Origin: Chloroflexota bacterium
Lineage (GTDB): Bacteria; Chloroflexota; UBA11872; UBA12225
Reading direction: 5' to 3'
Assembly (NCBI GenBank): GCA_947446285.1
Contig: CANFGH010000004.1
Location: 12,926-76,925, forward strand
Length of the DNA: 64,000 nt
The notes under the pieces: model-generated
Told to the model about the DNA's origin: nothing
Databases searched by the model: none
Seen by the model: the letters and a program-made list of their open reading frames with translations, nothing else
Translations under genes and position numbers: made by a program
Shown here: piece after piece, positions 1 to 64,000 of the stretch
Layout of the letters: every line of letters begins with the position of its first letter
Position numbering within the stretch: the first letter of the stretch is position 1

Positions 1-349
1 CGCCAATATCCTCCGTCAGATAGAGCGCGCCCACCCAGAGCCCGCATGCGTGCCGGTGAAACACCAGCGAAAAGAGTGTCCCGCCAAACACAAGCCCCAC
101 TATGAGCGGCACGATTGGCGCCCGCTCGAATACTGCACCCCACCAGATCCCGATTGTTGCGAGGATCGTGGTCGCCACTAGATTGATCGCCATGCCTCCA
201 GTGACTTCACCAGTGCGTGTCTCGATTGGGGCGCGACACGCCGGGCAGGACTCGACGAGGGTGAACAACGTCGCACTGATATGCCCGCGCCCGCAGCGGG
301 GGCAGCGCAGGGTAAGACCCCGCAGCAGCAGCCTGAGTGGAACGTTCAT
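1..349 (-). CDS. DUF983-like zinc-ribbon membrane protein (partial; 3' end runs off left edge)
   Basis: ATG at 349-347 on the minus strand. My translation is MNVPLRLLLRGLTLRCPRCGRGHISATLFTLVESCPACRAPIETRTGEVTGGMAINLVATTILATIGIWWG..., a CxxC..CxxC ribbon plus hydrophobic helices. The frame is open to position 1. It is absent from the ORF track because there is no in-window stop. Confidence 0.6.
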   Translation of the reverse strand, partial: MNVPLRLLLRGLTLRCPRCGRGHISATLFTLVESCPACRAPIETRTGEVTGGMAINLVATTILATIGIWWGAVFERAPIVPLIVGLVFGGTLFSLVFHRHACGLWVGALYLTEDIG

Positions 350-381
350 GCCTCGATTATGCGGGCATTCAGGTCCGCCCC

Positions 382-1761
382 CTAGGCTTCTTGCCCGAGA
401 GCCTTCACGGCGAGGGACCCGCGGGGGCGCATCAGGGTGCCCCGGTACCGGATCAGCACGAGCGATAGGAGCGTGCCTGCAACCCCGAGCATCGTGAACG
501 CGGTGACCGGGTCGGTGGCGTCTATAAGCCCCCCGACCAACGGCGTCGTCAGGCCGGAACTCTCCTGGCCGATGAAATAGTACATGCCCAGTACTGTTGA
601 ACGGCGATGGGCGGGAACCGCATCGGCGAACAGGGACTCCAGCACGGGAAGGCGGGTATTCATTGAGAGCCCGTACAGGAGGAGCACCACGATCATCCCG
701 ACCCCGTACGGAACGTAGGTCAGTGCCAGAATGAGCGGACCAACCGATGCGGTCACCGCAATCAGCACTGGTGCCCGACCAAACCGGTCTGAAAGTGCAC
801 CACCAACCGGGGCGGAAACGATCCCGATCCCGGCCAGGAGGGAAATAGACAGTCCGGCAAGGTCACTCGGGACGTGATGGTGATCGACAAGGAAAAATGG
901 GATATAGGCGAACATCGAGGCAGTCAGGAGCTGTTCGCCAAGTGCCACGAACACCAACGGGCCAATCCCACGCAACGACGCGAGTGCACTCCCCTGTGAA
1001 GCGCGTTCCTGTTCGGTTGCCGGCCGTTCGCTTGTGGCTGCCCGAGCCGTCGTGATGAGCATCATTACTCCCGCGACCAGCGGTGCCACACTCAAGGCCA
1101 TGAATGAGTAGCGCCAACTCCCTGTGTAGCGAGCAACAGTGATCGCCATCACGGGAGTTAGCAGGAACGCGAGCGAGCCACCAATCACGTGGGTGCCAAG
1201 TGCCCGGCCTCGCGCTGCCGAAACAAAGGTCGCAGACAGGTAGGTCGACGCCGGCGCATGGTAGGTCGACGCCAGGATGCCCATCAACACAAGACATCCA
1301 ACCAGCGACCAGAAATCCTGCGTGAGCGAGATGGCGATGCAGAGCAGACCCGCACCGACGAGGCCAACGGCAATGACGAGACGCTTGCTCATGTGGTCGG
1401 CAAGGGCCGAGACTGGCAACTGCGCCAACCCAAGGGCTAGCCCTTGGGCCGAAAGCAGCAAGCCCGCCTGCGTGTAATCAAGATGGAAGTCATCCCGCAA
1501 CAGCGGAAGCAGAGGTTGCAGCCCACCAGTTCCGACGTGATGCGCGAGGTGGGCAAACATGAACGTCGGCAGTACCAGCCAGGAAACGACCCGGGACGAG
1601 ACCGCAGGGACCGCAGGCTGCGCTGGAGGCTGCGCTGGAGGCTGCGCTGGAGGCTGCGCTGGAGGCCCCACCTCTGACGCCTGGGCGTCGCCCCCAACCA
1701 CCGAGTGTCTTGATGTGTCCGGGTCATCATCACTGCGATGGGATGCAGGGTCAGTCTTCAC
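382..1761 (-). CDS. MFS transporter
   Basis: 459-aa ORF with about 12 hydrophobic helices, the MFS loop motif G-x-L-S-D-R-F-GR and an acidic/Pro-rich N-terminal tail. Confidence 0.85.
   Translation of the reverse strand: MKTDPASHRSDDDPDTSRHSVVGGDAQASEVGPPAQPPAQPPAQPPAQPAVPAVSSRVVSWLVLPTFMFAHLAHHVGTGGLQPLLPLLRDDFHLDYTQAGLLLSAQGLALGLAQLPVSALADHMSKRLVIAVGLVGAGLLCIAISLTQDFWSLVGCLVLMGILASTYHAPASTYLSATFVSAARGRALGTHVIGGSLAFLLTPVMAITVARYTGSWRYSFMALSVAPLVAGVMMLITTARAATSERPATEQERASQGSALASLRGIGPLVFVALGEQLLTASMFAYIPFFLVDHHHVPSDLAGLSISLLAGIGIVSAPVGGALSDRFGRAPVLIAVTASVGPLILALTYVPYGVGMIVVLLLYGLSMNTRLPVLESLFADAVPAHRRSTVLGMYYFIGQESSGLTTPLVGGLIDATDPVTAFTMLGVAGTLLSLVLIRYRGTLMRPRGSLAVKALGQEA
1616..1663. repeat. 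Perfect 12-nt tandem repeat x4 (ggctgcgctgga), in frame, encoding (PAQP)4 in the MFS N-terminal tail
   Basis: Read directly from the sequence at 1616-1663. The minus-frame protein shows PAQPPAQPPAQPPAQP. Confidence 0.9.
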
Positions 1762-1803
1762 GGCGCGATGGTATCCGCATTACTGACCCAAGTGGCACCG
1801 TAA

Positions 1804-3318
1804 ATGACCCGGCTACAATGCGCAAGTGAGGCATCAATGACATCATCGGGGACGAGGACCGTCGTCGCGGTCATCGCGGGAACCTTCCTGATCATGTTTG
1901 CGGTGTCCCCAATTTCCATCGTCCTGCCGACGTTGGCTGCTGAACTCGGGATTGACCTCGCCGAGGCAAGCTGGATCATGACGGCCTATCTGGTGCCGCT
2001 GACAGCGTGTCTGCTGCCGTCCGGACGACTAGGCGACCAGTTCGGTCACACACGGATCTTCTTCTGGGGTCTCGTGCTTTCGACGTGCGCAGCAATCGCC
2101 GGGTCACTCGCACCACATTGGTACCTGCTGCTGATTGCCCGCGCCGTGCAAGGCGTCGGCGCGGCCCTCGTCTCCGCAAACTGTTATCCGATCATCACGG
2201 CAACGGTTGCGTCCAATCAGCGTGGTCGGGGTGATGGGATTGCGACCATGGCATCTTCCCTCGGGTCGATGGCTGGAACGGCATTGGGGCCGCTCTTTGT
2301 CTCACCGCTGACCTGGCGGTGGGCGTTCGTAACCGCGGCGGCTGCCGGATGCATCGCAATCGCCGTGGCATGGCCGACAGTTGTTTCACCAAGTCCGGCA
2401 CAGTCTGGCGCGACGCCCCGCCGTAACCAGACCGACTGGCCGGGGGCAATCCTCCTCCTGCTCACATTGATCGTGGCGTCGCTGTCACTCAACCACTTCC
2501 ATGACGGCCCGGAAACTTTTGCAGACGGGTGGCGATGGCACCTGCCGATGCACGGGGTCACCGCGGCACTATTCCTGATGTTCGTGTTGATCGAACAGCG
2601 GGTGCCGGAACCCCTAATACGGTTCAGTCAGTTCCGCAATATCCGGTTCTCGACCGCGATGGTGGCGAACGGTGTCCTCCACATGACCATGATGATGACC
2701 ATCTTCAGCATGCCATTCCTCATGCAGAGAGGTCTGGGCATGTCGGCCGTGACGACCGCTGGGCTGGTGGCAACCATGCAGGCCGTCACCGTCGCGATGA
2801 CCCTCATCGGAGGCTGGTTGTATGACCGCACCCGTTCGCCATGGCTGTGCGTCGTCGGTCTGAGTTGCGTGGCAGGAGGACTCACAATCCTTGGGCTCGA
2901 CCCAAGTGGCATGGACATCGTGACGCTTTTCATCCTGATCGTGATCATGGGCTTTGGGTCCGGGATCTTCCTCACCACGAACAACACGCGCATCATGAGC
3001 GCCCTTTCGCCGGAATACCGAGGGTTTGCGTCCGGCATGCTCGAGACGACCAGGCAGTACGGCCACACGCTCGGAGTTGCGGTCGCCACGATTGGCCTGT
3101 CCGGAGTCATCGGTGGGGCGGTGACATCCGAAACGAACCCGGCAGTCCTTGAGGGTTTCGCACTTTCAGCTGCCGTGACAGCCGCAATTACCTGGGTAGG
3201 TGTCGGTCTGGCGGCATACCCCATCTGGTCACGTACGACGCGAATCTCGGAAAGCAGTGACGCCCTTGACGCATCGCCCCTCGGTCTCGCGGTCGAAACC
3301 CGGACCACGAGGGGGTAG
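1804..3318 (+). CDS. MFS transporter, DHA2 (EmrB/QacA-like, 14-TM type)
   Basis: 504-aa ORF with the motif LPSGRLGDQFG, many TM helices and a length typical of DHA2. The start could be the internal ATG at 1837. Confidence 0.85.
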   Translation: MTRLQCASEASMTSSGTRTVVAVIAGTFLIMFAVSPISIVLPTLAAELGIDLAEASWIMTAYLVPLTACLLPSGRLGDQFGHTRIFFWGLVLSTCAAIAGSLAPHWYLLLIARAVQGVGAALVSANCYPIITATVASNQRGRGDGIATMASSLGSMAGTALGPLFVSPLTWRWAFVTAAAAGCIAIAVAWPTVVSPSPAQSGATPRRNQTDWPGAILLLLTLIVASLSLNHFHDGPETFADGWRWHLPMHGVTAALFLMFVLIEQRVPEPLIRFSQFRNIRFSTAMVANGVLHMTMMMTIFSMPFLMQRGLGMSAVTTAGLVATMQAVTVAMTLIGGWLYDRTRSPWLCVVGLSCVAGGLTILGLDPSGMDIVTLFILIVIMGFGSGIFLTTNNTRIMSALSPEYRGFASGMLETTRQYGHTLGVAVATIGLSGVIGGAVTSETNPAVLEGFALSAAVTAAITWVGVGLAAYPIWSRTTRISESSDALDASPLGLAVETRTTRG

Positions 3319-3356
3319 CCCGGCACGGTGAATACACCCACCGGAGGAGACCGGGA

Positions 3357-4700
3357 ATGACTATTCACTTCCCGGAGGTGACCCTATCCCGGCTTCATGG
3401 CCCCGCACAAACTTATGCCATAGCGGTGCGCTCATTTTCGCCAGTATCACGGAACTTCCTCGTGGCCTCATCACTTGGCGGGATCAACGCCGGCGTCTCG
3501 AGCGTCCTGTTGAACCTTTACATCCTTTCCCTCGGGAACGCAGAGGGTTATCTCGGACGTCTGCTTAGCCTTGGATCACTCGGTGCTGCGGCAGGTGCGC
3601 TCATCGGCGCCCAGATTGCCGACAAGTGGAGTTCCTGGGTCGCACTGATGCTTGGAACAGTCGTCGCCGGATCAGGTCTCCTCATCGTGCTCGTACCAGG
3701 GCTTGACCTCTTCCTGCCAGTCGGGACCTTTCTTGGAGGGCTCGGAGCGGTGACAGTCTATCTGGCCGTCCCACCGTTTCTTGCCAGCCACTCCAAACCA
3801 TCGAATCGGCCGTACTTGTTCGGGATCGCAGGTGCGAGCTATGTAGTGAGTACTGCCATCGGAAGCATCCTGGGAGGGTTCCTGCCGGCGATACTCAGGG
3901 ACGCGTTCCCAGAGACGTCTCAACCAGACATCTACCGCATATCGCTTGCGTTCGGTATCGCGTGCTCGGCAATCGGTGTTCCCTTCCTTTGGCGTGCGAG
4001 GCCAACCAGATCAGGATCGAGCGGGAACGATGACAGGGGATCGGATCAAGCGCCTGAATCGCGAATGGCAGGCATCCCAATCGCCCTCGACAAGGTTTCG
4101 TGGGCAACAGTCGTTCGCGATCCCATCGTGCGTCGCACGCTCGCCCGCTTTGTCCTGACAGATGGACTGATCCGCCTCGGGGGAAACCTGATTGTACCGT
4201 TCTTCAGTGTGTACTTCGTTCGCGAACTCGGTGCGTCGGAGGCCTGGTTCGGGACATTGCGCATTATCGAACGATCAATCGAAGTGATTGCAATGCTCGC
4301 AATCGCACCCGTCGCCGCGAGATTCGGTCCCGTGGCAACGATTGCTCTGTCGCAACTGGCCTCGGTTCCGATGCTGCTCGGGCTCGGGTTCGCACCTAGC
4401 CTTGGCTTCGCGTCAGGAATCTTCCTAATCCGTGGCACCCTGATGGAAATGACCGTTCCACTGCGCGACAACTTCATGATGGACCGCTTGCCACCGGGAT
4501 CCAGGGCGACGGTCAGCGCCGCCGTCCTGCTGTTCGGCTACGCGATCGCATTCTTCAGCGTCCGGGTTGGAGGACAGATGGTCCAATCCGGCCATCGAGA
4601 CTACACCTACATGATCGCTGGCGCACTCTACACCATTAGTGCCGTACTCTTCTTCAGTCTCTTCAGAGACGAACCGAGCGACAAAGCGCGCGTCGCCTGA
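3357..4700 (+). CDS. MFS transporter
   Basis: 447-aa ORF with 12 predicted hydrophobic helices and a central cytoplasmic loop. Confidence 0.8.
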   Translation: MTIHFPEVTLSRLHGPAQTYAIAVRSFSPVSRNFLVASSLGGINAGVSSVLLNLYILSLGNAEGYLGRLLSLGSLGAAAGALIGAQIADKWSSWVALMLGTVVAGSGLLIVLVPGLDLFLPVGTFLGGLGAVTVYLAVPPFLASHSKPSNRPYLFGIAGASYVVSTAIGSILGGFLPAILRDAFPETSQPDIYRISLAFGIACSAIGVPFLWRARPTRSGSSGNDDRGSDQAPESRMAGIPIALDKVSWATVVRDPIVRRTLARFVLTDGLIRLGGNLIVPFFSVYFVRELGASEAWFGTLRIIERSIEVIAMLAIAPVAARFGPVATIALSQLASVPMLLGLGFAPSLGFASGIFLIRGTLMEMTVPLRDNFMMDRLPPGSRATVSAAVLLFGYAIAFFSVRVGGQMVQSGHRDYTYMIAGALYTISAVLFFSLFRDEPSDKARVA

Positions 4701-4911
4701 GCCCAGGAACCACCCAACTCGAGCACCATCCATTCGCGTCAGAGACACAAACGGTATATGCTGCGGCCTATAATCACCGTGGGCGTGACCTGGTGCGGGT
4801 CTCCAAGATGAGCATGCTCACGACGCATCCCTCGAAATAGGCCGTGTTCCCGACCACACCAACCTGCTCCGCTTGCGGACCAGTGAACTAGACCCTGAGG
4901 ACTGAATCGGA

Positions 4912-5298
4912 ATGGTCGGTACATCAAACGACCCAACGGAACCGATCGATATACGCTACGACAACTCGAACGCCCGTCTTGAGATCGACTGGGCCGATGG
5001 GGTCACGAGCGTGTACCGCTATGAGTTCCTCCGGTGGGAATGTCCGTGTGCCCAGTGTGCCGGCGAAATGGGCATACCCGGTCAACTTCAGTTCGTCACG
5101 GCATTAGCGCCGGAACAGTACCTGCTTGCAGGCATCCAGATTGTTGGACATTACGCGGTCCGACCAACGTGGTCCGATGGCCATGACACCGGGATTTATG
5201 CGTTCGCCCGCCTCCGCCGGATTTCAGACCGGGCAAGGGAGGATTTCGAATCTCCTCGACCTGCGGGCACCAAAACAACAGTCAATGGTCCGGCGTGA
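4912..5298 (+). CDS. DUF971 (gamma-butyrobetaine hydroxylase N-terminal-like) small protein
   Basis: The pattern LEIDWADG..YRYEFLRWECPCAQC...VRPTWSDGHDTGIY is typical of DUF971. Confidence 0.75.
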   Translation: MVGTSNDPTEPIDIRYDNSNARLEIDWADGVTSVYRYEFLRWECPCAQCAGEMGIPGQLQFVTALAPEQYLLAGIQIVGHYAVRPTWSDGHDTGIYAFARLRRISDRAREDFESPRPAGTKTTVNGPA

Positions 5299-5813
5299 TG
5301 GAACGCCAGTTTCGCGCGTCTTCGTCGGTCAATTGGTGCATCGGGCTTTTGATGTTTGACGCGATCGCATTGGTTTGGGACGCCTTCAACCGGTACCGAG
5401 ACGGGGCGACATTCACACCCATCATGTGGGTCTTGGTTGCCATCGTCTGTGCCGTCACCGGTGCGAACCTGTACATGCGATGGGGACGTTCGCGATGTCG
5501 CTTGAACACCGTCGGCATGGAACTAGAGGTTGATGGCGTCGCCCGGGAAATCCGTTGGGCTGACGTTGCAGGAATTCGTGAGTTTCGCGGCCCAGCCCTT
5601 GGCCTGTACGACCAAGGCCTCCTGGTTGGGCCATTCCTGCCTGGTGGGATGCTTGCCGGGGAACGGATCCTGGAGATCATTCACCGACCCGGGCAACGCA
5701 CCTTGATCAGGGACTCCCTCTTCGAAGGGTATGGGGCACTTCGCGGCGACGTTCTCCGCTTCTGCCGGGACGCCGAGGTCAACATGAACGCGCGCTACTG
5801 GCGGGCCGAGTGA
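5298..5813 (+). CDS. Hypothetical membrane protein (two N-terminal TM helices plus a soluble domain)
   Basis: The ATG at 5298 overlaps the preceding TGA (TGATG), suggesting coupling. Codon bias is coding-like. No family recognised. Confidence 0.45.
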   Translation: MERQFRASSSVNWCIGLLMFDAIALVWDAFNRYRDGATFTPIMWVLVAIVCAVTGANLYMRWGRSRCRLNTVGMELEVDGVAREIRWADVAGIREFRGPALGLYDQGLLVGPFLPGGMLAGERILEIIHRPGQRTLIRDSLFEGYGALRGDVLRFCRDAEVNMNARYWRAE

Positions 5814-5847
5814 CCCGCCGGTAACCAGCGTTCGCTAACTATTGCGA

Positions 5848-7404
5848 TCAATCGTGATACGACGCTTGCCGTTCAAATGGGAAAAGCGGCTTCCGGCGAT
5901 GCACGTAGACGAATGAGTTGAGGTCCGCCGACGTGACCCCGGCGGTATTCGCGAGGATCACTTCCGAGGCGATTGGCTGGTAGGCAGGACGTGGCGAAAC
6001 GACCCCCTTCGCCACGATGATCTGCTTCTGTTCGGGACGAACTCCGCACGAATACATCTGCTCAATGCTTGTGTTGCCGATGCGATGACTGGTCAGGACC
6101 AGCGTGACGCCTCCTGCAAGCTCCAGGACACCCGTCGCACCGCCATCGAAGAAGCGCTGGCCACCGTGTGTGGGACGCCAATCCTCAAAGACTCCGTCGG
6201 TGATCGCACGCACCGTCCCGGTGACCCGCACAGGCTTGCCGTGACGCCCATCGGTCTTGCCACCAACTGAAAGGGTCACTTGCGCCCCAGGGCCGACCTC
6301 CATGCATGCTGCGACGGCCTCGGGGTCATACAAGGTCTGGAGATAGTTCTTGACACCCTGTTTCAGGGCAATCTCAAGCAGAAATGTCGAGTCTGCCGGT
6401 CCGCCACCACCGATGTTGTCTCCGACATCCATGATGACCACCGGTCCAGGTGCCGACGCAGCGTGGGCGATGGCATCGGCAGGGGAATACACATCACCGA
6501 CAAACGCCTCGCGGTTTTCCCAAGCCCTCGCCGCCATCCACCTCGAGCCTCGGGCCGCAAGGTCGGGGTCTCCGTCGGAAATCGCCAGGAATGCCATTCC
6601 CATTTCCTCGACGTCGGCATACGGATACCCTTCTGCCGCACTGGCTGAAAGCATCCCCGGCCAACGTTCGACGGTATCGACATCGGCAACGACAGAGGCC
6701 ATCGGCTCCTCGCCGGTGTATTGCTTGATGATGTTGATCACCATCGGAGGCGTTTCAAGGTGCTGGACCGGACGGATCTCACCCCGGATCGTGCGAAGGA
6801 TCAGGTTGGCACATTCACGTGCCCTTACCCGGGAATCGATGTGTGGGTTTGTCCGGTAGATCGTGGTGATCGTCGTGGCATCGATCATCCTGTGGGTGAT
6901 GTTGCCGTGCATGTCCAGCGCCATGCCGACTGGCACGTCCGGGCCGACGACGGCGCGCACACGTGACGCGACCTCTCCATCCGCGTCTGGGAACCCCTCG
7001 GCAACTGCGGCTCCATGTTGGGCAAGGAGAACCCCATCCCACGGACCATGCTTCTGAAGCAGGTCAATGATTTCTCCGACGATCCGGCCGAACGCGTCAG
7101 ACGTGATCTGCGCACAAGGTCCAGTGGTGGTGTAGAGCAGCGGGACAACGGTGACCCCTGGTTCGCTCCCTACCTCAAGAAATCCGGCAACCGTCGTCTG
7201 CGCCGTTGCATGGACCGCAAGGACTTCGTCCCCACGCAGGATCCCGTCAGCTTCGAAACTCTCATACCGCGCGGGCACGTCTGAGAACGTGTTCGTCTCA
7301 TGCGCAATACCGACCAGCGCGAGGCGGATTGGGCGGGCTTCGGATCGAACAGTCGTGGTCACGCAAACCTCCAGGATCGCATCGGAACTGGTCACGAGGG
7401 TCAC
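5848..7404 (-). CDS. M81 family metallopeptidase (MlrC-like, DUF1485 N-terminal domain)
   Basis: N-terminal IRLALVGIAHETNTFS and overall 518-aa length resemble MlrC/microcystinase C-like proteins. Confidence 0.8.
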   Translation of the reverse strand: MTLVTSSDAILEVCVTTTVRSEARPIRLALVGIAHETNTFSDVPARYESFEADGILRGDEVLAVHATAQTTVAGFLEVGSEPGVTVVPLLYTTTGPCAQITSDAFGRIVGEIIDLLQKHGPWDGVLLAQHGAAVAEGFPDADGEVASRVRAVVGPDVPVGMALDMHGNITHRMIDATTITTIYRTNPHIDSRVRARECANLILRTIRGEIRPVQHLETPPMVINIIKQYTGEEPMASVVADVDTVERWPGMLSASAAEGYPYADVEEMGMAFLAISDGDPDLAARGSRWMAARAWENREAFVGDVYSPADAIAHAASAPGPVVIMDVGDNIGGGGPADSTFLLEIALKQGVKNYLQTLYDPEAVAACMEVGPGAQVTLSVGGKTDGRHGKPVRVTGTVRAITDGVFEDWRPTHGGQRFFDGGATGVLELAGGVTLVLTSHRIGNTSIEQMYSCGVRPEQKQIIVAKGVVSPRPAYQPIASEVILANTAGVTSADLNSFVYVHRRKPLFPFERQASYHD

Positions 7405-7548
7405 CGAAGTGCCTTACATGAATGCAAGCACTCATTGCCCAGATTGGGCAGATTGCTCGTGCTTCCTGCCGTTTTGCGACGGTGAGTACGGTATCCGACA
7501 ACGGAATTCCATGCCGAATACCGCTCGCCTCAGTCGGGTGACTTGCAA

Positions 7549-7776
7549 CTACACCCGACCCGTGAGTTCCCCAGGGTTGGGAAAGCGACCACTGTGCTTC
7601 TTGGAGAAGAGAACCTCGGAGCCGCGTCGAACTTCGAACACGCCACCGCTACCCGGGATCAGCCGAACCTGGTTTGGCATCCCCGCCTGCTTGAACTCTG
7701 CCGCCAGACCGGCGGCTCGCTTTTCATACCCTCAAGACGTGCAATATTCAATCGTGATCTCGACATTTTCGGCCAT
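7549..7776 (-). CDS. SelW/SelT/Rdx-family thioredoxin-fold selenoprotein with in-frame UGA (Sec15)
   Basis: My translation is MAENVEITIEYCTSUGYEKRAAGLAAEFKQAGMPNQVRLIPGSGGVFEVRRGSEVLFSKKHSGRFPNPGELTGRV. The TGA at 7734-7732 falls at the second position of the CxxC/CxxU motif. A GGGAG Shine-Dalgarno sits 5 nt upstream of the ATG. A hairpin lies downstream of the UGA. Confidence 0.75.
7700..7716 (-). promoter_or_regulatory. Putative bacterial SECIS hairpin (GCCGCC-GGUCU-GGCGGC)
   Basis: The stem starts 15 nt after the UGA. The apical GGUCUG is in the reading frame as GGU CUG, and resembles my recollection of the E. coli fdhF SECIS apical sequence. Confidence 0.55.
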
Positions 7777-7887
7777 GGGAACTCCCTTTCACACGGTGCC
7801 AATGATCCCGACCACGCAGGTCCGGAGCGGAACCGCAATGCCCGTCCGGGCGTGCCGCCATTCTGCCACACTTCCGCGTGAACCCAA

Positions 7888-8319
7888 ATGCCGTCCGGCT
7901 CAAAGTTCGAACCTGAAAGCATTGTGATGTGTGACGCGTCTACCATTCGTGCACTTCAGGACCAGACCGGCGAGCGCATCTCCAGTGACGAGGGATGGCA
8001 GTCCCGTTCCAATGCGGACTCCGCGACCGCGAACATCTTTCTGGAACAGGTAATCGCGCGCACGGATGCCGTCATCGCAGAGTGCTTCAGCGCGCAAACT
8101 TACGGAAACAAGTCCCGCAGCCCAAACGAGATTGCCGACGATGTCGCCGATAACGCGCGTCTCCTCCTCCGCGATCTTTGCGAACTCTGGAGAGGGGTTG
8201 CGTTTGAGACTACATCGTTTCACCCGCATGCTGGTACCACGCTGTTTCCCGGGGTTTCCGATCTCGATGAATGGCTTTCGGCGCTCAACACAAGAATGCA
8301 AATGACTGGACTGAGATGA
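7888..8319 (+). CDS. Hypothetical protein (start may be the ATG at 7927)
   Basis: Coding-like GC3 bias. Its stop overlaps the next gene's ATG (ATGA at 8316-8319). No family recognised. Confidence 0.4.
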   Translation: MPSGSKFEPESIVMCDASTIRALQDQTGERISSDEGWQSRSNADSATANIFLEQVIARTDAVIAECFSAQTYGNKSRSPNEIADDVADNARLLLRDLCELWRGVAFETTSFHPHAGTTLFPGVSDLDEWLSALNTRMQMTGLR

Positions 8320-9422
8320 AACTGCGCGGGCGGCTCACATACCTCGCAGTCGTACTCCTCGTCATCGTCATCGTTTTTGCGGTCATCTTGCCTCGCATGC
8401 GCGGGTCCGCGGCGTCCAGACCAGACCCCGCCGCTTCCGGCCCTTGGTTTGACATCGCCTTCACGACACCGGCCGAAGTCGATCGACCGGGAACGCACCA
8501 AGGAGGCATTGATACCCGCTTGGTGAGCCTCATCGACGGCGCACAACGCTCGGTCGATATTGCAGCCTATGACTTCGACCTGATGAACGTCGCCGAGGCA
8601 ATGGCTCGAGCCGCCGGTCGTGGCGTTCGGGTCAGGATGGTGACGGACTCCGACACGGTTGCGAACGTCAAGGACGAACACATTCAGGCTGCCCTCAAGA
8701 CTGTCCGAAGCGCGAGAGTGACAATCGTCGAAGACAACCGTAGAGCCATCATGCACCACAAGTTCGCGGTCGTCGACGAGGCCATAGTCCTTACAGGATC
8801 ATGGAATTTCACCGACGGCGATACCTATCGACTGAACAACAACGCCGTCATCGTCAGGAACGCACAACTCGCCGAGAACTTCACGCACGAATTTGAGGAA
8901 ATGTTCGTGCAGAAACACTTCGGCCCAACAAAGTCAAAGGTCGTGCCGAACCCCCGCATCACGATCGGGACTTCGACGATTGAGTCGTACTTTGCGTCTG
9001 AGACCGACCCGTCGCAGCCTCTGATCCGTCGAATCGAAGCTTCGACATCGAGCATCGACTTTCTCGCCTTTGCGTTCACCCACGATGGCTTGGGTGCCGC
9101 ACTTATCTCCCGCAAGCGTGCCGGGATCCCGGTCCGGGGGGTCTTTGAGAAGACCGGTTCGGAAACGAGATTCTCGGAACACGCGCATTTGAAAGGTGTA
9201 GGCGCCGAGGTCTATCAGGACGGCAACCGCTACGTCATGCACCACAAGGTATTCGTGATCGACGGCACGACGACGGCGTTCGGATCCTTCAATTTTTCGG
9301 ACAACGCCGCCACGGAAAACGACGAAAACCTGCTGATCGTGGATGATCCAGTGTTTGCAAAGGCGTTTACCGCCGAAGTGGATCGGGTCGTTGCGCTGGC
9401 ACGGAAAGTGTCCGGTCGCTGA
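8316..9422 (+). CDS. Membrane-anchored phospholipase D/nuclease-superfamily protein (two HKD motifs)
   Basis: N-terminal TM segment LTYLAVVLLVIVIVFAVIL. HKD motifs are HHKFAVVD..GSWNFT and HHKVFVID..GSFNFS. Confidence 0.8.
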   Translation: MKLRGRLTYLAVVLLVIVIVFAVILPRMRGSAASRPDPAASGPWFDIAFTTPAEVDRPGTHQGGIDTRLVSLIDGAQRSVDIAAYDFDLMNVAEAMARAAGRGVRVRMVTDSDTVANVKDEHIQAALKTVRSARVTIVEDNRRAIMHHKFAVVDEAIVLTGSWNFTDGDTYRLNNNAVIVRNAQLAENFTHEFEEMFVQKHFGPTKSKVVPNPRITIGTSTIESYFASETDPSQPLIRRIEASTSSIDFLAFAFTHDGLGAALISRKRAGIPVRGVFEKTGSETRFSEHAHLKGVGAEVYQDGNRYVMHHKVFVIDGTTTAFGSFNFSDNAATENDENLLIVDDPVFAKAFTAEVDRVVALARKVSGR

Positions 9423-9425
9423 CCA

Positions 9426-10406
9426 ATGCAATTTACGGTTCCTACCCGTGTTCTGACCCGACCCGTCGTGCGCCGCGCCGCACTGGCTGCGGGTTTGGCA
9501 ACGGTTGCCACAGCCACCTCCTGCGCAAGTCCCCCTCACCCGATCGTTATCGCGATCACTGGACGGTCACTCGGCATGGCCTCGATCTTTCTCCTGGTGC
9601 GCCCCGTTGAGGCCGTCACGCGGCTTCTGGACCGTCAGACCAAACTTCCACCACGCCCACCGGTTGCTCTCCGACAAGTCGCGTCACTCAGTGAAGTAAT
9701 GAATCTTGCATCACGACGCGAGGTCGATGCGTCCGTGATGCCAAAAGGGGCGATGCTTGCCAATCTCGCCCGGGAATGGGTTCGTCCCGGTGCCGACATG
9801 CCCAGCCCATGGCCCCCCACTGGTCTCGTCGTTGGAGACCCTGTCGGGGACGAGGTTCCCCTCACCCTTGTGATCCGCCAGTCTGTAATGAATGCCTCGA
9901 TCGACCGCGATGGGTTCTGGACCGGGGCCAAGCGCCCACCCGTGTTAGGACACGTCGCCCCACCGGCAGGCGTGCCGACCACGATGGTCGTCAAGGACAT
10001 CGTGCCCGATGTGTCATCCGGCCTGCCCTCCAGGTTCGGATTTCTCCCACTCGGCGACCCCAACCGATGGGTTTCGTTTCCATCCGATGAGGCAATCGTC
10101 ACTGCAATCGTCGACGACCGATGTGACGTGGCCCTGCTTAATCCCGAGGCGATTGCGATGGCGCGAAATGTCGCACCGCTCGGGTTTGAGATGCAGGTAC
10201 ACGCCGTGAGTCCAGATGGGTGGGCGCACAACTCGTGTCCGGGCCTGATCGGGAACGAATTTCCCGAACCACTTCGCCAGTGGATCCGTGCCACGCGCGA
10301 TGGCCTGCGAGGCCCGGCCCCGACTGATCTCTATCGGCTTGCTTTCCCGGAGCGCGACCCGCTGACCCTAGCCATCGCCTCAAAGGTCGCAACCACTCAT
10401 AGGTAA
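9426..10406 (+). CDS. Hypothetical exported protein or lipoprotein
   Basis: N-terminus carries RR and a hydrophobic stretch ending ATSC (lipobox-like). No confident family. The antisense ORF 9635-10294 is judged a shadow. Confidence 0.4.
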   Translation: MQFTVPTRVLTRPVVRRAALAAGLATVATATSCASPPHPIVIAITGRSLGMASIFLLVRPVEAVTRLLDRQTKLPPRPPVALRQVASLSEVMNLASRREVDASVMPKGAMLANLAREWVRPGADMPSPWPPTGLVVGDPVGDEVPLTLVIRQSVMNASIDRDGFWTGAKRPPVLGHVAPPAGVPTTMVVKDIVPDVSSGLPSRFGFLPLGDPNRWVSFPSDEAIVTAIVDDRCDVALLNPEAIAMARNVAPLGFEMQVHAVSPDGWAHNSCPGLIGNEFPEPLRQWIRATRDGLRGPAPTDLYRLAFPERDPLTLAIASKVATTHR

Positions 10407-10442
10407 TGCCTCGGCATCACGCTGGCGTCTGGTGTCGATGCA

Positions 10443-12014
10443 TCACGTACCGGGCACGAGATCCTTGCGTGGAAAGAGGGGAGTGGGCGTTCCAACCGTC
10501 ACGCCGGCGGGAAATGAACCCCATTCCACGGTATCTGACCATGCACCGGCAACCAGGGGTGGCAGGCCAAGTTGCTCCTGCATCGTCGCGCATGCGGTCG
10601 GCATGAACGGCGTCAACCAGATTGACAAGTTGCGCAAGGCCTCAGCCGTTCCGTGAAGGACGGTGTCCAGTCGGGCAGACTGCGCCTCGTCACGGGCGAG
10701 TTTCCAAGGTTGGTTCTCATCGACGTACTGGTTCGCCCGTTTGACAAGGGTCCACACCGCGTCGAGCGCCCCATCGAAGTCCCACGCCTCAAGACAGGCC
10801 CGCGCTCCAGCCCCGGCCCGTATTGCAATGTTCTGAAGGTCACTATCGCGTAAGTCTGAATGGCCTGATGGTTTCGGGACCAGACCTCCACGGTACCTGC
10901 CGATCATGCTAACCGTGCGGTTGAGCAAGTTTCCGAGATCATTGGCCAAGTCACTGGTGTACCGGGTACGCAGATTCGCGCGATTGAAGTCGCCATCACG
11001 GTCAAACGACACGTCACGAAGAACGTAGTAACGGATCGCATCCGCCCCCCACTCCTGCACCAGTTCCACCGGATCGATCGTGTTTCCGGTGGTCTTGGAA
11101 ATCCGCTGTCCCTCTAGGGTCATGAACCCATGAACAGCCACCTGCCGGGGAACAGGTACACCGGCCGCCATCAACATGGCCGGCCAATAGACGCAATGGA
11201 ACCGAGTGATGTCCTTGCCAATCACATGCGTGTCCGCGGGCCACCAATGTTCGACCCGGCCGGGATCATCTGGAAAGCCAGAAGCCGTCAGGTAATTCGT
11301 CAGGGCATCGAACCACACGTAAAGGACATGGTCAGGGTCACCGGGCACGGCAATGCCCCAAGGCTTTCCGTCAACCACCCGAGCACTTCGAACCGGACGT
11401 GAAACCGAAAAGTCACGAAGTCCGCGTTGCAAGAGACTCCTGATTTCACTCGCCCAGACGTGGGGCACGATGAAGTCCGGATGCGCATCGAGATGGGCGA
11501 GCAGACGATCTGTGTACCGCGAGAGGGCGAAGAAGTAGTTCTCCTCCTCCAGATAGTCGGGGGTGATGGTCTGGTGGTTGGGACAGCATCCGGCCGGCGT
11601 CAGGTCGGCAACTTCATAGAACGTGTTGCAGTTATGGCAGTAATACCCGGTGTAAAGGCCCTTGTAGACATCTCCGGCCGCAAGTGCACGGCGGAATAGT
11701 TCCTGCGACGCCCGTGCGTGGTCTTGATCGACCGCGGTGCGTATGAACCGGTCCGGCGAGACCAACACGCTCGCCCAGGTGCGGCGGAACGTGGCATCCA
11801 TGTGATCGACCCACTCGCGTACGCCCATCCCGTTGGCATCAGCAGCCTTCGGGACGTGCTGACTGTTCTCATCCAGACCCATGCAGAAAAAGGTCTCATC
11901 CCCACACAACCGGTGGTACCTGGCAATTACATCAGCGGCGATCTTCTCGTACGAATGACCGATGTGTGGCGCCGCATTCGGGTAGTCAATCGCGGTGGTG
12001 ATGTAATACTTCAT
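10443..12014 (-). CDS. metG: Methionine--tRNA ligase
   Basis: N-terminus KYYITTAIDYPNAAPHIGHSYEKIAADVIARY (HIGH motif), a Cys-rich knuckle and the KMSKS-like motif RISKTTGN. Confidence 0.95.
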   Translation of the reverse strand: MKYYITTAIDYPNAAPHIGHSYEKIAADVIARYHRLCGDETFFCMGLDENSQHVPKAADANGMGVREWVDHMDATFRRTWASVLVSPDRFIRTAVDQDHARASQELFRRALAAGDVYKGLYTGYYCHNCNTFYEVADLTPAGCCPNHQTITPDYLEEENYFFALSRYTDRLLAHLDAHPDFIVPHVWASEIRSLLQRGLRDFSVSRPVRSARVVDGKPWGIAVPGDPDHVLYVWFDALTNYLTASGFPDDPGRVEHWWPADTHVIGKDITRFHCVYWPAMLMAAGVPVPRQVAVHGFMTLEGQRISKTTGNTIDPVELVQEWGADAIRYYVLRDVSFDRDGDFNRANLRTRYTSDLANDLGNLLNRTVSMIGRYRGGLVPKPSGHSDLRDSDLQNIAIRAGAGARACLEAWDFDGALDAVWTLVKRANQYVDENQPWKLARDEAQSARLDTVLHGTAEALRNLSIWLTPFMPTACATMQEQLGLPPLVAGAWSDTVEWGSFPAGVTVGTPTPLFPRKDLVPGT

Positions 12015-12146
12015 TGCAACTCCAGAAGGGCGGTCACCGAGCTAGGCGCCAAGATCAGCGCGGTAGTGCGACGGTGATGGTCAGTGATTGTGACCATTAC
12101 CCGCCACCTACGGAAGGCCACGTTGTCGGTTGACGGGAAATGGGAC

Positions 12147-12171
12147 GACCCGGCGGGATACCCGTCGGGTC
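12147..12171 (-). terminator. Hairpin downstream of the FliD-like gene (possible terminator)
   Basis: On the minus strand, GACCCGACGGG-TAT-CCCGCCGGGTC forms an 11-bp stem with one mismatch, followed by a weak U-tract. Confidence 0.35.
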
Positions 12172-12198
12172 GCCTTTGAGATGGTCCAGCGTCACGGG

Positions 12199-13608
12199 TC
12201 ACGCCTGGAAGTCGAGCAGGCGCTTGGTGCCACGTGTCTCTAGGCGGTCTGCCTGTGTGATCGAACTCGAGTACGGGGTGCTGTCCTGGCCCCGCGCAAG
12301 CGTCGTGAGAACTTCGGGTGACACCTGGACCGCCCGAGTGATTGCAGCGATTTTGGACGCGAAACCACCAGGACCGCCAAGGACATTCTCAACCGCAGTT
12401 GGGTTCGTCGCGAGCGCTTCCCGAAGCTTCGTCTCGCTCAACTGCAATGCACCATTGGCTCCCGAAGCAAGCCCCAGAGATTCGAGTGACGCCTTCAACC
12501 CATCCGCCGCGCCCTGCAGCCGACTTGCAAGCCCCGGTGAGAGCAGCGAGGGGTTCGCGGCCAAATTTCCTAGAAATGCATTGAATTTGCTGGTCAGGTG
12601 ACGGGTCGCATCGACCACCGCCGCAATATCTGGTGATACCCCGACCGAAATCGTCACCGTCGATGTGGTTGGTCCCTGCAGATACAACTGAACCCGTCCA
12701 GTCGTCGATGACGAATTCGCCAAGTCCAGGTGAACAACGTTGCTCGATGACGTCTGTTGGGACCCGTTCAAGGTGTATGACGAATCACGCGCCGCGGTCG
12801 TTGTCGTGAAACCGAGGACGGTTGCGATATTCCCACCAGTGGTGAATGTGGCAGAGGTGCCGGTGGACGTATGGGTGAGCGCAAGCGTGGAAGTTCCACC
12901 CGTCGACACTGCTTGCGCCCTGACCGGTATTCCCGCAGCGTTCACCGCGGTCGCGATTGCCTGAAGCACGCCAAGATTGGATGTGACTGTAGAGAAGTCC
13001 GGAGTGATCGTCGTCGTGGTGCCACCAGTTGTGACGGTCATGCTCGTTGACCCGGTGATAGGGGACGTGTTGGTGTCCGCGTCGACCACTCCGCCGCTCG
13101 TCAGGCTCTGACCCGCGGCTGTTTGTGAGACCGTGACTGCGTACGTTGCTACCCTGGCTTGATCAGCGACTGACGCCAGAACCCCACCGCCATGTCCGGA
13201 GATCGCAACCTTGCGCGCGCTGAACACACCGCTTGGCGTGGTGCTTGCCGTGGAACCCGAGTTCGACCGATTTCCGCTCGTCCCCGCCATGCGTGACGAC
13301 GAACCAGAAACCAGTTTCGAGGCTGATGCGCCCAACTCGCGTAGCTGGTTCAAGACGTCAGGAACGACATTCTTCAGCGCAGCCGTTGCCACATTCGTGA
13401 GGTGGTCAACGGCCACCATGACTCCGTCCCCAAGGCCGAGCTGATCTGCAGTCTTGAGGACCGCTTGAGCCCCTTGGCGATCAACCAGCGAGTTCCTCAT
13501 TGTCGGTGAGGGAATGCGGTTGCCGGGGACAAACGGGTTCCCTGCACCCGCGTATCGCGGATTCCCGACGAGCGACCGACTGCTGCTCGGCTGACCGGTA
13601 GACGGCAT
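12199..13608 (-). CDS. FliD-like (flagellar cap/hook-associated protein 2-like) Thr/Ser-rich protein
   Basis: Core and C-terminal patterns resemble FliD: YAVTVSQTAAGQSLTSG, YTLNG..SSSNVV, KFNAFLGNL and GALQLSETKLREALATNPTAVENVLGG. The N-terminus is atypical. Confidence 0.5.
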   Translation of the reverse strand: MPSTGQPSSSRSLVGNPRYAGAGNPFVPGNRIPSPTMRNSLVDRQGAQAVLKTADQLGLGDGVMVAVDHLTNVATAALKNVVPDVLNQLRELGASASKLVSGSSSRMAGTSGNRSNSGSTASTTPSGVFSARKVAISGHGGGVLASVADQARVATYAVTVSQTAAGQSLTSGGVVDADTNTSPITGSTSMTVTTGGTTTTITPDFSTVTSNLGVLQAIATAVNAAGIPVRAQAVSTGGTSTLALTHTSTGTSATFTTGGNIATVLGFTTTTAARDSSYTLNGSQQTSSSNVVHLDLANSSSTTGRVQLYLQGPTTSTVTISVGVSPDIAAVVDATRHLTSKFNAFLGNLAANPSLLSPGLASRLQGAADGLKASLESLGLASGANGALQLSETKLREALATNPTAVENVLGGPGGFASKIAAITRAVQVSPEVLTTLARGQDSTPYSSSITQADRLETRGTKRLLDFQA

Positions 13609-13782
13609 CTTGCTTCACCTCACGTGATCGTACTTGTACCTTGATAATGGTTGGTGGGCATCGGTCACCCGGCGGATTTTCTCGGTGGGACCACGACATC
13701 TACCATCGAAGCGGTCGCGACGTGCATCGGTTTCAGCGGCTCGACGCAAAACCCAAGAGATTTCAATCCTCCGGCAACGTGA

Positions 13783-14847
13783 ATGACAGCGCTTCCTGAC
13801 GCCGCATGGCGGATTTCCCGAGACGTGGCGCGCCACCTTGGCCTCGGTGACATCCAGGATCTGGTTGCGGCACCGGGCGGGCGCCTCAACCAAAACCTGG
13901 TCGCAACTACACCGCGTGGCCGCTATTTCCTGAAAGGTTCCCGCTACCCAGACATCGAGACCATCCGGAAAGAACACCAGGTCATCGCGTACGTCGGGAC
14001 CCACAACATCCCGATTGTCCCACCCCTCGCAGCCCGATCGGGTGAGACCGTGACCCGTGCCGGAAACCGATGGTGGGTGGCCTATCCGTGGATGGAAGGT
14101 GCCCCACTTGACACAGGTGGTGTCGGCCCGACAGCCGCCCGCACGATAGGTCGCACATTGGGGGCGTTGCACCGGGTGCTCGCACAAGTGCCTGTCTCGG
14201 TCTCTGCATCGCTACCCCGGCGACCACTGCTCAATGCAACCGAGGCAAGAATGCGTGACCTAGAAGCAGTCATTTCGCGCAACCCGAACCTGTCGGCATT
14301 TGACCGGCACGTCCTTGCCAGCATCGCCTACCGTCGCACCCTCATCAGCCGAGATGGTTCATCCCATGAAGCGTTCGCAATGCTTCCAACCCAAGCACTG
14401 CATGGCGATTTCCACCTCGGAAATCTCCTGATCCACAGATCCACACTCACTGCTGATGTCTCGATCAACGCCATTCTCGACTGGGAACTGACCTGTTGTG
14501 GGCCTCGGATCTGGGAAGTCGCGCGGTCGGCAGACCTGATCCTCGACCTCGCTGCCGATCTCAAGAACGATGCCCCGTGCCTCCGTGAATACCTTTCCGG
14601 CTACTTGCAATACGCACCGCTGACGTCGCAGGAAGCTTTCCAGCTTGCCCCGTTCTACCGTGCCTCGCGGGTGCAGTCGCTGTGGGTCATTGAGGAGCAC
14701 TACCGTCAGGGCCAAGCCCCGACGGATGACATCGCCATCGATGACCTTGGCGCGCTCGATTGGTGGTATCGCAACGGCGAAGCCGTTGGGCAACTGGTCG
14801 GGGAACTCGTCAGGTCAACGAAGGTCATCGAGGGCTTAGCAACCTGA
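13783..14847 (+). CDS. Aminoglycoside phosphotransferase (APH)/homoserine kinase type II-family kinase
   Basis: Catalytic-loop motif LHGDFHLGNLL and a downstream DWE motif in a 354-aa protein. Confidence 0.8.
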   Translation: MTALPDAAWRISRDVARHLGLGDIQDLVAAPGGRLNQNLVATTPRGRYFLKGSRYPDIETIRKEHQVIAYVGTHNIPIVPPLAARSGETVTRAGNRWWVAYPWMEGAPLDTGGVGPTAARTIGRTLGALHRVLAQVPVSVSASLPRRPLLNATEARMRDLEAVISRNPNLSAFDRHVLASIAYRRTLISRDGSSHEAFAMLPTQALHGDFHLGNLLIHRSTLTADVSINAILDWELTCCGPRIWEVARSADLILDLAADLKNDAPCLREYLSGYLQYAPLTSQEAFQLAPFYRASRVQSLWVIEEHYRQGQAPTDDIAIDDLGALDWWYRNGEAVGQLVGELVRSTKVIEGLAT

Positions 14848-14895
14848 TCCGGATGCGAGACCAGAGTGCATCCCTTGACACTTTCGTACGAGCCA

Positions 14896-15252
14896 TCATT
14901 CCTTGAGATGGGTAACGGTCACGGTCGTCGTGATCCCACCCCGCACATTGAACGCACCGACCACGGTAATCCGGCGTGGGTCAAGTGACGCGATCAGATC
15001 ATCCGCGATCTGGTTCGTGACCGCTTCATGAAATCCGCCCTCATCTCTATAGGCCCACAGGTACAACTTGAGGGACTTGAGTTCTATGCACCGCTGATCC
15101 GGGACGTAGGTGATCGTGATCGTCGCAAAATCCGGTTGACCCGTCATTGGGCACACGTTGGTGAACTCCGGGCAGACGCACTGGATCTCAAAGTCGCGTC
15201 CCGGATTGGGGTTCGGAAATGTCTGGATTTCTCTAGAAGCTTGGGTTGACAT
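14896..15252 (-). CDS. queF: NADPH-dependent 7-cyano-7-deazaguanine reductase (unimodular)
   Basis: The motif [23 protein letters not shown] and the downstream sequence ..[21 protein letters not shown] are characteristic of QueF. Confidence 0.95.
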
Positions 15253-15364
15253 CGTGAGTTGAGTGTAACGTCGTCGTGGCTAACCCCAACTTGCAGGAAA
15301 TCCACCAGATGGCCCCCCGGCATCCGCTAGATGACGTGCGCGCCAGCACTCGGAACCCGGTACC

Positions 15365-16543
15365 ATGGCGCTAGAGATGCCAACCAACAACGTGCCGGAC
15401 CCAGTCAGCCAGGCCCGTGCAGCTGCGCGTACTGCGCCCCGGGCGGTGACGCCACGTACGACCCAGATTGGCGTGGACGCACTATCTGGGAATGCCAACT
15501 CTTCGTTCCCGAACCTCCTGACGGACGCCTTACAGGGCTTGGATCCGTCACTTTCGGGAACGTCCGACGGGTTCGGTGTTCCGGGTCTGGGTTCCTCCAC
15601 GAACCCCTTGTCGGCCCTCGCGAACATGACCGGCCTCTCAGGCCTTCAGCGACTAACATCCGGCGCATCTGCGCTCGGCCTATCGGGTATTCCTGGCTTG
15701 ACTGGCCTTACCGGGCTAACCAATCCGGCCCAGGCACCCACCTCGCACTTGGGACAGGCGGCCGTTGACACTGCACTTGGGTATCTGGGACGTCACGACT
15801 GGAACAACTACTGCGAACGGTTCGTGGAAGTTTCCTACGGGACCCAAAACCTCTACCCGAATGCGGCATCAGCCGGCCGGGCGCTCGTCACGCATCGCGG
15901 GACATCGGCGCTTGCCACCGCGCCTGCCGGAGCAATTCTCTACTTCGCTGCTAATGCGGGCAACCAGCAGCAAGGCCATGCCGCCCTCTACCTAGGTGAT
16001 AGCAGAATGGTTTCCGCGACCCCGAACGGTGTCAAGATTGAGCGGGTCGATTCGCCCGCGTATCAGGGGCAGTTTCTGGGTTGGGCAGAACCAGGCAGCT
16101 TCGGTCAGGGCCAGGTCACCGCGCCACGAGGAGCCTCACAGTCCGGGCGCGCACCAACCGTTGCACCACGATCATCAAGCACCTCACGCGTAGGCAACAC
16201 CGTGCCACCCGGCCTGCCCCGCGCCGTGGCATCCGCCCGGGTGACGGCTCCACGTTCGGACGCAACTGCCCTGACGGGGGCGTCGCAGGCCTCCGACACC
16301 GGCCGCATGGCACTCAACCGGACTGTTGCACCCGCGGTACGTGGTCGCGCCACAAGTGAGCCGATTGCACCAAGTAGTGCGAGCCCCGTGGTTCGAACTG
16401 ATCCGGCGGCACCGCTTGTCGCCCCGCTGCCTTTGGCCGCGCAACCGGTGCTCCCGGCAGGTCGGGCACCGGTAACGCCGCCCCAACGGGTTAACCCCTT
16501 GCTTCCTGGCCAGACCGGAAACACGGTTAGCCGTCGCGCCTGA
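15365..16543 (+). CDS. Secreted NlpC/P60-like (papain-fold) cell-wall hydrolase-like protein with a Pro/Ala-rich tail
   Basis: The central segment ALGYLGRHDWNNYCERFVE...GHAALYLGD...V resembles a Cys-His hydrolase core. The N-terminus has GL[ST]G-rich repeats. Confidence 0.55.
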   Translation: MALEMPTNNVPDPVSQARAAARTAPRAVTPRTTQIGVDALSGNANSSFPNLLTDALQGLDPSLSGTSDGFGVPGLGSSTNPLSALANMTGLSGLQRLTSGASALGLSGIPGLTGLTGLTNPAQAPTSHLGQAAVDTALGYLGRHDWNNYCERFVEVSYGTQNLYPNAASAGRALVTHRGTSALATAPAGAILYFAANAGNQQQGHAALYLGDSRMVSATPNGVKIERVDSPAYQGQFLGWAEPGSFGQGQVTAPRGASQSGRAPTVAPRSSSTSRVGNTVPPGLPRAVASARVTAPRSDATALTGASQASDTGRMALNRTVAPAVRGRATSEPIAPSSASPVVRTDPAAPLVAPLPLAAQPVLPAGRAPVTPPQRVNPLLPGQTGNTVSRRA

Positions 16544-16577
16544 CGAGTCGCGTGTCGCGTGTATGCCGGCTCTCGGG

Positions 16578-16600
16578 CTTCGTGAGTGTCTGTCACGAAG
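16578..16600 (+). terminator. Hairpin after the P60-like gene
   Basis: CTTCGTGA-gtgtctg-TCACGAAG forms an 8-bp stem. There is no strong T-tract. Confidence 0.3.
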
Positions 16601-16699
16601 TGTTGCCTGGAGTTGATCTTGGAAGTCACCCTTGAAAGTGCTGCATTCCACGAGTTCCCATCGTAGTCTTGATACGACAGCCAACTACCTTGCGCCTGC

Positions 16700-18004
16700 A
16701 TGGGGGACTACATGCCACTTTTTCCGGGTGCCCGAAACGTTCGATTGAGCCTACCGGTCATTTCAGTACTCATCGTGATGGCCACAATCGTCGGCACGCT
16801 CGCCATGCGCTACGGAACTGTCCAGATATGGCAAGCCATCGTGTCTCACGTCCCTTACGGGATCACAACGGTCGATGCTTCCACGTCCTCGGCACTCTTT
16901 GAGACCGCAATCGTTGTTCCCGAAGGAATGCGACGGGGACGTTTCTCGCAGCCGCGCTACCTGAGCGTGCCGGAGAACTTCTCTGTTTCGGTCTTTGCGC
17001 TTGTTGACGGCGCCCGCGCGCTTCACTACGCACCGTGGGGAGAATGGCTGGTGAGCCTGCCAACCCAAGGGACAATCCTAGGGCTCAGGGACACTGATGG
17101 CGATGGAACCGTGGATCAGACACGAACTGTCCTTTCCGGATTGCGCTGCCCATACGGAATTGTGATCCGCGACGACAACCTGTTCGTCGCCCAATCAACG
17201 TCGATTGCCCGCTTCAACCATCTTTGGGGTGAAGGCACACCTGTCCCCAGCGGCGTGGTTGTGGATGGCCTTCCGGATTCCGGTTGCGGTGCTCACCATT
17301 TCCGCCCGCTAGCGCTCGATGCAACCGGAGCCTTCTACATCGCATTCGGGTCCAGCTGCAACGTGTGTGTTGAAGCCGATACCCGGCGAAGCACTATCTG
17401 GCGGTACGCAAACGACGGCACCGGTCGCGAGTTTGCTAGAGGACTCCGAAACGTCGTCGACCTCTCCTTCGACCCATCATCAGGAACCCTGTGGGCGGCG
17501 ACGAATGAGCGGGATGCTCTGGGCGATGACATCCCACCTGAACCTGTCACCCCGGTGAACGAGGGTGCCGACTACGGCTGGCCCTACTGTTACTGGAATG
17601 GGGATTCTTGGCAGGTCGACACCCGAGTGCCGTCACGAAACCCGCGGTGCGAAGGATTGACACGCTACTTCGGAGTGCAAGCCCATTCGGCACCCCTAGG
17701 AATAACGTTTCCCGTCGGGACGAGCCTACCTGAGTCGTTCCGCGGGAACGGTTTCGCCGCGTACCACGGATCATGGAACCGCAGCATCGCTACCGGCTAC
17801 AAGGTTGCGCGGGTCATAACCAATGAAGGACGACCGGTGGCTTCCGAGGACTTCGTGACTGGTTGGAACCGCGGTCCGCGTGGCCCAGGAGATGCCTGGG
17901 GGAGACCAGTTGACATCCAGGAAGGTCCGGATGGATCACTCTTCCTGACCGACGACGTGGCCGGGGCGGTGTATCGAATTGCATACACGCCACCGGCCCA
18001 GTAA
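16700..18004 (+). CDS. PQQ-dependent sugar (glucose/sorbosone) dehydrogenase-family protein
   Basis: N-terminal TM anchor plus beta-propeller motifs: NERDALGDDIPPE..GADYGWPYCY and GRPVDIQEGPDGSLFLTDD. Confidence 0.85.
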   Translation: MGDYMPLFPGARNVRLSLPVISVLIVMATIVGTLAMRYGTVQIWQAIVSHVPYGITTVDASTSSALFETAIVVPEGMRRGRFSQPRYLSVPENFSVSVFALVDGARALHYAPWGEWLVSLPTQGTILGLRDTDGDGTVDQTRTVLSGLRCPYGIVIRDDNLFVAQSTSIARFNHLWGEGTPVPSGVVVDGLPDSGCGAHHFRPLALDATGAFYIAFGSSCNVCVEADTRRSTIWRYANDGTGREFARGLRNVVDLSFDPSSGTLWAATNERDALGDDIPPEPVTPVNEGADYGWPYCYWNGDSWQVDTRVPSRNPRCEGLTRYFGVQAHSAPLGITFPVGTSLPESFRGNGFAAYHGSWNRSIATGYKVARVITNEGRPVASEDFVTGWNRGPRGPGDAWGRPVDIQEGPDGSLFLTDDVAGAVYRIAYTPPAQ

Positions 18005-18010
18005 CCCACT

Positions 18011-19030
18011 TTAGCGGGGCGCGAGCGAGAAGCGGACCGTCGCGTCCCAGACCTGCCCGGGTTCTAGGATCACCAACCCCGCATCAACCCCCTCGATGTG
18101 GAGATTGACGGCGTTTGTCGTTCCGGAATACGGTTCGAGGCACACCACCGGACGGAACGGGGGAGCGAAGATCACCCATTCACGAAACTCGGGGCTCGCC
18201 TCTACCAGAAGTCGCAAGCCGGAATCCGGATAGATCACACCTGCCTCTGTCCAGCCGTCGGCACGGCGCTCGACATCGGTATACACGTGATCAAGCTCAC
18301 GGGTGGCAATTTCCGGCCAGCCCCGGAGGTCTAGTTCATTGCCCTGGACCGGTATGCGCGTTCCCGTCGGGACGAGATTGTCAAGTTCCCAGATTGAGGC
18401 ACCTGGCACACACACCTGCGTGGCCTCGCGAGGCGATGGTCCCATCGTGACCGGGAACCATGGGTGAATGCCATAGCCCATCGGCATCGCACCAGTTCCG
18501 TGATTGGTGACGATCGTGCGCTGCGTCAGATGGGCTCCGTGCAGCGACGTAGTTATTGAGATCACCGCAGCAAACGGGTATTGCCGTTGGACATCCGCGT
18601 CCGCCCGGAGATCGAACGTCGAGATCTGCCAAGCACCGCGCATTTCATCGACGCCCACACCATCGACCCTCCACGGTCGCCGGTTCACGAGCCCATGGAT
18701 GTGGTTGCCACGCGCAGTCTCATTGACATCCAACTGATGCTTGACGCCTCCAAAGGTGTATGTGCCACCTTTGACCCGGTTTGGGAATGGAAAAAGGATC
18801 GGGTTTCCATATGAATACCCACTATTTGCCTCGTCCGGCGGAACAAGCACGTCTATGAGCTGGTCACCGCCCGCGACATGCACCTGAAACCGTGCCACGT
18901 TGTTGCCTTCGGCCACGCGGATCACTGCCCGTGCCCCGGTGGAATCAGTCAGCGTGACCACGTCGCCGGAATGTGTCGCCGAATACCCTGTACCGACGGT
19001 CTCGTGAGTTTGCATCACATGTCCCTTCAT
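18011..19030 (-). CDS. Aldose 1-epimerase (galactose mutarotase)-family protein
   Basis: Motifs include GNPILFPFPNRV, HG and GYGIHPWF. The protein is 339 aa. Confidence 0.8.
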   Translation of the reverse strand: MKGHVMQTHETVGTGYSATHSGDVVTLTDSTGARAVIRVAEGNNVARFQVHVAGGDQLIDVLVPPDEANSGYSYGNPILFPFPNRVKGGTYTFGGVKHQLDVNETARGNHIHGLVNRRPWRVDGVGVDEMRGAWQISTFDLRADADVQRQYPFAAVISITTSLHGAHLTQRTIVTNHGTGAMPMGYGIHPWFPVTMGPSPREATQVCVPGASIWELDNLVPTGTRIPVQGNELDLRGWPEIATRELDHVYTDVERRADGWTEAGVIYPDSGLRLLVEASPEFREWVIFAPPFRPVVCLEPYSGTTNAVNLHIEGVDAGLVILEPGQVWDATVRFSLAPR

Positions 19031-19071
19031 CTTCGCCAGTGCCGCGGAAGCCGCCCTCTAGTGGCAACGGC

Positions 19072-20166
19072 TCAAAGAGAAATAACCTGGTTTGTGCGCG
19101 CTGACTCCGCCGCAGCTTCGAGTAGCAGGATTGATCGAAGCACCGATGGCGCCGTGACCATCAATTCCTCACGACCCAAAATCGCTCCCGCGACATTTTG
19201 GTAGTAGGCGAGGTAGTTGCCCTCAAGCCCGTCGAGTGCAACGTCCTCGAGCACGCCCTCAACCTCTCGAACAAGTCGTGGTGCATGCTCGGGAAGCATC
19301 TTCCGAGGCCCCACCTCACCCCGGTGCAGAGCCTGTTCCTGTGCGTCGCGCCCGTACTGGACATACGCGCCCGCAGACCCACGAATGAGCCACCGGGGCT
19401 TCGGAACCGCCGAGATGTTCCCCACCTCGACGACGAACCTGACCCCATCACGGCCTGTCCCATCTCCCGCACCAAAGACAAGGGTCGCGGTTCCCGCGGT
19501 CTCCACGTCCCAGTCACGTCGATACTGGAAGTCTGCAACCACGCGCTTCGGCGACCCGCCACACAGTTGAACCGCCTGATCAAGCAGGTGCGCGCCCCAA
19601 TCACGGAACGGCCCACCGCCGAACTCCGCGTACGTCCGCCATCCGCGGGGACGATCACCTGCCGGCAAGCGATAGCCAGGCGTCAACCCAAACCCGGTCA
19701 CCGACGACTCGATCACGAACGGTTCGCCAAGCAGCCCACGGGTGATCACGTCTTGCACAGTCAGGAAATCCGCGTCCCACCTTCGGTTCTGAAACACACT
19801 CAAGAGGACCCCGTTCGTGTCCGCCGCCGCGATCATCGCCTCGCCTTCCAAGACATTCATGCACATGATTTTGTCAACAACGACATGCTTGCCCATTTGG
19901 GCAGCTTCGATGCACAAGGAGGCGTGGGTGTCGTGAGGCGTGGCAATTACCACGAGGTCGACATCGGCATTTGCGAACAGTTCCGACGCAGACGAGTGGA
20001 TGGTCGCTTCCGGGTGATCCGACACCGCTTGCGCGCGACGGCCTTCGTTGCGGACCGTGATTGCGCGAACGGCGAACTCTTCGACGTTGCGTATCAGGGT
20101 CGAGTGAAAGACTCGACCGGCCAATCCATACCCGACAATCCCGACACCGATAGGGCGTTGTTTCAT
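19072..20166 (-). CDS. Gfo/Idh/MocA-family oxidoreductase
   Basis: N-terminal Rossmann motif IGVGIVGYGLAGRVFH and the motif EKIM/DKIM in a 364-aa protein. Confidence 0.9.
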   Translation of the reverse strand: MKQRPIGVGIVGYGLAGRVFHSTLIRNVEEFAVRAITVRNEGRRAQAVSDHPEATIHSSASELFANADVDLVVIATPHDTHASLCIEAAQMGKHVVVDKIMCMNVLEGEAMIAAADTNGVLLSVFQNRRWDADFLTVQDVITRGLLGEPFVIESSVTGFGLTPGYRLPAGDRPRGWRTYAEFGGGPFRDWGAHLLDQAVQLCGGSPKRVVADFQYRRDWDVETAGTATLVFGAGDGTGRDGVRFVVEVGNISAVPKPRWLIRGSAGAYVQYGRDAQEQALHRGEVGPRKMLPEHAPRLVREVEGVLEDVALDGLEGNYLAYYQNVAGAILGREELMVTAPSVLRSILLLEAAAESARTNQVISL

Positions 20167-20405
20167 TGAGGCTTCAACCGGATCTATTCGACGGCAAGGT
20201 CAACGGACGGGATCGTATCACGCACCCTCGTGCCATCTGTGGCGCGCCCGCCCGAATTCCGGGAAGACCGTCGCACCAAGTCTTGGCCGATTACTCGGGC
20301 GCACCCGCACACGCGCTATACTGCCGCTCATCCCTTGCGCGTTCAGGGTGCGATCTGACCGTTTCCGCAAGTTGAACGCACGATCACAGAGGATCACTAC
20401 GAACC

Positions 20406-21077
20406 ATGAGCGAATACCGACCCTACCCCACTGAGGATCTCCCTCCCGAAGACCCCGATGCCGAGGTCAGTGGCGAACATGAAGAGGTCGACGACTTGTC
20501 CGAATCTGGTGGTGAAGGTCGTCCTGCACGTCCGGCACCGAACACCGAACATCCCGGCGGACATCTGCAAGGGACTGTTGCACGACTGAACCGCCCGCGC
20601 CGGTTCGGTTTCCTCCGGGTTTCCGAGGGTGTTGAGGTCTTTTTCCATGCCTCAGCGATTGACAGCGGCCCACAAGCCTTCGACGCCCTGAGAACGGGCC
20701 AGGAAGTGGAGTTCCAGTGCCATCAGGACGATGGCGGCCGAGGATTGGCTGCGAGTGTCGTGACGGTCACCGGCGCACCTCCGGAAGCACCAGTAAGGGC
20801 ACCTCGCCCACCGCGTGCAGAGCGACCGGAACGTCCGGAGCGGGCAGAGCGCCCGGAGCGTCCCGAACGTCAGGCAGCCCCACGACCAGTCCGCGCATCG
20901 TCGCAGACCGGTTGGCATGTCGCGGTCCTTCGTGACCGATATGACATGGCGGTGCCAGCACAGCTTGAGAGGCTCCTTAACGAGCGTCACATCCGGCCGG
21001 GCAACTTCACGCTTGCGGTGAAGGAAGCGTCAGATGGAACCGCTGAGTGCTGGGTGGTCTACCACCTCGGCGACTAG
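20406..21077 (+). CDS. Cold-shock-domain-like protein with an (ERP)n linker and an uncharacterised C-terminal domain
   Basis: The segment GTVARLNRPRRFGFLRVSEGVEVFFHASAI..GQEVEF is CSD-like. It is followed by ERPERPERAERPERPER. Confidence 0.6.
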   Translation: MSEYRPYPTEDLPPEDPDAEVSGEHEEVDDLSESGGEGRPARPAPNTEHPGGHLQGTVARLNRPRRFGFLRVSEGVEVFFHASAIDSGPQAFDALRTGQEVEFQCHQDDGGRGLAASVVTVTGAPPEAPVRAPRPPRAERPERPERAERPERPERQAAPRPVRASSQTGWHVAVLRDRYDMAVPAQLERLLNERHIRPGNFTLAVKEASDGTAECWVVYHLGD

Positions 21078-21110
21078 CCATCCCCTTGCGAACGTCGTGA
21101 ACATGCTTTT

Positions 21111-21147
21111 GGAGGCCTCCCGCTACAGGGTCCGGCCTCCTTTTTTT
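21111..21147 (+). terminator. Rho-independent terminator
   Basis: The stem GGAGGCC...GGCCTCC is followed by TTTTTTT, just after the stop at 21077. Confidence 0.6.
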
Positions 21148-21170
21148 GGCCCGTTATAACCGAGCTGGCT

Positions 21171-21839
21171 TCACGCGTGTTGGGCAACGCCACGAATGGC
21201 GTTGTCCTGCTGCTCCCACTCGCGTGAAACCACCGTGAACTCTTCGGGAGTGAGGCTCCAGACCTGAACATCGGTGAGCGCTCCAATCGGTGACCGACCG
21301 AAATGGCGCAACGTCCCATCCAAGTGGAAACCGCATCGCTCGGCAACCCGCGCACTTCTCCAGTTCCGGACGTCACACCTGATTTCGATCCGGGCTACCC
21401 GGAACGTTTCCAGGCACACCCTTGAAACGGCCCGGACCGTCTCCTGCATGATGCCGTGGCCAGCGGAGTCATCGGCAAGCCAGTAGCCCAGTTCAACCCT
21501 TGGAACCGACCAATTGATCGACTGCAAACCAACCCCACCAAGCAACATCCCCTGATGATTGGTGATCACCAAGGACAACATGTCCTCGTGAATCTGCCAA
21601 CGATGCAGGGCCTGCACGATGAATTGCCGTGTGTTCGCTTGGTCGAGATGACCCGTCTCGGCCCACGGCAAAAACTCTTTCAAAGTGCCTCGAGAACCGT
21701 TGATCGCATCAAACAGCGCGTCTACATCCCCGATCGCATACGGCCTGATGACGAGCCGCGGGGTCTCAAGCCGTTCCGGGAAGCGGATCCGACGGTCAGT
21801 CAAGGTGGAAAACTTCCTCAAGTGGAAGCATCGCCTCAT
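21171..21839 (-). CDS. GNAT N-acetyltransferase (RimJ/RimL-like)
   Basis: Motifs include LETPRLVIRPY, IELGYWL and RSARVAERCGF. The track ORF (to 22070) is over-extended through rhaM. The exact start is uncertain (ATG at 21839 or a nearby TTG). Confidence 0.8.
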   Translation of the reverse strand: MRRCFHLRKFSTLTDRRIRFPERLETPRLVIRPYAIGDVDALFDAINGSRGTLKEFLPWAETGHLDQANTRQFIVQALHRWQIHEDMLSLVITNHQGMLLGGVGLQSINWSVPRVELGYWLADDSAGHGIMQETVRAVSRVCLETFRVARIEIRCDVRNWRSARVAERCGFHLDGTLRHFGRSPIGALTDVQVWSLTPEEFTVVSREWEQQDNAIRGVAQHA

Positions 21840-22113
21840 CGGGCCGTCCCGTGATGCTTTCGAAGAACGGAGCCATGTCGGCCTGCCACCGCGCGTTGAC
21901 TTCGCGGTTTGCCATTCCGGCCCGAGCGGCCTCGAAATCTGGCGTCTCGAGATATCCAAAAAGCATGCCGTCGGGACGCATAAAGATCGAATAGTTGTGC
22001 CACCCGGTCTCACGAAGTGCCTGCAGCATGTCGGGCCACACTTCAGCGTGGCGAATCTTGTACTCCTCAAGTCGATCCTGGCGGACTTTCAATATGAACG
22101 CAACTCGTTGCAT
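21796..22113 (-). CDS. rhaM: L-rhamnose mutarotase
   Basis: The protein begins MQRVAFILKVRQDRLEEYKIRHAEVWPDMLQALRETGWHNYSIF. A strong AAGGAGG Shine-Dalgarno sequence precedes the ATG at 22113. Confidence 0.9.
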   Translation of the reverse strand: MQRVAFILKVRQDRLEEYKIRHAEVWPDMLQALRETGWHNYSIFMRPDGMLFGYLETPDFEAARAGMANREVNARWQADMAPFFESITGRPDEAMLPLEEVFHLD

Positions 22114-22324
22114 TGCACAGCCTCCTTCGGAACGTCGCGCCTGAACACGACCACGGGACAGATGCGGATGAAACGTCCGCGACGCCCGCGAGGCAACAAG
22201 TCGCGTCAACCACATCCCGGAAACAATTTGTGCGATTTGCGGGATGTCCGTTACAGGCACGTTCCGTTCCTGCGCGACGCCCTTGACCCTTCCGCCAAAT
22301 ACCCTTTAGTGTTGCAAAAGAGTT

Positions 22325-22924
22325 ATGGGCCAAAAGGAAACCGGCGGCGCGGTGCTCGCCAAAAACGACGCCCCTACTGAACGGATTGCCGTTGCCGTCC
22401 CACGAGCCCTCGTGATCGACTATCTCAAGATCTTTGATGAACTTGAACGGGCAACGCACGCACAGCGCCAGTTCCACCATTCAGAGGCTTCGCGCCTCTC
22501 GCAGACACTGCTGAAGCAGCCCTTTCCAGAGCGACGGTTGGTGTCTCCAGCGCAGGTGCAACTTGTCATTGACCTGTCGGAACGGGGCCCGGGAACGATC
22601 GGAGAACTTGCGACCCGCCTGAAAGTAACACCATCTGCAATCAGCCTACTGGTTGACCGGATTGAGTCGCACGGGATAGTCGAGCGGGTACGGAGCACAC
22701 TTGACCGTCGGGTAGTGCAAGTACGTCTCACCGATGTCGCCACGCAGATCTCCGCCATCATGCTCCGTGTGGCGCGCGCTCAAATCGAAGAGTTCCTTGA
22801 GGCAACCCCTGCGGATGAGCGGGAGCCCTTCCTTAGAAACCTCACCCGGTTCGTGAAGACAATCGAACGGGTCGAGGATTTCATCCCCGATACACCACGA
22901 GTCACGACACCGGAGGCCACATGA
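22325..22924 (+). CDS. MarR-family transcriptional regulator
   Basis: Winged-helix region TIGELATRLKVTPSAISLLVDRIESHGIVERVRSTLDRRVVQVRLT. The gene lies directly upstream of the RND gene. Confidence 0.85.
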   Translation: MGQKETGGAVLAKNDAPTERIAVAVPRALVIDYLKIFDELERATHAQRQFHHSEASRLSQTLLKQPFPERRLVSPAQVQLVIDLSERGPGTIGELATRLKVTPSAISLLVDRIESHGIVERVRSTLDRRVVQVRLTDVATQISAIMLRVARAQIEEFLEATPADEREPFLRNLTRFVKTIERVEDFIPDTPRVTTPEAT

Positions 22925-23000
22925 GACGTGGCCCACCAGTCCAACCAACAAGGCTCCAGTCACGCACCATGAATTGCACACCGAAGGACGACCGTTCACA

Positions 23001-26000
23001 ATGACCAGCAAGACCACTCCAAACCAGCCAGCAAGTCACGAAGTTGAAAGTGCGCTGAATGACCCTTCCGGTGGCATTGGTGGCATCACCGCGCTGTCGA
23101 TCCGCAGGCCACTCTTGATGCTCATGGTCATCCTCTCGGTGATGATCTTTGGACTGATCGCCTACGGACGCCTAGGCGTTGACTTGTTTCCATCGGTGAA
23201 TTTCCCGGTGGTCAGTGTCAGCATCCCATATCCGGGTGCGAGCCCCGAGGTCGTTGAATCCCTTGTGACTCGACCGGTCGAGGACGCGGTGTCCGGCCTC
23301 GCAGACCTTGACACGATCAATTCGACGTCGTCAGAAGGCGTGGCGGTCGTGATCGTCACCTTCAAGGACAAGGCAGACCCTCAGACGGTCGCCATTGAGG
23401 TGGAAAAGCGGGTCAACGGAATTCGTGGCCAGCTACCCAATGACATCATTGCCCCCACAATCCTCAAATTCGACTTCACTGCCGCCCCCATCATCACTCT
23501 CGGACTGACGGGCGCCAACGTCACTCCTGCGCAGGCTTTCCGGATTGCAGATGAATTGGTGCGTCCGAAGCTGGAGACCACAAACGGTGTTGGTCAGGTC
23601 TCTATCTTTGGAGGCCAGCAGCGGGAAGTTCAGGTCAAGGTTGATCCAAATCGCCTTCGTGCCTACAACCTGACCCTCGCTCAGGTCTCCCAGGCACTTG
23701 GATCAGAAAACATCGACGCACCCGGTGGTCGCGTCGACGACGGCTCCCGGAACCTCAACATCCGCCTCGATGCAAGATTCCGCTCGGTCGATCAGATCAG
23801 GGATACGGTCGTACAGGCTTTGCCTACAGGCGGCACCATCCGGGTGCGTGACCTTGCTGAGGTGATCGACGGATACAAGGAACAGACCTTCCTGGCCCGC
23901 GTCAATGGGAGCCCCGGCGTCGGTATTTCCGTCTCAAAGCAATCGTCCTCAAACGTGACCCAAACAGCCGCCAACGTGCGGGCAACCCTGGCAAAAATAC
24001 GGACGACCCTCCCTGAGGGCGTCCAACTCATCGGTATTCAGGACCAGTCCGAATTCATCCAGACTTCCCTGGCTGGTGTTCAGCGAACCCTGCTGGAAGC
24101 GAACATCCTTACCGGTCTTGTCCTCCTTGCATTTCTTCATTCGTGGAGGAGCACACTGATCGTCCTGTTGGCGATCCCGACCTCGCTCATCGCCACGTTC
24201 GCCTTCATGTATTTGCAGGGGTTTACATTAAACTTCCTGACAACTCTTGCCTTGACGCTCACGGTCGGCATCCTCGTCGACGACAGTATCGTCGTGCTGG
24301 AAAACATCTTCCAGTTCCTCAAGCGCGGTGACTCCCCTCGAGTTGCCGCCGTACGGGGTCGCGCGGAAATTGGTCTCGCGGCCATCGCGATCACCTTGGT
24401 GGACGTCGTCGTCTTCGCTCCGGTAGGCCTTCTTTCGGGCCAGATCGGGCAGTTCTTCCGTCAGTTCGGGTTCACCGTTGTCGCCGCGACCCTCGCATCG
24501 CTCGCGGTCAGTTTCACACTCACTCCCTTGCTTGCGTCCCGCTGGCTTACATCGGAAGACGAACACGGAACCGGACCGCTCGCAATCTTCGGTCGCTGGT
24601 GGGACCGAGGCTTCGATCGACTCGAAGATCGGTACCGCGGGATCCTTCGCTGGTCACTCAGCCACCGTTGGGTCATCATGTTGGTGGCTGTCCTGTCATT
24701 TGCCGGGAGCATTGCCCTGCCGGCTGCAGGTCTGGTGAAGACCAGCTTCTTCCCGAACCAGGATCAGGGCACGTTCAATATCATTCTCGAACTCCCCCCG
24801 GGATCCACCCTTGACGCTACCGCGTCTGCGGTTGCTCAAATGGAAGCAGGGATCACCAAACTTCCCGAGTTCAAGGCCATCTATTCGGTCATCGGCCAAG
24901 GGGAAGGCGGAACGTCCCGCCAGTCTCGATTTGCAAATCTCCAAGTCATCCTCGTCGGGAAGCGCGAACGCACCAAATCAGTCGAACAGCTGGCACGGGA
25001 AGTCAAGGCTTTCGGTGAAGGTTTCCCCGGCCTGAAGGTTCGCGCAGGTGTTCCAGGGCCTGGAGGAGGCGCCGCGCAGCCGGTTAGCCTTCGTGTGTAT
25101 GGCGACGATCTCAAGGTCCTCAACGATCTGGCCGATAAGATCATCGGCAAGTTCCGCGAGACTGGTGGTCTCGTCGACATCACCAACAGCGGTCAAGCGG
25201 GTGCCCCGGAATACGTTGTCACGCTTGACCGGGCAAAGGCCGCTGATCTCGGTCTGTCCGCTGGCCAAGTGGCCCAGACGCTGAGGACCGCGTACGCCGG
25301 TTCTGTGGCCACAACCCTGCGTCGCGACCAGACTTCCGGAACCGCGAGTGGAGTTGACGTTCGTGTCCAGCTGACGGACGACACTCGAAAGGACATCACC
25401 CTTCTCCAGCAGGTGCCCCTCATTAGCCCTGCAAAGGGTGGCCAAGTTTACCTCGGCCAAATTGCGACCGTCGTTCCAGCTGCCGGTCCATCGCAGATCC
25501 AGCGCACCGACCGGCAGCGCGCGCTCACGATCGGTGCCAACCTCGGTGCAGGCCTGATCCTGAGTGATGTGACGAAACGGGTCAATGAAGCAATCGCTTC
25601 CGTTGAAGTTCCAGCAGGCTACCGGATCAAGATCGGCGGACAGGCTGACCAGCAGAACAACACGTTTACTGAATTCGGCAACGCGCTTCTCCTCTCGATC
25701 GCCCTTGTCTACATCCTCCTTGTAGCCCTCTACGAGTCTCTCCTCTATCCGCTGATCGTCATCGCGGCGCTGCCACTTGCCCTTGTCGGGGCAATGGGAG
25801 GGCTGGCCCTCGGACAAGAGACCCTGAATACCTTTTCGCTTATCGGGATCATCGCCCTCGTCGGCCTCGTTGGCAAGAACTCGATCCTTGTGATCGACTA
25901 CACCAACACTCTCCGGCGGGAGCAAGGGATGGGTAGATTTGACGCGCTCATGGAAGCGGGGCCACGACGGCTTCGTCCGATCCTCATGACCTCATCAGCA

Positions 26001-28637
26001 CTGATCTTCGCGCAGATCCCGCTGATGCTCAAGATCGAAGACGGCGCGGAGGTCCAGGCACCGATTGGCTGGGTCATTTTCGGCGGGATGATCAGTTCCA
26101 CCATTCTCGCCCTCGTCTTCGTCCCCACGCTGTACACACTCGTCGACGACTTCCAGAACTGGATTTTGCGGGGGTTCAAGCGCGACCGGTCGCGTGGACC
26201 TAAGGAGAAGGATATGAATGGATCGGGTTCCTCCACATCGGGCAACAACGACGAGATCGTTGTGCGTCCGGCCACGGAGAAGGTTGGCGTCGGGGCCACC
26301 GTCTCGCGCATCGCCACCACTGGCACCAACCTCGCAGTTGCAATCGTTGCCGTCGGAGGACTGTTCCTGAGTGCTTGCGGAACCCAGCCAGACACCGCCA
26401 AGGCTGCCCCGGTTGCGCCACCACTCAATGTGGCGGTCGTCGACGCTCGCAAGGAAACGGTTCGTGCGTCCGTGACCAGCAGTGGCGCGGTTGAGGCAAC
26501 GGATCAGGTTTCAGTCAGTACAAAGGTTTCGGGACGGGTCACCCGCCTCGACGCCGAAGTCGGCCAGAACGTGAAGGCCGGGCAACTGATCGCCGAACTT
26601 GATCGCGTGATCATCGAAGCCCAAGTTGCCCAAGCCGAAGCCGGACTGATGGGTGCCCAGGTCCGCTTGGGCCAACTCGAACGGGGACCACGCGCTGACG
26701 ATGTCGCCGTGGCCGCCGCCCAGCGCACCGCTGCCGAGAAGCAAGCCGACGCCGTCGCATCGCAAGCGGCTGTCGCAGAACAGTCCCTGACCACCTTTGA
26801 CGCCCAGATTGATGCCTCCACCAGCCAGGCCAACGCCTCCAAGGCGTCGGCACAGGCAGCAAAGACGCAGTCCCAAGGCGCACGTGCCCAGGCAAGCGGC
26901 GCGCGCAACCAGGCCAATGCCGCTCGCGCTCAGGCAAACGCCGCCAAAGTCCGCCTTGACCAGCTGAAGAACCCGCGTCCCGAAGACCTCGCTCTTCTTG
27001 AGAGCCAGGTCGAGACTGCCAAGATCCGACTTTCCCAGGCGTCCCAGCGTGACGAGGAAATCCGGGTTGTCCAGGCACAGGTCGAAGCCGCCCGCCTCGC
27101 CCTTCAGCAGGCGCAGGATCCGGCCCGCCCGGAACAGCTCCGGGCCGCTCAGGCACAGCTCGATGTCGCCAAGGCGACGCTGTCGAACCTCACCGAGGCT
27201 CCAGTCCGCGCTGAAGACCTTGAATCGATCCGTCTGGCGTATGAGAGCGCCGACAAGGCGTACGAAGCATCCGGTGACAGCCTGCGAATCGCCGAGAAGG
27301 CATATGACGCGGCCAAGCGCAGCCGGTCCACGTACGGCCCAGCCGTCGTGTCCGACTCGGTTCTCGCCCAGGCCGAAGGTGGTGTCGTCGCAGCTCAGGC
27401 AAATATCGAGCAAGCACGGATCCGCCGTGACACCGCCCGCGAGTCCTACAACAAGGCCCAAGCCGGCGCGACAGGTTGGGACCTCCGCAAGACCCAACTC
27501 GCCGTCGAAGCCGCGCAGGCCACCGTTGACCTGACCCGCAATCCTGACCCGGTCCGCGTCAAGAATGCCCAACTCACCCTCGAACAGGCTCAACTCAACC
27601 TCGAACTCCGGCAGCGCCAGATTGGCTTCGACCTCCAGACCGCCAAGGAAGGCCTGAAGGTTGCCGAGAACCAGCGCGCCAAGGTCGTCAACCCCGGAGA
27701 GTTCGACATCAAGTCCCTTGAAGAGGCTTCAAAGGCCGCTGAGGCCCAGGCACTCGGTGCGGAAGCTTCGGCCCAAGCCGCCGAAGCCAGCGCAGACGCC
27801 TCTGCAATCCAGGCAGAGGCTGCGGCTTCACAGGCCGGCGCCGCGGCCGCTCAGGTCAACGCTCTCTTGTCGCAGCGCACTGGGGCCGAATTCCAGATAA
27901 CAGGTGCCCGCAGTCAAGCCGACGGGGCGCGCGCAACCGCCGACCAGGCGGCTAGTGCGTACAAGTTGCGTGCGAACCCTTACACAGAGGACGACCTCAA
28001 GACCGCTCGTGTCGGTGTGGCTCAGGCCGAGGCGGCCGTCCGCCTCGGCCAAGCCAACCTTGCCGAAACCTACGTCTATGCGCCCATCGATGGCGTGATT
28101 ACCGCCCGGAACACCTCCATCGGATCACTGCTCAATCCGGGCCAACCAGTCGTCACCATCATTTCATCTGCCATCGAAATCACGGTCCCGGTTGAGGAAG
28201 CGAAGGTCGGTTCCGTCAAAGAAGGCCAAGCCGTCACGATGACCTCTCCCGCCCTTCCCGGAGTTTCGCTCGAAGGGAAGATCAACGCTGTCACTCCATC
28301 GGGTGACACCCGTAACCGTTCGTTCACCGCCCGCGTCCGCCTGGTGAAGCCCGACAGCCGACTGCGTCCGGGCATGTTCGTCAACACATCCATTGCCACC
28401 GAAGAGCGAGCGAACGCCATCGTGGTGAACCGCGAGGCCATCATCCTGACCAACGGCAAGAGCCAACTCTTCATAGTTGGAGCTGGCAACAAGGTTGAGA
28501 GCAGGGCCATCAAGGTGGGAATCTCCACGGGCAGCCTCGTGGAGGTTCTCGAAGGCGTGAGCGCCGGCGACAAGGTCATTGTCACGGGGGTCGAGGATCT
28601 CCGGGACGGACAGGTGGTCACCCCGGTATCGAAGTAG
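23001..28637 (+). CDS. RND (AcrB/HAE1-like) efflux permease fused in frame to a TM/lipobox segment and a periplasmic adaptor (MFP) with a giant coiled coil
   Basis: There is no in-frame stop from 23001 to 28637. The N-terminal ~1,070 aa are typical RND (SIRRPLLMLMV..FPSVNFPVVSV..). The segment ..LFLSAC (Cys codon 26376-26378) follows. Lipoyl, hairpin, beta-barrel and MP domains of an adaptor come next (VSGRVTRLDAEVGQNVKAGQLIAELD ... YVYAPIDGVI ...). The TTG at 22974 in the track is a less likely start than the ATG at 23001. Confidence 0.8.
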   Translation: MTSKTTPNQPASHEVESALNDPSGGIGGITALSIRRPLLMLMVILSVMIFGLIAYGRLGVDLFPSVNFPVVSVSIPYPGASPEVVESLVTRPVEDAVSGLADLDTINSTSSEGVAVVIVTFKDKADPQTVAIEVEKRVNGIRGQLPNDIIAPTILKFDFTAAPIITLGLTGANVTPAQAFRIADELVRPKLETTNGVGQVSIFGGQQREVQVKVDPNRLRAYNLTLAQVSQALGSENIDAPGGRVDDGSRNLNIRLDARFRSVDQIRDTVVQALPTGGTIRVRDLAEVIDGYKEQTFLARVNGSPGVGISVSKQSSSNVTQTAANVRATLAKIRTTLPEGVQLIGIQDQSEFIQTSLAGVQRTLLEANILTGLVLLAFLHSWRSTLIVLLAIPTSLIATFAFMYLQGFTLNFLTTLALTLTVGILVDDSIVVLENIFQFLKRGDSPRVAAVRGRAEIGLAAIAITLVDVVVFAPVGLLSGQIGQFFRQFGFTVVAATLASLAVSFTLTPLLASRWLTSEDEHGTGPLAIFGRWWDRGFDRLEDRYRGILRWSLSHRWVIMLVAVLSFAGSIALPAAGLVKTSFFPNQDQGTFNIILELPPGSTLDATASAVAQMEAGITKLPEFKAIYSVIGQGEGGTSRQSRFANLQVILVGKRERTKSVEQLAREVKAFGEGFPGLKVRAGVPGPGGGAAQPVSLRVYGDDLKVLNDLADKIIGKFRETGGLVDITNSGQAGAPEYVVTLDRAKAADLGLSAGQVAQTLRTAYAGSVATTLRRDQTSGTASGVDVRVQLTDDTRKDITLLQQVPLISPAKGGQVYLGQIATVVPAAGPSQIQRTDRQRALTIGANLGAGLILSDVTKRVNEAIASVEVPAGYRIKIGGQADQQNNTFTEFGNALLLSIALVYILLVALYESLLYPLIVIAALPLALVGAMGGLALGQETLNTFSLIGIIALVGLVGKNSILVIDYTNTLRREQGMGRFDALMEAGPRRLRPILMTSSALIFAQIPLMLKIEDGAEVQAPIGWVIFGGMISSTILALVFVPTLYTLVDDFQNWILRGFKRDRSRGPKEKDMNGSGSSTSGNNDEIVVRPATEKVGVGATVSRIATTGTNLAVAIVAVGGLFLSACGTQPDTAKAAPVAPPLNVAVVDARKETVRASVTSSGAVEATDQVSVSTKVSGRVTRLDAEVGQNVKAGQLIAELDRVIIEAQVAQAEAGLMGAQVRLGQLERGPRADDVAVAAAQRTAAEKQADAVASQAAVAEQSLTTFDAQIDASTSQANASKASAQAAKTQSQGARAQASGARNQANAARAQANAAKVRLDQLKNPRPEDLALLESQVETAKIRLSQASQRDEEIRVVQAQVEAARLALQQAQDPARPEQLRAAQAQLDVAKATLSNLTEAPVRAEDLESIRLAYESADKAYEASGDSLRIAEKAYDAAKRSRSTYGPAVVSDSVLAQAEGGVVAAQANIEQARIRRDTARESYNKAQAGATGWDLRKTQLAVEAAQATVDLTRNPDPVRVKNAQLTLEQAQLNLELRQRQIGFDLQTAKEGLKVAENQRAKVVNPGEFDIKSLEEASKAAEAQALGAEASAQAAEASADASAIQAEAAASQAGAAAAQVNALLSQRTGAEFQITGARSQADGARATADQAASAYKLRANPYTEDDLKTARVGVAQAEAAVRLGQANLAETYVYAPIDGVITARNTSIGSLLNPGQPVVTIISSAIEITVPVEEAKVGSVKEGQAVTMTSPALPGVSLEGKINAVTPSGDTRNRSFTARVRLVKPDSRLRPGMFVNTSIATEERANAIVVNREAIILTNGKSQLFIVGAGNKVESRAIKVGISTGSLVEVLEGVSAGDKVIVTGVEDLRDGQVVTPVSK

Positions 28638-28657
28638 GGACCTCTCCAGACCAGCAA

Positions 28658-28693
28658 GCCGAAGGCCCGGTCATGCGTGACCGGGCCTTCGGC
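28658..28693. terminator. Bidirectional stem-loop terminator between convergent genes
   Basis: GCCGAAGGCCCGGTCA-tgcg-TGACCGGGCCTTCGGC forms a 16-bp perfect stem, followed by ATTTC. Confidence 0.6.
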
Positions 28694-28696
28694 ATT

Positions 28697-28951
28697 TCAA
28701 GCGTCCGCAGGGTCGCCGTCAGGTGACGCAAGCAGATAGATGCCAAGAGCCGCCAAAGCCAAGAGCGCGGACAGGACAACGGGCCCGCCGTGCCTGCCGA
28801 CAAATGCCACGACGACACTTGCAGTAACCAAAACCCCGATGGCCCAATTGGCAATCTGTCTCATCGTGAACCCGGCAACCAACGGCTCGGGATTGGCCTC
28901 GCCGTCTCGCAACGGGTCACTTGGGTCGGGAGTGCGATCATCCAACGTCAT
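28697..28951 (-). CDS. Small membrane protein (two TM helices), hypothetical
   Basis: The protein is MTLDDRTPDPSDPLRDGEANPEPLVAGFTMRQIANWAIGVLVTASVVVAFVG..LLALAALGIYLL. Its start overlaps the upstream stop (ATGA). Confidence 0.4.
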   Translation of the reverse strand: MTLDDRTPDPSDPLRDGEANPEPLVAGFTMRQIANWAIGVLVTASVVVAFVGRHGGPVVLSALLALAALGIYLLASPDGDPADA

Positions 28952-29562
28952 GCCAGTCCTATCAGGATGAACGCCACGGCGCCGGCATTGGTCACGTAAT
29001 ACTGGGCAAGGCACGCACCCGGAGGCCCCTCGGCGCGTGAACTCTGGTAGTCTGCAGCACTCAGCACACGTGCCAAAGACACGCTATCGAACCGTTCACG
29101 AGGCCCCGCCTCGCGATCGCCAACGACAAACGCCTCTACTCCTTGAAAAACCGCGTCGGTAGGCAACCACGACCGTGCAACAGTCCCGGCTTCGGCAATC
29201 GTCCAGTCATCCGGTTCGACATCGACCGCATTCGAACTCTGCCTTTCACGACCAACTGAGACCTGGCGCACACGTCCCCCTGGAAGGACATCGGCCACGA
29301 TCCGACCCGGAGGCATCGTCCACGCCAGGCGGAGTTCTCCCCGGTCTCCAGTCGCCTGGAGTGGAGCATGGCCGGAAGCGCGTTGTTCCCACGTCGCAAG
29401 CAATCCACCGATACGCCCGCTCAGCGTTGCAGGTTCAGCAAATGGCATGCCTTCAACGGCAATGCCAATTCCAATCCCCGCAATGCCACTCCCAGCAACG
29501 ATTCCGGCCGTCACAAGGCCGTCACGTCGCGACCACCTGCCCAGTCGCGAGGCTTCAGGCAT
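28948..29562 (-). CDS. Hypothetical membrane-anchored protein
   Basis: One N-terminal TM segment (IVAGSGIAGIGIGIAV) and a C-terminal hydrophobic end. No family recognised. Confidence 0.4.
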   Translation of the reverse strand: MPEASRLGRWSRRDGLVTAGIVAGSGIAGIGIGIAVEGMPFAEPATLSGRIGGLLATWEQRASGHAPLQATGDRGELRLAWTMPPGRIVADVLPGGRVRQVSVGRERQSSNAVDVEPDDWTIAEAGTVARSWLPTDAVFQGVEAFVVGDREAGPRERFDSVSLARVLSAADYQSSRAEGPPGACLAQYYVTNAGAVAFILIGLA

Positions 29563-30031
29563 GGGCCCCACCCTCAAAGTCAGTCGCCCCAATCAGTCCG
29601 ATGACTTGACGCGATGCCACGTCAACTGATGGGTGAAGATTGGTCGCCTTCATGAACTTCATTGTCATGCTGGCCTTCGCCAGGGGATGAGCCCCGACCA
29701 CGTCGCAAAGGTAGACGCCATCGAGGCCCGTACCGCGTGATCGCCGGGCCGAGACCGGGCGCCACTCGTCTGCCTTGATACCGTGCGTGCTTTCCAGGTG
29801 TTCCCGCAAACGCGACTGCGGTTGGTCAAAACGCCCTAATGAAACTCCCGGCAAGGACCACTCGCCAGATGGATCAGCCACCAACAGGACGGCACCGTCG
29901 GAGCCTCGGACCTTACCCACCGCACGAACGGCAACCTTCTCATTGAGAAGCCACATCGTGTGAACGCGTCTACGTTCGATAAAGACCCACGTCCAGACCC
30001 ACGCAACGGCACAAACCGCCATCCGAACCAT
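29555..30031 (-). CDS. Hypothetical protein with an N-terminal TM helix and a degenerate Nudix-like segment
   Basis: LPGVSLGRFDQPQSRLREHLESTHGI loosely resembles a Nudix box. This is a weak call and the start is uncertain. Confidence 0.3.
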   Translation of the reverse strand: MVRMAVCAVAWVWTWVFIERRRVHTMWLLNEKVAVRAVGKVRGSDGAVLLVADPSGEWSLPGVSLGRFDQPQSRLREHLESTHGIKADEWRPVSARRSRGTGLDGVYLCDVVGAHPLAKASMTMKFMKATNLHPSVDVASRQVIGLIGATDFEGGAHA

Positions 30032-30068
30032 GAAAGTCAAGGAGCGCAACTCGGCGATTCGGATGCCG

Positions 30069-31202
30069 TCAGAAACTCGTCGATAGTGGCACGGTACGGC
30101 CATCCCGGGCCGCGACCGGGCACGCGTTCATGATTTCAAGAACGTGGCGAGCATGAGCCGCCGTGAGGACGGGTTCGCGTCCCTCACGGATCGCCCCAAC
30201 CAGATCCTCAACCCCAATAGCCTGCTTGGCTCGGTCAAGCCGTGTCATCGGGGACATCCAGCCTCGCACACCGTGGTCCGCATCATCCAGATAAATCTCG
30301 AAAGGGAGACCACCGGCACGATCTCCACCCGGACTCCCGACGGAAAGCGATCCCTTGCTTCCGAAGATCTCCATCGATGGACCATTCGCCGCCTTCACGC
30401 AGTAACTGCTGTCCACAACTGCGAAGGTCGCGTTTCCAAAGTCCAGCGTGATGAGGTAGTTGTCCGGCACACCCGTGTGGATCTCCTTGCCGTCAAAGGC
30501 ACCTGACCGAACGGTCCGGACGGCCTCCGAGATGCCCGCCAGGCAACTCACCGCCCGAGCAGGTCCCAGGATCCCCGTGATCATTGTCAGTCCATGCACC
30601 CCCATGTCGAGCAGCGGACCCGCACCTTCCTGATGGAACCAAGACGGGTCATGGTCGCGATATTGGAAGTACTCCGGCCCACCATGAGATGACCGAACGC
30701 GTGCGAGTGACACCTTCCCTAGGGCACCCGAACCGACAAGGCGTCGCATCTCCCGCATTTCAGGCCGCAGCATGTGAATTGGCGACGCAGAAATGTAGAG
30801 ACCGCGCGCAGTGGCCTCGGTCATCAAGGTTGAAACCTCCTCGACCGTCGAGGCAAGCGGCTTCTGGGAATAGACATGGAGGCCAGCCTTCAAGGCTGCA
30901 AGGTTGACCGAAAAATGCGCCGGAATGCTTGCCAGATCGACAAGCGCGTCGACCTTTTCAGCCTGTGCAAATGCAATCAGCTTGTCAACATCAGTGAAGA
31001 CGTGGCGAACACCAAACCTCGCCGCCTGGGTCGCCGCCCAATCCGCCCGGACGTCGCACACGGCAACGATCTCGACAGCCGACATTTGGGCGATCTGAGG
31101 CAGGTACTGGTCGACAGCAATGCCACCCAGACCAACGATCACTAGACGGACGTTTCGCGACGGGTTCCCTGCCATCTTGCGCTCCAAATTCGACGGTGTC
31201 AC
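30069..31202 (-). CDS. Gfo/Idh/MocA-family oxidoreductase
   Basis: N-terminal VRLVIVGLGGIAVDQYLP Rossmann fold and the motif QKPLA in a 377-aa protein. Confidence 0.9.
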   Translation of the reverse strand: MTPSNLERKMAGNPSRNVRLVIVGLGGIAVDQYLPQIAQMSAVEIVAVCDVRADWAATQAARFGVRHVFTDVDKLIAFAQAEKVDALVDLASIPAHFSVNLAALKAGLHVYSQKPLASTVEEVSTLMTEATARGLYISASPIHMLRPEMREMRRLVGSGALGKVSLARVRSSHGGPEYFQYRDHDPSWFHQEGAGPLLDMGVHGLTMITGILGPARAVSCLAGISEAVRTVRSGAFDGKEIHTGVPDNYLITLDFGNATFAVVDSSYCVKAANGPSMEIFGSKGSLSVGSPGGDRAGGLPFEIYLDDADHGVRGWMSPMTRLDRAKQAIGVEDLVGAIREGREPVLTAAHARHVLEIMNACPVAARDGRTVPLSTSF

Positions 31203-31217
31203 AACCGCTTCACTGTG

Positions 31218-32192
31218 TCAGGAAAGTTCCGGAACGACGTGCAACGGTCGCTCTCCCCGGTGAACCCGGAGGACCTCGTCAAGGCACATCGCCGCCGAAC
31301 GTGTCTGCGCCTCGATTGCCGCACCGGCGCAGTGTGATGTCGGGATGACCTTCGGGTGTGCGATCAACGCCGCCTGTGCAGCGGTTGGTGGCTCATCGCT
31401 GAAGACGTCCAGCGCTGCCCCGCCCACATGACCGGTGACCAAAGCCTCGAGCAGGGCATGTTCATCGACAAGCTCACCACGGGCCGTGTTGATGATGCAG
31501 ACGCCCGCACGGGCCTGCGCGAGAGATGCGGAGTTGATCAAGTGCCGAGTACCCGCCGTTGATGGCGCGTGCAGGGTGACAATGTGGCTAGCAGCCATCA
31601 ATTCGTCAAGTGATACATAGGAAACGCCGGATTGCGATGCCCAATCATGATTGGGAAAGAGGTCGTACGCAACCAACTTCAGTCCGAAACCCACCGCCCG
31701 GGCCGCAACTTCACGACCGACGCGGCCAGTTCCCACAATCCCGAGCGTCTTGCCCCGGAGCTCGAAACCTGGAAACCGTGCCCATGTGCCATTCTTGGTC
31801 GCATTGGCGGTTTCGGTGACACGCCTCGCAAGGTCGAGCATGAGGCCGAACGTGTAATCGGCGACCGCATCGTGGTTCGAACCGACGGTACTCGTCACCC
31901 ACACTCCGTGAGCTCGCGCGGCCTCAAGGTCGATCGAGTCGTAGCCAACCCCGGATCGTGCAATAAGTTTCAAGGTTGGCGATGCCGCTGCAATCACCGC
32001 TTCCGTGTATGGGTCGGGCATCGAAACCGCGGCGATGCACCCCGGCAGTTGGTCGAGCAACTCCGCCTCGGTGAGCGTCACCGCCTTTGTATCCGGGATC
32101 ACCAGTTCAATCCCGGCTTCCCGCAACCGGTCGGCGTACTCGGGTAGCACCAGACGCACATTTCGCGCGGTAGCAAGGACACGTGCCGACAT
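31218..32192 (-). CDS. D-isomer-specific 2-hydroxyacid dehydrogenase (PGDH/GyaR-like)
   Basis: NAD-binding motif GIVGTGRVGREVA, plus NTARG and the catalytic His region. Confidence 0.9.
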   Translation of the reverse strand: MSARVLATARNVRLVLPEYADRLREAGIELVIPDTKAVTLTEAELLDQLPGCIAAVSMPDPYTEAVIAAASPTLKLIARSGVGYDSIDLEAARAHGVWVTSTVGSNHDAVADYTFGLMLDLARRVTETANATKNGTWARFPGFELRGKTLGIVGTGRVGREVAARAVGFGLKLVAYDLFPNHDWASQSGVSYVSLDELMAASHIVTLHAPSTAGTRHLINSASLAQARAGVCIINTARGELVDEHALLEALVTGHVGGAALDVFSDEPPTAAQAALIAHPKVIPTSHCAGAAIEAQTRSAAMCLDEVLRVHRGERPLHVVPELS

Positions 32193-32320
32193 GGATAGGT
32201 TCAGCCTCTCAATGAAGGGTCACCACACGAACCGTGTCGGCGCCGTTCGCGAGTATATCCCCGTCCGGATTGACTGACCGGTTGACGGCGACATGGTCAC
32301 CATGACACCCTCAGTGCATC

Positions 32321-32617
32321 ATGATTGTTGAAGTCGTCCACCTCCGCGCCAAGTCGGATCAGGCTGATGCGCTTCGTGAAGGTCTGCAAGCGGCCCGCGC
32401 CGTAATGTCACAGGCAGATGGCTATCTCGACAGCGCATTCCACCAAGGGATCGAAAACCCCTTGGCGTTCCTGTTGACCATTCGGTGGACCAACGTTGAC
32501 GCGCACATGGTCGGGTTCCGAGGCGGTCCCCTCTTCCCCGCCTGGCGCAGCCTCTTCACCCACACACTGGACGGTGCGCCGGTAATGAGCCACTACACAA
32601 TCTTCGCCGGGTCGTGA
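32321..32617 (+). CDS. Antibiotic-biosynthesis-monooxygenase (ABM) domain protein
   Basis: 98 aa with a ferredoxin-like pattern (W.s.eAh..f). Confidence 0.7.
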   Translation: MIVEVVHLRAKSDQADALREGLQAARAVMSQADGYLDSAFHQGIENPLAFLLTIRWTNVDAHMVGFRGGPLFPAWRSLFTHTLDGAPVMSHYTIFAGS

Positions 32618-32708
32618 ATCGCTCCTTCAAGGCACCCCTCGCCTCGCCCTGAGAGACATCGTTCGCAACTTGGCAATCCGCACGAACACCAAGGTAGGTA
32701 GCCCACGA

Positions 32709-33866
32709 ATGGCCAAAGCAGTCCCGGGGGCAACCCTGCCAGTTCTCCGCTTTTCCGGCGGCCATACCGCCCTTGGACGCACGATGGGCGCGTATCGTTG
32801 CATTCAAATCCTGAGTACTGTCGAAATCGCCCACGAGGTCCTGACGTCCGAAGGGACTGATGACGCGACCCTTCGGGCTCAGATCGAACCGTATCTGGAG
32901 TTCGCTGAACGGTACACGCCGGGTGCACTCCGCGAACTCGAAGGGCTGGCGTTGGGTGCCGATGTCCCATTCGACACACTCTTTCGCCTGAACTGCTTTG
33001 AATCGCGTCCCGCAGGCTCGGCATTCCTATGGTCACGTCCCGACCGACCAACACCCGACCCAGTCCCGTCGCTTGATCCGGATATTGCGGACACGGGCAT
33101 CCCGCGTTCCCTTGATGCGGGCACTCACACGGATACGGATGCCGCTCCAGGTGGCTGCACAAGCATCGCCAGCCGAAGCGAACAGGGTGTCGTGGTCGGT
33201 CACACCGAGGACTCTTCGCCCGAGAACCTTGATGGCATCTATCTCCTGGACGCCACCGTCCTCAGCGAAGGCAGCAAGGTGGCAAACCGCTTCTCCGCAT
33301 TGAACTACGCCATGTCCCTTGCCGGGTGCGCCGCCGCGGTCAATGGACACGGCTTAATGATCATGATCGACGCCCTCCCGGACCCGGATCGCCGCCATGG
33401 GGTCCCGAGAAGTTGCGTGTCCCGCGTCCTTCTGGATCAACCGTCGATTGATGAGGCAATCGACTTGCTTCACCAAATGCCTCGCGGTGGTGGGTGGAAC
33501 TACTTCATGGTGCAGGGCCACCGGATCGTCAATGTTGAGACAACGGCCACAACCGTGATCGTCAATGACGCCACGCTCAGCGGCGCGTACGCCCATAGCA
33601 ATCACTACCTGACGCCAGAGATTGCAGAACGGGCCGGAGACCCCCGCCCGAACTCCATCGCGCGCCTTGGGAGGGCCCAGGAACTTGTGCGTCCCAAGAT
33701 GCACGTGCAAGACATGATTTCGGCCCTGTCGGACCGGACTGGGTTTCCAGACAGTATCTGTCGCGAGCGCACTATAGCGGCGTGGGTAGCCGACACCGTC
33801 GCGCGCACCGTCAAGGTCTGCTGGGGCGAGCCAGACGACGCGACCTGGACGACGTTTTCGTACTAA
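32709..33866 (+). CDS. C45-family peptidase / acyl-CoA:6-APA acyltransferase-like Ntn hydrolase
   Basis: GGCTSIA is a candidate nucleophile Cys. The overall length and pattern resemble the C45 family. Confidence 0.55.
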   Translation: MAKAVPGATLPVLRFSGGHTALGRTMGAYRCIQILSTVEIAHEVLTSEGTDDATLRAQIEPYLEFAERYTPGALRELEGLALGADVPFDTLFRLNCFESRPAGSAFLWSRPDRPTPDPVPSLDPDIADTGIPRSLDAGTHTDTDAAPGGCTSIASRSEQGVVVGHTEDSSPENLDGIYLLDATVLSEGSKVANRFSALNYAMSLAGCAAAVNGHGLMIMIDALPDPDRRHGVPRSCVSRVLLDQPSIDEAIDLLHQMPRGGGWNYFMVQGHRIVNVETTATTVIVNDATLSGAYAHSNHYLTPEIAERAGDPRPNSIARLGRAQELVRPKMHVQDMISALSDRTGFPDSICRERTIAAWVADTVARTVKVCWGEPDDATWTTFSY

Positions 33867-33882
33867 CCCGGACCCTGGTCGC

Positions 33883-35082
33883 CTACTGCGCGGGCGCGAT
33901 AGCCCGCACTGTCGCGACACGCCAGTTCACCGTCACCACCCACGGGGTGACAACGAGGGCAAGGCACCCGAACGCAATGAACGGTGCAACGGTCGCCGCC
34001 CCAAAGACCTCGGCCAACTGACCGCTCCCAACCTCGCCCGCCACGACGCCAAGCGAGTACGCCGCGTAGAAGACGCCGTACGCCATGCCTCGTTCCGCAG
34101 GGGAGGAGTGGTCAGCAATGTACGACGTGACTGCCGGGAACAGCAGCCCGAAGCCGCAGCCGAAAAGTGCCATCGCACCGTAGACCCCCGCAGTGGTGGC
34201 GGTCACCGCCAATCCAAGCAAGCTGACACCTATCAACGACAATCCACCAGCCAGTGGAAGAAGCCGTCCAAACCTGTTCACCAACCATGGCGACGGTCTT
34301 GCGAAAAGCACTAGCGACACAAGCGCATACACGCTGAACGCAGTACCGCGAACGCTCGCGGATGCCCCACGCGATTCGAGTAACAGGGGCAAGTGAACAA
34401 CCAGTGTGCCTATGCCAGCAGTCCATGCAAGACATGCGACGTTAGCGACGATCAGTTGGGGGCGGCTCAGGATTGCCCCAAGTGACACCTTCGAGGCCCC
34501 AGCGACCGGATCATTCGGGTCCGCCGACACCTCAACGTTCCTGCCAAGGAAAGCCACGAGTGCACTTGCTGCGAGCATCAGCACGGCAACCGCCTGGAAA
34601 ACCGCAACCGACCCGAACACTGTCCCAGCGATGCCTGCGACCGCCGGTCCGATCACGGCGGCAATCGCGATGAACGCACCCGCAGTACCCATCGCCTGTG
34701 CGCGACGGGCAGGAACTACGCTGTCACTCAGCAACGTGAAGGCACCTGGCGAAAGGACCGCCTGCCCAAGCCCATGCAAGGCGCGTACTGCCCCAAACTG
34801 CCAGGGTTCGGACACCACGCCGTAGAGTGCCAGTGCAATGGCAGAGGCTAGTAACCCTCCAACAAGGGTTCGCTGCCGGCCAATTCCAATCAGAACGAAC
34901 CCGGCTGCAAGGTTCCCAATGAGGTTGGCCGCATCGTACGTGGCAACGGTGACCGCAGCGACCAAAGGATCCGCGCCAAGTTGCCGGGCGAACGGTGCCA
35001 CGATCGGGAACTGGCAAAAAAGGTCAAAAAAGGCGACAAAGACCACCAGCCGTGCGACACCAGATCCAGACATTTCCGGCAA
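33883..35082 (-). CDS. MFS transporter
   Basis: 399 aa with 12 hydrophobic helices. Confidence 0.85.
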   Translation of the reverse strand: MPEMSGSGVARLVVFVAFFDLFCQFPIVAPFARQLGADPLVAAVTVATYDAANLIGNLAAGFVLIGIGRQRTLVGGLLASAIALALYGVVSEPWQFGAVRALHGLGQAVLSPGAFTLLSDSVVPARRAQAMGTAGAFIAIAAVIGPAVAGIAGTVFGSVAVFQAVAVLMLAASALVAFLGRNVEVSADPNDPVAGASKVSLGAILSRPQLIVANVACLAWTAGIGTLVVHLPLLLESRGASASVRGTAFSVYALVSLVLFARPSPWLVNRFGRLLPLAGGLSLIGVSLLGLAVTATTAGVYGAMALFGCGFGLLFPAVTSYIADHSSPAERGMAYGVFYAAYSLGVVAGEVGSGQLAEVFGAATVAPFIAFGCLALVVTPWVVTVNWRVATVRAIAPAQ

Positions 35083-35256
35083 AGTGTACGTGAGGGTCCC
35101 GCTCAGAACGTTCCCCGAAGGCGACCCTCAACGGTCATGAAGGAACAATGCCGAACACCAGACCTACCCTCAAATCAGGTCCATGTGCGGGTTCGCGACA
35201 TCGAAGCATCAGTGTCGCCATCCGTATCGCGTCGTCAGACGGCGATGATCCCGAAG

Positions 35257-36729
35257 CTAAAGGTCCGGGGGTTCGTACCCACCTTGCGTGCCTGAACCGG
35301 GGCGCCAGGCGGTGCCACTGACTTCCGAGAGCATCGACCATTCGCCGGGTGTGAGGTGCGCATAGTTGTGATAGACAACCTGACGCACGCCCCCCTCCTT
35401 GATTGCATCGAGAAGCCTGCGGAAGTCGGCAACTCCGACCGGATCGCCCCCTTGGGGACGCCGTCCCGAGCCGACCGAGGGAAGAACCCTCCACGGATAC
35501 CCGTCGGCTTGCGCGATTGCCCGGCGCGCCTCAGGCACCATGAACTCACGCCAGAACGCATCGGGATATCCACGCTCGAAATCACGCAACGTGAGCATTC
35601 GTTGACCCGCCGGAGCGGCCGGATCTGTACTTGGCAAATGCAAGCCGGTCAGCGCGCCGACCGCCTCGAACGACTCCGCTTCCCAAAGCGATGATGACCA
35701 CTCATTCATCGCGGCAACCCATTTCGAGAGCAGTCCATACAGGCCATCATGGCCCCGGTGATGGATGCCAAACCGGGGAACGACCATGTCGCAAACCGTG
35801 GCGAGCCCAGGGAAATCGTAGCCAGCCAAGGGCGCCAGAGACGGCATCGGCGGGCTGAGGCCAAACTTGACTTCCTTGCCACGCGACTTGCCGAGGCGTT
35901 CCGTGACATCGTGAACGGTGAGCAGGAACTTGGAAAGCGCGCGCGCACGGAACGTGAGCCAACTCACAATTCCCGGATCATTTCCCAGCATCGTCGTGGT
36001 TGCGAAGGCCCCACCCCCGGCACCAAGACGCGCAGCTTCCCGGGTCAGCTTTCTCAGACGCGTAACCAACCGTGATTGCGCGGCGATCAATCGGTCAAGG
36101 TCGAAACCCAGAGAGGATGCAACTGGCCCCGCCGTGGCAGGCAACGGCCCAAAGAAGTCCTCCGCACCAGTCGTACCCGGCAGGTACCCCCACTCCGGGC
36201 CAGTGAGGATGATCCCATCGGCCTGAGGCACCTGACCAAGCGTGTCCTCGACCCGTGCGATGAGTGCGCGCTGCCAGGATTCCTCGAAGAGAAGCCGATG
36301 GCGCAAGTCCGAAGGCAACAACCCATCGGCGTCAGGGTTCGGGTCGGGTGCGACCATGCCATTGTCTGGTTCGATGACCCAGACGGCGATGTTCTTGCGC
36401 TTGACTGCATCCAGGAACCGGCCAAGTGCCGCCCACCTTGCCAGCATGTCATGGCCAGAAGGTAAGGGCGCCACGACGCCGTAACGTCGGTATATGGTCG
36501 GGTTCGGTTCAAATGCTGGTACCGAACGCAGGTCGGATGCCGAGCACAGGGTCGCCGTACGCAGGTCCGCAATTGACGGCGCGTCTGGCAGGGCGGTATC
36601 GAAACGAAGCGGACCAATCAGGATCCCCTTGACACCAGCGGACTGCCAAGCGTCGACAACTCGCTCGGTGTCACCGAGGACCGTTTCGATCGGATAGCCG
36701 ACCCGCATCCACGCTTCGAGATCTGCCAT
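35257..36729 (-). CDS. Hypothetical 490-aa soluble protein (possibly a TIM-barrel/glycoside-hydrolase-like fold)
   Basis: Long ORF with coding-like bias. No motif I can name. Confidence 0.5.
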   Translation of the reverse strand: MADLEAWMRVGYPIETVLGDTERVVDAWQSAGVKGILIGPLRFDTALPDAPSIADLRTATLCSASDLRSVPAFEPNPTIYRRYGVVAPLPSGHDMLARWAALGRFLDAVKRKNIAVWVIEPDNGMVAPDPNPDADGLLPSDLRHRLLFEESWQRALIARVEDTLGQVPQADGIILTGPEWGYLPGTTGAEDFFGPLPATAGPVASSLGFDLDRLIAAQSRLVTRLRKLTREAARLGAGGGAFATTTMLGNDPGIVSWLTFRARALSKFLLTVHDVTERLGKSRGKEVKFGLSPPMPSLAPLAGYDFPGLATVCDMVVPRFGIHHRGHDGLYGLLSKWVAAMNEWSSSLWEAESFEAVGALTGLHLPSTDPAAPAGQRMLTLRDFERGYPDAFWREFMVPEARRAIAQADGYPWRVLPSVGSGRRPQGGDPVGVADFRRLLDAIKEGGVRQVVYHNYAHLTPGEWSMLSEVSGTAWRPGSGTQGGYEPPDL

Positions 36730-36851
36730 TGTAGTTCCAGTAGCGCTTGGTGATCGTCGGTCAGGTCACATGCCGTGCGGGGTCAAACGCCCTGCGACAC
36801 CAGCACGGAGGGAGGACCTATGTCCCCAAACGGACGGCATTCCCGAGGCCG

Positions 36852-37772
36852 TCACGGAAGGGCAATACGTAGACCGTGCGCCTTCGCCGGGGTCACACCC
36901 CGTCCGGCACCGTCTGCAGTCCCTCGTTCGCGCAGGTACTCGAGCGTTGCATTCCGGTCAGATGCCTGCAGTGCGATTGCTGTCGGGTGAGGACCGGGAG
37001 GCAAGACGCGACCGCCGCTCGGCGGCGCAATCAGTTCCAGACGGATCGCCCCAAGCCCGAGGACAACCCCACGCCCAGCCAATCCATCATTGATCCTTGG
37101 CCATCCGAACGCCGTCTGGTAGCACTGGGCCGCAAACTCAGGATCCGCAACGAGTACTGAAACACTTTGAAGGTCGCGCCACCCAGCAACGTGCACGGCA
37201 TTGCCTCCAAGACGTTCCACCACATCCCGGCGTCCATCATCACCACCCTCGTACTCCACGAGAATCGGCATTGGCGGCAGGGTCGGACGCGGTGCGGGCT
37301 GTCCACGTGCAGGCAACGAGGGCGCCCTACCCGAAGCGGCGATCACCGCGGGCGCTTGGGTCCGAGGGGTGGATTCCGGCGCCACAATTACTTCACGCCA
37401 CCGCACCATGGACCCGTCGGGCAGTACCCGCTCGCATGCCGTGATCTCAGAGTGGGGGATCCCTTGGGCATCGAGCCGTGCCACGGCACCCTCAAGGTCA
37501 TCCACGGCAACCGCGAAACTCGGAGGGTTCTCCTTCGCGATGTCAAGCCACTCTTTCAGCCACCGGATGGACGGACTTGCTTGGTCACGAACCGCGACAA
37601 GCTCGACCGAGTAGATACCGAAGTGCACGGCGGCCGCGGTTGTCCCCACCAAATCATCTCCGGCAGCCACCACCGAGAACCCCAAGCCATCGCGATAGGT
37701 CGCGATGGCCTTCCTGAGGTCCTTGACAGCGACAACAATATGGTCGAACCTTGCGGCGGTCACTTCACTCAT
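36852..37772 (-). CDS. VOC (glyoxalase/bleomycin-resistance/dioxygenase) family protein, multi-domain
   Basis: The N-terminus is MSEVTAARFDHIVVAVKDLRKAIATYRDGLGF. The track ORF extends to 38009 and is over-extended into bcp. Confidence 0.7.
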   Translation of the reverse strand: MSEVTAARFDHIVVAVKDLRKAIATYRDGLGFSVVAAGDDLVGTTAAAVHFGIYSVELVAVRDQASPSIRWLKEWLDIAKENPPSFAVAVDDLEGAVARLDAQGIPHSEITACERVLPDGSMVRWREVIVAPESTPRTQAPAVIAASGRAPSLPARGQPAPRPTLPPMPILVEYEGGDDGRRDVVERLGGNAVHVAGWRDLQSVSVLVADPEFAAQCYQTAFGWPRINDGLAGRGVVLGLGAIRLELIAPPSGGRVLPPGPHPTAIALQASDRNATLEYLRERGTADGAGRGVTPAKAHGLRIALP

Positions 37773-37884
37773 GGGTTTAGCCCTAATAGTGTACCGGCGA
37801 CGGCACTTCGGCATCCAGAGACGCCCGACGCTAGGACGGTACAACGGTGCGGGAGACCAGCGGTCGGCACCATGTTCGTGAACG

Positions 37885-38349
37885 CTAGGCTCGCAGGCAG
37901 GCAAGAACCTCCTGGGCATGGCCCTTTGGGGTGACACTCGCGAAGACATGCCCGATCGTCCCGTCAGGTTCGACGATGAACGTTGACCGCATGACCCCCA
38001 TGTACTCACGCCCCATGAATTTCTTCAGACCCCAGACCCCGAACGCTTCCGCCAAGGCGTGGTGTTCGTCGGCGATCAGCGTGAACGGAAGCTCAAACTT
38101 CTTCCGGAACTTGGCTTGCGCCTTCACTGGGTCTGGACTGACCCCGAGCACAACGACGCCCAGGTCACCGAACCCTGAGAAGTCATCTCGGATCTCGCAC
38201 GCTTCTGTCGTGCAGCCAGGCGTATCGGACTTTGGATAGAAGTACACCATCACCCGTTGCCCGTAGAAATCATGAAGCGAAACGGACTCGCCGGTGTCAG
38301 TCAACACCGAATCCGTCGGTGCCATTGCTCCAACCTCAAGCATTTCCAA
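37885..38349 (-). CDS. bcp: Thioredoxin-dependent peroxiredoxin Bcp
   Basis: The motif is VYFYPKSDTPGCTTEACEIRD. Confidence 0.9.
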   Translation of the reverse strand: MEMLEVGAMAPTDSVLTDTGESVSLHDFYGQRVMVYFYPKSDTPGCTTEACEIRDDFSGFGDLGVVVLGVSPDPVKAQAKFRKKFELPFTLIADEHHALAEAFGVWGLKKFMGREYMGVMRSTFIVEPDGTIGHVFASVTPKGHAQEVLACLRA

Positions 38350-38381
38350 CCTCTTCTACGCGCCATGACTGGCGCAGACTG

Positions 38382-39041
38382 TTACCCCGACCCCAGTGGT
38401 GTCCGGTGACGTGCGCCATCGCGCCCGGCAACATGCCGCGCCATCGCGTCGTGGGCGAATCCGATCAAGCATGGCACAACATGATCGTCGATCAAATCGT
38501 CGTCCCAACGTGGATCAAGGCGCCGCCGGAGTTCCACCCACCCCCGGTCCGGGTCGTACCGCAGGGTCAGGCACACGAGTGTCACTGGCGCATCCATGTC
38601 CGGTGGCGGCAAGGGACCACCTGGCATCCGACGAGGCTTCACTTCATACGGATCTCCAGGCAAGACCCCCACTGGTGGAACATGCCGGGCGGGCGGGGGC
38701 CGATCGGCCTCAAGCGCGAAGAACAGCGAATGCCACGCACTTAGACGCACACCGACCGCCCCGCCCGGCCCCGGAATGCCGTTGTCCTCGAAGACTGGGT
38801 AACCAGTTGGGCAGTAGCAGTCGATGATGCTCACTGCATCACGCAATCGTGGGCCGACTCGCGCCCTAACTTCAGCGAGGGCCTTCTCACCGTCCCGCCT
38901 CGTCAGAATTTGAGGGGTCGGATAGCGCGCAACAATAGCCGCAACGCGAGCCGAAGCCCGCACCAGTTCAGCCGACCGGTGCAAACTGTCGTGACCATCG
39001 TCGAGGCGTTCGCCTGGGTTCGAGGATTCTGAGGCGGTCAT
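38382..39041 (-). CDS. Hypothetical protein
   Basis: 219-aa ORF with coding-like bias. No family recognised. Confidence 0.4.
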   Translation of the reverse strand: MTASESSNPGERLDDGHDSLHRSAELVRASARVAAIVARYPTPQILTRRDGEKALAEVRARVGPRLRDAVSIIDCYCPTGYPVFEDNGIPGPGGAVGVRLSAWHSLFFALEADRPPPARHVPPVGVLPGDPYEVKPRRMPGGPLPPPDMDAPVTLVCLTLRYDPDRGWVELRRRLDPRWDDDLIDDHVVPCLIGFAHDAMARHVAGRDGARHRTPLGSG

Positions 39042-39210
39042 CTCTAGACAAAATGGTAAGCGCCCACGCTAACGCAAGGTCCTGCCGTTGGAACATCCAT
39101 GAGGCTGTCGCCGGTTGCCCGGGGACGCTACCTGGCGGCGACCCAGTCGGGCGGCAACGTTCAGTGCGCGCTATGCTGCCCGACGACCACAACGTGAAAC
39201 GAGGTATGTC

Positions 39211-40203
39211 ATGTCTGCCGGCGCCCCATCCACCACGTTCTCATCTGCCCAAGTAATCGGAACACCCGGTCAGCAGCCTCGACCTGCACCTACCGGAGCA
39301 TCTACCCGCTTGCCCGACGCGCCCGCCCGACGCCTGCGCGTCCTCCTGACCGGTGCCACGGGGTACATCGCCTCCCAATTGCTGCCGACCTTGCAGACAC
39401 GCTACGACGTGGTCCTTACCGATGCGCGTGGAGCCCGCCGGGACGGAACGAGCATTCCGGACGTACATGTCCTCGACTTCCAGTCGGTCAACGACGACGC
39501 TCTCCGGCCACTGTTTGCCGGATGCGACGCCGTCATTCACCTCGGCTATCACAAGCCAACCGGCCCAGTGACCGTCGGAACCCAGCTCGCCTATGAAGAT
39601 GAGCGAGTGAACGTGGACATGGCCGAACGTGTCTACCGACTTTCACACCAGGCTGGCGTGCAACGGGTCGTGATGGCGTCCTCGAACCACGCCGCTGACT
39701 GGTACGAGCCGCTGATACACGCACGCTCGCTCGACCAGGTCACGCCAGCGGACCTGCCTCGCAGCGACAACTATTACGGGTGGTCGAAGATCGCCTACGA
39801 GGCCCTTGGGTTCACCTACGCCACAGGCGCGCCCGGCCGCCCACTGGAGGTTGTGCAAGTGCGGATCGGTGCTCCAAGACACATCGAGGAGGCGCACTTC
39901 GTCGGGAACCCGGTGGGGTTCAAGCGCGACCTCGGCGCGTGGATCAGTCCGCGAGACCTGACCCAACTCATCGTCCGGAGTGTCGAGACCCTTGACATCC
40001 GCAACAGCGATGGCGTGCCCTTCCTGATCGTCAACGGTGTATCCAATAACACCCGCGGTTTCTGGAGCATCGCCAACGCACGCGTCACCATCGGCTACGC
40101 CCCGGAAGACGACTCCGAGGTGTTCTACGCCGATGCAATCAGGCACATCCTGCTCGACCACGGTGATCGGGGCAGGGTTGGCACCGAACCGACGGGCCAC
40201 TGA
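39211..40203 (+). CDS. NAD-dependent epimerase/dehydratase (SDR extended family)
   Basis: The motif VLLTGATGYIASQLLP and a YxxxK-type motif (YGWSK). The track ORF start at 39115 is over-extended. Confidence 0.8.
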   Translation: MSAGAPSTTFSSAQVIGTPGQQPRPAPTGASTRLPDAPARRLRVLLTGATGYIASQLLPTLQTRYDVVLTDARGARRDGTSIPDVHVLDFQSVNDDALRPLFAGCDAVIHLGYHKPTGPVTVGTQLAYEDERVNVDMAERVYRLSHQAGVQRVVMASSNHAADWYEPLIHARSLDQVTPADLPRSDNYYGWSKIAYEALGFTYATGAPGRPLEVVQVRIGAPRHIEEAHFVGNPVGFKRDLGAWISPRDLTQLIVRSVETLDIRNSDGVPFLIVNGVSNNTRGFWSIANARVTIGYAPEDDSEVFYADAIRHILLDHGDRGRVGTEPTGH

Positions 40204-40232
40204 ACGCACACAGCCAAAGAGGACCACCAGAC

Positions 40233-41435
40233 ATGAAAATCCGTGCCATCACCCCGTGGATTGTGGCCGTGCCGAACCGGGAACCGGGCATCCTGTATTC
40301 CCAGGGTCAACCGGGCTCCGAATCATCCGCCCCTGTGCCAACCCGCCAGTACGTCTTCATCCAGGTCGACACCGACGAGGGGATCACCGGATGGGGCGAG
40401 ATCACTACGTACCCAGGCCCCGTCGCCAACCGTGCGGTATGTGCTGTGGTGCGCGAACTCGCCCCAATGCTCATCGGCCATGACGCGTCTCGCATCGAAG
40501 AGATCTGGCACCGGATCTTTCGGGCATTCACCTATGTCGGGACGCGGGGCTTCACCACGGCGGTCATCAGCGGGATCGACATCGCCCTCTGGGACATTCG
40601 TGGGAAGGCGCTCGGCCTTCCGATCTACGAGCTGCTGGGCGGCGCGATCCGTGACTCGATCGCCCTCTACACCCACTTCCCGTACGCCACGACACCCGAG
40701 GAGAGTGCGCGAAACGCCCTCGTTCCGGTCAACGACGGCGTCCACGCCATTAAGACCGATCCATTCTGGGAAGAGATGGGACGGACCGGGACACGCTATC
40801 TGGACGGCAACATAAGCGCGGCCGGCGAGCAGAAGGGCGTCGACATCATCGCCGCAATCCGTGAAGCGGTTGGCCCTGATGTCGAGATCCTGATCGATGC
40901 GCACGCCCTCTACAACGTTCCGACAGCGATCCGCCTTGCGAACCGCCTCGCCGCTTACAACATCACCTGGTTCGAGGAACCCGTCCCGCCGGAGAGTTAC
41001 CACGCCCTCCGCCAGGTCAGAGATCAGGTGCAGACCCGCATCTGCGTCGGAGAACGGCTTCACACCCGTTTCGACTTCGTCCCTGTGCTCGAACAGCGCC
41101 TTGCGGACTTCATCATGCCCGACGTCACCTGGACCGGAGGCATTTCGGAACTGAAGAAGATCAGCACCATGGCGGAGGCGTACTACGTCCCCGTCAGCCC
41201 CCACGACGCGAGCGGGCCGATCAATGTCCTCGCCGGCGCCCACGTGATGATGACCGTCCCGAATTTCTACAAACTTGAGACCATCCGGTCCAAGCTAGAC
41301 GCTTACAACGCGTTCATCGACACGCCACTCGACACCCGTGGAGGCCACCTCTTCGTGCCGAACAAGCCGGGGCTTGGACTGGAAATGAACATCGACTACC
41401 TGCGTGCCCACGCCCTGGAGGGTTGGGGAGGGTAG
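40233..41435 (+). CDS. Enolase-superfamily (mandelate racemase/muconate lactonising enzyme) sugar-acid dehydratase
   Basis: Motifs include GITGWGE, DIALWD, ILIDAH, WFEEP and GER. The protein is 400 aa. Confidence 0.9.
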   Translation: MKIRAITPWIVAVPNREPGILYSQGQPGSESSAPVPTRQYVFIQVDTDEGITGWGEITTYPGPVANRAVCAVVRELAPMLIGHDASRIEEIWHRIFRAFTYVGTRGFTTAVISGIDIALWDIRGKALGLPIYELLGGAIRDSIALYTHFPYATTPEESARNALVPVNDGVHAIKTDPFWEEMGRTGTRYLDGNISAAGEQKGVDIIAAIREAVGPDVEILIDAHALYNVPTAIRLANRLAAYNITWFEEPVPPESYHALRQVRDQVQTRICVGERLHTRFDFVPVLEQRLADFIMPDVTWTGGISELKKISTMAEAYYVPVSPHDASGPINVLAGAHVMMTVPNFYKLETIRSKLDAYNAFIDTPLDTRGGHLFVPNKPGLGLEMNIDYLRAHALEGWGG

Positions 41436-41505
41436 GCGCCGGCGGACGAGACAGTAACGCGAGGCAATGACGTGGCGGGTTGCGAAAGCCCGCCACGCCC
41501 ACAGA

Positions 41506-42579
41506 TCAGAGCGGGAGGCGAACTTCGGAACCGCTGATGGTCGACTCGCGAATGGCCTTGATGAACTCGATCGAGCGGCGACCTTCCTCGCCCGTCACGA
41601 GTGGGTCGCGTCCTTCGCGGATTGCCGCCAGAAAATCCTGCAGCTGCCACTTGTGGCAGATCGGGAAGGGAGAGAAGTGGTCCTCCTTGGCTTCCCGCGC
41701 CCGTGCCAGTTCCGAAGCTGCCGAAGCTTCCTCGCCTGGGATTGTCCAGATATCGTTGACGCCCATCCGACTCTCCGGGTCCTCAAGCACCGATATCGTT
41801 GCGCCAGTCTCTCCGGTAATCGTAATCCGGGATCCAAGAGTGGGCGTCGTCGAGATTGACACCGACGCAACCCCCAAGGCGCCGTTCTCCCAACGCAGTG
41901 CAGCCACCGCAGTGTCTTCACATTCAATATAAGGATGCGTCAGGTTCGCCCATTTGCCGTAGACGGATGTACATGGCCCGGCCGCTGACATGAGCCAGAG
42001 GTACATGTCGATCCCGTGGACCGCTTGGTTCACCAACGCCGCACCGTTTTCGCCCTTCCACGTGCCACGCCACGGGGCATCGCGGTAATACGACTCATCT
42101 CGGTGCCACTTGAACATGAAGTCACCGCTGATCGGACGCCCGATCTTTCCCGCCTTGATGGCTTCGTGTGCCCGGAGGGCCGCCGGCCAGAACCTGCGCA
42201 TGAAGATGACCCCGAACCGGACATTTGCCTTGCGGGTCGCCTCAATTGCGCGGTCTGCCTCCGCCAAATCCATCGTCATCGGCTTCTCGACAATGGTGTG
42301 CTTCCCTATGGCAGTTGCCATGAGGGTTGCAGGCAGGTGGAAAGGCGGGTTCGTGCACACCGCGATTGCCTCGATGCCCGGGTGGTCGATCACCGCACGC
42401 GCATCGGTGTAGTGGTTCGGGATCCCATGATCCCGCGCCAGCGTGGCTGCCTTCTCCCCATCAAGGTCGGCACACGCGATCAATTCGCACTCGCCCTCGG
42501 CCTCGAGTGACTTCAATGCCATCGCGTGAAACCGAGCGATGTTTCCGCACCCGATGATCCCAATACCTATCCGTCGCAT
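41506..42579 (-). CDS. Gfo/Idh/MocA-family oxidoreductase
   Basis: N-terminal MRRIGIGIIGCGNIARFH and the motif EKPM. Confidence 0.85.
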   Translation of the reverse strand: MRRIGIGIIGCGNIARFHAMALKSLEAEGECELIACADLDGEKAATLARDHGIPNHYTDARAVIDHPGIEAIAVCTNPPFHLPATLMATAIGKHTIVEKPMTMDLAEADRAIEATRKANVRFGVIFMRRFWPAALRAHEAIKAGKIGRPISGDFMFKWHRDESYYRDAPWRGTWKGENGAALVNQAVHGIDMYLWLMSAAGPCTSVYGKWANLTHPYIECEDTAVAALRWENGALGVASVSISTTPTLGSRITITGETGATISVLEDPESRMGVNDIWTIPGEEASAASELARAREAKEDHFSPFPICHKWQLQDFLAAIREGRDPLVTGEEGRRSIEFIKAIRESTISGSEVRLPL

Positions 42580-42734
42580 CGTCCCGCCATTCCTTCCATG
42601 CCGCTCCAACCATGGTCCTGCACAACTCTCTTGAACCCAAGAGGTATGAGGTTCCCGGTCGATTTCGTGCGATCATAGGGGCGTTCGGCCGCATACGTCG
42701 GTCAACGTCACTCACCACGAGGAGTGCTCCGGGC

Positions 42735-43100
42735 GTGGACAGTTATTCGATCACCTATACGCCGGTCATCGCGGCCACATTCCTGGGCATCGGGTTCATT
42801 TCCCTAACCCTCTTGATTGCCAATCTCCTCGCACCACGGGTACGCACCCGAGGCAAGGAGAGCATCTACGAGTGCGGGTCGCCGACCATCGGACAGGGAT
42901 GGAGCCAGATGAACCTGCGCTACTATCTTTATGCGATTCTCTTCCTGATCTTTGAGATCGAGTCGGTATTTCTCTTCCCTTGGACGGTGGTTTACAAGGG
43001 GCTCGGCCCCTTCGCGTTCTGGGAGATGATGCTTTTCATGTCCATGCTGCTATTCGGTCTGGTCTATGCCTGGCGCAAGGGAGTACTGACGTGGGAGTAA
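42735..43100 (+). CDS. nuoA: NADH-quinone oxidoreductase subunit A
   Basis: The segment YECGSP...[25 protein letters not shown] start with GAGGAG upstream is preferred over the track start at 42612. Confidence 0.85.
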
Positions 43101-43732
43101 ACCTAGGGGCACCGACACCGTTTGCGACGGCTTACGCGAACGCAACCGCCCCTGACCTGCCATTAAATGACGGCGCGGCCGGAATGCTTCCGGCGGAGAA
43201 CCTCTATGCACGTCTGCCCCAAGGCATCGTGACAACGAGCGTCGACCAGCTGTTCCAGTGGGCACGCAAGAGCAGCCTGTGGCCGATGACCTTCGGTCTC
43301 GCCTGTTGCGCGATCGAGATGATCTCGACCTTCATGGCCAAACACGACCTTGACCGTTTCGGCCTGATCGGTCAGGTTGGCGCGACGCCGAGGCAGTCAG
43401 ACTTGATGATCGTCTCCGGCACCGTGACGACCAAGATGGCCCCCGCGGTCCGAGTTCTCTGGGAGCAGATGCCAGAACCCAAGTGGGTCATCTCGATGGG
43501 TGGATGCGCCACCTGCGGCGGGCCGTACTACCGGTATCCCACCGTGGTGCAAGGTGTTGACCAGGTTATTCCGGTAGATGTCTACATCGGTGGATGCCCA
43601 CCTCGGCCGGAAGCACTGATGCACGGCATCCTGAAACTTCAGGAAAAGATCATGCGACAGGCAAAGGAAGGTCGTCGTCCGACAGCGGATCTAGAGCTCG
43701 TCTTGGCCGGCGAGGGCGTCGAGGTCGCGTAG
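43091..43732 (+). CDS. nuoB: NADH-quinone oxidoreductase subunit B
   Basis: Motifs include [25 protein letters not shown] and GCPPRPE. The GTG start overlaps the end of nuoA. Confidence 0.9.
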
Positions 43733-43816
43733 GCGGTGGCGATCCGCAGGGATGACCCGGGCGTGCCTCGTGGTGCATCGTGACGTTACGCACGAACTCA
43801 GGAAGGCGAAGCACAC

Positions 43817-44722
43817 GTGAGCACCGAAGGCGGGGCCGCCGGGGCGGCAATATCTCTACGCGCAACCCTTGCGAACTCCAAGTGGTTGGGCACTGCATGC
43901 CCCAAATGCAGCGAAGGGTTTGCGGTTGCCGACCAGGTAGTCCTGTGCCCGTCATGTTTCTCAGCGCACCACGCTGCTTGCTGGCGAGAGAACGGGAATA
44001 CGTGCGCCAAGGACCAGACGCCTGGTCGCATCATCGAGCCCCGTGGGCGCGGTGCCTCGCCCGCATCTGAGGCTCCCGCTCCGGTTCAGGCTCCAGCTTC
44101 GGCTGGGCCAGTCGCAGCACTCGCAGCAGTTGCACGACCCGCCGCTCCGGCCAAGCCTGCTGCACCCGCCGCCCCGGTGAAGGGTGCCGGCCCCGCAGTG
44201 CGCGACGCCAAGGGCCTCCGTCCGATCGATGGTGTGCGTGCTCGAATTCAATCAGCGACGAATGACCTTGCGCCCGTCTTTGGCACCGCCATCGACGAAG
44301 TTACCGTGACCGTTCCACCTGAAAATCTTCCCGAAGCGGCACGCAGGCTGAAGGAAACCGACGGGCTGAAGTTCGATTACCTGAGATGCCTGAGCGGCGT
44401 TGATTACCAGTCAGACGGCATCGAGGTGGTCTACCACTTGTTCAGCACCCGGCTGGCACAGAAGTGCGTTCTCAAAACCCGTTTGGCAGCCGAGGGCGAC
44501 GCCGTTGGGACGGTTACCACGGTCTGGGCAGGTGCCGACTGGCACGAACGAGAAACCGCCGAAATGTTCAACATCCGGTTTGAGGGGCACCCATACCCCG
44601 AACCACTTCTTTTGGAACGCGATGACCAAGGCACCATCGTTCCCGGACCGGTTCTTCTTAAGCGCTTCAAGTTGCGCCCCAAGGAACCGCCCGCTCAGTA
44701 TGGCTTTCCCGAGCAAGAGTAG
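43817..44722 (+). CDS. nuoC: NADH-quinone oxidoreductase subunit C with an N-terminal zinc-finger (prokaryotic RING-like) domain and a Pro/Ala linker
   Basis: The C-terminal ~160 aa are canonical NuoC (FDYLRCLSGVDY...WHERETAEMFNIRFEGHP). The N-terminus has CPKC-x12-CPSC-x3-HH-x2-CW-x7-C. Confidence 0.85.
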   Translation: MSTEGGAAGAAISLRATLANSKWLGTACPKCSEGFAVADQVVLCPSCFSAHHAACWRENGNTCAKDQTPGRIIEPRGRGASPASEAPAPVQAPASAGPVAALAAVARPAAPAKPAAPAAPVKGAGPAVRDAKGLRPIDGVRARIQSATNDLAPVFGTAIDEVTVTVPPENLPEAARRLKETDGLKFDYLRCLSGVDYQSDGIEVVYHLFSTRLAQKCVLKTRLAAEGDAVGTVTTVWAGADWHERETAEMFNIRFEGHPYPEPLLLERDDQGTIVPGPVLLKRFKLRPKEPPAQYGFPEQE

Positions 44723-44731
44723 GAGTTCGCC

Positions 44732-45904
44732 ATGGCCATTGCAACTTCCATCGACATGCTTCGCGAACCTGTGCCCTCGGTGGCTGAGGAGCGCAATCTC
44801 GAAACGGTCGAGATGACGATCAACATGGGGCCACAGCATCCCAGCACGCACGGTGTGTTTCGGATGGTCCTGACCCTTGAGGGTGAACGCGTTAAGAACG
44901 TGCAGTCACACATCGGGTACCTGCACCGGGGCGCCGAGAAACTCGGTGAATCTGGCGATCTCGAGGGCTACCGCAAGGCGATGATCACCCTCGACCGCAC
45001 GGACTATCTCTCGTCATTGCTCAATGAGCATGCGTATGTGATGGCGGTTGAAAAACTGGCGGGTATCAGCGTGCCGGAACGCGCTGAGTACATCCGCGTC
45101 ATTCTGGGTGAAATCACCCGGATAAACTCGCATTGCATGTTCTACGGCGCATTCGGTGCCGACGCCGGTGCCACGACGCCCTATATGTATGCGTTTGCGT
45201 TGCGTGAAGAAATCCAGCAACTGTTCGAGGCGGTCGGTGGCGCACGGATGTTTCCGAACTACTACCGCGCCGGAGGCCTGCGCGAGGATGTTCCCCAGGA
45301 CTTCGTTCGCCGGGTCCAGGCGATCGTTGACCGGGCCCTATACGCCTTCGATGACTTTGACAACCTGATCACCGCCAACGAGATCTTCCTGTCGCGGACC
45401 CGGGGCTTGGGCATCCTTGATCAGACTCGTGCCCTTGACCTCGGTGTATCTGGCCCGTTGCTTCGTGCGACCGGACTCCCATACGACGTGCGAAGGTCCG
45501 AACCCTATTCGATTTACGATCGCTTCGCCTTCGACGTGCCCATCGGCACGACCGGAGACTGCTACGAGCGGTACCTCATTCGCCTAGAAGAGATGCGCCA
45601 GTCAATCCGTATCATTGAACAGGCGCTCAAGGATCTGCCCGCCGGCCCGACCATGGGCAACGCCCCCAAGGCACTGCGTCCCCCGAAAGGCGAGGCGTAT
45701 GTCCGCATCGAGAACTCCCGAGGCGACTTCGGCGTCTACTTGGTGTCGGATGGGAAGTCGAGTGCGCCATACCGGGTGAAGTACCGTTCCCCCTGCTTCG
45801 TAAACCTTCAATCACTCAACGACATGGTGATCGGAACCTACATCGCCGATGCCGTCGTCGCGCTTGGGTCGATTGATATCGTCCTCGGCGAGGTTGACCG
45901 CTAG
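44732..45904 (+). CDS. nuoD: NADH-quinone oxidoreductase subunit D
   Basis: Motifs include NMGPQHPSTHGVFR and IGYLHRG. The protein is 390 aa. Confidence 0.95.
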   Translation: MAIATSIDMLREPVPSVAEERNLETVEMTINMGPQHPSTHGVFRMVLTLEGERVKNVQSHIGYLHRGAEKLGESGDLEGYRKAMITLDRTDYLSSLLNEHAYVMAVEKLAGISVPERAEYIRVILGEITRINSHCMFYGAFGADAGATTPYMYAFALREEIQQLFEAVGGARMFPNYYRAGGLREDVPQDFVRRVQAIVDRALYAFDDFDNLITANEIFLSRTRGLGILDQTRALDLGVSGPLLRATGLPYDVRRSEPYSIYDRFAFDVPIGTTGDCYERYLIRLEEMRQSIRIIEQALKDLPAGPTMGNAPKALRPPKGEAYVRIENSRGDFGVYLVSDGKSSAPYRVKYRSPCFVNLQSLNDMVIGTYIADAVVALGSIDIVLGEVDR

Positions 45905-45963
45905 CCCGTCTCCCGGCCATTCACTGTGCGATCAGCTCAGCCCAGACACCGAGGTTCAGACAT

Positions 45964-47205
45964 ATGACTAACAATGCCGCGTCGGAGTTGACGCTTCAGG
46001 CCGTTCCTTCATGGATGCCGGCATTTCTCGTCGCTCCGATGATCGGGGGACTCAGCCTCGCCGACCTCATTGCGCTGGTCGTCCTGCTGCTCTTCGTCCT
46101 CAACTTCGTCATGATCGAAATCTGGATGGAGCGCAAGGTTGCGGGGCATATCCAGCTCCGTCGCGGACCGCTGCACGTCGGCCCACACGGGTCACTGCAA
46201 AGCCCGGCCGACGTCCTGAAACTGCTCACCAAGGAAGACCTCACTCCAGTCGCTGCGGATCCAATCGTCTTCCCAATGGCTCCCTACCTCGTCTTCGTGC
46301 CCGTCTTCCTGACCTTCCTGGTCATCCCTTGGGGTCCACTCGTCCTCTTCGGGAATTTCGTGATCCGACCGTTCGACCTCGGACTGGTCTACATGGTTGC
46401 GATCCCCGCTATGCAAGGGATCGGGCTGGTAATGGCCGGCTGGTCCTCTGGGAACAAGTATTCGCTGCTTGGCTCGGCCCGGGTGGTCGCCCAGCTCATC
46501 TCCTACGAACTTCCGATGGTGATTGCCCTGCTTGGCGTTGCGATGATGGCGGAGAGCCTGAACCTCACCACAATTGTGGAATCCCAAATGAAGCAGGGAT
46601 GGAATGTCTTCCTGCAGCCAATCGGCTTCCTAGTCTTCTTCCTCGCCACGATGTCAGAAATGAGTCGTGCCCCGTTCGACATTGCCGTGGCTGAGTCGGA
46701 AATCGTGGGCGGCCCGTTTGTCGAGTACAGCGGCATGCGTTGGGGCATGTTCTATCTCGCTGAGTTCGCCGCCGTCTGCCTCAACTCGGCACTTTCGACC
46801 GCCCTCTTCCTCGGAGGATGGGAACTGTTTCCCGGATCGCGTGCCCTCGGTCTTGGGTGGATCTCCGATCAGTTCGGGCTTCTGTTCTTCATGGGGAAGA
46901 TGATCGTCCTCGTCCTGATCATCCAGTGGGCCCGTTTCGCGCTTCCCCGTCTCCGCATTGACCAACTCATGGACTTCGCATGGAAGTTCCTTCTTCCGGC
47001 AGGCTTCGTGAACTTCATCCTCACCGCAATCCTGCAGGTATTCGGCTTTGTGCCGTTTGCCATCGGGATCGGCTTGACCCTCGCATTCGCCGCCGTGTTG
47101 CTTGCGACGTATCAGGCACGACGAAGCCCTTCCACCGTTGCGCTCATCCGGACAGCAGCAGCCGCCGCCGTGCCGACCAGCCAGGGCGTCGGCCTTCCAG
47201 TCTGA
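45964..47205 (+). CDS. nuoH: NADH-quinone oxidoreductase subunit H
   Basis: Motifs include ERKVAGHIQLRRGP, GWSSGNKYSLLG and FDIAVAESEIVGG. Confidence 0.95.
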   Translation: MTNNAASELTLQAVPSWMPAFLVAPMIGGLSLADLIALVVLLLFVLNFVMIEIWMERKVAGHIQLRRGPLHVGPHGSLQSPADVLKLLTKEDLTPVAADPIVFPMAPYLVFVPVFLTFLVIPWGPLVLFGNFVIRPFDLGLVYMVAIPAMQGIGLVMAGWSSGNKYSLLGSARVVAQLISYELPMVIALLGVAMMAESLNLTTIVESQMKQGWNVFLQPIGFLVFFLATMSEMSRAPFDIAVAESEIVGGPFVEYSGMRWGMFYLAEFAAVCLNSALSTALFLGGWELFPGSRALGLGWISDQFGLLFFMGKMIVLVLIIQWARFALPRLRIDQLMDFAWKFLLPAGFVNFILTAILQVFGFVPFAIGIGLTLAFAAVLLATYQARRSPSTVALIRTAAAAAVPTSQGVGLPV

Positions 47206-47238
47206 CCTCCTGACGCTGACCCACAAAGGATTTGACCG

Positions 47239-47730
47239 ATGCGTGGCGTTCTCGGTGGCTTCTTGCAGACACTGAAGTCATTCCTGACCAAACCAGTAAC
47301 CCGCCTGTATCCATATGAAAAGCCACCTCTCGAAGCGCGGTTCATGGGTGCACCTTCCCTCCTTTGGGACGATGCGGTAGACGAGGTCGTCTGTGTTGCA
47401 TGCAATATCTGTGCGCGTTCTTGCCCGGACGACTGCATCACGCTTACCGGAGACAAGTACACGGACGGCAAGACCAACAAGAAGAACATCATCAAGGACT
47501 ATTTCATCGACCTTGGCCGATGCTCTTACTGCGGCATCTGCGTGGAGGTGTGTCCATTCGATGCCAACGAAATGTCCCCGCACTTCGAACTGAGTACCTA
47601 CGACCGCATGACCTTGGTCTACGACAAGGACCAGCTGATCGAGATTGGTAGGGGTGTGACCCGTCGCACCGGCAAGCCGGAACCAGTGGGGCCGCTCCCG
47701 GGGATCCTCGATCCATCCACCTATCGCTAG
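47239..47730 (+). CDS. nuoI: NADH-quinone oxidoreductase subunit I (2x[4Fe-4S])
   Basis: The two cluster motifs are CVACNICARSCP and CSYCGICVEVCP. Confidence 0.95.
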   Translation: MRGVLGGFLQTLKSFLTKPVTRLYPYEKPPLEARFMGAPSLLWDDAVDEVVCVACNICARSCPDDCITLTGDKYTDGKTNKKNIIKDYFIDLGRCSYCGICVEVCPFDANEMSPHFELSTYDRMTLVYDKDQLIEIGRGVTRRTGKPEPVGPLPGILDPSTYR

Positions 47731-47833
47731 TCACAAATCGGTTCGCCCGGACCGTCGAAATCGGGTGTCGGGTGTAGCATCAACGCTTGCACGCGCGAGC
47801 TAATGGATGCGGCATCGTGTCATTGGAGAAGCC

Positions 47834-48352
47834 ATGGAACTGAGCGCGCTCGCCTTCTACGTCGTTGCCGGGGTCACCCTCGTTGCAGCGCTTGGCGTGG
47901 TTGTCGCGCGCAGCGTCGTCTACGCCGCTCTCCTGCTGATCCTGTCACTCGTCATGACTGGCCTCATTTACCTTCTTCTGCTCGCAGACTTCCTCGCCCT
48001 CATCCAAATCCTTGTGTACGGCGGAACAGTGAGCATCCTTCTCCTGTTTGCCCTGATGTTGACGCCACCTGAGACACGCCCGGAACTCAACCATCGGGGA
48101 TGGGCGCTTGGTGCCGTCGCTTCGGGTGCGCTGTTCGTCCTCTTGCTTGTTGCATCACTTGCCGACAAGTGGCCTGCAGCCGGGGGAACGCGTCACATCA
48201 GCCTCGTCGACCTGGGTCGTGCACTCTTCTCGACGTGGGCGGTCCCCTTCGAAGTGGCATCGGTAGTCTTGCTCGTTGCGCTTCTCGGCGCGCTGACCAT
48301 CGCGCGCAGCACCACACCTGGCAGCAAAATCGCCCCCCGTGCTTCGGCATGA
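47834..48352 (+). CDS. nuoJ: NADH-quinone oxidoreductase subunit J
   Basis: The segment FLALIQILVYGGTVSILLLFALML. The ATG at 47834 has GGAGA upstream. Confidence 0.85.
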   Translation: MELSALAFYVVAGVTLVAALGVVVARSVVYAALLLILSLVMTGLIYLLLLADFLALIQILVYGGTVSILLLFALMLTPPETRPELNHRGWALGAVASGALFVLLLVASLADKWPAAGGTRHISLVDLGRALFSTWAVPFEVASVVLLVALLGALTIARSTTPGSKIAPRASA

Positions 48353-48373
48353 TGATCGTCTGAGGCGAAACGA

Positions 48374-48682
48374 ATGGTTCCCATCGAACACATCATGGTT
48401 TTCACCGGCGCCCTGTTCTGCATTGGCGTCTACGGTGTCATGGCTCGCAGGAACGCCGTGCTGGTGCTCATGGCGATCGAACTCATGCTCAACGCCGTTG
48501 CCATCAACTTGGTGGCTTTCGGCACGCTGGTCTATCCCGGGCAAATCAATGGCATGGTGTTTGCGATCTTCGTCGTGACCATCGCCGCTGCCGAACTCGG
48601 GCTCGGTCTTGCAATCGTCCTGCGGGTGTACCGGATGCGTTCAAGCATCAATGTTGACGATATCGATTTGATGAGGTGGTAG
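48374..48682 (+). CDS. nuoK: NADH-quinone oxidoreductase subunit K
   Basis: 102 aa with three TM helices and the segment IELMLNAVAIN. Confidence 0.9.
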   Translation: MVPIEHIMVFTGALFCIGVYGVMARRNAVLVLMAIELMLNAVAINLVAFGTLVYPGQINGMVFAIFVVTIAAAELGLGLAIVLRVYRMRSSINVDDIDLMRW

Positions 48683-48685
48683 CTC

Positions 48686-50695
48686 GTGGACTACGCGTGG
48701 CTCGCGCCCGTGCTGCCGATCGGTGCCTTTGCGCTCAACGTGCTGATCTGGCGACAGATGGGCGCCAGAAAGCATGCCCTGTCGGCTCTGACAACACTCG
48801 CCGCCATCGGTGGCGCGTTCCTGGTTTTTCTCGCCGTCTTCTCAGATGCGTCAGCGCACCTTGAAGAAACCGCAACGAGCAGTGGCCGACATCTGATCTT
48901 CGAGGGTGCGCCGTGGTTCACGGTGGGCATCTCGCCACACCTCTATGTCTTCGCGCCAACATTGGTGGTCGACTGGCTGTCGATCATGATGCTTGGCGTC
49001 GTCACATTCCTTGCATTCCTGATCGAGTTCTACGCAACGGGCTACATGAAGGGAGACAACCGCTACTGGTGGTTCTTCTCCGTCAAGGCCCTCTTCACCG
49101 CAGCAATGCTCGGTGTTGTCCTTTCATACAACTTCCTGCTGATGTACATCTGTTGGGAGCTCGTCGGCCTCTGTTCGTTCCTCCTGATCGGTTTCTGGTA
49201 CTCGGAACGGGCAAACGCCGAGGCTGCCAAAAAGGCATTCATCACCACCCGCGTCGGTGACGTTGGGTTCTTCATCGGCCTCGCCCTGCTATTTCTCAAG
49301 ACTGGTACCTTCGACATGAAGGCGACGTTCGCCGCCGTCGAATCCGGCGCGATCGACCCTGCCACCGTCACGATTGCCGGCATCCTGATTTTTCTCGGGG
49401 CGATGGGCAAGAGTGGACAGTTCCCCCTGCATGTCTGGTTGCCTGACGCCATGGCCGGCCCGACGCCGGTCTCTGCACTCGTTCATTCGGCAACCATGGT
49501 CGCGGCGGGTGTCTATCTAGTCGGTCGTGCATATCCGATCTTCCATGCGTCGTCAACGACGATGGGAGTGATCACCACCATCGGAACCATCACGGCCATT
49601 TTCGCGGCAACGATCGCGCTGACCCAACGCGATATCAAGCGCATCCTTGCCTACTCGACCATCAGCCAACTCGGATACATGATCATGGCCTTGGGTGTCG
49701 GTGCCTACACCGCGGGCCTTTTCCACCTGTTCACTCATGCCTTCTTCAAGGCCCTACTGTTCCTTGGTGCCGGATCAGTCATCCACTCCATGGAACCCGT
49801 CCTGCACGGGACCGGGCGCAACCCAAATGACATCTTCAACATGGGTGGCCTTCGCAAGCAGATGCCCGTGACGTTCTGGACCTTCCTGCTGGCTTCACTT
49901 TCCCTGGCGGGCATCGCGCCTCTCGCTGGCTTCTGGAGCAAGGACGCCATCCTCGTCGGCGCCTATGAAGCCGAAGCCTGGTTGCCTTTGTTCGTTGCAC
50001 TGCTTACGGCGTTCCTGACCGCCTTCTACATGTTCCGGTGCATCTATCTGGTGTTCTTCGGACCGGCCAAGTGGCAGGTCGCGACGGCAGCAGGCGACCA
50101 CCATGACAACCGTTCGACTGACCACGTCACGGGTCACCATGCAGTGCCCCACGAAAGCCCGTGGACGATGTCACTTCCACTTGTGGTGATATGCGTGCCC
50201 GCGATTGCAGCCGGGTGGATCGGTATTCCCGGATTTTCTGAGGGCTTCGCCGAGACCGTCCGGTTCGGTCCAGTGATCGAGGAACACATCAATCTGGTCC
50301 TTGCCGGGGCCGGAACGCTTGCCGGGGTGCTCGGCATCGGTCTCGCAACATTGATGTACCTCACGCCCGTATCCGGACCTCGCCTCATCTCGGAGAGTTT
50401 CCCGTCCGCCTACAAGACCCTCTACAACAAATACTACTTTGATGAGATGTACCAGTGGATCATCGACCATATTGTGCTTGCGATTGCCTCACTGGCTGCG
50501 ACAGTCGATCGGAAGATCCTTAACGATCGCATCGTTGACTGGTGCGGGCCATTCCTGCAGGGCGCGGGCGCCCGCCTGCGCCTCACCACCTCCGGCTACA
50601 TCTATCACTACGCGTTCGGCTTCATTGTCGGCATCATGGCCATTGGTGTGGTCATGTCGGGCGGTATCCCGGACATGCGGTTCGCACTCTGGTAG
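48686..50695 (+). CDS. nuoL: NADH-quinone oxidoreductase subunit L
   Basis: Antiporter-like motifs GKSGQFPLHVWLPDAMAGPTPVSALVHSATMV. The protein is 669 aa with a C-terminal lateral-helix region. Confidence 0.95.
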   Translation: MDYAWLAPVLPIGAFALNVLIWRQMGARKHALSALTTLAAIGGAFLVFLAVFSDASAHLEETATSSGRHLIFEGAPWFTVGISPHLYVFAPTLVVDWLSIMMLGVVTFLAFLIEFYATGYMKGDNRYWWFFSVKALFTAAMLGVVLSYNFLLMYICWELVGLCSFLLIGFWYSERANAEAAKKAFITTRVGDVGFFIGLALLFLKTGTFDMKATFAAVESGAIDPATVTIAGILIFLGAMGKSGQFPLHVWLPDAMAGPTPVSALVHSATMVAAGVYLVGRAYPIFHASSTTMGVITTIGTITAIFAATIALTQRDIKRILAYSTISQLGYMIMALGVGAYTAGLFHLFTHAFFKALLFLGAGSVIHSMEPVLHGTGRNPNDIFNMGGLRKQMPVTFWTFLLASLSLAGIAPLAGFWSKDAILVGAYEAEAWLPLFVALLTAFLTAFYMFRCIYLVFFGPAKWQVATAAGDHHDNRSTDHVTGHHAVPHESPWTMSLPLVVICVPAIAAGWIGIPGFSEGFAETVRFGPVIEEHINLVLAGAGTLAGVLGIGLATLMYLTPVSGPRLISESFPSAYKTLYNKYYFDEMYQWIIDHIVLAIASLAATVDRKILNDRIVDWCGPFLQGAGARLRLTTSGYIYHYAFGFIVGIMAIGVVMSGGIPDMRFALW

Positions 50696-50769
50696 GAACC
50701 CGCCACCTCGAGTTGTCGGTCACCAACGTAATCTGAAACCATCAATCGCTACCTGTAAGGACAAGCTCA

Positions 50770-52242
50770 GTGGGCTACCTGTCGACGATGACCCTCGCGC
50801 CGTTCATAGCGGCGCTCATCATCATGCTGATACCGAGTCAACGGCCGGGTCTGACCCGTGCGGTGGCGCTCGTAGCCAGCGTCATATCGTTCGGGTTGTC
50901 CCTTGTGGTCTTCGCCGGGTACGACTGGCATCGGGCCGGGTTCCAGTTCCGCGAGGCTTACCAGTGGCTTCCGGACTACGGGATAACGATCAGCCTTGGC
51001 GTCGACGGCATCTCAGCTCCTCTGATCATTCTCAATGCCGTGGTCCTTCTGACCGGCACGATCGTCTCATTCAAGATCGCTGACCGCCCGAAGGAGTTCT
51101 ACGCGCTCTTCCTGGTGTCGGTGGCCGGGGTCTTCGGCGTCTTCGCTTCCCTCGACCTTTTCATCCTATTCCTCACCTATGACATCGCCGGCCTTCCGAT
51201 GTACCCGCTGATCGTGATCTGGGGCAGTACCCGCAAGAATTACGCCGCACTCAAGCTCACCCTCATGCACGTCTCCGGAAGCCTGTTCATATGGGTGGGC
51301 ATGATTGCCATCTACGTCCAGGCCGGTGCGAAATCCTTCGATCTTGAGTACCTCGCTTCCCAGGCACATTCCCTTCTCACACCGGGCTTCCAGACCATCT
51401 TCTTTCCCGTCATCTTCATCGGGTTCGGCTTCCTCGCCGCGATGTGGCCACTTCACACGTGGTCGCCCGATGGTCATGGTGCGGCGCCAACCGCAGTCTC
51501 GATGGTGGCTGCTGGAGTGTTGATGAAGCTCGGCGCCTACGGATGCATCCGTGTCGGCGTCTGGCTCCTGCCTGAAGGTGCGATGGTGTGGTCTCCGGTC
51601 TTTGTGACCCTCGGGACAATCGGTGCCGTATACGGTGGCGTCATGGCAATCGCGCAACGTGACTTCAAGTTCGTGATCGCCCATTCATCGGTCAGCCACA
51701 TGGGATACGTGATCGTAGGCATCTCAACGATGTCACTGGTCGGCTTGAATGGCGCGGTCTTGCAAATGGTCAGCCATGGCCTCATGACTGCCCTCTTCTT
51801 CGCAATGATCGGTGCCATGTATGACCAAGCACACACGCGCGAAGTTGGCATCTTTGGCGGGTTGGCCAAAAACATGCCCTGGTACACCGGGTTCTTCACC
51901 ATTGCATGCCTCGCGTCACTTGGCCTGCCAGGGTTGTCGGGGTTCGTTCCTGAACTACTCATCTTCCTGGGGGCCTTCCAGACATATCCAATGGTGGGCA
52001 TCCTTTGTGTTGCGACCGTCGCACTGGCGGCCACCTACATGCTCCGGTTGGTGGCTCGTGCATTCTTCGGACCACTCAGTCCTCGCTGGGCGTCACTCCA
52101 TGACCTCCTTCCAAACGAGTGGTTCGTGGGTGCTTTCCTTGTGATGACACTGATCATCGTCGGCGTCTATCCCACCCCGTTCCTCGACATGATCAACGCC
52201 TCAGCCGCACCAGTAATTGAGCGCGTGGGAGGGATACGTTGA
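50770..52242 (+). CDS. nuoM: NADH-quinone oxidoreductase subunit M
   Basis: Motifs include WPLHTWSPDGHGAAPTAVSMVAAGVLMKLG and IAHSSVSHMG. Confidence 0.95.
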   Translation: MGYLSTMTLAPFIAALIIMLIPSQRPGLTRAVALVASVISFGLSLVVFAGYDWHRAGFQFREAYQWLPDYGITISLGVDGISAPLIILNAVVLLTGTIVSFKIADRPKEFYALFLVSVAGVFGVFASLDLFILFLTYDIAGLPMYPLIVIWGSTRKNYAALKLTLMHVSGSLFIWVGMIAIYVQAGAKSFDLEYLASQAHSLLTPGFQTIFFPVIFIGFGFLAAMWPLHTWSPDGHGAAPTAVSMVAAGVLMKLGAYGCIRVGVWLLPEGAMVWSPVFVTLGTIGAVYGGVMAIAQRDFKFVIAHSSVSHMGYVIVGISTMSLVGLNGAVLQMVSHGLMTALFFAMIGAMYDQAHTREVGIFGGLAKNMPWYTGFFTIACLASLGLPGLSGFVPELLIFLGAFQTYPMVGILCVATVALAATYMLRLVARAFFGPLSPRWASLHDLLPNEWFVGAFLVMTLIIVGVYPTPFLDMINASAAPVIERVGGIR

Positions 52243-52275
52243 TCTCGGTACGAGCCGGCACCAAGAGGTTTTCCG

Positions 52276-53979
52276 ATGCCCAACTTTGATCCAGCGACGC
52301 TCGATTACGTCCTGCTCGCCCCCCAGTTCATCGTCACCGGCCTGATTTTCGTGTGCCTCACGCTTGACCTCATGGTCTCCGGGCGAGGGCACCGGTTCAT
52401 CGGGTGGGTCGCAATCCTGGGCCTCGGGATAGGCATAGGCGCACAGGCATCGCTGTGGGGTGTCCGCAGCTCGTTCGCAGGCGTGCTCCGCGTCGACGAC
52501 TACTCGAACCTGTTCAACATCATCTTCATGGCGGCTGGCATGGGAGTCGTCTTCCTGTCGTTCGACTACGCCGAGCGGTTCTTCACGCAACCTGGCGAGT
52601 TCTACGCGTTCCTTGTGGCCGGGGTTCTCGGCATGGGACTGATGGCCCAAGCCCAGGAGCTGCTAACCGCGTACATCGCGCTGGAACTGCTGAGCTTTTC
52701 CAGTTACGTGCTCGTGTCGTACGCCAAGACCAACTTGAAGAGCAACGAAGCGGGATTGAAGTACATCATCCTCGGATCGTTCAGCTCGGCAATCCTCCTC
52801 TACGGAGTGAGCCTCCTGTTCGGCGCCGTTGGCTCCACCATGTTTACCGACATCAGGACAGCGCTCGGCACCTCGGTTGCCACGAGCGCCGTAGCCCAGA
52901 TTGCGCTTCTGATGATCACCGCCGGCTTGGCGTTCAAGGTCGCGGCCGTCCCCTTCCACATGTATTCACCGGATGTCTATGAGGGGGCACCAACCCCGAT
53001 TACCGCATACCTGTCAGTTGCCTCCAAGGCCGCTGGGTTTGCCCTCACCATGCGGTTCGTCGTCATGGCCCTTTGGCCAGTGCGTGGCCCCGTATCCGAC
53101 GTGATCGCCTTCCTTGCCGTCCTCACAATGACGCTTGGCAATGTGGTCGCTCTCCGACAGACAAACATCAAGCGTCTGATGGCGTACTCAAGCATTGCCC
53201 AGGCCGGCTACGCACTGATCGGGGTGGCAGCGTTCTTTGCCGCAGGTGAAATCGCCGAGCAGGCTTCCCGGGGCGTGATCCTGCAACTCATTGGCTACCT
53301 GTTCACCACGCTGGCAGCGTTCGGTGGGATTATCGCCTTCCAAGTGGTTGCCGATGGAAGAGAGAACATCTCAGACTTGGCAGGCTTGTCTCGGCGGTCG
53401 CCATTCGCCGCGTTTGCCATCATGTCCGCGCTGTTCAGCCTTGCCGGCATGCCCATCTTTTCGGGGTTCATGACGAAACTCTTCCTGTTCGCACCCGTGG
53501 CCCGCGCGGGCCTCCTTTGGCTGGTGGCAATCGCCGTACTCAACAGCACCATTTCCCTGTACTACTACTTGCAGGTCCTCCGCGTGATGTACTCAGAGTC
53601 ACCTGCGGGTGTCACCGCACTCAATGCTTCCGCCGTGGCAGCTATCAAGGCGGCGGCTATCCACTACGAAGTACCGGTACTCGTCGGTGCTGCAGTCGCT
53701 CCTGGGTCCGGACACGCATCGGACAGCCACGGAACGGCTCATGGAAGCCGTGGTGCCGAAGCGCATACCGAGGTGGCGCCGTCACCCGTCGGACCGTGGT
53801 GGCGACGACGTCTCACCGATGGCATGGAACCCGAACTGCGTTTCCCGATCGATCCGATTTCCGTTGAGCTCGGGATCGGGATCACGCTTGCGCTTGCCGG
53901 CATCTTTGCATTGGGGCTGTATCCAGCCCCGTTTGTAGACCTTGCGTATGACGCCAGCATGGCCCTCTTCGCCAAGTAG
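52276..53979 (+). CDS. nuoN: NADH-quinone oxidoreductase subunit N (with a ~90-aa insertion before the last TM helix)
   Basis: Motifs include PFHMYSPDVYEGAPTPITAYLSVASK and LMAYSSIAQAGY. The protein is 567 aa. Confidence 0.9.
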   Translation: MPNFDPATLDYVLLAPQFIVTGLIFVCLTLDLMVSGRGHRFIGWVAILGLGIGIGAQASLWGVRSSFAGVLRVDDYSNLFNIIFMAAGMGVVFLSFDYAERFFTQPGEFYAFLVAGVLGMGLMAQAQELLTAYIALELLSFSSYVLVSYAKTNLKSNEAGLKYIILGSFSSAILLYGVSLLFGAVGSTMFTDIRTALGTSVATSAVAQIALLMITAGLAFKVAAVPFHMYSPDVYEGAPTPITAYLSVASKAAGFALTMRFVVMALWPVRGPVSDVIAFLAVLTMTLGNVVALRQTNIKRLMAYSSIAQAGYALIGVAAFFAAGEIAEQASRGVILQLIGYLFTTLAAFGGIIAFQVVADGRENISDLAGLSRRSPFAAFAIMSALFSLAGMPIFSGFMTKLFLFAPVARAGLLWLVAIAVLNSTISLYYYLQVLRVMYSESPAGVTALNASAVAAIKAAAIHYEVPVLVGAAVAPGSGHASDSHGTAHGSRGAEAHTEVAPSPVGPWWRRRLTDGMEPELRFPIDPISVELGIGITLALAGIFALGLYPAPFVDLAYDASMALFAK

Positions 53980-54013
53980 CGGTGACAATCTGGCGGAGTG
54001 ACCCTTCGTCGGG

Positions 54014-54064
54014 AAAACAAAAAGAAGGAGGAGAGTTCGAACTCTCCCCCTTCTTTTTGTTTTT
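54014..54064 (+). terminator. Rho-independent terminator of the nuo operon (long near-perfect palindrome)
   Basis: AAAACAAAAAGAAGGAGGAGAG-TTCGAA-CTCTCCCCCTTCTTTTTGTTTT forms a stem flanked by A- and T-runs. It lies 35 nt after the nuoN stop. Confidence 0.7.
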
Positions 54065-54116
54065 AACGCACTGATCTGGGATGTCCCGCCCAGCTAGTCG
54101 GCTAGTCGGGAGCCGA

Positions 54117-54227
54117 CTAAACCCCGGTGAACTTCTGCATGAAGTAGATCCCACCGATTGTGAAGAAGAGGACAAGCAGCACGCAGACCAACTGCATGGT
54201 TTCGCTGATCACGACGCCATTAATCAT
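54117..54227 (-). CDS. Possible 36-aa single-TM micro-protein downstream of the MFS gene
   Basis: The peptide is MINGVVISETMQLVCVLLVLFFTIGGIYFMQKFTGV. GC3 bias is coding-like and GGAG lies upstream. A 9-bp hairpin (54095-54119) overlaps the stop. Confidence 0.3.
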   Translation of the reverse strand: MINGVVISETMQLVCVLLVLFFTIGGIYFMQKFTGV

Positions 54228-54302
54228 TGTCCAAGACTCCAGACGAGCCAGTTGGGCAACGTATCGTGCCCGGCCCCTAAAGGCGGTTTTCACTGTCAAG
54301 GA

Positions 54303-55571
54303 TCATCGTAGCAAACCTGCCCGTCGACCCGCGCGATCACTCATGAAAAACGTTCCGCACGCGACCGCCATCAGGACTGACGCGATGACAAAGACTGGCG
54401 ACCACCCGATGTTCTCGGCAACATAGCCAAGCGCGGGCGCCGCCACCACCGGTCCAACCATCGACGCCGCGTTGTACACTGCAATCGCGGTACCGCCTCG
54501 CTTGGGAAGCAAGTTCTGGGCGTGGACGATCCCGAATCCAAACGTCGCCGTAACGACGATCGCGTAGAGGACCTCGATGGCGAGGAATGGTGCGAATGTC
54601 GATGTGAACGCGATGGCACCAAAGTAGAAGATGCCAGCCGCATTGCCGATAAACAGGAACGGCACCACCCCGTAACGGCGCACCACTGACGCCGCCAACA
54701 ACGAGATCGGTATCTCGTACACCGGTTCAATGCCGAAGACGATGCCAACCGATTCAGTGTCAACTTTGACGACATCTCGGAGATACAAGGGCAGCATCGT
54801 CATTCGTGCCACTGAAGCGGCGCCAGTACATATCGTGGTGAGCAGGTACCACGCCATTGGTGCCCGGATGAGGTCGTGCCAAACCGACTTGGCCACGACC
54901 CCGTCAACTTCCACGACTGGCGCAATGTTCGTGAATGGAGCATCACGCACACCCAAAGCGAGGACCGCGAACGACAGGAATTGCAGCACGGCAGTCGTGA
55001 GAAACAGCCCATCAAAACCAACCATGGCAACGACGCGTCCCGCGGCGAATGAGCCGATCAGCCAGCCGATGGTGAACCCAAGCCGGACGATGTTCGTAAT
55101 CTCGGCCCCGCGCTCGTCTTTCCGATGCCGAAACCAGTCCCCAAGGATTGCGAAGAACAGGGTAAACATGGCCACGCTGATGGCCGCATAGAGCAACGTG
55201 CCGATGATGAAGTTTTCGGTCCAGGCAATCGCGATGCGCAGCGGGATCGCAAGGCCGAATGCGACCACCAGCCATGGCACACGCCTCCGCGTCCGGTCTG
55301 TAACCACACCGTAGCTCAGGCCGAATGCGGCCGTCGCAAGTGATGTCACCAGCGAAATCGTTCCAACCTCTACAGGACCAACGCCAAGGCGTTCGGTTGC
55401 CCAAAGTGGCATGAACGGCATCTGGGATCCCAACGCAACTCCCTGGATGATGAGAATGATGAAGATTGACCGGAAGACCGGATCAGTCATCACCGCTTCG
55501 ATCGCACCACCGGACAGCAACCGCGAAGCCCACCCGGGCCTCACACCTTGGCTCCTCGACGCTCCCGTCAC
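54303..55571 (-). CDS. MFS transporter
   Basis: 422 aa with 12 TM helices. The GTG start overlaps the stop of the upstream CCA-enzyme gene (GTGA). Confidence 0.85.
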   Translation of the reverse strand: MTGASRSQGVRPGWASRLLSGGAIEAVMTDPVFRSIFIILIIQGVALGSQMPFMPLWATERLGVGPVEVGTISLVTSLATAAFGLSYGVVTDRTRRRVPWLVVAFGLAIPLRIAIAWTENFIIGTLLYAAISVAMFTLFFAILGDWFRHRKDERGAEITNIVRLGFTIGWLIGSFAAGRVVAMVGFDGLFLTTAVLQFLSFAVLALGVRDAPFTNIAPVVEVDGVVAKSVWHDLIRAPMAWYLLTTICTGAASVARMTMLPLYLRDVVKVDTESVGIVFGIEPVYEIPISLLAASVVRRYGVVPFLFIGNAAGIFYFGAIAFTSTFAPFLAIEVLYAIVVTATFGFGIVHAQNLLPKRGGTAIAVYNAASMVGPVVAAPALGYVAENIGWSPVFVIASVLMAVACGTFFMSDRAGRRAGLLR

Positions 55572-56977
55572 GTTGGATCTCCCGCGGCAAGGAACGCCCG
55601 TGCCAGTTCCGTTGCACGCTCACGGTCATATTCGGCCAGTTCGCCGTCAATGACCAATCCGAGCAGGTAATCCTTGACTGGCCTGATCCATTGGCCAGGT
55701 CCACGGCCGAACAGGTGCATCAACGCGTCCCCATCCAGTGGGCTCTGAAGACGTGCCACATCCTGCGCTGCTTGGAGTTCACGGCATCGTCGCGCAAAGT
55801 CGTCGACGCGGTCATTCACGGCCTGGACTTTCTCGGCACGGTAACTCGTCACGTCAGCACGGGAAAGCGCGATCAGATCGTCAAGTTCATCGCCGACCTC
55901 ACGGATCAGGCGCCGGACCGCCGTGTCGGTCCATGTCGGTTCATACGCATTGATCCGCAAATGCATCCGCACAAGGTTCGTGACCCGTGCGATCAGCGAC
56001 GCATCCAGGTTGAGGCTTCGCATGATGCGGTTCGCCATGCGTGCACCTACTTCTTCATGCCCGAAGAAATGCACCGCACCCTGGTTCACAGACTTTGTCG
56101 GGGGCTTGCCAATGTCATGAAGGAGGGCGGCCCATCGCAGCCCCGCTTCAGCAGGAATGTTCTCGACCACACCCATGGTGTGCTCAAATACATCCTTGTG
56201 ATGGACTGGCCGCTGGCTCATTCCACGCATCGGCAGGACATCAGGAATGATGCGTTCCATCAATCCCAGATCCGTCGCGAGACGCAATCCCATCGCCGGT
56301 CGTGTCGACACCAGGATCCGGCCCATTTCAGCCGCAATCCGCTCGCGACTGATCCGATCCAGCCCAGCGGCGCCGGTGGCGATTGCAGCGCGGGTCGGTT
56401 CCGCAAGCGTGAACCCGAGCTCGCAGACGAACCGTATACCGCGCAGCAATCTCAGCGGATCGTCAGAAAACCGGGCATCAGCGTCACCGACCGCTCGCAC
56501 AACCTTCGAGACGATGTCGTCCCTGCCACCGCACGGATCATGGAGTTCGCCCGTAAGCAGGTTGACCGCGATCGCATTGATGGTGAAATCGCGTCGGGCA
56601 AGGTCTTCGTTGAGTGACGTTCCGAACTGAACGGTCGGCTTCCGGGTGCCATCCTGATACTGCTCAGTCCTGAAAGTCGTAATTTCGACACCCCAGGTCG
56701 CATCGGTCGTCCCACCGGATGGGTCAGGCACCGTGTAGACCATGCCTATCGTGCCGAACCGTGCACCAACGTCGTAGACCGCCGACGGACGTGAAACGCC
56801 CACCATGCGGCGGACTTGATCCGGCGTCGCGTCCGTCGTGAGGTCCACGTCCTTGATCGGCCGTCCGATAAACCAGTCCCGAACCGGTCCGCCAACGACG
56901 AAGAGACGATGACCGTGAGCGTGAAAAGCCTGCGCCAATTCCATGAGGCGGTCGTTGATGGGTGTTGCCAGTTCCAT
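55568..56977 (-). CDS. cca: CCA tRNA nucleotidyltransferase / poly(A) polymerase-family protein with an HD domain
   Basis: Motifs include LFVVGGPVRDWFIGRPIKDVDLTT, RRDFTINA and HD-domain LLHDIGKP. The track start at 57169 would overlap gpsA, so the ATG at 56977 is preferred. Confidence 0.85.
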   Translation of the reverse strand: MELATPINDRLMELAQAFHAHGHRLFVVGGPVRDWFIGRPIKDVDLTTDATPDQVRRMVGVSRPSAVYDVGARFGTIGMVYTVPDPSGGTTDATWGVEITTFRTEQYQDGTRKPTVQFGTSLNEDLARRDFTINAIAVNLLTGELHDPCGGRDDIVSKVVRAVGDADARFSDDPLRLLRGIRFVCELGFTLAEPTRAAIATGAAGLDRISRERIAAEMGRILVSTRPAMGLRLATDLGLMERIIPDVLPMRGMSQRPVHHKDVFEHTMGVVENIPAEAGLRWAALLHDIGKPPTKSVNQGAVHFFGHEEVGARMANRIMRSLNLDASLIARVTNLVRMHLRINAYEPTWTDTAVRRLIREVGDELDDLIALSRADVTSYRAEKVQAVNDRVDDFARRCRELQAAQDVARLQSPLDGDALMHLFGRGPGQWIRPVKDYLLGLVIDGELAEYDRERATELARAFLAAGDPT

Positions 56978-57059
56978 ATACCTGCCGGTAAGTATCCCTG
57001 TCGGCCGAGGCACCGCGATGCCTTGCCCGGGATCATCGACCAATCGTCGAACCGCGGGA

Positions 57060-58160
57060 TCAATCGGTTGGGGTGACCCGGTGCGGTGCGGGGTAATCAA
57101 CCCGCTCGCGACCCGCTTGGCGACCAAGCAACCGGGCACCTGCCTCGCGAGGATCCAGTGTTCCGTCAATTACCGCTCCCAGTATCGCCGTGATGGGCAA
57201 TTCAACCCCCAGTTGCGACGCCACATGTAGGGCAGCCCGCGTCGTTGGCACTCCTTCCGAGACCGATCCAGACGTCTCGATCAGGTCTTCCAAGCGCTCA
57301 CCACGAGCAAGGCGAAGGCCAAAGGTGCGATTTCGGCTCAGTGGGCTTGAACAGGTCGCGACCAGGTCGCCAAGTCCAGCCAGACCCGCGAAGGTCAGCG
57401 CCTCGCCACCAAGCGCCTGCCCGAGACGAGCCATCTCCGAAAGACCTCGGGTGATCAACGCGGCCTTCGCGTTCTCGCCAGCATCGAGACCTTCGGCAAT
57501 GCCGATCGCAAGGGCAATCACATTTTTGAGCGCCCCGCCAAGTTCCACACCAATCACGTCATGATGCCGGTAGATCCGCCACGTCGGCGTCGATAGGATC
57601 GACTGCACCAACTGGCCAACACGGTCATCCGTACACGCCACCACTGATGAAGCCGGCTTTCCGGAAGCGATCTCGGCCGCCAAGTTGGGTCCGGACAAGG
57701 CACAAATCGGATGAGCACTTCCGGTGAACGACGCAATGACCTCGGTCATGCGGAGTCCAGTTGCAATCTCTAGTCCCTTGGTGGCACTTACCACCGTCGC
57801 CCCTGGTGAAAGGTGCGGCGCAACCAACCCGAAATTCAGACGCATCGACTGGGCGGGTACCACCATGACCACGATGGACGCGGTAGAGATGGTGTCCTGG
57901 AGATCGGCAGAAACCTGAAGGTTGTCAGGTAAGGCGATGCCCTGAACCCGCGGGGATCGTCTTGTCGTACTGAGCAACGATGCCTCTTCACGGGTACGCG
58001 CGACGAGCGTGACTGCACGCACCTGGGACGCAACCTGCGAGGCAACCTGCGAGGCCAAAACCACACCCCACGCACCGGTGCCCACCACCGCAAGGTTCGT
58101 TGAGCGTGTGCTTGCGACTACCGGCCTCATTGGTGTCCTGAACGTCAGCAACAGCTTCAC
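57060..58160 (-). CDS. gpsA: NAD(P)H-dependent glycerol-3-phosphate dehydrogenase
   Basis: Motifs include VVGTGAWG, GALKNVIALAIG and SSPLSRN. The start may be the internal ATG at 58130. Confidence 0.9.
   Translation of the reverse strand: MKLLLTFRTPMRPVVASTRSTNLAVVGTGAWGVVLASQVASQVASQVRAVTLVARTREEASLLSTTRRSPRVQGIALPDNLQVSADLQDTISTASIVVMVVPAQSMRLNFGLVAPHLSPGATVVSATKGLEIATGLRMTEVIASFTGSAHPICALSGPNLAAEIASGKPASSVVACTDDRVGQLVQSILSTPTWRIYRHHDVIGVELGGALKNVIALAIGIAEGLDAGENAKAALITRGLSEMARLGQALGGEALTFAGLAGLGDLVATCSSPLSRNRTFGLRLARGERLEDLIETSGSVSEGVPTTRAALHVASQLGVELPITAILGAVIDGTLDPREAGARLLGRQAGRERVDYPAPHRVTPTD
58030..58065. repeat. Perfect 12-nt tandem repeat x3 (gcaacctgcgag) encoding (QVAS)3 inside gpsA
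   Basis: Read directly from the sequence. The protein shows LASQVASQVASQVRAV immediately after the GxGxxG motif. Confidence 0.85.
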
Positions 58161-58259
58161 GGTGCACTTGCCCCGGAACTTCCGTGCATGGACAATGCAT
58201 CACGACCTGCGTACTACCACCCCTTTGGTAAACGCTTTGCCATTTCGTCACGGATACCA

Positions 58260-59213
58260 ATGCCTGAGTTACCTGAAGTCGAGACAATCTGCCGAACCCT
58301 CGCCCCCATTTTGGTCGGATCGGCATTCGCACGCGCCGAGCTTGTCTGGCCAGGTTGCATCGGAAACGGCAGTGCACCCGACTTCGAGGCCTCGTTGGCG
58401 GGTTCGATTTGCACTGGCATTTCCCGCCGTGGCAAGTATCTATTGATCGCCCTCGACCATTCACGGTGGTTGGGGGTCCATCTGCGGATGACCGGTCGCT
58501 TCACGATGATGGACAGCGGCGCCGACCGCGACCGCCACCTGCGTGCCGTCCTCCACCTTCAGGATGGACGCGAACTCCACTTCATTGATCAGCGGAAGTT
58601 CGGTCGCCTTGCCCTCGCGTTCGGCATCGACGGCCTACGACACTTCCTCCGCCGACTTGGGCCGGAGCCAGTGATTGCTGCCGCACGATCGTCGAACAGT
58701 CACCCCGGAGAGGCGGACGACACTGCGGGTTCTGGGTTCGCGAACGTTCCCGGACCTGAATTCATGACTGCGGCCAGCCTCGCCTCCCGATTCTCCGGTC
58801 GACGCGCGCCCATCAAGTCGCTCCTCCTCGACCAGCAATCGGTAGCGGGCCTTGGGAACATCTATGTCGACGAGGCACTCTTCCGGGCACGCATCCACCC
58901 CCTGACGTCGGGAGGCAGTCTCGGGACAGCCGAAATCGGAAACCTCTGCGAAGCGATCCTTGAATCACTTGCGCAAGGCATAGAGAATCGGGGCACTACC
59001 CTTTCCGACTACCGTGACGCACTTGGGGGCACGGGATCGAACCAGACGAAATTGCTCGTCTTCCGACGAAATGGCAAACCATGTCTGGTCTGCGGCACCG
59101 AAATCATCCGTGTCCGTGTCTCCGCGCGGGGCACGCACATTTGCCCGCGATGCCAAGTTGAACCCACTGCCACTTCTGCCGCTGTGCGCCCACCAAGTGT
59201 GAAGGGCGACTAG
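58260..59213 (+). CDS. mutM: Formamidopyrimidine-DNA glycosylase
   Basis: N-terminus MPELPEVETI, H2TH region LLDQQSVAGLGNIYVDEALF and C-terminal zinc finger CLVCG..CPRCQ. Confidence 0.9.
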   Translation: MPELPEVETICRTLAPILVGSAFARAELVWPGCIGNGSAPDFEASLAGSICTGISRRGKYLLIALDHSRWLGVHLRMTGRFTMMDSGADRDRHLRAVLHLQDGRELHFIDQRKFGRLALAFGIDGLRHFLRRLGPEPVIAAARSSNSHPGEADDTAGSGFANVPGPEFMTAASLASRFSGRRAPIKSLLLDQQSVAGLGNIYVDEALFRARIHPLTSGGSLGTAEIGNLCEAILESLAQGIENRGTTLSDYRDALGGTGSNQTKLLVFRRNGKPCLVCGTEIIRVRVSARGTHICPRCQVEPTATSAAVRPPSVKGD

Positions 59214-59259
59214 TCGCTCGCAGGGGTCAATCAAAAATATCCCCGTACACTCTACTTAT

Positions 59260-61308
59260 ATGTCGCTCGTATCCGCTTCAAATCTCGCCCGCGCCTACGG
59301 TGCCCAAGACATCTTCGCCGACGTGGGATTCGAGATACATGCCCGTGAGCGCATCGCCCTCGTCGGAGTCAATGGCGCCGGTAAATCGACCTTGCTCCGG
59401 TTGCTCGCCCGGGTCGAACCTCTTGACCGCGGTTCCCTCTCGCTCCCGCCACGCGACCGCGTTGGGTACCTGCCCCAGGAAGTCACCTTCGCCGAAGGCA
59501 TGACCCTCCAGACCTATCTGGACGAGGCATTTGCCCGTGTCCGCCAACTGGAGGTCGAACTTCGGGAACTTGAGGACGCGCTGGCATCGCCACCGCCCGG
59601 TGTGACGATTGACGAACTGCTTATCCGTCACTCTGATGTCTCAGTTGCGTTCGAGGCCGCCGATGGGTACGCGTACCGCCACCGGATTCATGAGACGATT
59701 GCCGGGCTTGGCATCCCGGAAGCACACCTCGAACGCGAGGTGACGACATTCAGCGGAGGTCAACGAACCCGGGCAGCCCTTGCCCGGCTCCTACTAGGTG
59801 GGAGTGACCTCCTGCTCCTCGACGAGCCCACGAACCACCTCGACGTTGATGCGACCGAATGGCTTGAGGGCTTCCTCACAGGGGTCCACGCGGCCGTGGT
59901 TGTCGTCTCCCATGACCGCTACTTCCTCGACGCTGTCGCAACCCGGACGTGGGAAATAGCCGACGGCAACTTTGAGACGTACACCGGCAATTACACCCAA
60001 TTTGCGCGTCAGCGAGCCGAACGGGAAGCGCGAAAGCAGCGCGACTTCGCAACCCAGCAGGCGCACATTGCCCGGACCGAGGCATTCATTCGACGCTATC
60101 GCGCCGGGGTCAAGGCTCGTCAGGCACGCGGTCGCCAGAAGCAATTGGACCGCCTCGGCCGCGTCGGACCACCGCGTACACACGGGCAAATGAACCTGGC
60201 AATCCGGGCAACCCTCCGGGCGGGAGACACTGTCCTCGCCTTCGAGAACCTAGGCATCGCCCCCGACGCACCGGTCGGGAATGGCTTGCTCGGCCAAACC
60301 CCTGGCATGCCGTTCGTTCACGAAACAACTGCCCAGTCGCGCGCCTTGGCCCCCTTGGCTCACGCGCACGAGATCGAAGTGGCCCGGGGAGAACGGGTTG
60401 CGATTGTCGGGCCAAACGGAGCCGGGAAAACAACCCTCCTTCGCGTCATCATGGGAGAACTCATTCCGGTCCGCGGTCGCGTGCACATCGGCTATGGGGT
60501 CCAGATCGCCTATTACGCGCAGGCGCACGAGCAACTCGATCCCAAGGGCACCGTGATGACTGAGGTCACCGACGGGCACGCAATGAGTGAAACCGAGGCA
60601 CGCACCTACCTCGGACGCTTCCTATTCACGGGCGACGACGTCTTCAAGGCCGTCCGCGCACTATCCGGTGGTGAGCGAAGCCGTCTCGCACTCGCGAAAC
60701 TCGCCCTCTCGTCGGCGAATGTCCTGATCCTCGACGAACCGACAAACCACCTCGATATCTACTCGCGCGAGGCACTGGAGGGCGTCCTTGACCAGTTCGA
60801 CGGAACCATCATTTTCGTGTCGCACGACCGCTTCTTCATCGACGGTCTCGCGACCCAGATCTGGGAAGTCGCTGACGGAAAGCTGACCGTCCACCGGGGG
60901 ACGTGGTCGGAAGTCCGCGCCGCGAGACACGACGTCGGGCGACGAACCGCGAAGCCAGAAGACCGCCCCGGTCTGGCAAACGCGTCCACTGTGCCCGAAC
61001 CGACGAAGCAACTCTTCCCACCCATTACACGGTCATCACCTGCCCCCAGACCAACGGCAAACCCGAGGGAAATCCGCGCGGCACGGGAACGTATCGAGAA
61101 ACTCGGTCGAGAACTTGCGAAACTCGAGACCGATCTGCAGCTCCTCGATCAGGAAATAGATGTGTCATCACGTTCGGGAGACGGCGTCAAACTGGTCGAA
61201 CTTGGGGCACGCCACGTGGTCGTCAGTGAGCAATTGCGGGCGACTGAGGAGCGTTGGCTCGACGCACAGGCAACCCTTGAGGCGCTTGAGTGCGTGACCG
61301 CGTCCTGA
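59260..61308 (+). CDS. ABC-F family ATPase (two NBDs, no TMD; Uup/EttA-like)
   Basis: Two Walker A motifs (GVNGAGKST and GPNGAGKTT), two LSGG signatures, an inter-domain linker and a C-terminal coiled coil. Confidence 0.9.
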   Translation: MSLVSASNLARAYGAQDIFADVGFEIHARERIALVGVNGAGKSTLLRLLARVEPLDRGSLSLPPRDRVGYLPQEVTFAEGMTLQTYLDEAFARVRQLEVELRELEDALASPPPGVTIDELLIRHSDVSVAFEAADGYAYRHRIHETIAGLGIPEAHLEREVTTFSGGQRTRAALARLLLGGSDLLLLDEPTNHLDVDATEWLEGFLTGVHAAVVVVSHDRYFLDAVATRTWEIADGNFETYTGNYTQFARQRAEREARKQRDFATQQAHIARTEAFIRRYRAGVKARQARGRQKQLDRLGRVGPPRTHGQMNLAIRATLRAGDTVLAFENLGIAPDAPVGNGLLGQTPGMPFVHETTAQSRALAPLAHAHEIEVARGERVAIVGPNGAGKTTLLRVIMGELIPVRGRVHIGYGVQIAYYAQAHEQLDPKGTVMTEVTDGHAMSETEARTYLGRFLFTGDDVFKAVRALSGGERSRLALAKLALSSANVLILDEPTNHLDIYSREALEGVLDQFDGTIIFVSHDRFFIDGLATQIWEVADGKLTVHRGTWSEVRAARHDVGRRTAKPEDRPGLANASTVPEPTKQLFPPITRSSPAPRPTANPREIRAARERIEKLGRELAKLETDLQLLDQEIDVSSRSGDGVKLVELGARHVVVSEQLRATEERWLDAQATLEALECVTAS

Positions 61309-61361
61309 TTTGTTGCCATCGCCCCTCTTGACGCCGTGGACCACCCACGCTATCGTGACAA

Positions 61362-61664
61362 GTGCCAATGGAAACTGAGAACATCATCCTGATTGCGTTC
61401 ACCCTGACCATCTTGGGTAGCCTTGCGTCTTTTGTGAACGGGTACCTCGGCGCCGGTCTCGCGACGTTTGCCTGGCTGGTCCTGCTCGGCATCGTGCGTC
61501 AACCGGTGGCAGTCACCGCTGAAGTCCTCCAGGTCACGGAAAATACCTGGGCGCCGCACCTCCTCTTGCCACTCACGTTGTTTCTGATCGTTTGGCAGGC
61601 GCGTCTACGCGGACGCATCGCACCCCACATCGGTCTCCGTGACATCTTCGGACGGCGGCGCTAG
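61362..61664 (+). CDS. Small membrane protein, hypothetical (3 TM helices)
   Basis: 100-aa hydrophobic ORF with a basic C-terminus. Confidence 0.4.
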   Translation: MPMETENIILIAFTLTILGSLASFVNGYLGAGLATFAWLVLLGIVRQPVAVTAEVLQVTENTWAPHLLLPLTLFLIVWQARLRGRIAPHIGLRDIFGRRR

Positions 61665-61817
61665 AGGGTACCTCCCGTCACTTTTTGCCGGAGAATAGCG
61701 CCCGGTCTGTATCCTGTGACTGGCAATGCACGCGCACCGGAGACGTTTTTGTTACGTCAACAGATGCACATGTATGCCTGATCAGATACTCGAACCGGAA
61801 GAGAGAACCGAGCGATC

Positions 61818-62735
61818 ATGGCGAGTCTTGACACCTTGCGAACCCATCTGAAAGGCGTGACAGCCTTCCCGATCACGCCGTTCCACGCCAACCTTGACCT
61901 TGACCTCGACGGTCTCCGCCACAACGTGGACTGGATGATCAGGCACGGGATCGTGACCTTGGTCGCCGCCGGCGGAACTGGGGAGCTCTATTCCCTCACG
62001 ACCGAGGAAACAGAAGCCGTCCACCGCACGGTCATCGAAGCGGCCTCCGGTCGTGCCGCGGTCATCTGTGGAGTGGGCGGGAAACAACGTGAGTCCCAAA
62101 AACTTGCTGCAACCGCCGAAAAGGCCGGAGCGAGCGGCATCCTCATGCTCCCTCCCGCGTACGGACCCTCACCCGAGGATGGCTTGCTTGCCTTCTATGC
62201 GGGCATTGCGCAGTCGGTCCACATTGGCGTCTTGCCCTATGCCCGCGACTGGGCCGTCTTCACGCCCGAGATGGTCGAGAAACTCGCAACCACGTCACCA
62301 AATGTTGTCGCCTTCAAGGATGGTTCGGCTGACTTGCGCCTGTGGGCGCGCATTCGGGCCAGACTCGGCGACCGACTGGTTTGGGTCGGCGGGGTCGGAG
62401 ACGATATGGTGCACACCTACTTCGCAGCTGGCGCCGAGGGCTTCACCTCCAGTGTCGCGAACTTCATGCCCTGGGTAAGCCAGGAGCTGTATGACACAGC
62501 TCATCGTGGTGATTTCGCCGCAACACGTCGCATCTTTGATGAGAAGGTCGCCGAGTTCTACGCAATCCGCGCGCGACGCCGGGGTTTTGAAGTCTCAAGC
62601 GTCAAAGCTGTAATGGAACTCTGCGGCTTGCCAGCGGGTCCGGTCCGGCCACCGCTCGGCGCCCTCGGGTCCGAGGAACACGCAATCATCGCTTCGGTTG
62701 TGGCACGTCTTGGCCTCGGAGCGAAGAACCCTTAG
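61818..62735 (+). CDS. DapA-family lyase, 5-dehydro-4-deoxyglucarate dehydratase (KdgD)-like
   Basis: The segment FPITPF...LVAAGGTGELYSLTTEE and FKDG (catalytic Lys region) resemble KdgD more than DapA. Confidence 0.8.
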   Translation: MASLDTLRTHLKGVTAFPITPFHANLDLDLDGLRHNVDWMIRHGIVTLVAAGGTGELYSLTTEETEAVHRTVIEAASGRAAVICGVGGKQRESQKLAATAEKAGASGILMLPPAYGPSPEDGLLAFYAGIAQSVHIGVLPYARDWAVFTPEMVEKLATTSPNVVAFKDGSADLRLWARIRARLGDRLVWVGGVGDDMVHTYFAAGAEGFTSSVANFMPWVSQELYDTAHRGDFAATRRIFDEKVAEFYAIRARRRGFEVSSVKAVMELCGLPAGPVRPPLGALGSEEHAIIASVVARLGLGAKNP

Positions 62736-62816
62736 GCACCACCAACACACGCCGGACCTCCGCGCGAATCATCACGTGATGCGACGTTCCGAATTACTGA
62801 CTGAGGAATATCCCGC

Positions 62817-64000
62817 ATGGCACGATCACCAGGCACAGTAGCGAGTACTCCAAAACCAAACGGCTTGCGTGACCTCGTGTGGCAGGCGTTTCACCGACCT
62901 GGTTCCGCCGCGTTTGGTTTCACATCGCGGGTCACGTTCCTGATGATCAGCCTGTCCGTCGGGTCACTCATCGTCGAATCGATGCAACCCGATGCGGCCA
63001 CCGTTGCGACGCTCAACGTTATAGAGGCACTGCTCGTCGTGGTTTTCACGGCCGAGTACCTGCTTCACCTCTGGGTTGCTGAAAACCGGATCAAGTACGC
63101 CACCAGTTTCTGGGGAATTGTCGACCTGTTGGCAATCCTCCCGGCACTTTTGGCATTCCTTCCAAACGCAGGCCTTCGTGTCGTGCGCACGCTGCGGGTG
63201 CTGCGGGTGCTCCGGATGCTCAAGTTGATGAAGCTCGCCGCCGATCAGGCTCGGGCGAGTGCCCACCTCGCATCGCGAGGCAAGCCATCGGTCTTCAACG
63301 ATGCGCTCATCTACTTCATGGCGCTCTTTACCGTGTTGACAATATCCGCAACGCTTGCATATTATGCAGAGTTCGACGAGACGGCCGAGGCGACGGCAAC
63401 CACTTTCAGTTCAATCCCCCAGGCAATGTGGTGGAGCATCGTGACTATCACGACCACCGGGTATGGCGACATGGTCCCGTCAACCCTCATCGGACGGCTG
63501 ATTGCCGTGGCGACGATGTTTTCGGGACTTGCGCTCTTCGGCATCCTGACGAGTGTGATCGGGCGTGCAGTGTTGACCACGGTGTTCGGGCGTGACCCGG
63601 AGGTCGTTGAAGCTGACGACACCGATCCTGATCCAAGGTTTGCGTCCACGGTTTCACGGGTCGCAGCACCCCCCGTACCTTTGCGTGACGTCGGAATTGC
63701 GATCGCCGCGGTCATTTCCGTGATCATGCTTGTACTGGAAACGGTCCCTGGAATCTACGATTCTGCGCCGACCTTCTTCTCGTACGGTGAGATAGTTTTT
63801 GTAGCCATATTCTCGATCGAATATCTCTACAACATCACTACGGCACCATCGAAGCGTGCGTACCTGCTGAGTTTTGGTGGGCTCGTCGACCTCCTTTCGA
63901 TCCTTCCCTCGTACATGGGACTGATCGACGTCACCGGTCTGAAGGCATTCCGTGCACTGCGCGTGCTCCGTGTGCTCCGTGTCCTCAAACTGATCAAGAT
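62817..64000 (+). CDS. Voltage-gated K+ channel with a tandem second voltage-sensor repeat (partial; runs off right edge)
   Basis: My translation runs from the ATG at 62817, with GAGGA upstream. It contains S1-S4 (RVVRTLRVLRVLRMLKLMK) and pore TITTTGYGD (TTTGYGD codons 63450-63470) plus S6. A second S1-S4 (FRALRVLRVLRVLKLIK) follows from about 63691. No stop occurs before 64000. Not in the ORF track. Confidence 0.8.
   Translation, partial: MARSPGTVASTPKPNGLRDLVWQAFHRPGSAAFGFTSRVTFLMISLSVGSLIVESMQPDAATVATLNVIEALLVVVFTAEYLLHLWVAENRIKYATSFWGIVDLLAILPALLAFLPNAGLRVVRTLRVLRVLRMLKLMKLAADQARASAHLASRGKPSVFNDALIYFMALFTVLTISATLAYYAEFDETAEATATTFSSIPQAMWWSIVTITTTGYGDMVPSTLIGRLIAVATMFSGLALFGILTSVIGRAVLTTVFGRDPEVVEADDTDPDPRFASTVSRVAAPPVPLRDVGIAIAAVISVIMLVLETVPGIYDSAPTFFSYGEIVFVAIFSIEYLYNITTAPSKRAYLLSFGGLVDLLSILPSYMGLIDVTGLKAFRALRVLRVLRVLKLIK

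What the first reader, a model, noticed from the sequence alone, without database searches (positions are those of the whole stretch)
7549..7776. Hidden SelW/Rdx-family selenoprotein: C-T-S-U redox motif with in-frame TGA
No ORF-track entry covers this frame because the TGA at 7734-7732 (minus) splits it. Reading through gives a 75-aa protein with the hallmarks of the Rdx/SelW fold:
- a short beta-strand (VEITIEY);
- CxxU at the strand/helix junction;
- PGSGGVFEV;
- a C-terminal GRFP segment.
The TGA falls exactly where homologs carry the second redox Cys or Sec. A GGGAG Shine-Dalgarno sequence precedes the ATG, and a hairpin follows the TGA. Standard gene callers would miss or truncate this gene.
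Basis: partly seen in the sequence, partly recalled or inferred. Interest (0 to 1): 0.7.

Follow-up and report, generated by a model that had tools for sequence, protein, structure and literature searches.

The report
Mis-annotated SelW-like bacterial selenoprotein gene
This is a real 75-codon gene for a small SelW/Rdx-type redox protein whose in-frame TGA almost certainly encodes selenocysteine; the family has been known since about 2005, so this is a missed annotation rather than new biology.

Summary
Window 7776-7549 (minus strand) reads MAENVEITIEYCTS*GYEK...GRFPNPGELTGRV, with TGA at 7734-7732.

- **Family:** with the TGA read as Cys, the product scores 70 bits on Pfam Rdx (cutoff 22.6). 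It models as the β1-CxxU-α1 thioredoxin-like fold and superposes on bacterial SelW-related crystal structures (TM about 0.86).
- **TGA conservation:** of the 80 closest homologs in species-representative genomes from at least 8 phyla, 75 carry TGA at this codon and 5 carry TGC/TGT. The peptide upstream of the TGA (IEYCxx) is conserved.
- **TGA is a normal stop here:** it ends 21 of 40 long ORFs in the window.
- **SECIS-like hairpin:** window 7716-7700 (GCCGCC-GGUCU-GGCGGC), conserved in 78 TGA-form genes with compensatory changes, including a pair of synonymous third-codon sites. Its loop pentamer is identical to that of the E. coli fdhF SECIS, one codon further from the UGA.
- **Public annotation:** records call only a 43- or 52-aa fragment.

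The gene belongs to the "SelW-like" prokaryotic selenoprotein family (Zhang et al. 2005). Interest is low.

The parts
7549..7776 (-). Full coding sequence of the SelW-like (Rdx family) selenoprotein: 75 codons including Sec15, plus the TAG stop at 7551-7549.
   Evidence: Translation. Pfam PF10262 at 70.4 bits (cutoff 22.6) and TIGR02174 at 53.9 bits (cutoff 34.2). PDB homologs. Fold match.
7782..7788 (-). Shine-Dalgarno-like AAGGGAG, 5 nt upstream of the ATG at 7776-7774.
   Evidence: Read from the sequence. Invariant in 12 related sequences.
7741..7743 (-). TGC codon for Cys12, the first residue of the C-T-S-U redox motif.
   Evidence: The Cys is conserved in all 80 homologous loci.
7732..7734 (-). 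In-frame TGA, codon 15, read as selenocysteine.
   Evidence: TGA at the homologous codon in 75 of 80 species loci and TGC/TGT in 5. TGA in all close relatives except one contig. TGA is a normal stop in this genome, ending 21 of 40 long ORFs.
7700..7716 (-). SECIS-like hairpin inside the coding sequence: 5' arm 7716-7711 (GCCGCC), loop 7710-7706 (GGUCU), 3' arm 7705-7700 (GGCGGC). The stem starts 15 nt after the UGA and encodes A-A-G-L-A-A of helix α1.
   Evidence: Local fold -13.1 kcal/mol, z = -2.05. Helix kept in 78 TGA-form homologs: 87% of cells paired versus at most 55% in shifted registers, covariation score 0.249 versus 0.130 in shuffles (0 of 500 as high), compensatory changes at 5 of 8 pairs. 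The loop is identical to the E. coli fdhF SECIS loop.
7549..7680 (-). The 43-codon fragment (MPNQVRL...) that public gene calls report in place of the full gene.
   Evidence: ORF list. P0012 is called at this place in NCBI GCA_947442665.1 and in ENA/Logan contigs that are 99.8-99.99% identical to the window.

Best explanation
Window 7776-7549 (minus strand) is an intact gene for a 75-residue SelW-like (Rdx family) selenoprotein of a freshwater Chloroflexota bacterium.

**Shown:**
- The product has the thioredoxin-like Rdx fold, with C12-T-S-(TGA)15 in the loop between strand β1 and helix α1.
- The TGA and the coding sequence on both sides of it are conserved across many phyla.
- A hairpin with a G-U-containing apical loop sits at a fixed distance downstream of the TGA and shows compensatory changes.

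**Inferred:**
- During translation, the hairpin (7716-7700) acts as a bacterial SECIS element. It recruits SelB·GTP·Sec-tRNA(Sec) to the ribosome paused at UGA 7734-7732, so selenocysteine is inserted instead of termination.
- The mature protein uses the Cys12/Sec15 pair as a selenenylsulfide/thiol-selenol redox couple, that is, as a small thiol-dependent oxidoreductase. Its physiological substrate is unknown, as it is for the whole family.
- The same nucleotides are under two constraints: the SECIS stem also encodes the A-A-G-L-A-A stretch of helix α1.
For: **Family and fold**
- Pfam Rdx E = 1.5e-19; TIGR02174 above its cutoff.
- PDB sequence matches to bacterial SelW-related proteins: 2fa8 at E = 1.4e-10, plus 3dex, 2ojl, 2oka, 2obk and 2p0g.
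- AF2 model: pLDDT 85, β1 at residues 7-12, CxxU loop, α1 at 18-30, then β2-β4.
- Foldseek TM 0.85-0.88 and rmsd 1.3-1.4 Å to the same structures.

**Sec/Cys pairing**
- Among the 80 best loci from one-genome-per-species contigs, 75 have TGA and 5 have TGC/TGT at this codon. The phyla include Chloroflexota, Bacillota, Gemmatimonadota, Acidobacteriota, Myxococcota, Planctomycetota, Armatimonadota and Cloacimonadota.
- IEYCxx is conserved upstream of the TGA. Distant metagenomic homologs show the same.

**Purifying selection upstream of the TGA in sister species**
- Codons 1-14 are 90-95% identical.
- The 3' intergenic spacer is 77-79% identical, and the neighbouring MlrC and PLD genes are 86-89%.

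**TGA is not reassigned**
- It terminates 21 of 40 long ORFs in the window.

**SECIS**
- Gapless alignment of 78 TGA-form genes.
- The helix (columns 18-25 with 29-36) has 87% of cells paired, versus 18-55% in shifted registers. No shuffle out of 500 reached the observed covariation score.
- The pair at columns 18/36 joins two synonymous third-codon positions and reads GC 26, AU 11, CG 5, UA 4, GU 5.
- The loop G at column 26 is at least 90% conserved.
- Cys and Gly forms mostly lack the helix (3-5 of 8 pairs, against a mean of 7.0 for Sec forms).
- The window's loop GGUCU occupies nt 25-29 from the U of UGA. The E. coli fdhF SECIS loop GGUCU occupies nt 22-26.

**Published precedent**
- Sec-using Chloroflexota are known (PMC1794560; PMC13326102).
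Against: - No selA, selB, selD or tRNA-Sec was found in the 64-kb window or in the related loci I hold (protein probes over 93 loci; tRNA scan of 60 of them). I could not reach the rest of the genome, so the Sec machinery is unverified for this organism.
- No second selenoprotein candidate lies in the window.
- The single-sequence thermodynamic signal is weak. The 76-nt segment is no more stable than shuffles (z = +0.61), and the local hairpin reaches only z = -2.05.
- Comparable hairpins follow 28 other TGA-split ORFs in this 61% GC window, so the hairpin counts only because of the comparative evidence.
- No Rfam family matches.
- One near-identical contig (L011) has GGA in place of TGA.
- No selenium incorporation or redox activity has been measured.
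Confidence: 0.9

Rival explanations
1. The TGA is a true stop. The locus is a dead or truncated Rdx gene, and at most the 43-52-aa C-terminal fragment (as annotated in public records) is made.
For: Public gene calls stop short: 43 aa (P0012) and 52 aa (P0002). TGA is the commonest stop codon in the window. The Sec machinery was not located.
Against: - The same TGA is kept in 75 of 80 species across at least 8 phyla, with the upstream IEYCxx peptide, start codon and Shine-Dalgarno sequence conserved.
- Codons 1-14 are more conserved than the flanking DNA in sister species.
- A fragment lacking β1 and the CxxU motif cannot form the Rdx fold.
- The 52-aa call needs a non-ATG start inside helix α1.
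Confidence: 0.03
2. The UGA is decoded, but not as selenocysteine. Instead it is read by near-cognate or suppressor read-through (Trp, Cys, Gly or Arg), possibly stimulated by the downstream hairpin, or under an alternative genetic code.
For: The Sec machinery is unverified for this genome. Public catalogues hold homologs written with Trp at this site (P0019). A real Gly variant exists (L011 and L097).
Against: - TGA ends 21 of 40 ORFs, so there is no code 4 or code 25 here.
- The Trp in P0019 is a caller artefact: the DNA is TGA.
- The site aligns with the catalytic Cys of CxxC homologs, which is the classic Sec/Cys pair.
- The hairpin has the geometry and loop sequence of a SelB-binding SECIS.
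- The family is an established selenoprotein family (PMC1088965).
Confidence: 0.04
3. The hairpin is not a SECIS. It is either a plus-strand intrinsic terminator or a by-product of GC-rich Ala-Ala-Gly-Leu-Ala-Ala codons.
For: The terminator scan calls GCCGCC-AGACC-GGCGGC followed by TCGCTTTTCA on the plus strand. The stem is made of GCN Ala codons, and hairpins are frequent in this GC-rich DNA.
Against: - The opposite-strand T-run is present in only 4 of 78 homologs, and no plus-strand gene ends there.
- Synonymous-site covariation at columns 18/36, together with compensatory changes that alter the amino acids in step (for example GCUUCC/GGAGGC = A-S-S-L-E-A and GCUACC/GGUAGC), points to selection on the RNA.
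- Cys and Gly forms mostly lose the helix.
Confidence: 0.03
4. The TGA is a sequencing or assembly error for TGC/TGT, so the gene is an ordinary Cys form.
For: None specific. One contig (L011) differs at exactly this codon.
Against: TGA is seen in more than 20 independent assemblies of this lineage from different projects: NCBI MAGs, ENA, Logan, Lake Biwa, Lake Baikal and UBA. It is also seen in 75 other species.
Confidence: 0.005

Closest known systems
Prokaryotic SelW-like selenoproteins (Zhang, Fomenko & Gladyshev 2005, PMC1088965; Zhang et al. 2006, PMC1794560); Pfam Rdx PF10262; NCBIfam TIGR02174 CXXU_selWTH
   Same: Small (about 75-90 aa) single-domain protein. CxxU motif between β1 and α1. 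In-frame UGA followed by a coding-region stem-loop with a small G-containing apical loop. Sec forms outnumber Cys forms. Frequent in aerobic aquatic bacteria.
   Different: Nothing essential. This copy comes from a freshwater Chloroflexota (TK10/UBA2235-like) lineage, where public records annotate it only as a 43/52-aa hypothetical or 'Rdx family' fragment. It scores below the cutoff of the narrower equivalog NF041051 SelTWH_Campy (80.8 versus 88 bits).
Cys-containing bacterial Rdx proteins with solved structures (2fa8 Atu0228, 2obk, 2ojl, 2oka, 3dex, 2p0g)
   Same: Same fold (TM 0.85-0.88, rmsd 1.3-1.4 Å). 30-38% identity. The motif sits at the same position.
   Different: These proteins carry CxxC (C-T-Q-C), are about 25 residues longer at the C-terminus, have an R-A-A-W-x-A-Q-E-L helix α1, and have no SECIS-type hairpin (4-5 of 8 positions pair).
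E. coli fdhF SECIS element (the reference bacterial SECIS bound by SelB)
   Same: Hairpin inside the coding sequence just 3' of the UGA. Identical apical pentamer GGUCU, encoded in frame as GGU-CUG (Gly-Leu). GC-rich upper stem.
   Different: The loop lies one codon further from the UGA (nt 25-29 versus 22-26). The upper stem is a perfect 6-7 bp helix with no counterpart of the bulged U17 of fdhF (the bulge is from my own knowledge of the literature, not tested here). No extended lower stem was evident.
Vertebrate selenoprotein W (mouse SelW, 2npb)
   Same: Rdx family, CxxU motif, thioredoxin-like fold. Function still unclear; the literature suggests glutathione-linked redox activity.
   Different: Weak structural match to the model (TM 0.58, 18% identity). 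The eukaryotic SECIS lies in the 3' UTR and uses SBP2/eEFSec rather than a coding-region hairpin bound by SelB (PMC1088965, Figure 7 legend).

Membership tests
Rdx / SelW-SelT-SelH family (Pfam PF10262, TIGR02174) | Profile HMM score above the curated cutoff over the whole domain | tested here: met
   PF10262 at 70.4 bits versus 22.6, covering profile positions 1-72 of 74. TIGR02174 at 53.9 bits versus 34.2. The TGA was read as Cys for scoring.
Rdx / SelW-SelT-SelH family (Pfam PF10262, TIGR02174) | Thioredoxin-like β1-α1-β2-β3-β4 fold | tested here: met
   AF2 model of the near-identical P0001 (92% identity to the window protein; the Gly15 variant found in L011): pLDDT 85, E7-12 H18-30 E37-42 E47-51 E54-58. 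Foldseek top hits are all bacterial SelW-related structures at TM 0.85-0.88.
Rdx / SelW-SelT-SelH family (Pfam PF10262, TIGR02174) | CxxC or CxxU redox motif in the loop between β1 and α1 | tested here: met
   C12-T-S-(TGA)15 lies directly after strand 7-12 and before helix 18-30. It aligns with C-T-Q-C of 2fa8 and 3dex.
Rdx / SelW-SelT-SelH family (Pfam PF10262, TIGR02174) | Thiol/selenol redox activity | not testable with these tools
   Needs biochemistry. The substrate is unknown for the whole family (PMC1088965).
NCBIfam NF041051 SelTWH_Campy (equivalog) | Score above the equivalog cutoff | tested here: not met
   80.8 bits versus a cutoff of 88. The gene is therefore filed under the broader subfamily only.
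Bacterial selenoprotein gene (SelB/SECIS-dependent UGA recoding) | In-frame UGA aligned with Cys in homologs (a Sec/Cys pair), with conserved coding sequence on both sides | tested here: met
   75 TGA versus 5 TGC/TGT among 80 species, with IEYCxx conserved upstream. Codons 1-14 are 90-95% identical in sister species against 77-79% for the 3' spacer.
Bacterial selenoprotein gene (SelB/SECIS-dependent UGA recoding) | [quoted passage not shown] | tested here: met
   Hairpin at 7716-7700. 87% of cells paired across 78 homologs, with compensatory changes in 5 of 8 pairs, and no shuffle out of 500 as high. Loop G at least 90% conserved. Loop identical to that of fdhF. Criterion as stated in PMC1088965.
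Bacterial selenoprotein gene (SelB/SECIS-dependent UGA recoding) | UGA is otherwise a stop codon in the organism | tested here: met
   21 of 40 long ORFs in the window end in TGA.
Bacterial selenoprotein gene (SelB/SECIS-dependent UGA recoding) | selA, selB, selC (tRNA-Sec) and selD present in the same genome | not testable with these tools
   Absent from the 64-kb window. tblastn with E. coli SelA/SelB/SelD found nothing in the 93 related loci, and ARAGORN found no tRNA-Sec in the 60 of them scanned.
Bacterial selenoprotein gene (SelB/SECIS-dependent UGA recoding) | Selenium actually incorporated at the UGA position | not testable with these tools
   Needs 75Se labelling or mass spectrometry.

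The most novel reading that the evidence does not exclude
Because the Sec machinery could not be located, the evidence does not strictly exclude one unusual reading: this freshwater Chloroflexota lineage decodes the conserved UGA-plus-hairpin without canonical SelA/SelB/tRNA-Sec, for example by hairpin-stimulated insertion of a standard amino acid. A milder variant is that it keeps a full Sec machinery for this single 75-residue protein. The isolated GGA (Gly) allele in L011, and the genuine CxxG relatives that lack the hairpin, would then mark escape routes from selenium dependence.
Probability: 0.04. Interest if true: 0.7.

Novelty: new member of a known kind. Interest (0 to 1): 0.2.

Why it matters
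**Practical value.** The gene is truncated to 43 or 52 aa in every public record I found for this lineage (NCBI MAGs, ENA, Logan). In some records a spurious antisense ORF is called over the missing N-terminus. In other catalogues the Sec codon of homologs is written as Trp. Correcting this adds a selenoprotein to an abundant, uncultured freshwater Chloroflexota group, which implies that these bacteria need selenium.

**Teaching value.** It also gives a clean example of dual coding: a SECIS stem that also encodes helix α1 (A-A-G-L-A-A), with compensatory RNA changes that pull the amino-acid sequence along.

It does not change what is known about selenoproteins. The SelW-like family, its CxxU motif and its SECIS were described in 2005, and systematic mis-annotation of such genes is a recognised problem (BSepDB, PMC13326102).

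Tried and rejected
**Searches for the Sec machinery**
- Scans of the window: ARAGORN, Rfam at gathering threshold and Pfam on 40 ORFs. Nothing found.
- tblastn with E. coli SelD/SelA/SelB against the window plus 93 related loci gave no hit. A tRNA scan of 60 of those loci found no tRNA-Sec.
- I decided against a word-indexed homolog search with E. coli SelD. The Rdx query had collected only 7 candidates, so a Chloroflexota ortholog at about 35-40% identity would probably not be collected or ranked, and it could not be tied to this genome anyway.
- BSepDB supplementary tables, which might list Sec-using genomes, are not held.

**Other checks that led nowhere**
- A permissive Rfam scan of 7640-7800 gave only a chance SrbA match at E = 1.6. 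No curated bacterial SECIS family matched.
- A second selenoprotein in the window: of 419 TGA-split ORFs, 28 have a suitable hairpin, but all except the Rdx gene are off-frame or antisense shadows of called genes.
- A conserved gene neighbour that might hint at function: only a phosphofructokinase-like gene downstream in Gemmatimonadales, which is lineage synteny. Nothing is shared across phyla. In the window's lineage the neighbours are a PLD-like gene and an MlrC/M81 peptidase.

**Readings considered and rejected**
- The plus-strand terminator reading of the hairpin is rejected, because the T-run is present in only 4 of 78 homologs.
- 'CxxW' database proteins as real Trp forms is rejected for P0019, the one checked, whose DNA is TGA.
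- The L011 Gly variant as a lineage-wide Sec loss is rejected, because three contigs of the same strain type, identical over the 131 nt compared, have TGA.

Full report
**Observation.** The minus strand of window 7776-7549 reads ATG GCC GAA AAT GTC GAG ATC ACG ATT GAA TAT TGC ACG TCT TGA GGG TAT ... and translates to MAENVEITIEYCTS*GYEKRAAGLAAEFKQAGMPNQVRLIPGSGGVFEVRRGSEVLFSKKHSGRFPNPGELTGRV*. AAGGGAG lies 5 nt before the ATG. An in-frame stop five codons upstream leaves the ATG at 7776 as the only possible start. The mechanical ORF list holds only the last 43 codons of this frame (7549-7680).

**Family and fold.** With the TGA read as Cys, the product matches Pfam Rdx (PF10262) at 70.4 bits against a cutoff of 22.6, over essentially the whole profile. 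It also matches TIGR02174 (SelT/SelW/SelH) above its cutoff. It falls just below the narrower equivalog NF041051. By sequence it matches six solved bacterial SelW-related proteins, the best being 2fa8 at E = 1.4e-10, with C-T-S-(TGA) aligned to their C-T-Q-C. An AlphaFold2 model of the near-identical protein P0001 (pLDDT 85) has β1 at residues 7-12, then the motif loop, then helix 18-30 and three more strands. It superposes on those crystal structures at TM 0.85-0.88 and rmsd 1.3-1.4 Å.

**Organism and annotation state.** The window is 99.8-99.99% identical to contigs from ENA, Logan and NCBI assembly GCA_947442665.1. It is 84-86% identical over 15-17 kb to MAGs labelled Chloroflexi/Chloroflexota (Lake Biwa TK10 bin, UBA2235, Baikal-deep-G104) and to several labelled, apparently wrongly, 'Proteobacteria bacterium'. 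Synteny (PLD-like gene, Rdx, MlrC/M81 peptidase) is shared. In all of these records the gene is called as a 43- or 52-aa fragment. Some of them also call a 59-70-aa antisense ORF over the uncalled N-terminus.

**Is the TGA a codon?**
- The TGA is kept in sister species whose flanking genes are only 86-89% identical. Codons 1-14 are 90-95% identical, against 77-79% for the spacer after the stop codon.
- Two distant metagenomic homologs (57% and 46% identity), annotated as N-terminally truncated, read IEYCTG*GY and VEYCTA*GY when extended upstream.
- A scan of one genome per species with a family alignment found 589 relatives. Among the best 80 loci, 75 have TGA at exactly this codon and 5 have TGC/TGT. 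The IEYCxx peptide is conserved in front of it. The loci span Chloroflexota, Bacillota, Gemmatimonadota, Acidobacteriota, Myxococcota, Planctomycetota, Armatimonadota, Cloacimonadota and others.
- TGA is not reassigned in this genome: it ends 21 of the 40 long ORFs in the window.

This is the standard comparative signature of a Sec codon. It rules out a pseudogene, a sequencing error and an alternative genetic code.

**The hairpin.** Fifteen nucleotides after the UGA lies GCCGCC-GGUCU-GGCGGC (7716-7700). On its own it is only modestly unusual: -13.1 kcal/mol and z = -2.05. The wider 76 nt are not unusual at all, and similar hairpins follow 28 other TGA-split ORFs in this GC-rich window. The comparative evidence is what counts.

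- In a gapless alignment of 78 TGA-form genes, the helix (columns 18-25 with 29-36) has 87% of cells paired, against 18-55% for registers shifted by 1-3 nt.
- Five of its eight pairs show changes on both sides.
- None of 500 shuffles reaches the observed covariation score.
- The outermost pair joins two synonymous third-codon positions (Arg CGN and Ala GCN) and occurs as GC 26, AU 11, CG 5, UA 4 and GU 5. Protein constraints cannot explain that.
- Where inner pairs change, the amino acids change with them (for example GCUUCC/GGAGGC and GCUACC/GGUAGC).
- The loop keeps a G (at least 90%) followed mostly by U.
- Cys- and Gly-form relatives mostly lack the helix: 3-5 of 8 positions pair, against a mean of 7.0 in Sec forms. 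One Cys form (L023) keeps all 8 pairs.
- RNAalifold independently recovers the core of the helix.
- The E. coli fdhF sequence, fetched for direct comparison, has the same GGUCU loop at nt 22-26 from the U of UGA, against nt 25-29 here. That is one codon further out.
- A terminator-like call on the opposite strand is a coincidence of this one sequence: the T-run is present in only 4 of 78 homologs.

**What could not be shown.** The window holds no tRNA, no Rfam match and no SelA/SelB/SelD. tblastn with E. coli SelA/SelB/SelD found nothing in the 93 related loci, and a tRNA scan of 60 of them found no tRNA-Sec. There is no second selenoprotein candidate in the window. No conserved neighbour across phyla hints at a specific pathway.

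[quoted passage not shown] A 2026 database paper states that truncated annotation of bacterial selenoprotein genes is systematic, and lists Dehalococcoidia (Chloroflexota) among the most selenoprotein-rich organisms (PMC13326102). The gene here is therefore a further, un-annotated member of a known family.

**Verdict.** Novelty: new member of a known kind. Interest is low (0.2); the value lies in correcting the annotation and in a neat example of an RNA element and a protein helix sharing the same nucleotides.

Noticed in passing
L011:144-371 (ENA GROS21-1 scaffold_145935), compared with L104-L106: One 1.35-kb contig of this lineage has GGA (Gly) where all others have TGA, with the SECIS hairpin intact. 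Three contigs of the same strain type are otherwise identical and carry TGA. It is a rare allele or an assembly error. It is the source of the only full-length (75-aa) protein for this lineage among my search hits (P0001).
   Followed up: yes
L097:1001-1303 (P0028); also P0039, P0058, P0118, P0146 and P0168 by protein sequence: A set of Rdx homologs reads CxxG. For P0028 the DNA is a genuine GGA, and the downstream hairpin is gone (3 of 8 pairs). So a real Cys-x-x-Gly subgroup exists, one nucleotide away from TGA. This is an unusual replacement for Sec, which is normally replaced by Cys.
   Followed up: partly
L096:1001-1243 (P0019), and many representatives reading CxxW: Public protein catalogues hold many homologs with Trp at the Sec position. 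For P0019 the DNA is TGA, and the JGI call wrote it as W. Such entries hide Sec forms as apparent CxxW proteins.
   Followed up: partly
L020: TGA codons at 6799 and 7113: A Bacillota MAG carries two tandem Sec-form copies of the gene about 300 nt apart, each with its own hairpin.
   Followed up: no
L023:10040-10087: A Myxococcales Cys-form (TGC) homolog still has all 8 pairs of the SECIS-type helix and the GGUCU loop. This suggests a recent Sec-to-Cys conversion that left a fossil SECIS.
   Followed up: partly
window 7700-7716 and alignment A3: The SECIS stem-loop nucleotides also encode A-A-G-L-A-A at the start of helix α1. Compensatory stem changes change the peptide (A-S-S-L-E-A in L058, A-T-G-L-V-A in L067), so RNA structure appears to shape the protein sequence.
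   Followed up: partly
L001-L010, about 9775-9969 in L001 coordinates (window plus strand, about 7740-7930): NCBI MAG annotations call a 59-70-aa ORF antisense to the uncalled N-terminus of the Rdx gene. It is probably a spurious call that fills the gap left by the truncated annotation.
   Followed up: no
window 22974-28637 (+): A single 1887-codon ORF combines a complete AcrB-type RND transporter (residues 39-1057) with HlyD/membrane-fusion domains (about 1179-1803). It is either a fused pump-adaptor protein or two genes joined in this assembly.
   Followed up: no
window 43817-44722 (+): The NuoC-like (30-kDa) subunit gene of the nuo cluster carries an N-terminal Prok-RING_1 zinc-finger domain (residues 25-66).
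   Followed up: no
Records RFML01, RGAM01, RFVP01 and others (L001-L010): Several NCBI MAGs of this lineage are labelled 'Proteobacteria/Pseudomonadota bacterium', while near-identical records and the GTDB-representative titles say Chloroflexi/Chloroflexota. This is a likely taxonomic mislabel.
   Followed up: no
Cluster of P0002, member P0014: A 395-aa lipoprotein-like sequence (MKRLAAALVAGT...) is listed as a member of the same 90% cluster as the 43-52-aa Rdx fragments. This looks like a clustering artefact.
   Followed up: no

What the first reader, a model, noticed from the sequence alone, without database searches (positions are those of the whole stretch)
7695..7734. SECIS-like hairpin with an fdhF-like GGUCUG apical sequence in register with the reading frame
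The sequence downstream of the UGA is GGGUAUGAAAAGCGA-GCCGCC-GGUCU-GGCGGC. This is a perfect 6-bp GC stem whose loop begins 21 nt after the UGA. As I recall the E. coli fdhF SECIS, its apical region reads GCAGGUCUGC with GGU CUG in frame, 18 nt after the UGA. The match in both loop sequence and spacing is striking for an unrelated gene family.
Basis: partly seen in the sequence, partly recalled or inferred. Interest (0 to 1): 0.5.

Follow-up and report, generated by a model that had tools for sequence, protein, structure and literature searches.

The report
Selenocysteine insertion hairpin in SelW-like gene
The hairpin is real and is almost certainly the mRNA signal that tells the ribosome to read an in-frame UGA as selenocysteine in a small SelW-like redox protein of an uncultured Chloroflexota bacterium; this is a correct but ordinary example of a well-known mechanism.

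Summary
On the minus strand, a 75-codon Rdx/SelW-like gene (7776..7549) has a C-T-S-U motif with TGA at 7734..7732. After 15 nt comes GCCGCC-GGUCU-GGCGGC (7716..7700).

The window alone is weak evidence. The fold z-score is -0.54. Given the peptide AAGLAA, 15% of synonymous recodings keep the stem, and 35 chance TGA+hairpin combinations occur in open frames of the window.

Comparative evidence settles it:
- **Register and loop:** 54 distinct UGA-containing SelW-like genes from many phyla carry a hairpin in exactly this register (UGA + 21 nt), with loop consensus R-G-U-Y-U.
- **Pairing:** 87% of cells are paired, against 20-46% for slid controls. Wobble-position pairs hold in 53/54 and 52/54 genes, against 9/25 and 11/25 in Cys homologs.
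- **Codon choice:** the loop Gly codon is GGU in 20/20 genes, against 30% elsewhere in the same genes.
- **Model test:** a covariance model built without this clade hits only this site in the window (39.3 bits, E about 3e-8).

The resemblance to fdhF is limited to GGUCUG. The geometry differs, and Rfam's fdhF-type SECIS models do not match. No Sec machinery lies in the window. Verdict: a genuine bacterial SECIS, a new member of a known kind, of low interest.

The parts
7549..7776 (-). SelW-like (Rdx family) selenoprotein gene: 75 codons plus TAG stop, product MAENVEITIEYCTSUGYEKRAAGLAAEFKQAGMPNQVRLIPGSGGVFEVRRGSEVLFSKKHSGRFPNPGELTGRV
   Evidence: Translation. Pfam PF10262 Rdx, E=1.5e-19. NCBIfam TIGR02174 CXXU_selWTH, 53.9 bits against a cutoff of 34.2. 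Same gene, synteny and TGA in related Chloroflexota MAGs.
7782..7787 (-). Shine-Dalgarno-like AGGGAG, 5 nt upstream of the ATG at 7776
   Evidence: Read directly from the sequence. Conserved in L001-L012.
7732..7743 (-). CxxU redox motif: TGC ACG TCT TGA (Cys-Thr-Ser-Sec). The Sec codon TGA is at 7734..7732.
   Evidence: TGA sits at the same aligned position in 56 of 81 family members examined (window plus 80 loci), and TGC/TGT in the other 25.
7717..7731 (-). 15-nt spacer between the UGA and the base of the hairpin (GGGUAUGAAAAGCGA)
   Evidence: The spacing has no indels in all 54 distinct UGA-containing homologs (ungapped alignment A2).
7711..7716 (-). 5' arm of the SECIS stem, GCCGCC (codons Ala-Ala)
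   Evidence: Pairs with compensatory changes across the family.
7706..7710 (-). Apical loop GGUCU. It may instead be a GUC triloop closed by G.U. The conserved G and U are at 7709 and 7708.
   Evidence: Family loop consensus is R-G-U-Y-U: GGUCU in 20, AGUUU in 17 and AGUCU in 10 of 54. The G is invariant and the U is present in >=90%.
7700..7705 (-). 3' arm of the SECIS stem, GGCGGC (third base of Leu, then Ala, then the first two bases of Ala)
7697..7734 (-). Whole recoding unit (UGA + spacer + hairpin) as matched by the family covariance model
   Evidence: cmsearch with model R1, built without this clade: 39.3 bits, E=3.1e-8. The next-best hit in the window scores 10.8 bits.

Best explanation
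The hairpin is a bacterial selenocysteine insertion sequence (bSECIS) inside the coding region of a SelW-like (Rdx family) selenoprotein gene.

Shown here:
- There is an in-frame UGA at the CxxU motif.
- A 6-bp stem starts 15 nt after the UGA, with a loop that displays G-U.
- This element is under RNA-level selection across the gene family.

Inferred from the established E. coli and Moorella mechanism:
- When the ribosome has the UGA in its A site, the hairpin sits just outside the mRNA entrance.
- The C-terminal winged-helix domain of SelB binds the exposed loop G-U.
- SelB-GTP then delivers Sec-tRNA(Sec), so UGA is read as selenocysteine instead of being read by RF2.
- The ribosome then melts the hairpin and translates it as Ala-Ala-Gly-Leu-Ala-Ala, part of the helix that follows the redox motif.

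The RNA requirement therefore co-determines that stretch of peptide.
For: Gene and codon:
- The gene is an Rdx/SelW-like CxxU protein.
- TGA is an ordinary stop for 20 of 39 long ORFs in the window, so the genetic code is standard.
- TGA and an identical hairpin are retained in related Chloroflexota genomes, where synonymous changes occur elsewhere in the gene.

Family evidence, from 54 distinct UGA-containing homologs in Chloroflexota, Gemmatimonadota, Desulfobulbia, Planctomycetota, Acidobacteriota, Verrucomicrobiota and others:
- All have a hairpin in the same register.
- 87% of cells are paired, against 20-46% for slid partners.
- 54 cells show changes on both sides, against 15.4 in shuffles (0 of 500 shuffles reach it).
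- The covariation score is 0.381 against 0.157.
- RNAalifold predicts only this helix.
- The two pairs made of third-codon positions are paired in 53/54 and 52/54 Sec genes, but only 9/25 and 11/25 Cys homologs.

Loop codon choice:
- GGU in 20/20 loop Gly codons, against 30% of other Gly codons in the same genes.
- AGU in 28/29 loop Ser codons, against 12% elsewhere.

Model test:
- The leave-clade-out covariance model gives 39.3 bits (E about 3e-8) and is unique in the 64 kb.
- It does not match Cys homologs; the best scores 9.8 bits.

Published descriptions fit: a 6-8 bp stem with a conserved loop G about 20 nt after the UGA (PMC4605307); a small apical loop containing G, and SelW-like CXXU selenoproteins with a bSECIS (PMC1088965).
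Against: - No selA, selB, selD or tRNA-Sec gene lies in the 64-kb window. I could not search the rest of the genome, so Sec decoding in this organism is inferred, not shown.
- Within the window alone the hairpin is not statistically exceptional.
- There is no bulged U like E. coli U17.
- Rfam's SECIS models give no match.
- One related 1.3-kb metagenomic contig (L011) has GGA (Gly) instead of TGA while keeping the hairpin.
- The sequences in the covariation test are phylogenetically related, so the shuffle statistics overstate independence.
Confidence: 0.9

Rival explanations
1. The hairpin is a by-product of the peptide. An Ala-rich helix (AAGLAA) in a 60% G+C genome is encoded by GCN codons that are self-complementary, so the stem has no RNA function of its own.
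For: Four of the six pairs follow automatically from Ala codon positions 1-2. Of synonymous recodings, 14.8% keep a 6-bp stem and 3.3% are as stable. The fold z-score is -0.54. Chance TGA+hairpin combinations are common in the window (35).
Against: Third-codon-position pairs covary synonymously: GCC with GAG and GCU with GAA. They are paired in 53/54 and 52/54 Sec genes but only at chance level in Cys homologs (9/25, 11/25). The loop uses GGU or AGU almost exclusively, although these are minority codons elsewhere in the same genes. Amino-acid replacements are themselves compensatory at the RNA level: Ala..Ala to Ser(UCC)..Glu(GAG) and to Thr(ACC)..Val(GUG).
Confidence: 0.04
2. The TGA is a true stop, so the gene is a decayed pseudogene or two small ORFs. 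Public MAG annotation implies this by calling only a 52-aa ORF that starts inside the hairpin.
For: GenBank MAG annotations call only the 3' part (P0002, 'hypothetical protein'). No Sec machinery is seen in the window.
Against: Both halves together make a complete Rdx domain, profile positions 1-72 of 74. The TGA falls exactly on the catalytic CxxU/CxxC position. The TGA, the reading frame and the hairpin are conserved in several species-level genomes and in more than 50 genes from many phyla. Truncated calls are the usual mis-annotation of selenoprotein genes (PMC1088965).
Confidence: 0.04
3. UGA is recoded here by something other than SelB/Sec. Candidates are near-cognate read-through as Trp or Cys stimulated by the downstream structure, or a lineage-specific reassignment of UGA.
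For: A gene caller translated the related contig L011 with Gly at this position, but there the codon is truly GGA. Downstream structures can stimulate read-through in general (established knowledge).
Against: TGA terminates 20 of 39 long ORFs in the window. The loop G-U, the stem length and the distance match the SelB-dependent element (PMC4605307, PMC8659212). The family is a documented Sec family (TIGR02174; PMC1088965).
Confidence: 0.02

Closest known systems
bSECIS elements of bacterial SelW-like (CXXU) selenoprotein genes, as described in the Sargasso Sea and bacterial selenoproteome surveys (PMC1088965, PMC1794560; NCBIfam TIGR02174)
   Same: Same protein family and CxxU motif. The hairpin lies immediately 3' of the UGA inside the ORF and has a small apical loop with a conserved G. 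The window element scores 39.3 bits against a model built from 49 such genes of other lineages.
   Different: Nothing essential. This copy comes from an uncultured freshwater Chloroflexota lineage (TK10-type MAGs). It has Gly-Tyr (GGG UAU) instead of the usual Asn-Tyr (AAC UAC) after the UGA, and a 6-bp rather than 7-bp stem (A.A at the seventh pair).
E. coli fdhF SECIS (Rfam SECIS_2, RF01988)
   Same: SelB-type element within the ORF. The hexamer GGUCUG sits at the apex, in frame as Gly-Leu and preceded by an Ala codon (A-G-L in both). The loop presents G-U.
   Different: fdhF has a 4-nt GGUC loop closed by A-U, a 3-bp upper helix, a bulged U17 and a long lower helix, and its loop starts 18 nt after the UGA. 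Here the loop is 5 nt (or a GUC triloop closed by G.U) on an uninterrupted 6-bp G-C stem, with no bulged U and no conserved lower helix, and it starts 21 nt after the UGA. SECIS_2 and SECIS_3 match fdhF (87.1 and 35.8 bits) but not the window. Model R1 does not match fdhF.
Moorella thermoacetica fdhA SECIS hairpin, used in the SelB WH3/4-RNA crystal structure (PDB 1WSU, cited in PMC4605307)
   Same: From my own recollection only, not verified here: that RNA has an uninterrupted G-C-rich stem capped by ...GCC-GGUCU-GGC..., the same apex as the window element. SelB recognises the flipped-out G and U.
   Different: It belongs to a different gene family (formate dehydrogenase). I could not retrieve the sequence with the tools (one search found nothing relevant), so this comparison is a lead, not a test.

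Membership tests
Bacterial SECIS (SelB-dependent recoding hairpin) | Located inside the ORF immediately downstream of an in-frame UGA that aligns with Cys/Sec of homologs | tested here: met
   TGA at 7734..7732 lies in the CxxU motif. 25 homologs have TGC/TGT at the same position.
Bacterial SECIS (SelB-dependent recoding hairpin) | Stem of about 6-8 bp with a small apical loop (PMC4605307; PMC1088965) | tested here: met
   6-bp perfect stem with a 5-nt loop. 42 of 54 family members have 5-7 consecutive pairs.
Bacterial SECIS (SelB-dependent recoding hairpin) | Conserved G (G-U) in the apical loop about 20 nt downstream of the UGA | tested here: met
   The G and U are the 23rd and 24th nt after the UGA. 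The G is invariant and the U is present in >=90% of 54 genes. This is 3 nt further than G23/U24 of fdhF (PMC8659212).
Bacterial SECIS (SelB-dependent recoding hairpin) | Stem maintained by compensatory changes in orthologs and absent from Cys-containing homologs | tested here: met
   Cys homologs score <=9.8 bits with model R1.
Bacterial SECIS (SelB-dependent recoding hairpin) | Bulged U in the 5' arm (U17 of E. coli fdhF). This is a feature of the E. coli element, not of all bacterial SECIS. | tested here: not met
   The stem is uninterrupted in the window and in nearly all family members.
Bacterial SECIS (SelB-dependent recoding hairpin) | Sec machinery (selA, selB, selC, selD) present in the same genome | not testable with these tools
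   None found in the 64-kb window (no tRNA; Pfam scan of 39 ORFs).
Bacterial SECIS (SelB-dependent recoding hairpin) | Binds SelB and directs Sec insertion at the UGA | not testable with these tools
   Requires SelB binding assays, 75Se labelling or reporter assays.
Rfam SECIS_2 / SECIS_3 (fdhF-type bacterial SECIS models) | Covariance-model score at or above the family gathering score | tested here: not met
   No hit at gathering threshold or at E<=10 in 7500-7850. The positive control, E. coli fdhF, gives 87.1 bits (SECIS_2) and 35.8 bits (SECIS_3).
Rdx / SelW-SelT-SelH family (PF10262; TIGR02174 CXXU_selWTH) | Profile HMM score above the curated cutoff | tested here: met
   PF10262: 70.4 bits against a cutoff of 22.6. 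TIGR02174: 53.9 bits against 34.2. NF041051 (Campylobacter-type equivalog): 80.8 bits, below its cutoff of 88, so not that equivalog.
Rdx / SelW-SelT-SelH family (PF10262; TIGR02174 CXXU_selWTH) | N-terminal CxxU/CxxC redox motif after the first beta-strand | tested here: met
   IEYCTSU at residues 9-15.

The most novel reading that the evidence does not exclude
SelW-like selenoprotein genes across many bacterial phyla may share one distinct, family-specific SECIS class:
- a fixed register of UGA + 21 nt;
- an uninterrupted stem;
- an R-G-U-Y-U apex with no bulged U;
- loop position 1 = G always paired with position 4 = C (20/20), which hints at a cross-loop pair that leaves only G-U exposed.

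This class is not represented in Rfam, and it visibly dictates the peptide A-[A/S/T]-[G/S]-L-[A/E/V]-A. If it has not been described at this resolution, it would make a new curated RNA family and a clean natural data set for SelB recognition rules outside E. coli.
Probability: 0.4. Interest if true: 0.3.

Novelty: new member of a known kind. Interest (0 to 1): 0.15.

Why it matters
- **Annotation.** In public MAGs of this Chloroflexota lineage the gene is called as a 52-residue 'hypothetical protein' that starts inside the hairpin. It should be a 75-residue selenoprotein.
- **Physiology.** The element implies that this freshwater lineage decodes selenocysteine.
- **Method.** A single hairpin after a TGA in a G+C-rich genome is not evidence by itself. 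Wobble-position covariation and loop codon bias across homologs are.
- **Resource.** The family alignment (A2) and model (R1) could seed an Rfam family for SelW-type bacterial SECIS, which Rfam currently lacks.

None of this changes current understanding of Sec recoding.

Tried and rejected
- **Rfam.** At gathering threshold on the whole window and at E<=10 around the site there was no SECIS hit, only chance matches. The fdhF control shows that Rfam's bacterial SECIS models are specific to formate dehydrogenase genes, so this negative says little.
- **tRNA scan.** No tRNA-Sec was found.
- **Pfam scan of all 39 long ORFs.** No sel genes. The ORFs include MFS transporters, an MlrC/M81 peptidase, a PLD-like protein, MetRS, Nuo subunits, an RND pump and others.
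- **RNAfold z-score of the 61-nt region.** Not significant. I rejected it as a criterion in a 60% G+C coding region.
- **Lower helix from the single-sequence fold.** UGAA/UUCA is not supported by the family consensus.
- **Naive scan for other selenoprotein genes.** It returned 35 hits that looked like noise; only one was frame-checked and it was off-frame. I did not pursue the rest.
- **Full-text search for the Moorella SECIS sequence.** Only unrelated papers came up, so that comparison stays a recollection.
- **Close relatives (L001-L014).** They are too similar (about 94% nt identity) to give covariation.
- **Sec machinery in the same MAGs.** I considered using the remaining protein-database searches for this. 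I did not, because without a query from this lineage the hits could not be tied to the organism.

Full report
**Observation**

The minus strand of 7549-7776 encodes a 75-codon ORF:

MAENVEITIEYCTS*GYEKRAAGLAAEFKQAGMPNQVRLIPGSGGVFEVRRGSEVLFSKKHSGRFPNPGELTGRV.

An AGGGAG Shine-Dalgarno-like site sits 5 nt upstream of the ATG. The in-frame TGA (7734..7732) is the fourth position of a C-T-S-U motif. With Cys substituted for the stop, the protein matches Pfam Rdx (PF10262) at E=1.5e-19 over profile positions 1-72 of 74. It also matches NCBIfam TIGR02174 'CXXU_selWTH' above its cutoff.

It has a perfect 6-bp stem, the loop begins 21 nt after the UGA, and GGU CUG is in frame.

TGA CAC GGC CCA TCG GTT GCA GGT CTG is found at >=95% identity (>=99% in 5412 records) under the fdhF annotation in 5419 of 5426 complete E. 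coli genomes.

**Is the hairpin more than chance?**

Not on the evidence of the window alone:
- The 61-nt fold has a z-score of only -0.54 against dinucleotide shuffles.
- The peptide AAGLAA forces four of the six pairs, because Ala codons start with GC.
- With the window's own codon usage, 14.8% of synonymous recodings keep a 6-bp stem at this place, 3.3% are as stable, and 2.7% also have GGUCU.
- A naive scan for TGA in an open frame followed by a >=6-bp hairpin with GU in the loop returns 35 sites in the window. The other hits looked like noise but were not checked individually.

The single-sequence observation is therefore suggestive at best.

**Relatives**

The nearest relatives are freshwater Chloroflexota MAGs (TK10-type, UBA2235, Baikal-deep-G104; 91-93% amino-acid identity). 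They show the same synteny: PLD-like gene, this gene, MlrC/M81 peptidase. All keep the TGA and an identical hairpin, while 7-9 synonymous changes occur elsewhere in the gene. They are too close to inform on covariation. In those records only a 52-residue 3' fragment is annotated, and it starts inside the hairpin. This is the usual mis-annotation of selenoprotein genes (PMC1088965).

A scan of one genome per GTDB species returned 80 loci. Of these, 55 have TGA at the CxxU position and 25 have TGC/TGT (56 TGA genes when the window is included). The TGA-containing genes come from Chloroflexota, Gemmatimonadota, Desulfobulbaceae and cable bacteria, Planctomycetota, Acidobacteriota, Verrucomicrobiota, Gammaproteobacteria and others.

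**Covariation**

The 54 distinct TGA-containing sequences align without a single gap from the Cys codon to 57 nt past the TGA (alignment A2). The hairpin therefore sits in the same register in all of them.

For the helix at columns 30-37 paired with 41-48:

| Measure | Observed | Control |
|---|---|---|
| Cells forming standard pairs | 87% | 20-46% when the 3' partners are slid by 1-3 columns |
| Cells changed on both sides | 54 | 15.4 in column shuffles (0 of 500 reach it) |
| Covariation score | 0.381 | 0.157 (0 of 500 reach it) |

RNAalifold predicts this helix and nothing else. The lower helix in the single-sequence fold is thus not supported.

Two pairs consist of third-codon positions only, so they are free of protein constraint. 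They are paired in 53/54 and 52/54 Sec genes (for example GCC...GAG against GCU...GAA). In the 25 Cys homologs they are paired in only 9/25 and 11/25. Where amino acids change, they change in an RNA-compensatory way: Ala/Ala to Ser(UCC)/Glu(GAG) in 14 sequences, and to Thr(ACC)/Val(GUG) in 2.

**Loop**

The loop is GGUCU in 20 sequences, AGUUU in 17, AGUCU in 10 and something else in 7 of 54. The consensus is R-G-U-Y-U, with the G invariant and the following U present in at least 90%.

This forces unusual codons:
- The loop Gly codon is GGU in 20/20 genes, against 30% of all other Gly codons in the same genes.
- The loop Ser codon is AGU in 28/29, against 12% elsewhere.
- The following Leu codon is YUG in 45/50, against 52% elsewhere.

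Loop positions 1 and 5 are always able to pair (A-U in 31, G.U in 20). The apex may therefore be a G-U-Y triloop.

**Model test**

I built a covariance model from 49 family members, leaving out the window and its clade. It finds exactly one significant match in the 64-kb window on either strand: 7697-7734 (-), at 39.3 bits and E about 3e-8. The next-best hit scores 10.8 bits. The model does not match any of the 25 Cys-homolog loci; the best is 9.8 bits, in an archaeal Cys form of the same subfamily. It does not match the E. coli fdhF locus either.

**Comparison with fdhF and published descriptions**

The fdhF resemblance is limited to the hexamer GGUCUG, which encodes A-G-L together with the preceding Ala codon in both genes.

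| Feature | E. coli fdhF (PMC8659212) | Window element |
|---|---|---|
| Loop | 4-nt GGUC, closed by A-U | 5-nt GGUCU, or a GUC triloop closed by G.U |
| Stem | short upper helix with bulged U17, long lower helix | uninterrupted 6-bp G-C stem |
| Conserved G and U (U of UGA = 1) | G23 / U24 | positions 26 / 27 |
| Conserved lower helix | yes | none |

Rfam's SECIS_2 and SECIS_3 recognise the fdhF control (87.1 and 35.8 bits). They give no match here at E<=10. These models are specific to formate dehydrogenase genes, so the negative excludes membership of those Rfam families, not SECIS function.

[quoted passage not shown] SelW-like CXXU proteins are a long-known bacterial selenoprotein family and were the most abundant one in the Sargasso Sea survey (PMC1088965; also PMC1794560).

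The similarity between unrelated genes is what one expects when all elements must bind the same SelB domain.

**Mechanism**

Shown here: the in-frame UGA at the redox motif, the conserved covarying hairpin with G-U in its loop at a fixed distance, and a standard genetic code (TGA ends 20 of 39 long ORFs).

Inferred from the E. coli and Moorella systems (PMC4605307, PMC8659212): SelB-GTP-Sec-tRNA(Sec) binds the loop through its C-terminal winged-helix domain while the UGA is in the A site and the hairpin is at the mRNA entrance. Sec is then inserted in competition with RF2. The ribosome then unwinds the hairpin and translates it as AAGLAA.

**What is missing**

No selA, selB, selD or tRNA-Sec gene lies in the window, and I could not search the rest of the genome. 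One related 1.3-kb contig (L011) has GGA instead of TGA. The shuffle statistics ignore phylogeny, although the slid-partner control and the Cys-homolog control do not suffer from that.

**Verdict**

- Observation: confirmed.
- Interpretation: supported, with the fdhF likeness being superficial.
- What it is: a genuine but ordinary bacterial SECIS of a SelW-like selenoprotein, a new member of a known kind.
- Practical value: correcting the annotation, and possibly seeding a SelW-type SECIS family in Rfam.

Noticed in passing
L011:186-223 (ENA metagenome contig, 1351 bp): A close relative of the gene has GGA (Gly) instead of TGA at the Sec position while keeping the identical hairpin. Model R1 still scores it 28.7 bits. 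This is either a real Sec-to-Gly population variant (presumably inactive) or an assembly or sequencing error.
   Followed up: partly
L001-L010, e.g. L001:3001-3159: Public MAG annotation calls only a 52-residue 'hypothetical protein' whose start (CTG read as Met) lies inside the SECIS loop. The true 75-codon selenoprotein ORF is missed in at least 12 contigs.
   Followed up: yes
alignment A2, columns 37 and 40 (window 7710 and 7707, minus strand): Loop position 1 = G always goes with position 4 = C (20/20). Position 1 = A goes with U (18) or C (12). Fisher p = 8e-6, not corrected for phylogeny. This may reflect a cross-loop pair that leaves only G-U exposed, or simply shared ancestry.
   Followed up: partly
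L015, L019, L025, L030, L034, L046, L062 (mostly Gemmatimonadales; also a Desulfovibrionaceae and an unclassified MAG), alignment A2 columns 34/44: Seven family members carry a conserved A.C mismatch (ACC opposite GCG) in the middle of the SECIS stem rather than a compensated pair.
   Followed up: no
window 7533-7559 (minus strand): An 8-bp inverted repeat, GUCGGGUG ... CACCCGAC, with an 11-nt loop spans the TAG stop codon of the SelW-like gene. No U-run follows it, so it does not look like an intrinsic terminator. The MlrC-like gene follows 145 nt downstream on the same strand.
   Followed up: no
window 23001-28637 (+): A single 1878-codon ORF combines a complete AcrB/RND transporter domain (residues 30-1048) with HlyD-type membrane-fusion domains (about residues 1170-1794). 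This is either a fused pump-adaptor gene or two genes with no intervening stop.
   Followed up: no
window 43817-44722 (+): The NuoC-like (Complex1_30kDa) ORF carries an N-terminal Prok-RING_1 zinc-finger match (residues 25-66), an unusual addition to a complex I subunit. The ORF start was not verified.
   Followed up: no
window 7717-7731 (minus strand) versus alignment A2 columns 16-21: Most Sec-type SelW-like genes have AAC UAC (Asn-Tyr) right after the UGA (28 of 54; AAY UAY in 43). The window clade, L021 and L084 have GGG UAU/UAC (Gly-Tyr). So the base following the UGA is G instead of A, which may affect competition with termination.
   Followed up: no

What the first reader, a model, noticed from the sequence alone, without database searches (positions are those of the whole stretch)
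23001..28637. Single-polypeptide RND pump plus periplasmic adaptor fusion (about 1,880 aa) under a MarR regulator
A complete 12-TM AcrB-like permease continues without any in-frame stop into a further hydrophobic helix ending in a lipobox-like LFLSAC. A full membrane-fusion/adaptor protein follows, with lipoyl, alpha-hairpin, beta-barrel and membrane-proximal domains. The topology is consistent. The RND C-terminus is cytoplasmic, so a 13th TM helix would place the adaptor outside the membrane. Pump and adaptor are normally separate proteins assembling at 3:6. A covalent 1:1 fusion would change assembly rules and could indicate a distinct efflux architecture, possibly without an outer-membrane channel. 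I am not aware of this fusion being described.
Basis: partly seen in the sequence, partly recalled or inferred. Interest (0 to 1): 0.8.

Follow-up and report, generated by a model that had tools for sequence, protein, structure and literature searches.

The report
Natural RND pump–adaptor gene fusion
A group of uncultured Chloroflexota bacteria encodes a drug-efflux pump and its normally separate adaptor protein as one 1,878-residue protein. The join keeps an intact internal start site and a lipoprotein signal, so the gene may yield both a tethered and a free adaptor.

Summary
Window 23001-28637 (+) is one uninterrupted 1,878-codon ORF. It holds a complete AcrB/MdtB-type RND permease (aa 30-1048), a variable, probably cytoplasmic linker, a 13th hydrophobic helix ending in the lipobox LSAC (Cys1126), and a 753-aa four-domain periplasmic adaptor. 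A MarR gene lies upstream.

It is not a sequencing error. The same fused ORF occurs in 11 protein clusters (about 200 sequences, 97% down to 52% identity) from independent assemblies. On a neighbour-joining tree the fused proteins form one clade. Their sister group has the same gene order, but with a stop codon and a 47-nt spacer between the genes.

The new point is the junction. Every fused relative with DNA keeps a ribosome-binding site plus in-frame ATG (window AAGGAG 26202-26207, ATG 26214-26216), basic residues, a hydrophobic core and the lipobox cysteine. That is an entire lipoprotein-adaptor start module embedded in the ORF.

Best reading: a selected fusion that makes a tethered (or LspA-cleaved) adaptor, plus free adaptor from the internal start. 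No outer-membrane channel gene is nearby, and the adaptor's helical domain is very large (about 485 aa).

The held literature describes only engineered fusions of this type. GenBank copies carry generic names. I file it as a new variant of a known kind, of moderate to high interest.

The parts
22212..22247 (.). Inverted repeat ACATCCCGGAAA-N12-TTTGCGGGATGT upstream of marR. It is a candidate operator only.
   Evidence: the repeat finder. Palindromes of different sequence lie upstream of marR in L163 and L167. Binding was not tested.
22325..22924 (+). MarR-family regulator gene, 76 nt upstream of the pump ORF on the same strand.
   Evidence: Pfam MarR 46.7 bits. A MarR gene directly precedes the fused ORF in L162, L163, L164, L165 and L167. 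A MarR-like ORF also precedes the unfused sister operon in L004.
23001..28637 (+). Fused RND permease-adaptor ORF, 1,878 aa plus stop.
   Evidence: Full-length fused homologues are P0001-P0011. The exact sequence is in NCBI.
23088..26144 (+). RND permease of HAE-1 (AcrB/MdtB) type, aa 30-1048, with 12 TM helices and two large outward loops.
   Evidence: Pfam ACR_tran E 3e-266. The best solved relative is MdtB 9lyq at 434 bits. The AF2 model has pLDDT of about 80-90. D427, D428, K959, R990, R992 and T997 are invariant.
26184..26309 (+). Variable linker rich in Gly, Ser, Asp and Pro, aa 1062-1103, presumed cytoplasmic.
   Evidence: Its length and sequence vary among orthologues and all indels are in frame. 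Its GC3 is coding-like. AF2 pLDDT is below 50.
26202..26207 (+). Internal Shine-Dalgarno sequence AAGGAG, 6 nt before the internal ATG.
   Evidence: The linker ATG carries a strong SD in 7 of 8 fully delimited fused ORFs and a weak GGAG in the eighth (L165). Only one other in-frame ATG among about 190 has a strong SD.
26214..26216 (+). Internal in-frame ATG (Met1072). It is the potential start of an 807-aa stand-alone prolipoprotein adaptor.
   Evidence: A linker Met lies at the equivalent place in all 15 fused sequences checked, in the contexts KEKDM, EEDGM, KEDGM, TEGEM, KEGNM, KEGDM, PETIM and KEETM.
26310..26375 (+). 13th hydrophobic helix, which is the h-region of the embedded signal peptide (aa 1104-1125).
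   Evidence: Kyte-Doolittle maximum 1.83. A basic residue precedes it in all orthologues.
26367..26378 (+). Lipobox L-S-A-C. Cys1126 is followed by Gly.
   Evidence: The Cys is invariant in 15 of 15 fused sequences. The boxes are LSAC, LTAC, LSGC, LAGC, LTGC, FSAC and ATAC.
26376..28634 (+). Mature adaptor (periplasmic adaptor, or membrane-fusion protein), 753 aa.
   Evidence: TIGR01730 at 172 bits. The AF2 model has mean pLDDT 82.7. Foldseek matches AcrA, MexA, MacA, BesA, CusB and EmrA, with E down to 9e-15.
26607..28064 (+). Giant alpha-helical domain of the adaptor (mature residues 78-563). It has two helices of about 90 residues plus a distal helical bundle. Helices start at repeated P-x-x-E-D-L/V motifs.
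   Evidence: AF2 secondary structure. The motifs are visible in the translation.
28071..28631 (+). C-terminal beta domains of the adaptor: the second half of the lipoyl domain, the beta-barrel and the membrane-proximal domain.
   Evidence: Pfam HlyD_D23 and HlyD_3. AF2 strands at 566-752 with pLDDT 88-96.

Best explanation
This is a genuine, selectively maintained gene fusion. An ancestral Chloroflexota operon read marR, then RND permease, then stop, a short spacer, a ribosome-binding site and ATG, a lipoprotein signal peptide, and a giant adaptor. It lost the permease stop codon, and the spacer became an in-frame linker.

Translation from ATG 23001 therefore gives a 1,878-aa precursor. In it the former signal peptide acts as a 13th, N-in/C-out transmembrane helix. 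That places the adaptor on the outer face of the cytoplasmic membrane next to its own pump protomer.

The internal ribosome-binding site, the ATG and the full lipoprotein signal (basic residues, hydrophobic core, lipobox Cys) are all conserved. I therefore infer that the same gene also yields free lipoprotein adaptor from Met1072. I also infer that the lipobox Cys is lipid-modified, and that LspA may cut the fusion there.

The net result would be one adaptor per pump protomer made and inserted in cis, plus extra adaptor in trans. That satisfies the usual 3 pump : 6 adaptor geometry, with its two non-equivalent adaptor positions.

The pump is proton-driven and AcrB-like. The hexameric adaptor, with its helical domain of about 485 residues, would form an exit duct through the wall zone of a single-membrane cell without a TolC-type channel. 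MarR probably represses the operon until a ligand binds it.

**Shown:** ORF continuity, domain content, conservation, single origin, and conservation of the start module and lipobox.
**Inferred:** topology, internal initiation, lipidation or cleavage, stoichiometry, duct function, and regulation.
For: **The fusion is real and widespread.**
- Eleven full-length fused clusters (1,795-1,888 aa, 97% to 52% identity, about 200 member sequences) come from ENA, Logan, JGI and NCBI.
- Cluster members include RLT56999.1, MEI8219164.1, MBU6286759.1, MFM7197372.1 and HEX2034529.1.
- DNA of 11 loci shows the open junction.

**Single origin.**
- All fused proteins form one clade on an NJ tree of the RND part. 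Its sister is the unfused group P0015-18.
- In that sister (L004) the permease ends in TGA. Then come 47 nt, AGGAGG-N9-ATG, and MKRLPSK...LLLPAC leading a 709-aa adaptor.

**The frame is under selection.**
- The distance from the RND end to the linker Met is 27, 34, 36, 41, 47 or 50 codons in different lineages. All differences are in frame.
- The linker has coding-like GC3 (0.79 pooled) that broadly follows each genome's own GC3.

**The start module is conserved.**
- A strong SD precedes the linker ATG in 7 of 8 complete ORFs. Only one other in-frame ATG among about 190 has a strong SD.
- The amino acids encoded there vary while the GGAG core stays.
- The lipobox Cys is invariant and the preceding basic residues are conserved.

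**Adaptor and pump.**
- The adaptor fold rests on AF2 (pLDDT 82.7) and Foldseek matches to AcrA, MexA and MacA.
- Proton-relay positions are invariant.

**Context.**
- None of the 48 window ORFs is an OEP/TolC or a second adaptor. Nor is any gene in the lists for L001 and L162-L167.
- Chloroflexota are increasingly regarded as lacking an outer membrane (abstract of bioRxiv 10.1101/2025.08.19.671072).
- Engineered RND-adaptor fusions assemble into complexes, as cited in PMC4754349.
Against: - There are no protein-level data. All sequences come from metagenome assemblies of uncultured organisms.
- Internal initiation and LspA cleavage of an internal lipobox are inferences. I found no precedent for LspA acting on an internal signal in the held literature.
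- The stretch between the internal Met and the hydrophobic core is long (roughly 15 to 40 residues) and often acidic. That is atypical for a signal peptide and suggests this segment now serves mainly as a linker.
- One orthologue (L165) has only a weak GGAG.
- An independent singleton fusion (P0229/L168) has no internal start at all.
- AF2 gave no confident structure for aa 1064-1200.
- The tree is a neighbour-joining tree without support values.
- Absence of an outer-membrane factor was tested only in local neighbourhoods.
Confidence: 0.5

Rival explanations
1. Permanent covalent tether only. The 1,878-aa protein is the sole product and stays uncut, so the pump works with one adaptor per protomer (3:3). 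The internal SD/ATG would be a relic or a translational pause site. The lipobox Cys would be lipidated at most, not cleaved.
For: - The region between the internal Met and the hydrophobic core has lengthened and become acidic relative to the unfused sister's 7-residue n-region. That is expected if it now serves as a linker.
- The singleton fusion P0229/L168 lacks any internal start.
- The frame has been maintained through several in-frame indels.
Against: - The SD core is conserved at nucleotide level while the encoded residues change. That is hard to explain for a relic at about 50% protein divergence.
- All solved RND assemblies I know of use six adaptors per trimer. PMC4446572 describes the 3:6:3 models as dominant and PMC4754349 supports 3:6:3.
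- The lipobox is invariant.
Confidence: 0.2
2. Polyprotein. The fusion is only a precursor. Lgt and LspA process the internal lipobox quantitatively and release an ordinary lipoprotein adaptor, leaving a permease that carries a C-terminal tail plus the uncleaved signal helix. The fusion would serve only to couple synthesis and membrane insertion, and there would be no internal initiation.
For: - The complete n-h-lipobox module is conserved and Cys-Gly is invariant.
- The helix has the same N-in/C-out orientation as a signal peptide (inference from RND topology).
- Lipoprotein adaptors are the rule in related Chloroflexota, for example P0126, P0129, P0133 and P0243.
Against: - I found no precedent for LspA cleavage of an internal signal.
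- This model gives 1:1 output and so does not by itself supply six adaptors per trimer.
- It does not explain the conserved SD-ATG.
Confidence: 0.2
3. Artefact. A 1-nt sequencing or assembly error near 26150-26205 merged two ordinary adjacent genes.
For: A TAA in the +2 frame at 26201-26203 sits immediately before AAGGAG-ATG.
Against: - The same open junction occurs in 11 independently assembled loci and about 200 database sequences.
- The TAA is absent in L083 (95% identity), where the frame is still open.
- The linker has coding-like GC3.
Confidence: 0.01
4. A decaying or neutral read-through. The stop codon was lost by accident and the fused product is non-functional or merely tolerated.
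For: Singleton fusions with junk-like or start-less linkers exist in other lineages (P0306, P0229). This shows that accidents of this kind do happen where the gene order is RND then adaptor.
Against: - The fused clade spans about 50% protein divergence with both halves intact, functional residues invariant and every indel in frame.
- No split revertant appears within the clade.
Confidence: 0.04

Closest known systems
Tripartite RND pumps of Gram-negative bacteria (AcrAB-TolC, MexAB-OprM, MdtABC)
   Same: - A proton-driven HAE-1-type permease. Its best solved relatives are MdtB, AdeB/AdeJ-type pumps, MexB and AcrB.
- A four-domain lipoprotein-type adaptor with the AcrA/MexA/MacA fold.
- A MarR-type repressor next to the operon.
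   Different: - The permease and adaptor are one ORF, and the gene order is permease then adaptor.
- There is an extra 13th helix.
- The adaptor's helical domain is about 485 residues. By recollection the AcrA hairpin is roughly 70-80 residues.
- No outer-membrane factor gene lies nearby.
- The host phylum is regarded as single-membraned.
Unfused sister operon in Chloroflexota (L004, contig JBHOQS010000006.1: P0016 permease plus a 709-aa lipoprotein adaptor represented by P0243)
   Same: - The order is a MarR-like gene, then the permease, then a long lipoprotein adaptor.
- The permease is 54-55% identical.
- The adaptor has the same long helical architecture and the same helix-start motifs.
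   Different: The permease ends in TGA. A 47-nt untranslated spacer follows, and the adaptor has an ordinary 7-residue n-region.
Engineered RND-adaptor fusion constructs used to stabilise AcrAB(Z)-TolC for electron microscopy (cited in PMC4754349 and PMC4446572)
   Same: The adaptor is covalently linked to a pump component, and the resulting complexes assemble with six adaptors per trimer.
   Different: Those constructs are man-made and reported to be only partly active (PMC4446572). This fusion is natural, conserved and uses a retained signal peptide as the connecting helix.
Systems with two adaptor positions filled differently: TriABC (two adaptor genes) and the fused dimeric adaptor DSY0927 of Desulfitobacterium hafniense (PMC4446572)
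   Same: They show that the two non-equivalent adaptor positions per pump protomer can be filled by distinct or covalently linked polypeptides. The best sequence match of this adaptor in the PDB is the TriA-TriB fusion 6vej.
   Different: Those cases join an adaptor to an adaptor, not an adaptor to the pump.
Adaptors of Gram-positive bacteria (YknX with YknYZ, MesE/ComB-type)
   Same: - The adaptors work without an outer membrane and have very large hairpins (PMC4446572).
- Precomputed Pfam YknX_C hits lie on the fused proteins.
   Different: Those adaptors partner ABC transporters and are separate proteins.

Membership tests
RND superfamily, HAE-1-type permease (AcrB/MdtB-like) | Full-length match to the AcrB/AcrD/AcrF family profile | tested here: met
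   Pfam ACR_tran, E 3e-266, profile positions 2-1020 of 1021. PDB phmmer gives MdtB at 434 bits and AcrB at 362 bits.
RND superfamily, HAE-1-type permease (AcrB/MdtB-like) | Twelve TM helices with two large outward loops after TM1 and TM7 | tested here: met
   Hydropathy peaks. The AF2 secondary structure has pLDDT of about 80-90.
RND superfamily, HAE-1-type permease (AcrB/MdtB-like) | Proton-relay residues in TM4, TM10 and TM11 (AcrB D407, D408, K940, R971, T978) | tested here: met
   D427, D428, K959, R990, R992 and T997 are invariant in 48 sequences, within the motifs VDDSIVV, GKN and RLRPILMT. The mapping to AcrB numbering is from my knowledge of the AcrB sequence, not from an alignment run here.
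RND superfamily, HAE-1-type permease (AcrB/MdtB-like) | Score above NCBIfam's curated cut-off for a named multidrug RND subfamily | tested here: not met
   RND_permease_2 scores 797.9 bits against a cut-off of 1250, and TIGR00915 scores 569.6 against 940. It is a divergent member, so substrate class cannot be assigned.
Periplasmic adaptor / membrane-fusion protein family (TC 8.A.1) | Match to the RND adaptor profile above the curated cut-off | tested here: met
   TIGR01730 RND_mfp scores 172 bits against a cut-off of 94.9.
Periplasmic adaptor / membrane-fusion protein family (TC 8.A.1) | Nested four-domain fold: membrane-proximal, beta-barrel, lipoyl, alpha-helical hairpin | tested here: met
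   AF2 gives beta segments at mature residues 17-75 and 566-752 flanking helices 78-563. Foldseek matches AcrA, MexA, MacA, BesA and CusB at probability 1.00.
Periplasmic adaptor / membrane-fusion protein family (TC 8.A.1) | A separate polypeptide encoded by its own gene | tested here: not met
   No stop codon lies between the permease and the adaptor in the window or in 10 related loci. This is the feature that makes it a variant.
Periplasmic adaptor / membrane-fusion protein family (TC 8.A.1) | Works with an outer-membrane factor (TolC/OprM family) | tested here: not met
   No OEP-family hit in any of the 48 window ORFs or in the gene lists of L001 and L162-L167. Only neighbourhoods were tested, not whole genomes.
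Bacterial lipoproteins (Lgt/LspA substrates) | Lipobox [LVI][ASTVI][GAS]C preceded by a hydrophobic core and basic residues | tested here: met
   The window has LSAC. The Cys is invariant in 15 of 15 fused sequences; 13 boxes fit the consensus and two deviate at position -3 (FSAC, ATAC). A basic residue precedes the hydrophobic core in the aligned orthologues.
Bacterial lipoproteins (Lgt/LspA substrates) | Signal peptide at the N-terminus of the precursor | tested here: inconclusive
   This holds only for a product started at Met1072 (SD and ATG conserved). In the full-length product the signal is internal.
Bacterial lipoproteins (Lgt/LspA substrates) | Diacylglyceryl modification and cleavage before the Cys | not testable with these tools
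   It needs lipid labelling, globomycin treatment and mass spectrometry.
MarR-regulated efflux operon | MarR-family winged-helix regulator adjacent to the pump and conserved in synteny | tested here: met
   Pfam MarR. The same arrangement occurs in L162, L163, L164, L165 and L167.
MarR-regulated efflux operon | The regulator binds an operator at the pump promoter and responds to a ligand | not tested
   There is only a candidate inverted repeat at 22212-22247. Its sequence is not conserved in other loci.

The most novel reading that the evidence does not exclude
One gene with two programmed outputs hard-wires the assembly of an efflux machine.
- The full-length product carries an adaptor tethered in cis. 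It would fill one of the two non-equivalent adaptor positions on each pump protomer.
- The conserved internal start supplies a free lipoprotein adaptor for the second position.
- Together they give a 3:6 complex without a second gene.
- The six giant helical domains would form a TolC-independent duct through the wall of a single-membrane bacterium.

If true, this would be a distinct RND efflux architecture. It would also be a natural counterpart of the fusions that structural biologists had to engineer.
Probability: 0.3. Interest if true: 0.8.

Novelty: new variant of a known kind. Interest (0 to 1): 0.6.

Why it matters
RND pumps and their adaptors are textbook separate subunits. How many adaptors bind, in what order, and what adaptors do where there is no outer membrane are long-standing questions.

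- **A stable fusion says the pairing is obligate.** A natural fusion kept across about 50% sequence divergence shows that the adaptor is an obligate partner of the pump even without a TolC-type channel.
- **It offers a ready-made structural target.** The single chain is a natural construct for structural work on assembly.
- **It makes a prediction that can be tested directly.** The embedded start site and lipoprotein signal predict a tethered adaptor plus a free one. If that holds, it is a compact genetic way to set subunit stoichiometry.
- **It exposes an annotation gap.** About 200 database copies are labelled as either "permease subunit" or "adaptor subunit", never as both.

Tried and rejected
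- **AF2 of aa 1-1200.** The aim was to see whether helix 13 packs against the pump. The RND part folded well, but aa 1064-1200 had pLDDT below 50 and almost no secondary structure. Only 11 alignment rows cover that region, so the result is uninformative and not evidence against a helix.
- **Rfam scan of the window.** No hits.
- **Promoter and terminator scan of 22000-29000.** Nothing rose above the shuffle expectation. In particular there is no promoter-like site near the junction, so a free adaptor would have to come from internal translation initiation, not from a separate transcript.
- **The search for related loci on genomes and metagenomes.** They yielded only three close loci (L002, L082, L083) plus the useful unfused L004 and L005.
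- **No DNA for P0011 and P0122.** P0122 starts 60 nt from a contig end, so it cannot show whether that orthologue is split.
- **Literature.** Eight full-text searches and five papers found only engineered RND-adaptor fusions and a fused dimeric adaptor. The 2009 review by Zgurskaya et al. on adaptor diversity is not held, so a mention there cannot be excluded.
- **SD strength at the permease start versus the internal start.** There was no consistent difference across loci, so I dropped that argument.
- **Sequencing error and pseudogene readings.** I considered both and rejected them (see rivals).
Full report
**1. Observation**

The window carries one stop-free frame from 22974 (TTG) or 23001 (ATG) to 28637 on the + strand. 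Relatives start at the ATG (MTSK...), which gives 1,878 aa.

- Pfam places a complete AcrB-family permease at aa 30-1048 (E 3e-266). It places adaptor domains at 1170-1201 and 1664-1794.
- NCBIfam TIGR01730, the RND adaptor model, scores 172 bits against a cut-off of 94.9.
- Hydropathy shows the normal RND pattern plus one extra hydrophobic segment at 1104-1125. That segment ends in LFLSAC, with Cys1126.
TAA lies at 26201-26203 in the +2 frame, AAGGAG at 26202-26207, and an in-frame ATG at 26214-26216.
- A MarR gene lies at 22325-22924.

**2. Not an artefact**

A search with the whole protein found eleven full-length fused clusters. They are 1,795-1,888 aa long, 97% down to 52% identical, and hold about 200 member sequences from ENA, Logan, JGI and NCBI.

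- The window protein itself is on record in NCBI. Its 90% cluster has 142 members, including RLT56999.1 and MEI8219164.1. Other clusters include MBU6286759.1, MFM7197372.1 and HEX2034529.1.
- GenBank calls these either "permease subunit" or "periplasmic adaptor subunit".
- I obtained DNA for ten further loci: L082, L083, L002, L162, L166, L164, L163, L167, L165 and L001. The junction is open in all of them.
- The +2-frame TAA is absent in L083, which is 95% identical.
- The linker has coding-like third-position G+C, 0.79 pooled. It is higher in the high-GC3 genomes (L163, L167) and lower in the window, broadly following each genome.

**3. Origin**

- On a neighbour-joining tree of the permease parts, all fused proteins form one clade. 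Its sister is the unfused group P0015-P0018. The tree has no support values.
- In the sister locus L004 the order is a MarR-like gene, then the permease (P0016, 1,100 aa, ending in TGA), then 47 nt with AGGAGG 9 nt before ATG. A 709-aa adaptor follows, beginning MKRLPSKVAGLAAAGVALAVLLLPAC, which is an ordinary lipoprotein signal.
- L005, a Lake Baikal Chloroflexi MAG, has the same order with separate genes.
- The fusion therefore arose once, by loss of the stop codon and conversion of the spacer into an in-frame linker.
- The distance from the end of the permease to the linker Met is 27, 34, 36, 41, 47 or 50 codons in different lineages. Several indels have thus occurred, all in frame.
- No member of the clade is split. 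P0013 and P0014 look like fused genes truncated by frameshifts or deletions.

**4. The junction**

The linker is poorly conserved in sequence and length, but four things are kept in all lineages examined.

- **An in-frame ATG preceded by a Shine-Dalgarno core.**
  - It reads AAGGAG(G) or GGAGG at 5-6 nt in ten of eleven loci. L165 has only GGAG.
  - Within eight fully delimited ORFs, this is the only in-frame ATG with a strong SD in six of them. One other such ATG exists among about 190, in L001.
  - The amino acids encoded there differ (KEKDM, EEDGM, KEDGM, TEGEM, KEGNM, KEGDM, PETIM, KEETM). Conservation is therefore at the nucleotide level.
- **One or more basic residues just before the hydrophobic segment.**
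- **The hydrophobic segment itself.**
- **The lipobox.** Its Cys is invariant and is followed by Gly.

The whole translation-initiation and lipoprotein-export module of the ancestral adaptor gene has therefore been retained inside the fused ORF. By contrast, the stretch between the Met and the hydrophobic core has grown from 7 residues in the sister to roughly 15-40 and is often acidic. That fits a role as a linker.

**5. The two halves**

*Permease.*
- Its closest solved relatives are MdtB (434 bits), Acinetobacter AdeB/AdeJ-type pumps, MexB and AcrB.
- The TM4 Asp-Asp pair, the TM10 Lys and the TM11 Arg and Thr are invariant in 48 aligned sequences. The correspondence to AcrB D407, D408, K940, R971 and T978 is from my knowledge of AcrB.
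- It falls below NCBIfam's cut-offs for named multidrug subfamilies. Substrate class is therefore open.

*Adaptor.*
- The mature adaptor has 753 residues.
- An AF2 model from a 40-sequence alignment has mean pLDDT 82.7. Beta domains lie at mature residues 17-75 and 566-752, and an all-helical insert lies at 78-563.
- That insert has a 26-residue basal pair and two helices of about 90 residues (107-198 and 445-533, pLDDT only 50-75). A distal bundle of seven helices follows.
- Foldseek matches AcrA, MexA, MacA, BesA, CusB and EmrA at probability 1.00. The best sequence matches in the PDB are the TriA-TriB construct 6vej, ZneB and MexJ.
- Stand-alone adaptors of 560-870 aa, with the same repeated P-x-x-E-D-L/V helix starts and lipoprotein signals, are common in Chloroflexota.

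**6. Context**

- MarR precedes the fused gene in the window and in L162, L163, L164, L165 and L167. The gaps are short or the genes overlap, so co-transcription is likely.
- None of the 48 window ORFs, and none of the genes listed for the related loci, is an outer-membrane factor or a second adaptor.
- The window is chromosomal. It carries a nuo operon, a methionyl-tRNA synthetase gene and an fpg gene.
- The phylum is increasingly regarded as lacking a true outer membrane (abstract of bioRxiv 10.1101/2025.08.19.671072).

**7. Mechanism**

*Shown:* a conserved single ORF, the domain content, a single origin, and the retained start and lipoprotein module.

*Inferred:*
- Both RND termini are cytoplasmic (established for AcrB). 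The former signal peptide therefore crosses the membrane N-in/C-out as helix 13 and puts the adaptor outside, tethered beside its own protomer.
- The Pro/Ala-rich stretch after Cys1126 (GTQPDTAKAAPVAPP) would be a flexible tether like that of AcrA.
- I think it most likely (about 0.5) that the gene has two outputs: the fused precursor, and free prolipoprotein adaptor from Met1072. That would supply the six adaptors per trimer seen in known assemblies (PMC4446572, PMC4754349).
- Whether Lgt and LspA also lipidate and cut the internal lipobox cannot be decided here.
- The rivals are a permanent 3:3 tether (0.2), a fully processed polyprotein (0.2), neutral read-through (0.04) and artefact (0.01).
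- If the long helices are collinear, the helical stalk would be about 17 nm long, with a further bundle beyond it. This uses 1.5 Å per residue and is an inference from secondary structure only. By recollection that is far longer than the hairpins of known RND adaptors. It suggests a duct through the wall zone rather than a bridge to TolC.

**8. Comparison with the known, and novelty**

- The parts are ordinary members of the RND and adaptor families.
- The defining departure is that they are one polypeptide, joined through a retained signal peptide, in a lineage without an obvious outer-membrane partner.
- In the held literature I found only engineered RND-adaptor fusions (PMC4754349, PMC4446572). 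I also found a natural adaptor-adaptor fusion (DSY0927) and the two-adaptor TriABC system.
- A large phylogenetic survey of HAE-1 pumps excluded Chloroflexi (PMC10872679).
- The 2009 review of adaptor diversity is not held. Prior mention elsewhere cannot be excluded, and the sequences themselves are already public.
- I therefore rate this as a new variant of a known kind.

**9. Other fusions seen**

The exhaustive representative search and the adaptor search turned up three singleton cases.

- **P0229/L168.** Its nearest relatives are unfused, and its linker has no internal start.
- **P0306.** Its linker is rich in Arg, Cys and Trp and looks like translated spacer.
- **P0329.** An adaptor is joined to a permease that lacks TM1, which is the reverse order.

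Accidental fusions do therefore occur. The clade studied here is the only one I saw that is conserved.

**10. Limits**

- All data are metagenomic and there is no protein-level evidence.
- AF2 was uninformative for the linker and helix 13.
- The tree has no support values.
- Absence of an outer-membrane factor was tested only locally.

Noticed in passing
L168 (contig Ga0606626_0069858), gene 3-2705; protein P0229: This is an independent RND-adaptor fusion in another lineage. Its closest permease (P0260) and adaptor (P0186, 63% identity) are separate proteins. Its linker keeps a lipobox (LLIGC) but has no in-frame SD-ATG. It is a single contig, so an assembly error is not excluded.
   Followed up: partly
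Protein P0306 (1,504 aa; from the representative library, no DNA held): An RND permease is followed by an Arg/Cys/Trp-rich stretch of about 45 aa that looks like translated intergenic spacer. A lipoprotein signal (…ALALALAACGG) and an adaptor of about 400 aa follow. It is possibly a recent read-through or an error.
   Followed up: partly
Protein P0329 (1,300 aa; from a low-G+C organism, no DNA held): This is a reverse-order fusion. The adaptor's beta-barrel and membrane-proximal domains (Pfam HlyD_D23 at 21-219) are joined directly to an RND permease from profile position 34 onward, so the first TM helix of the pump is missing.
   Followed up: partly
window 22212-22247: A 12-nt inverted repeat (ACATCCCGGAAA-N12-TTTGCGGGATGT) lies in the divergent intergenic region between a rhaM-like gene and marR. 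It is a candidate operator. Related loci have palindromes of different sequence.
   Followed up: partly
window 43817-44722 (+): In the nuo operon, the NuoC-like (30-kDa subunit) ORF appears to carry an N-terminal Prok-RING_1 zinc-finger domain (aa 25-66, E 1e-9). The start codon was not checked.
   Followed up: no
window 12199-13608 (-): This ORF has a FliD (flagellar cap) C-terminal domain, which suggests that this Chloroflexota lineage is flagellated.
   Followed up: no
window 382-4700 and 33883-35082, 54303-55571: Five MFS transporter genes lie in 64 kb, three of them adjacent at the left end of the window.
   Followed up: no
Cluster of P0001: Several GenBank members of the 90% cluster are labelled as Proteobacteria/Pseudomonadota bacterium (for example NDB72367.1, NBT03675.1), while others are labelled Chloroflexota. 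This is probably mis-binning of freshwater MAG contigs.
   Followed up: no
window 26607-28064 (adaptor helical domain): Helices begin at a recurring motif: RGPRADDV, NPRPEDL, DPARPEQL, APVRAEDL, NPDPVRV, NPGEFDI and NPYTEDDL. The same repeat is tandemly multiplied in stand-alone Chloroflexota adaptors such as P0126 and P0129.
   Followed up: partly
window 28948-30103 (-): Two ORFs (214 and 182 aa) directly downstream of the pump on the opposite strand have no Pfam match. L162 has three unannotated small ORFs at the same place.
   Followed up: no
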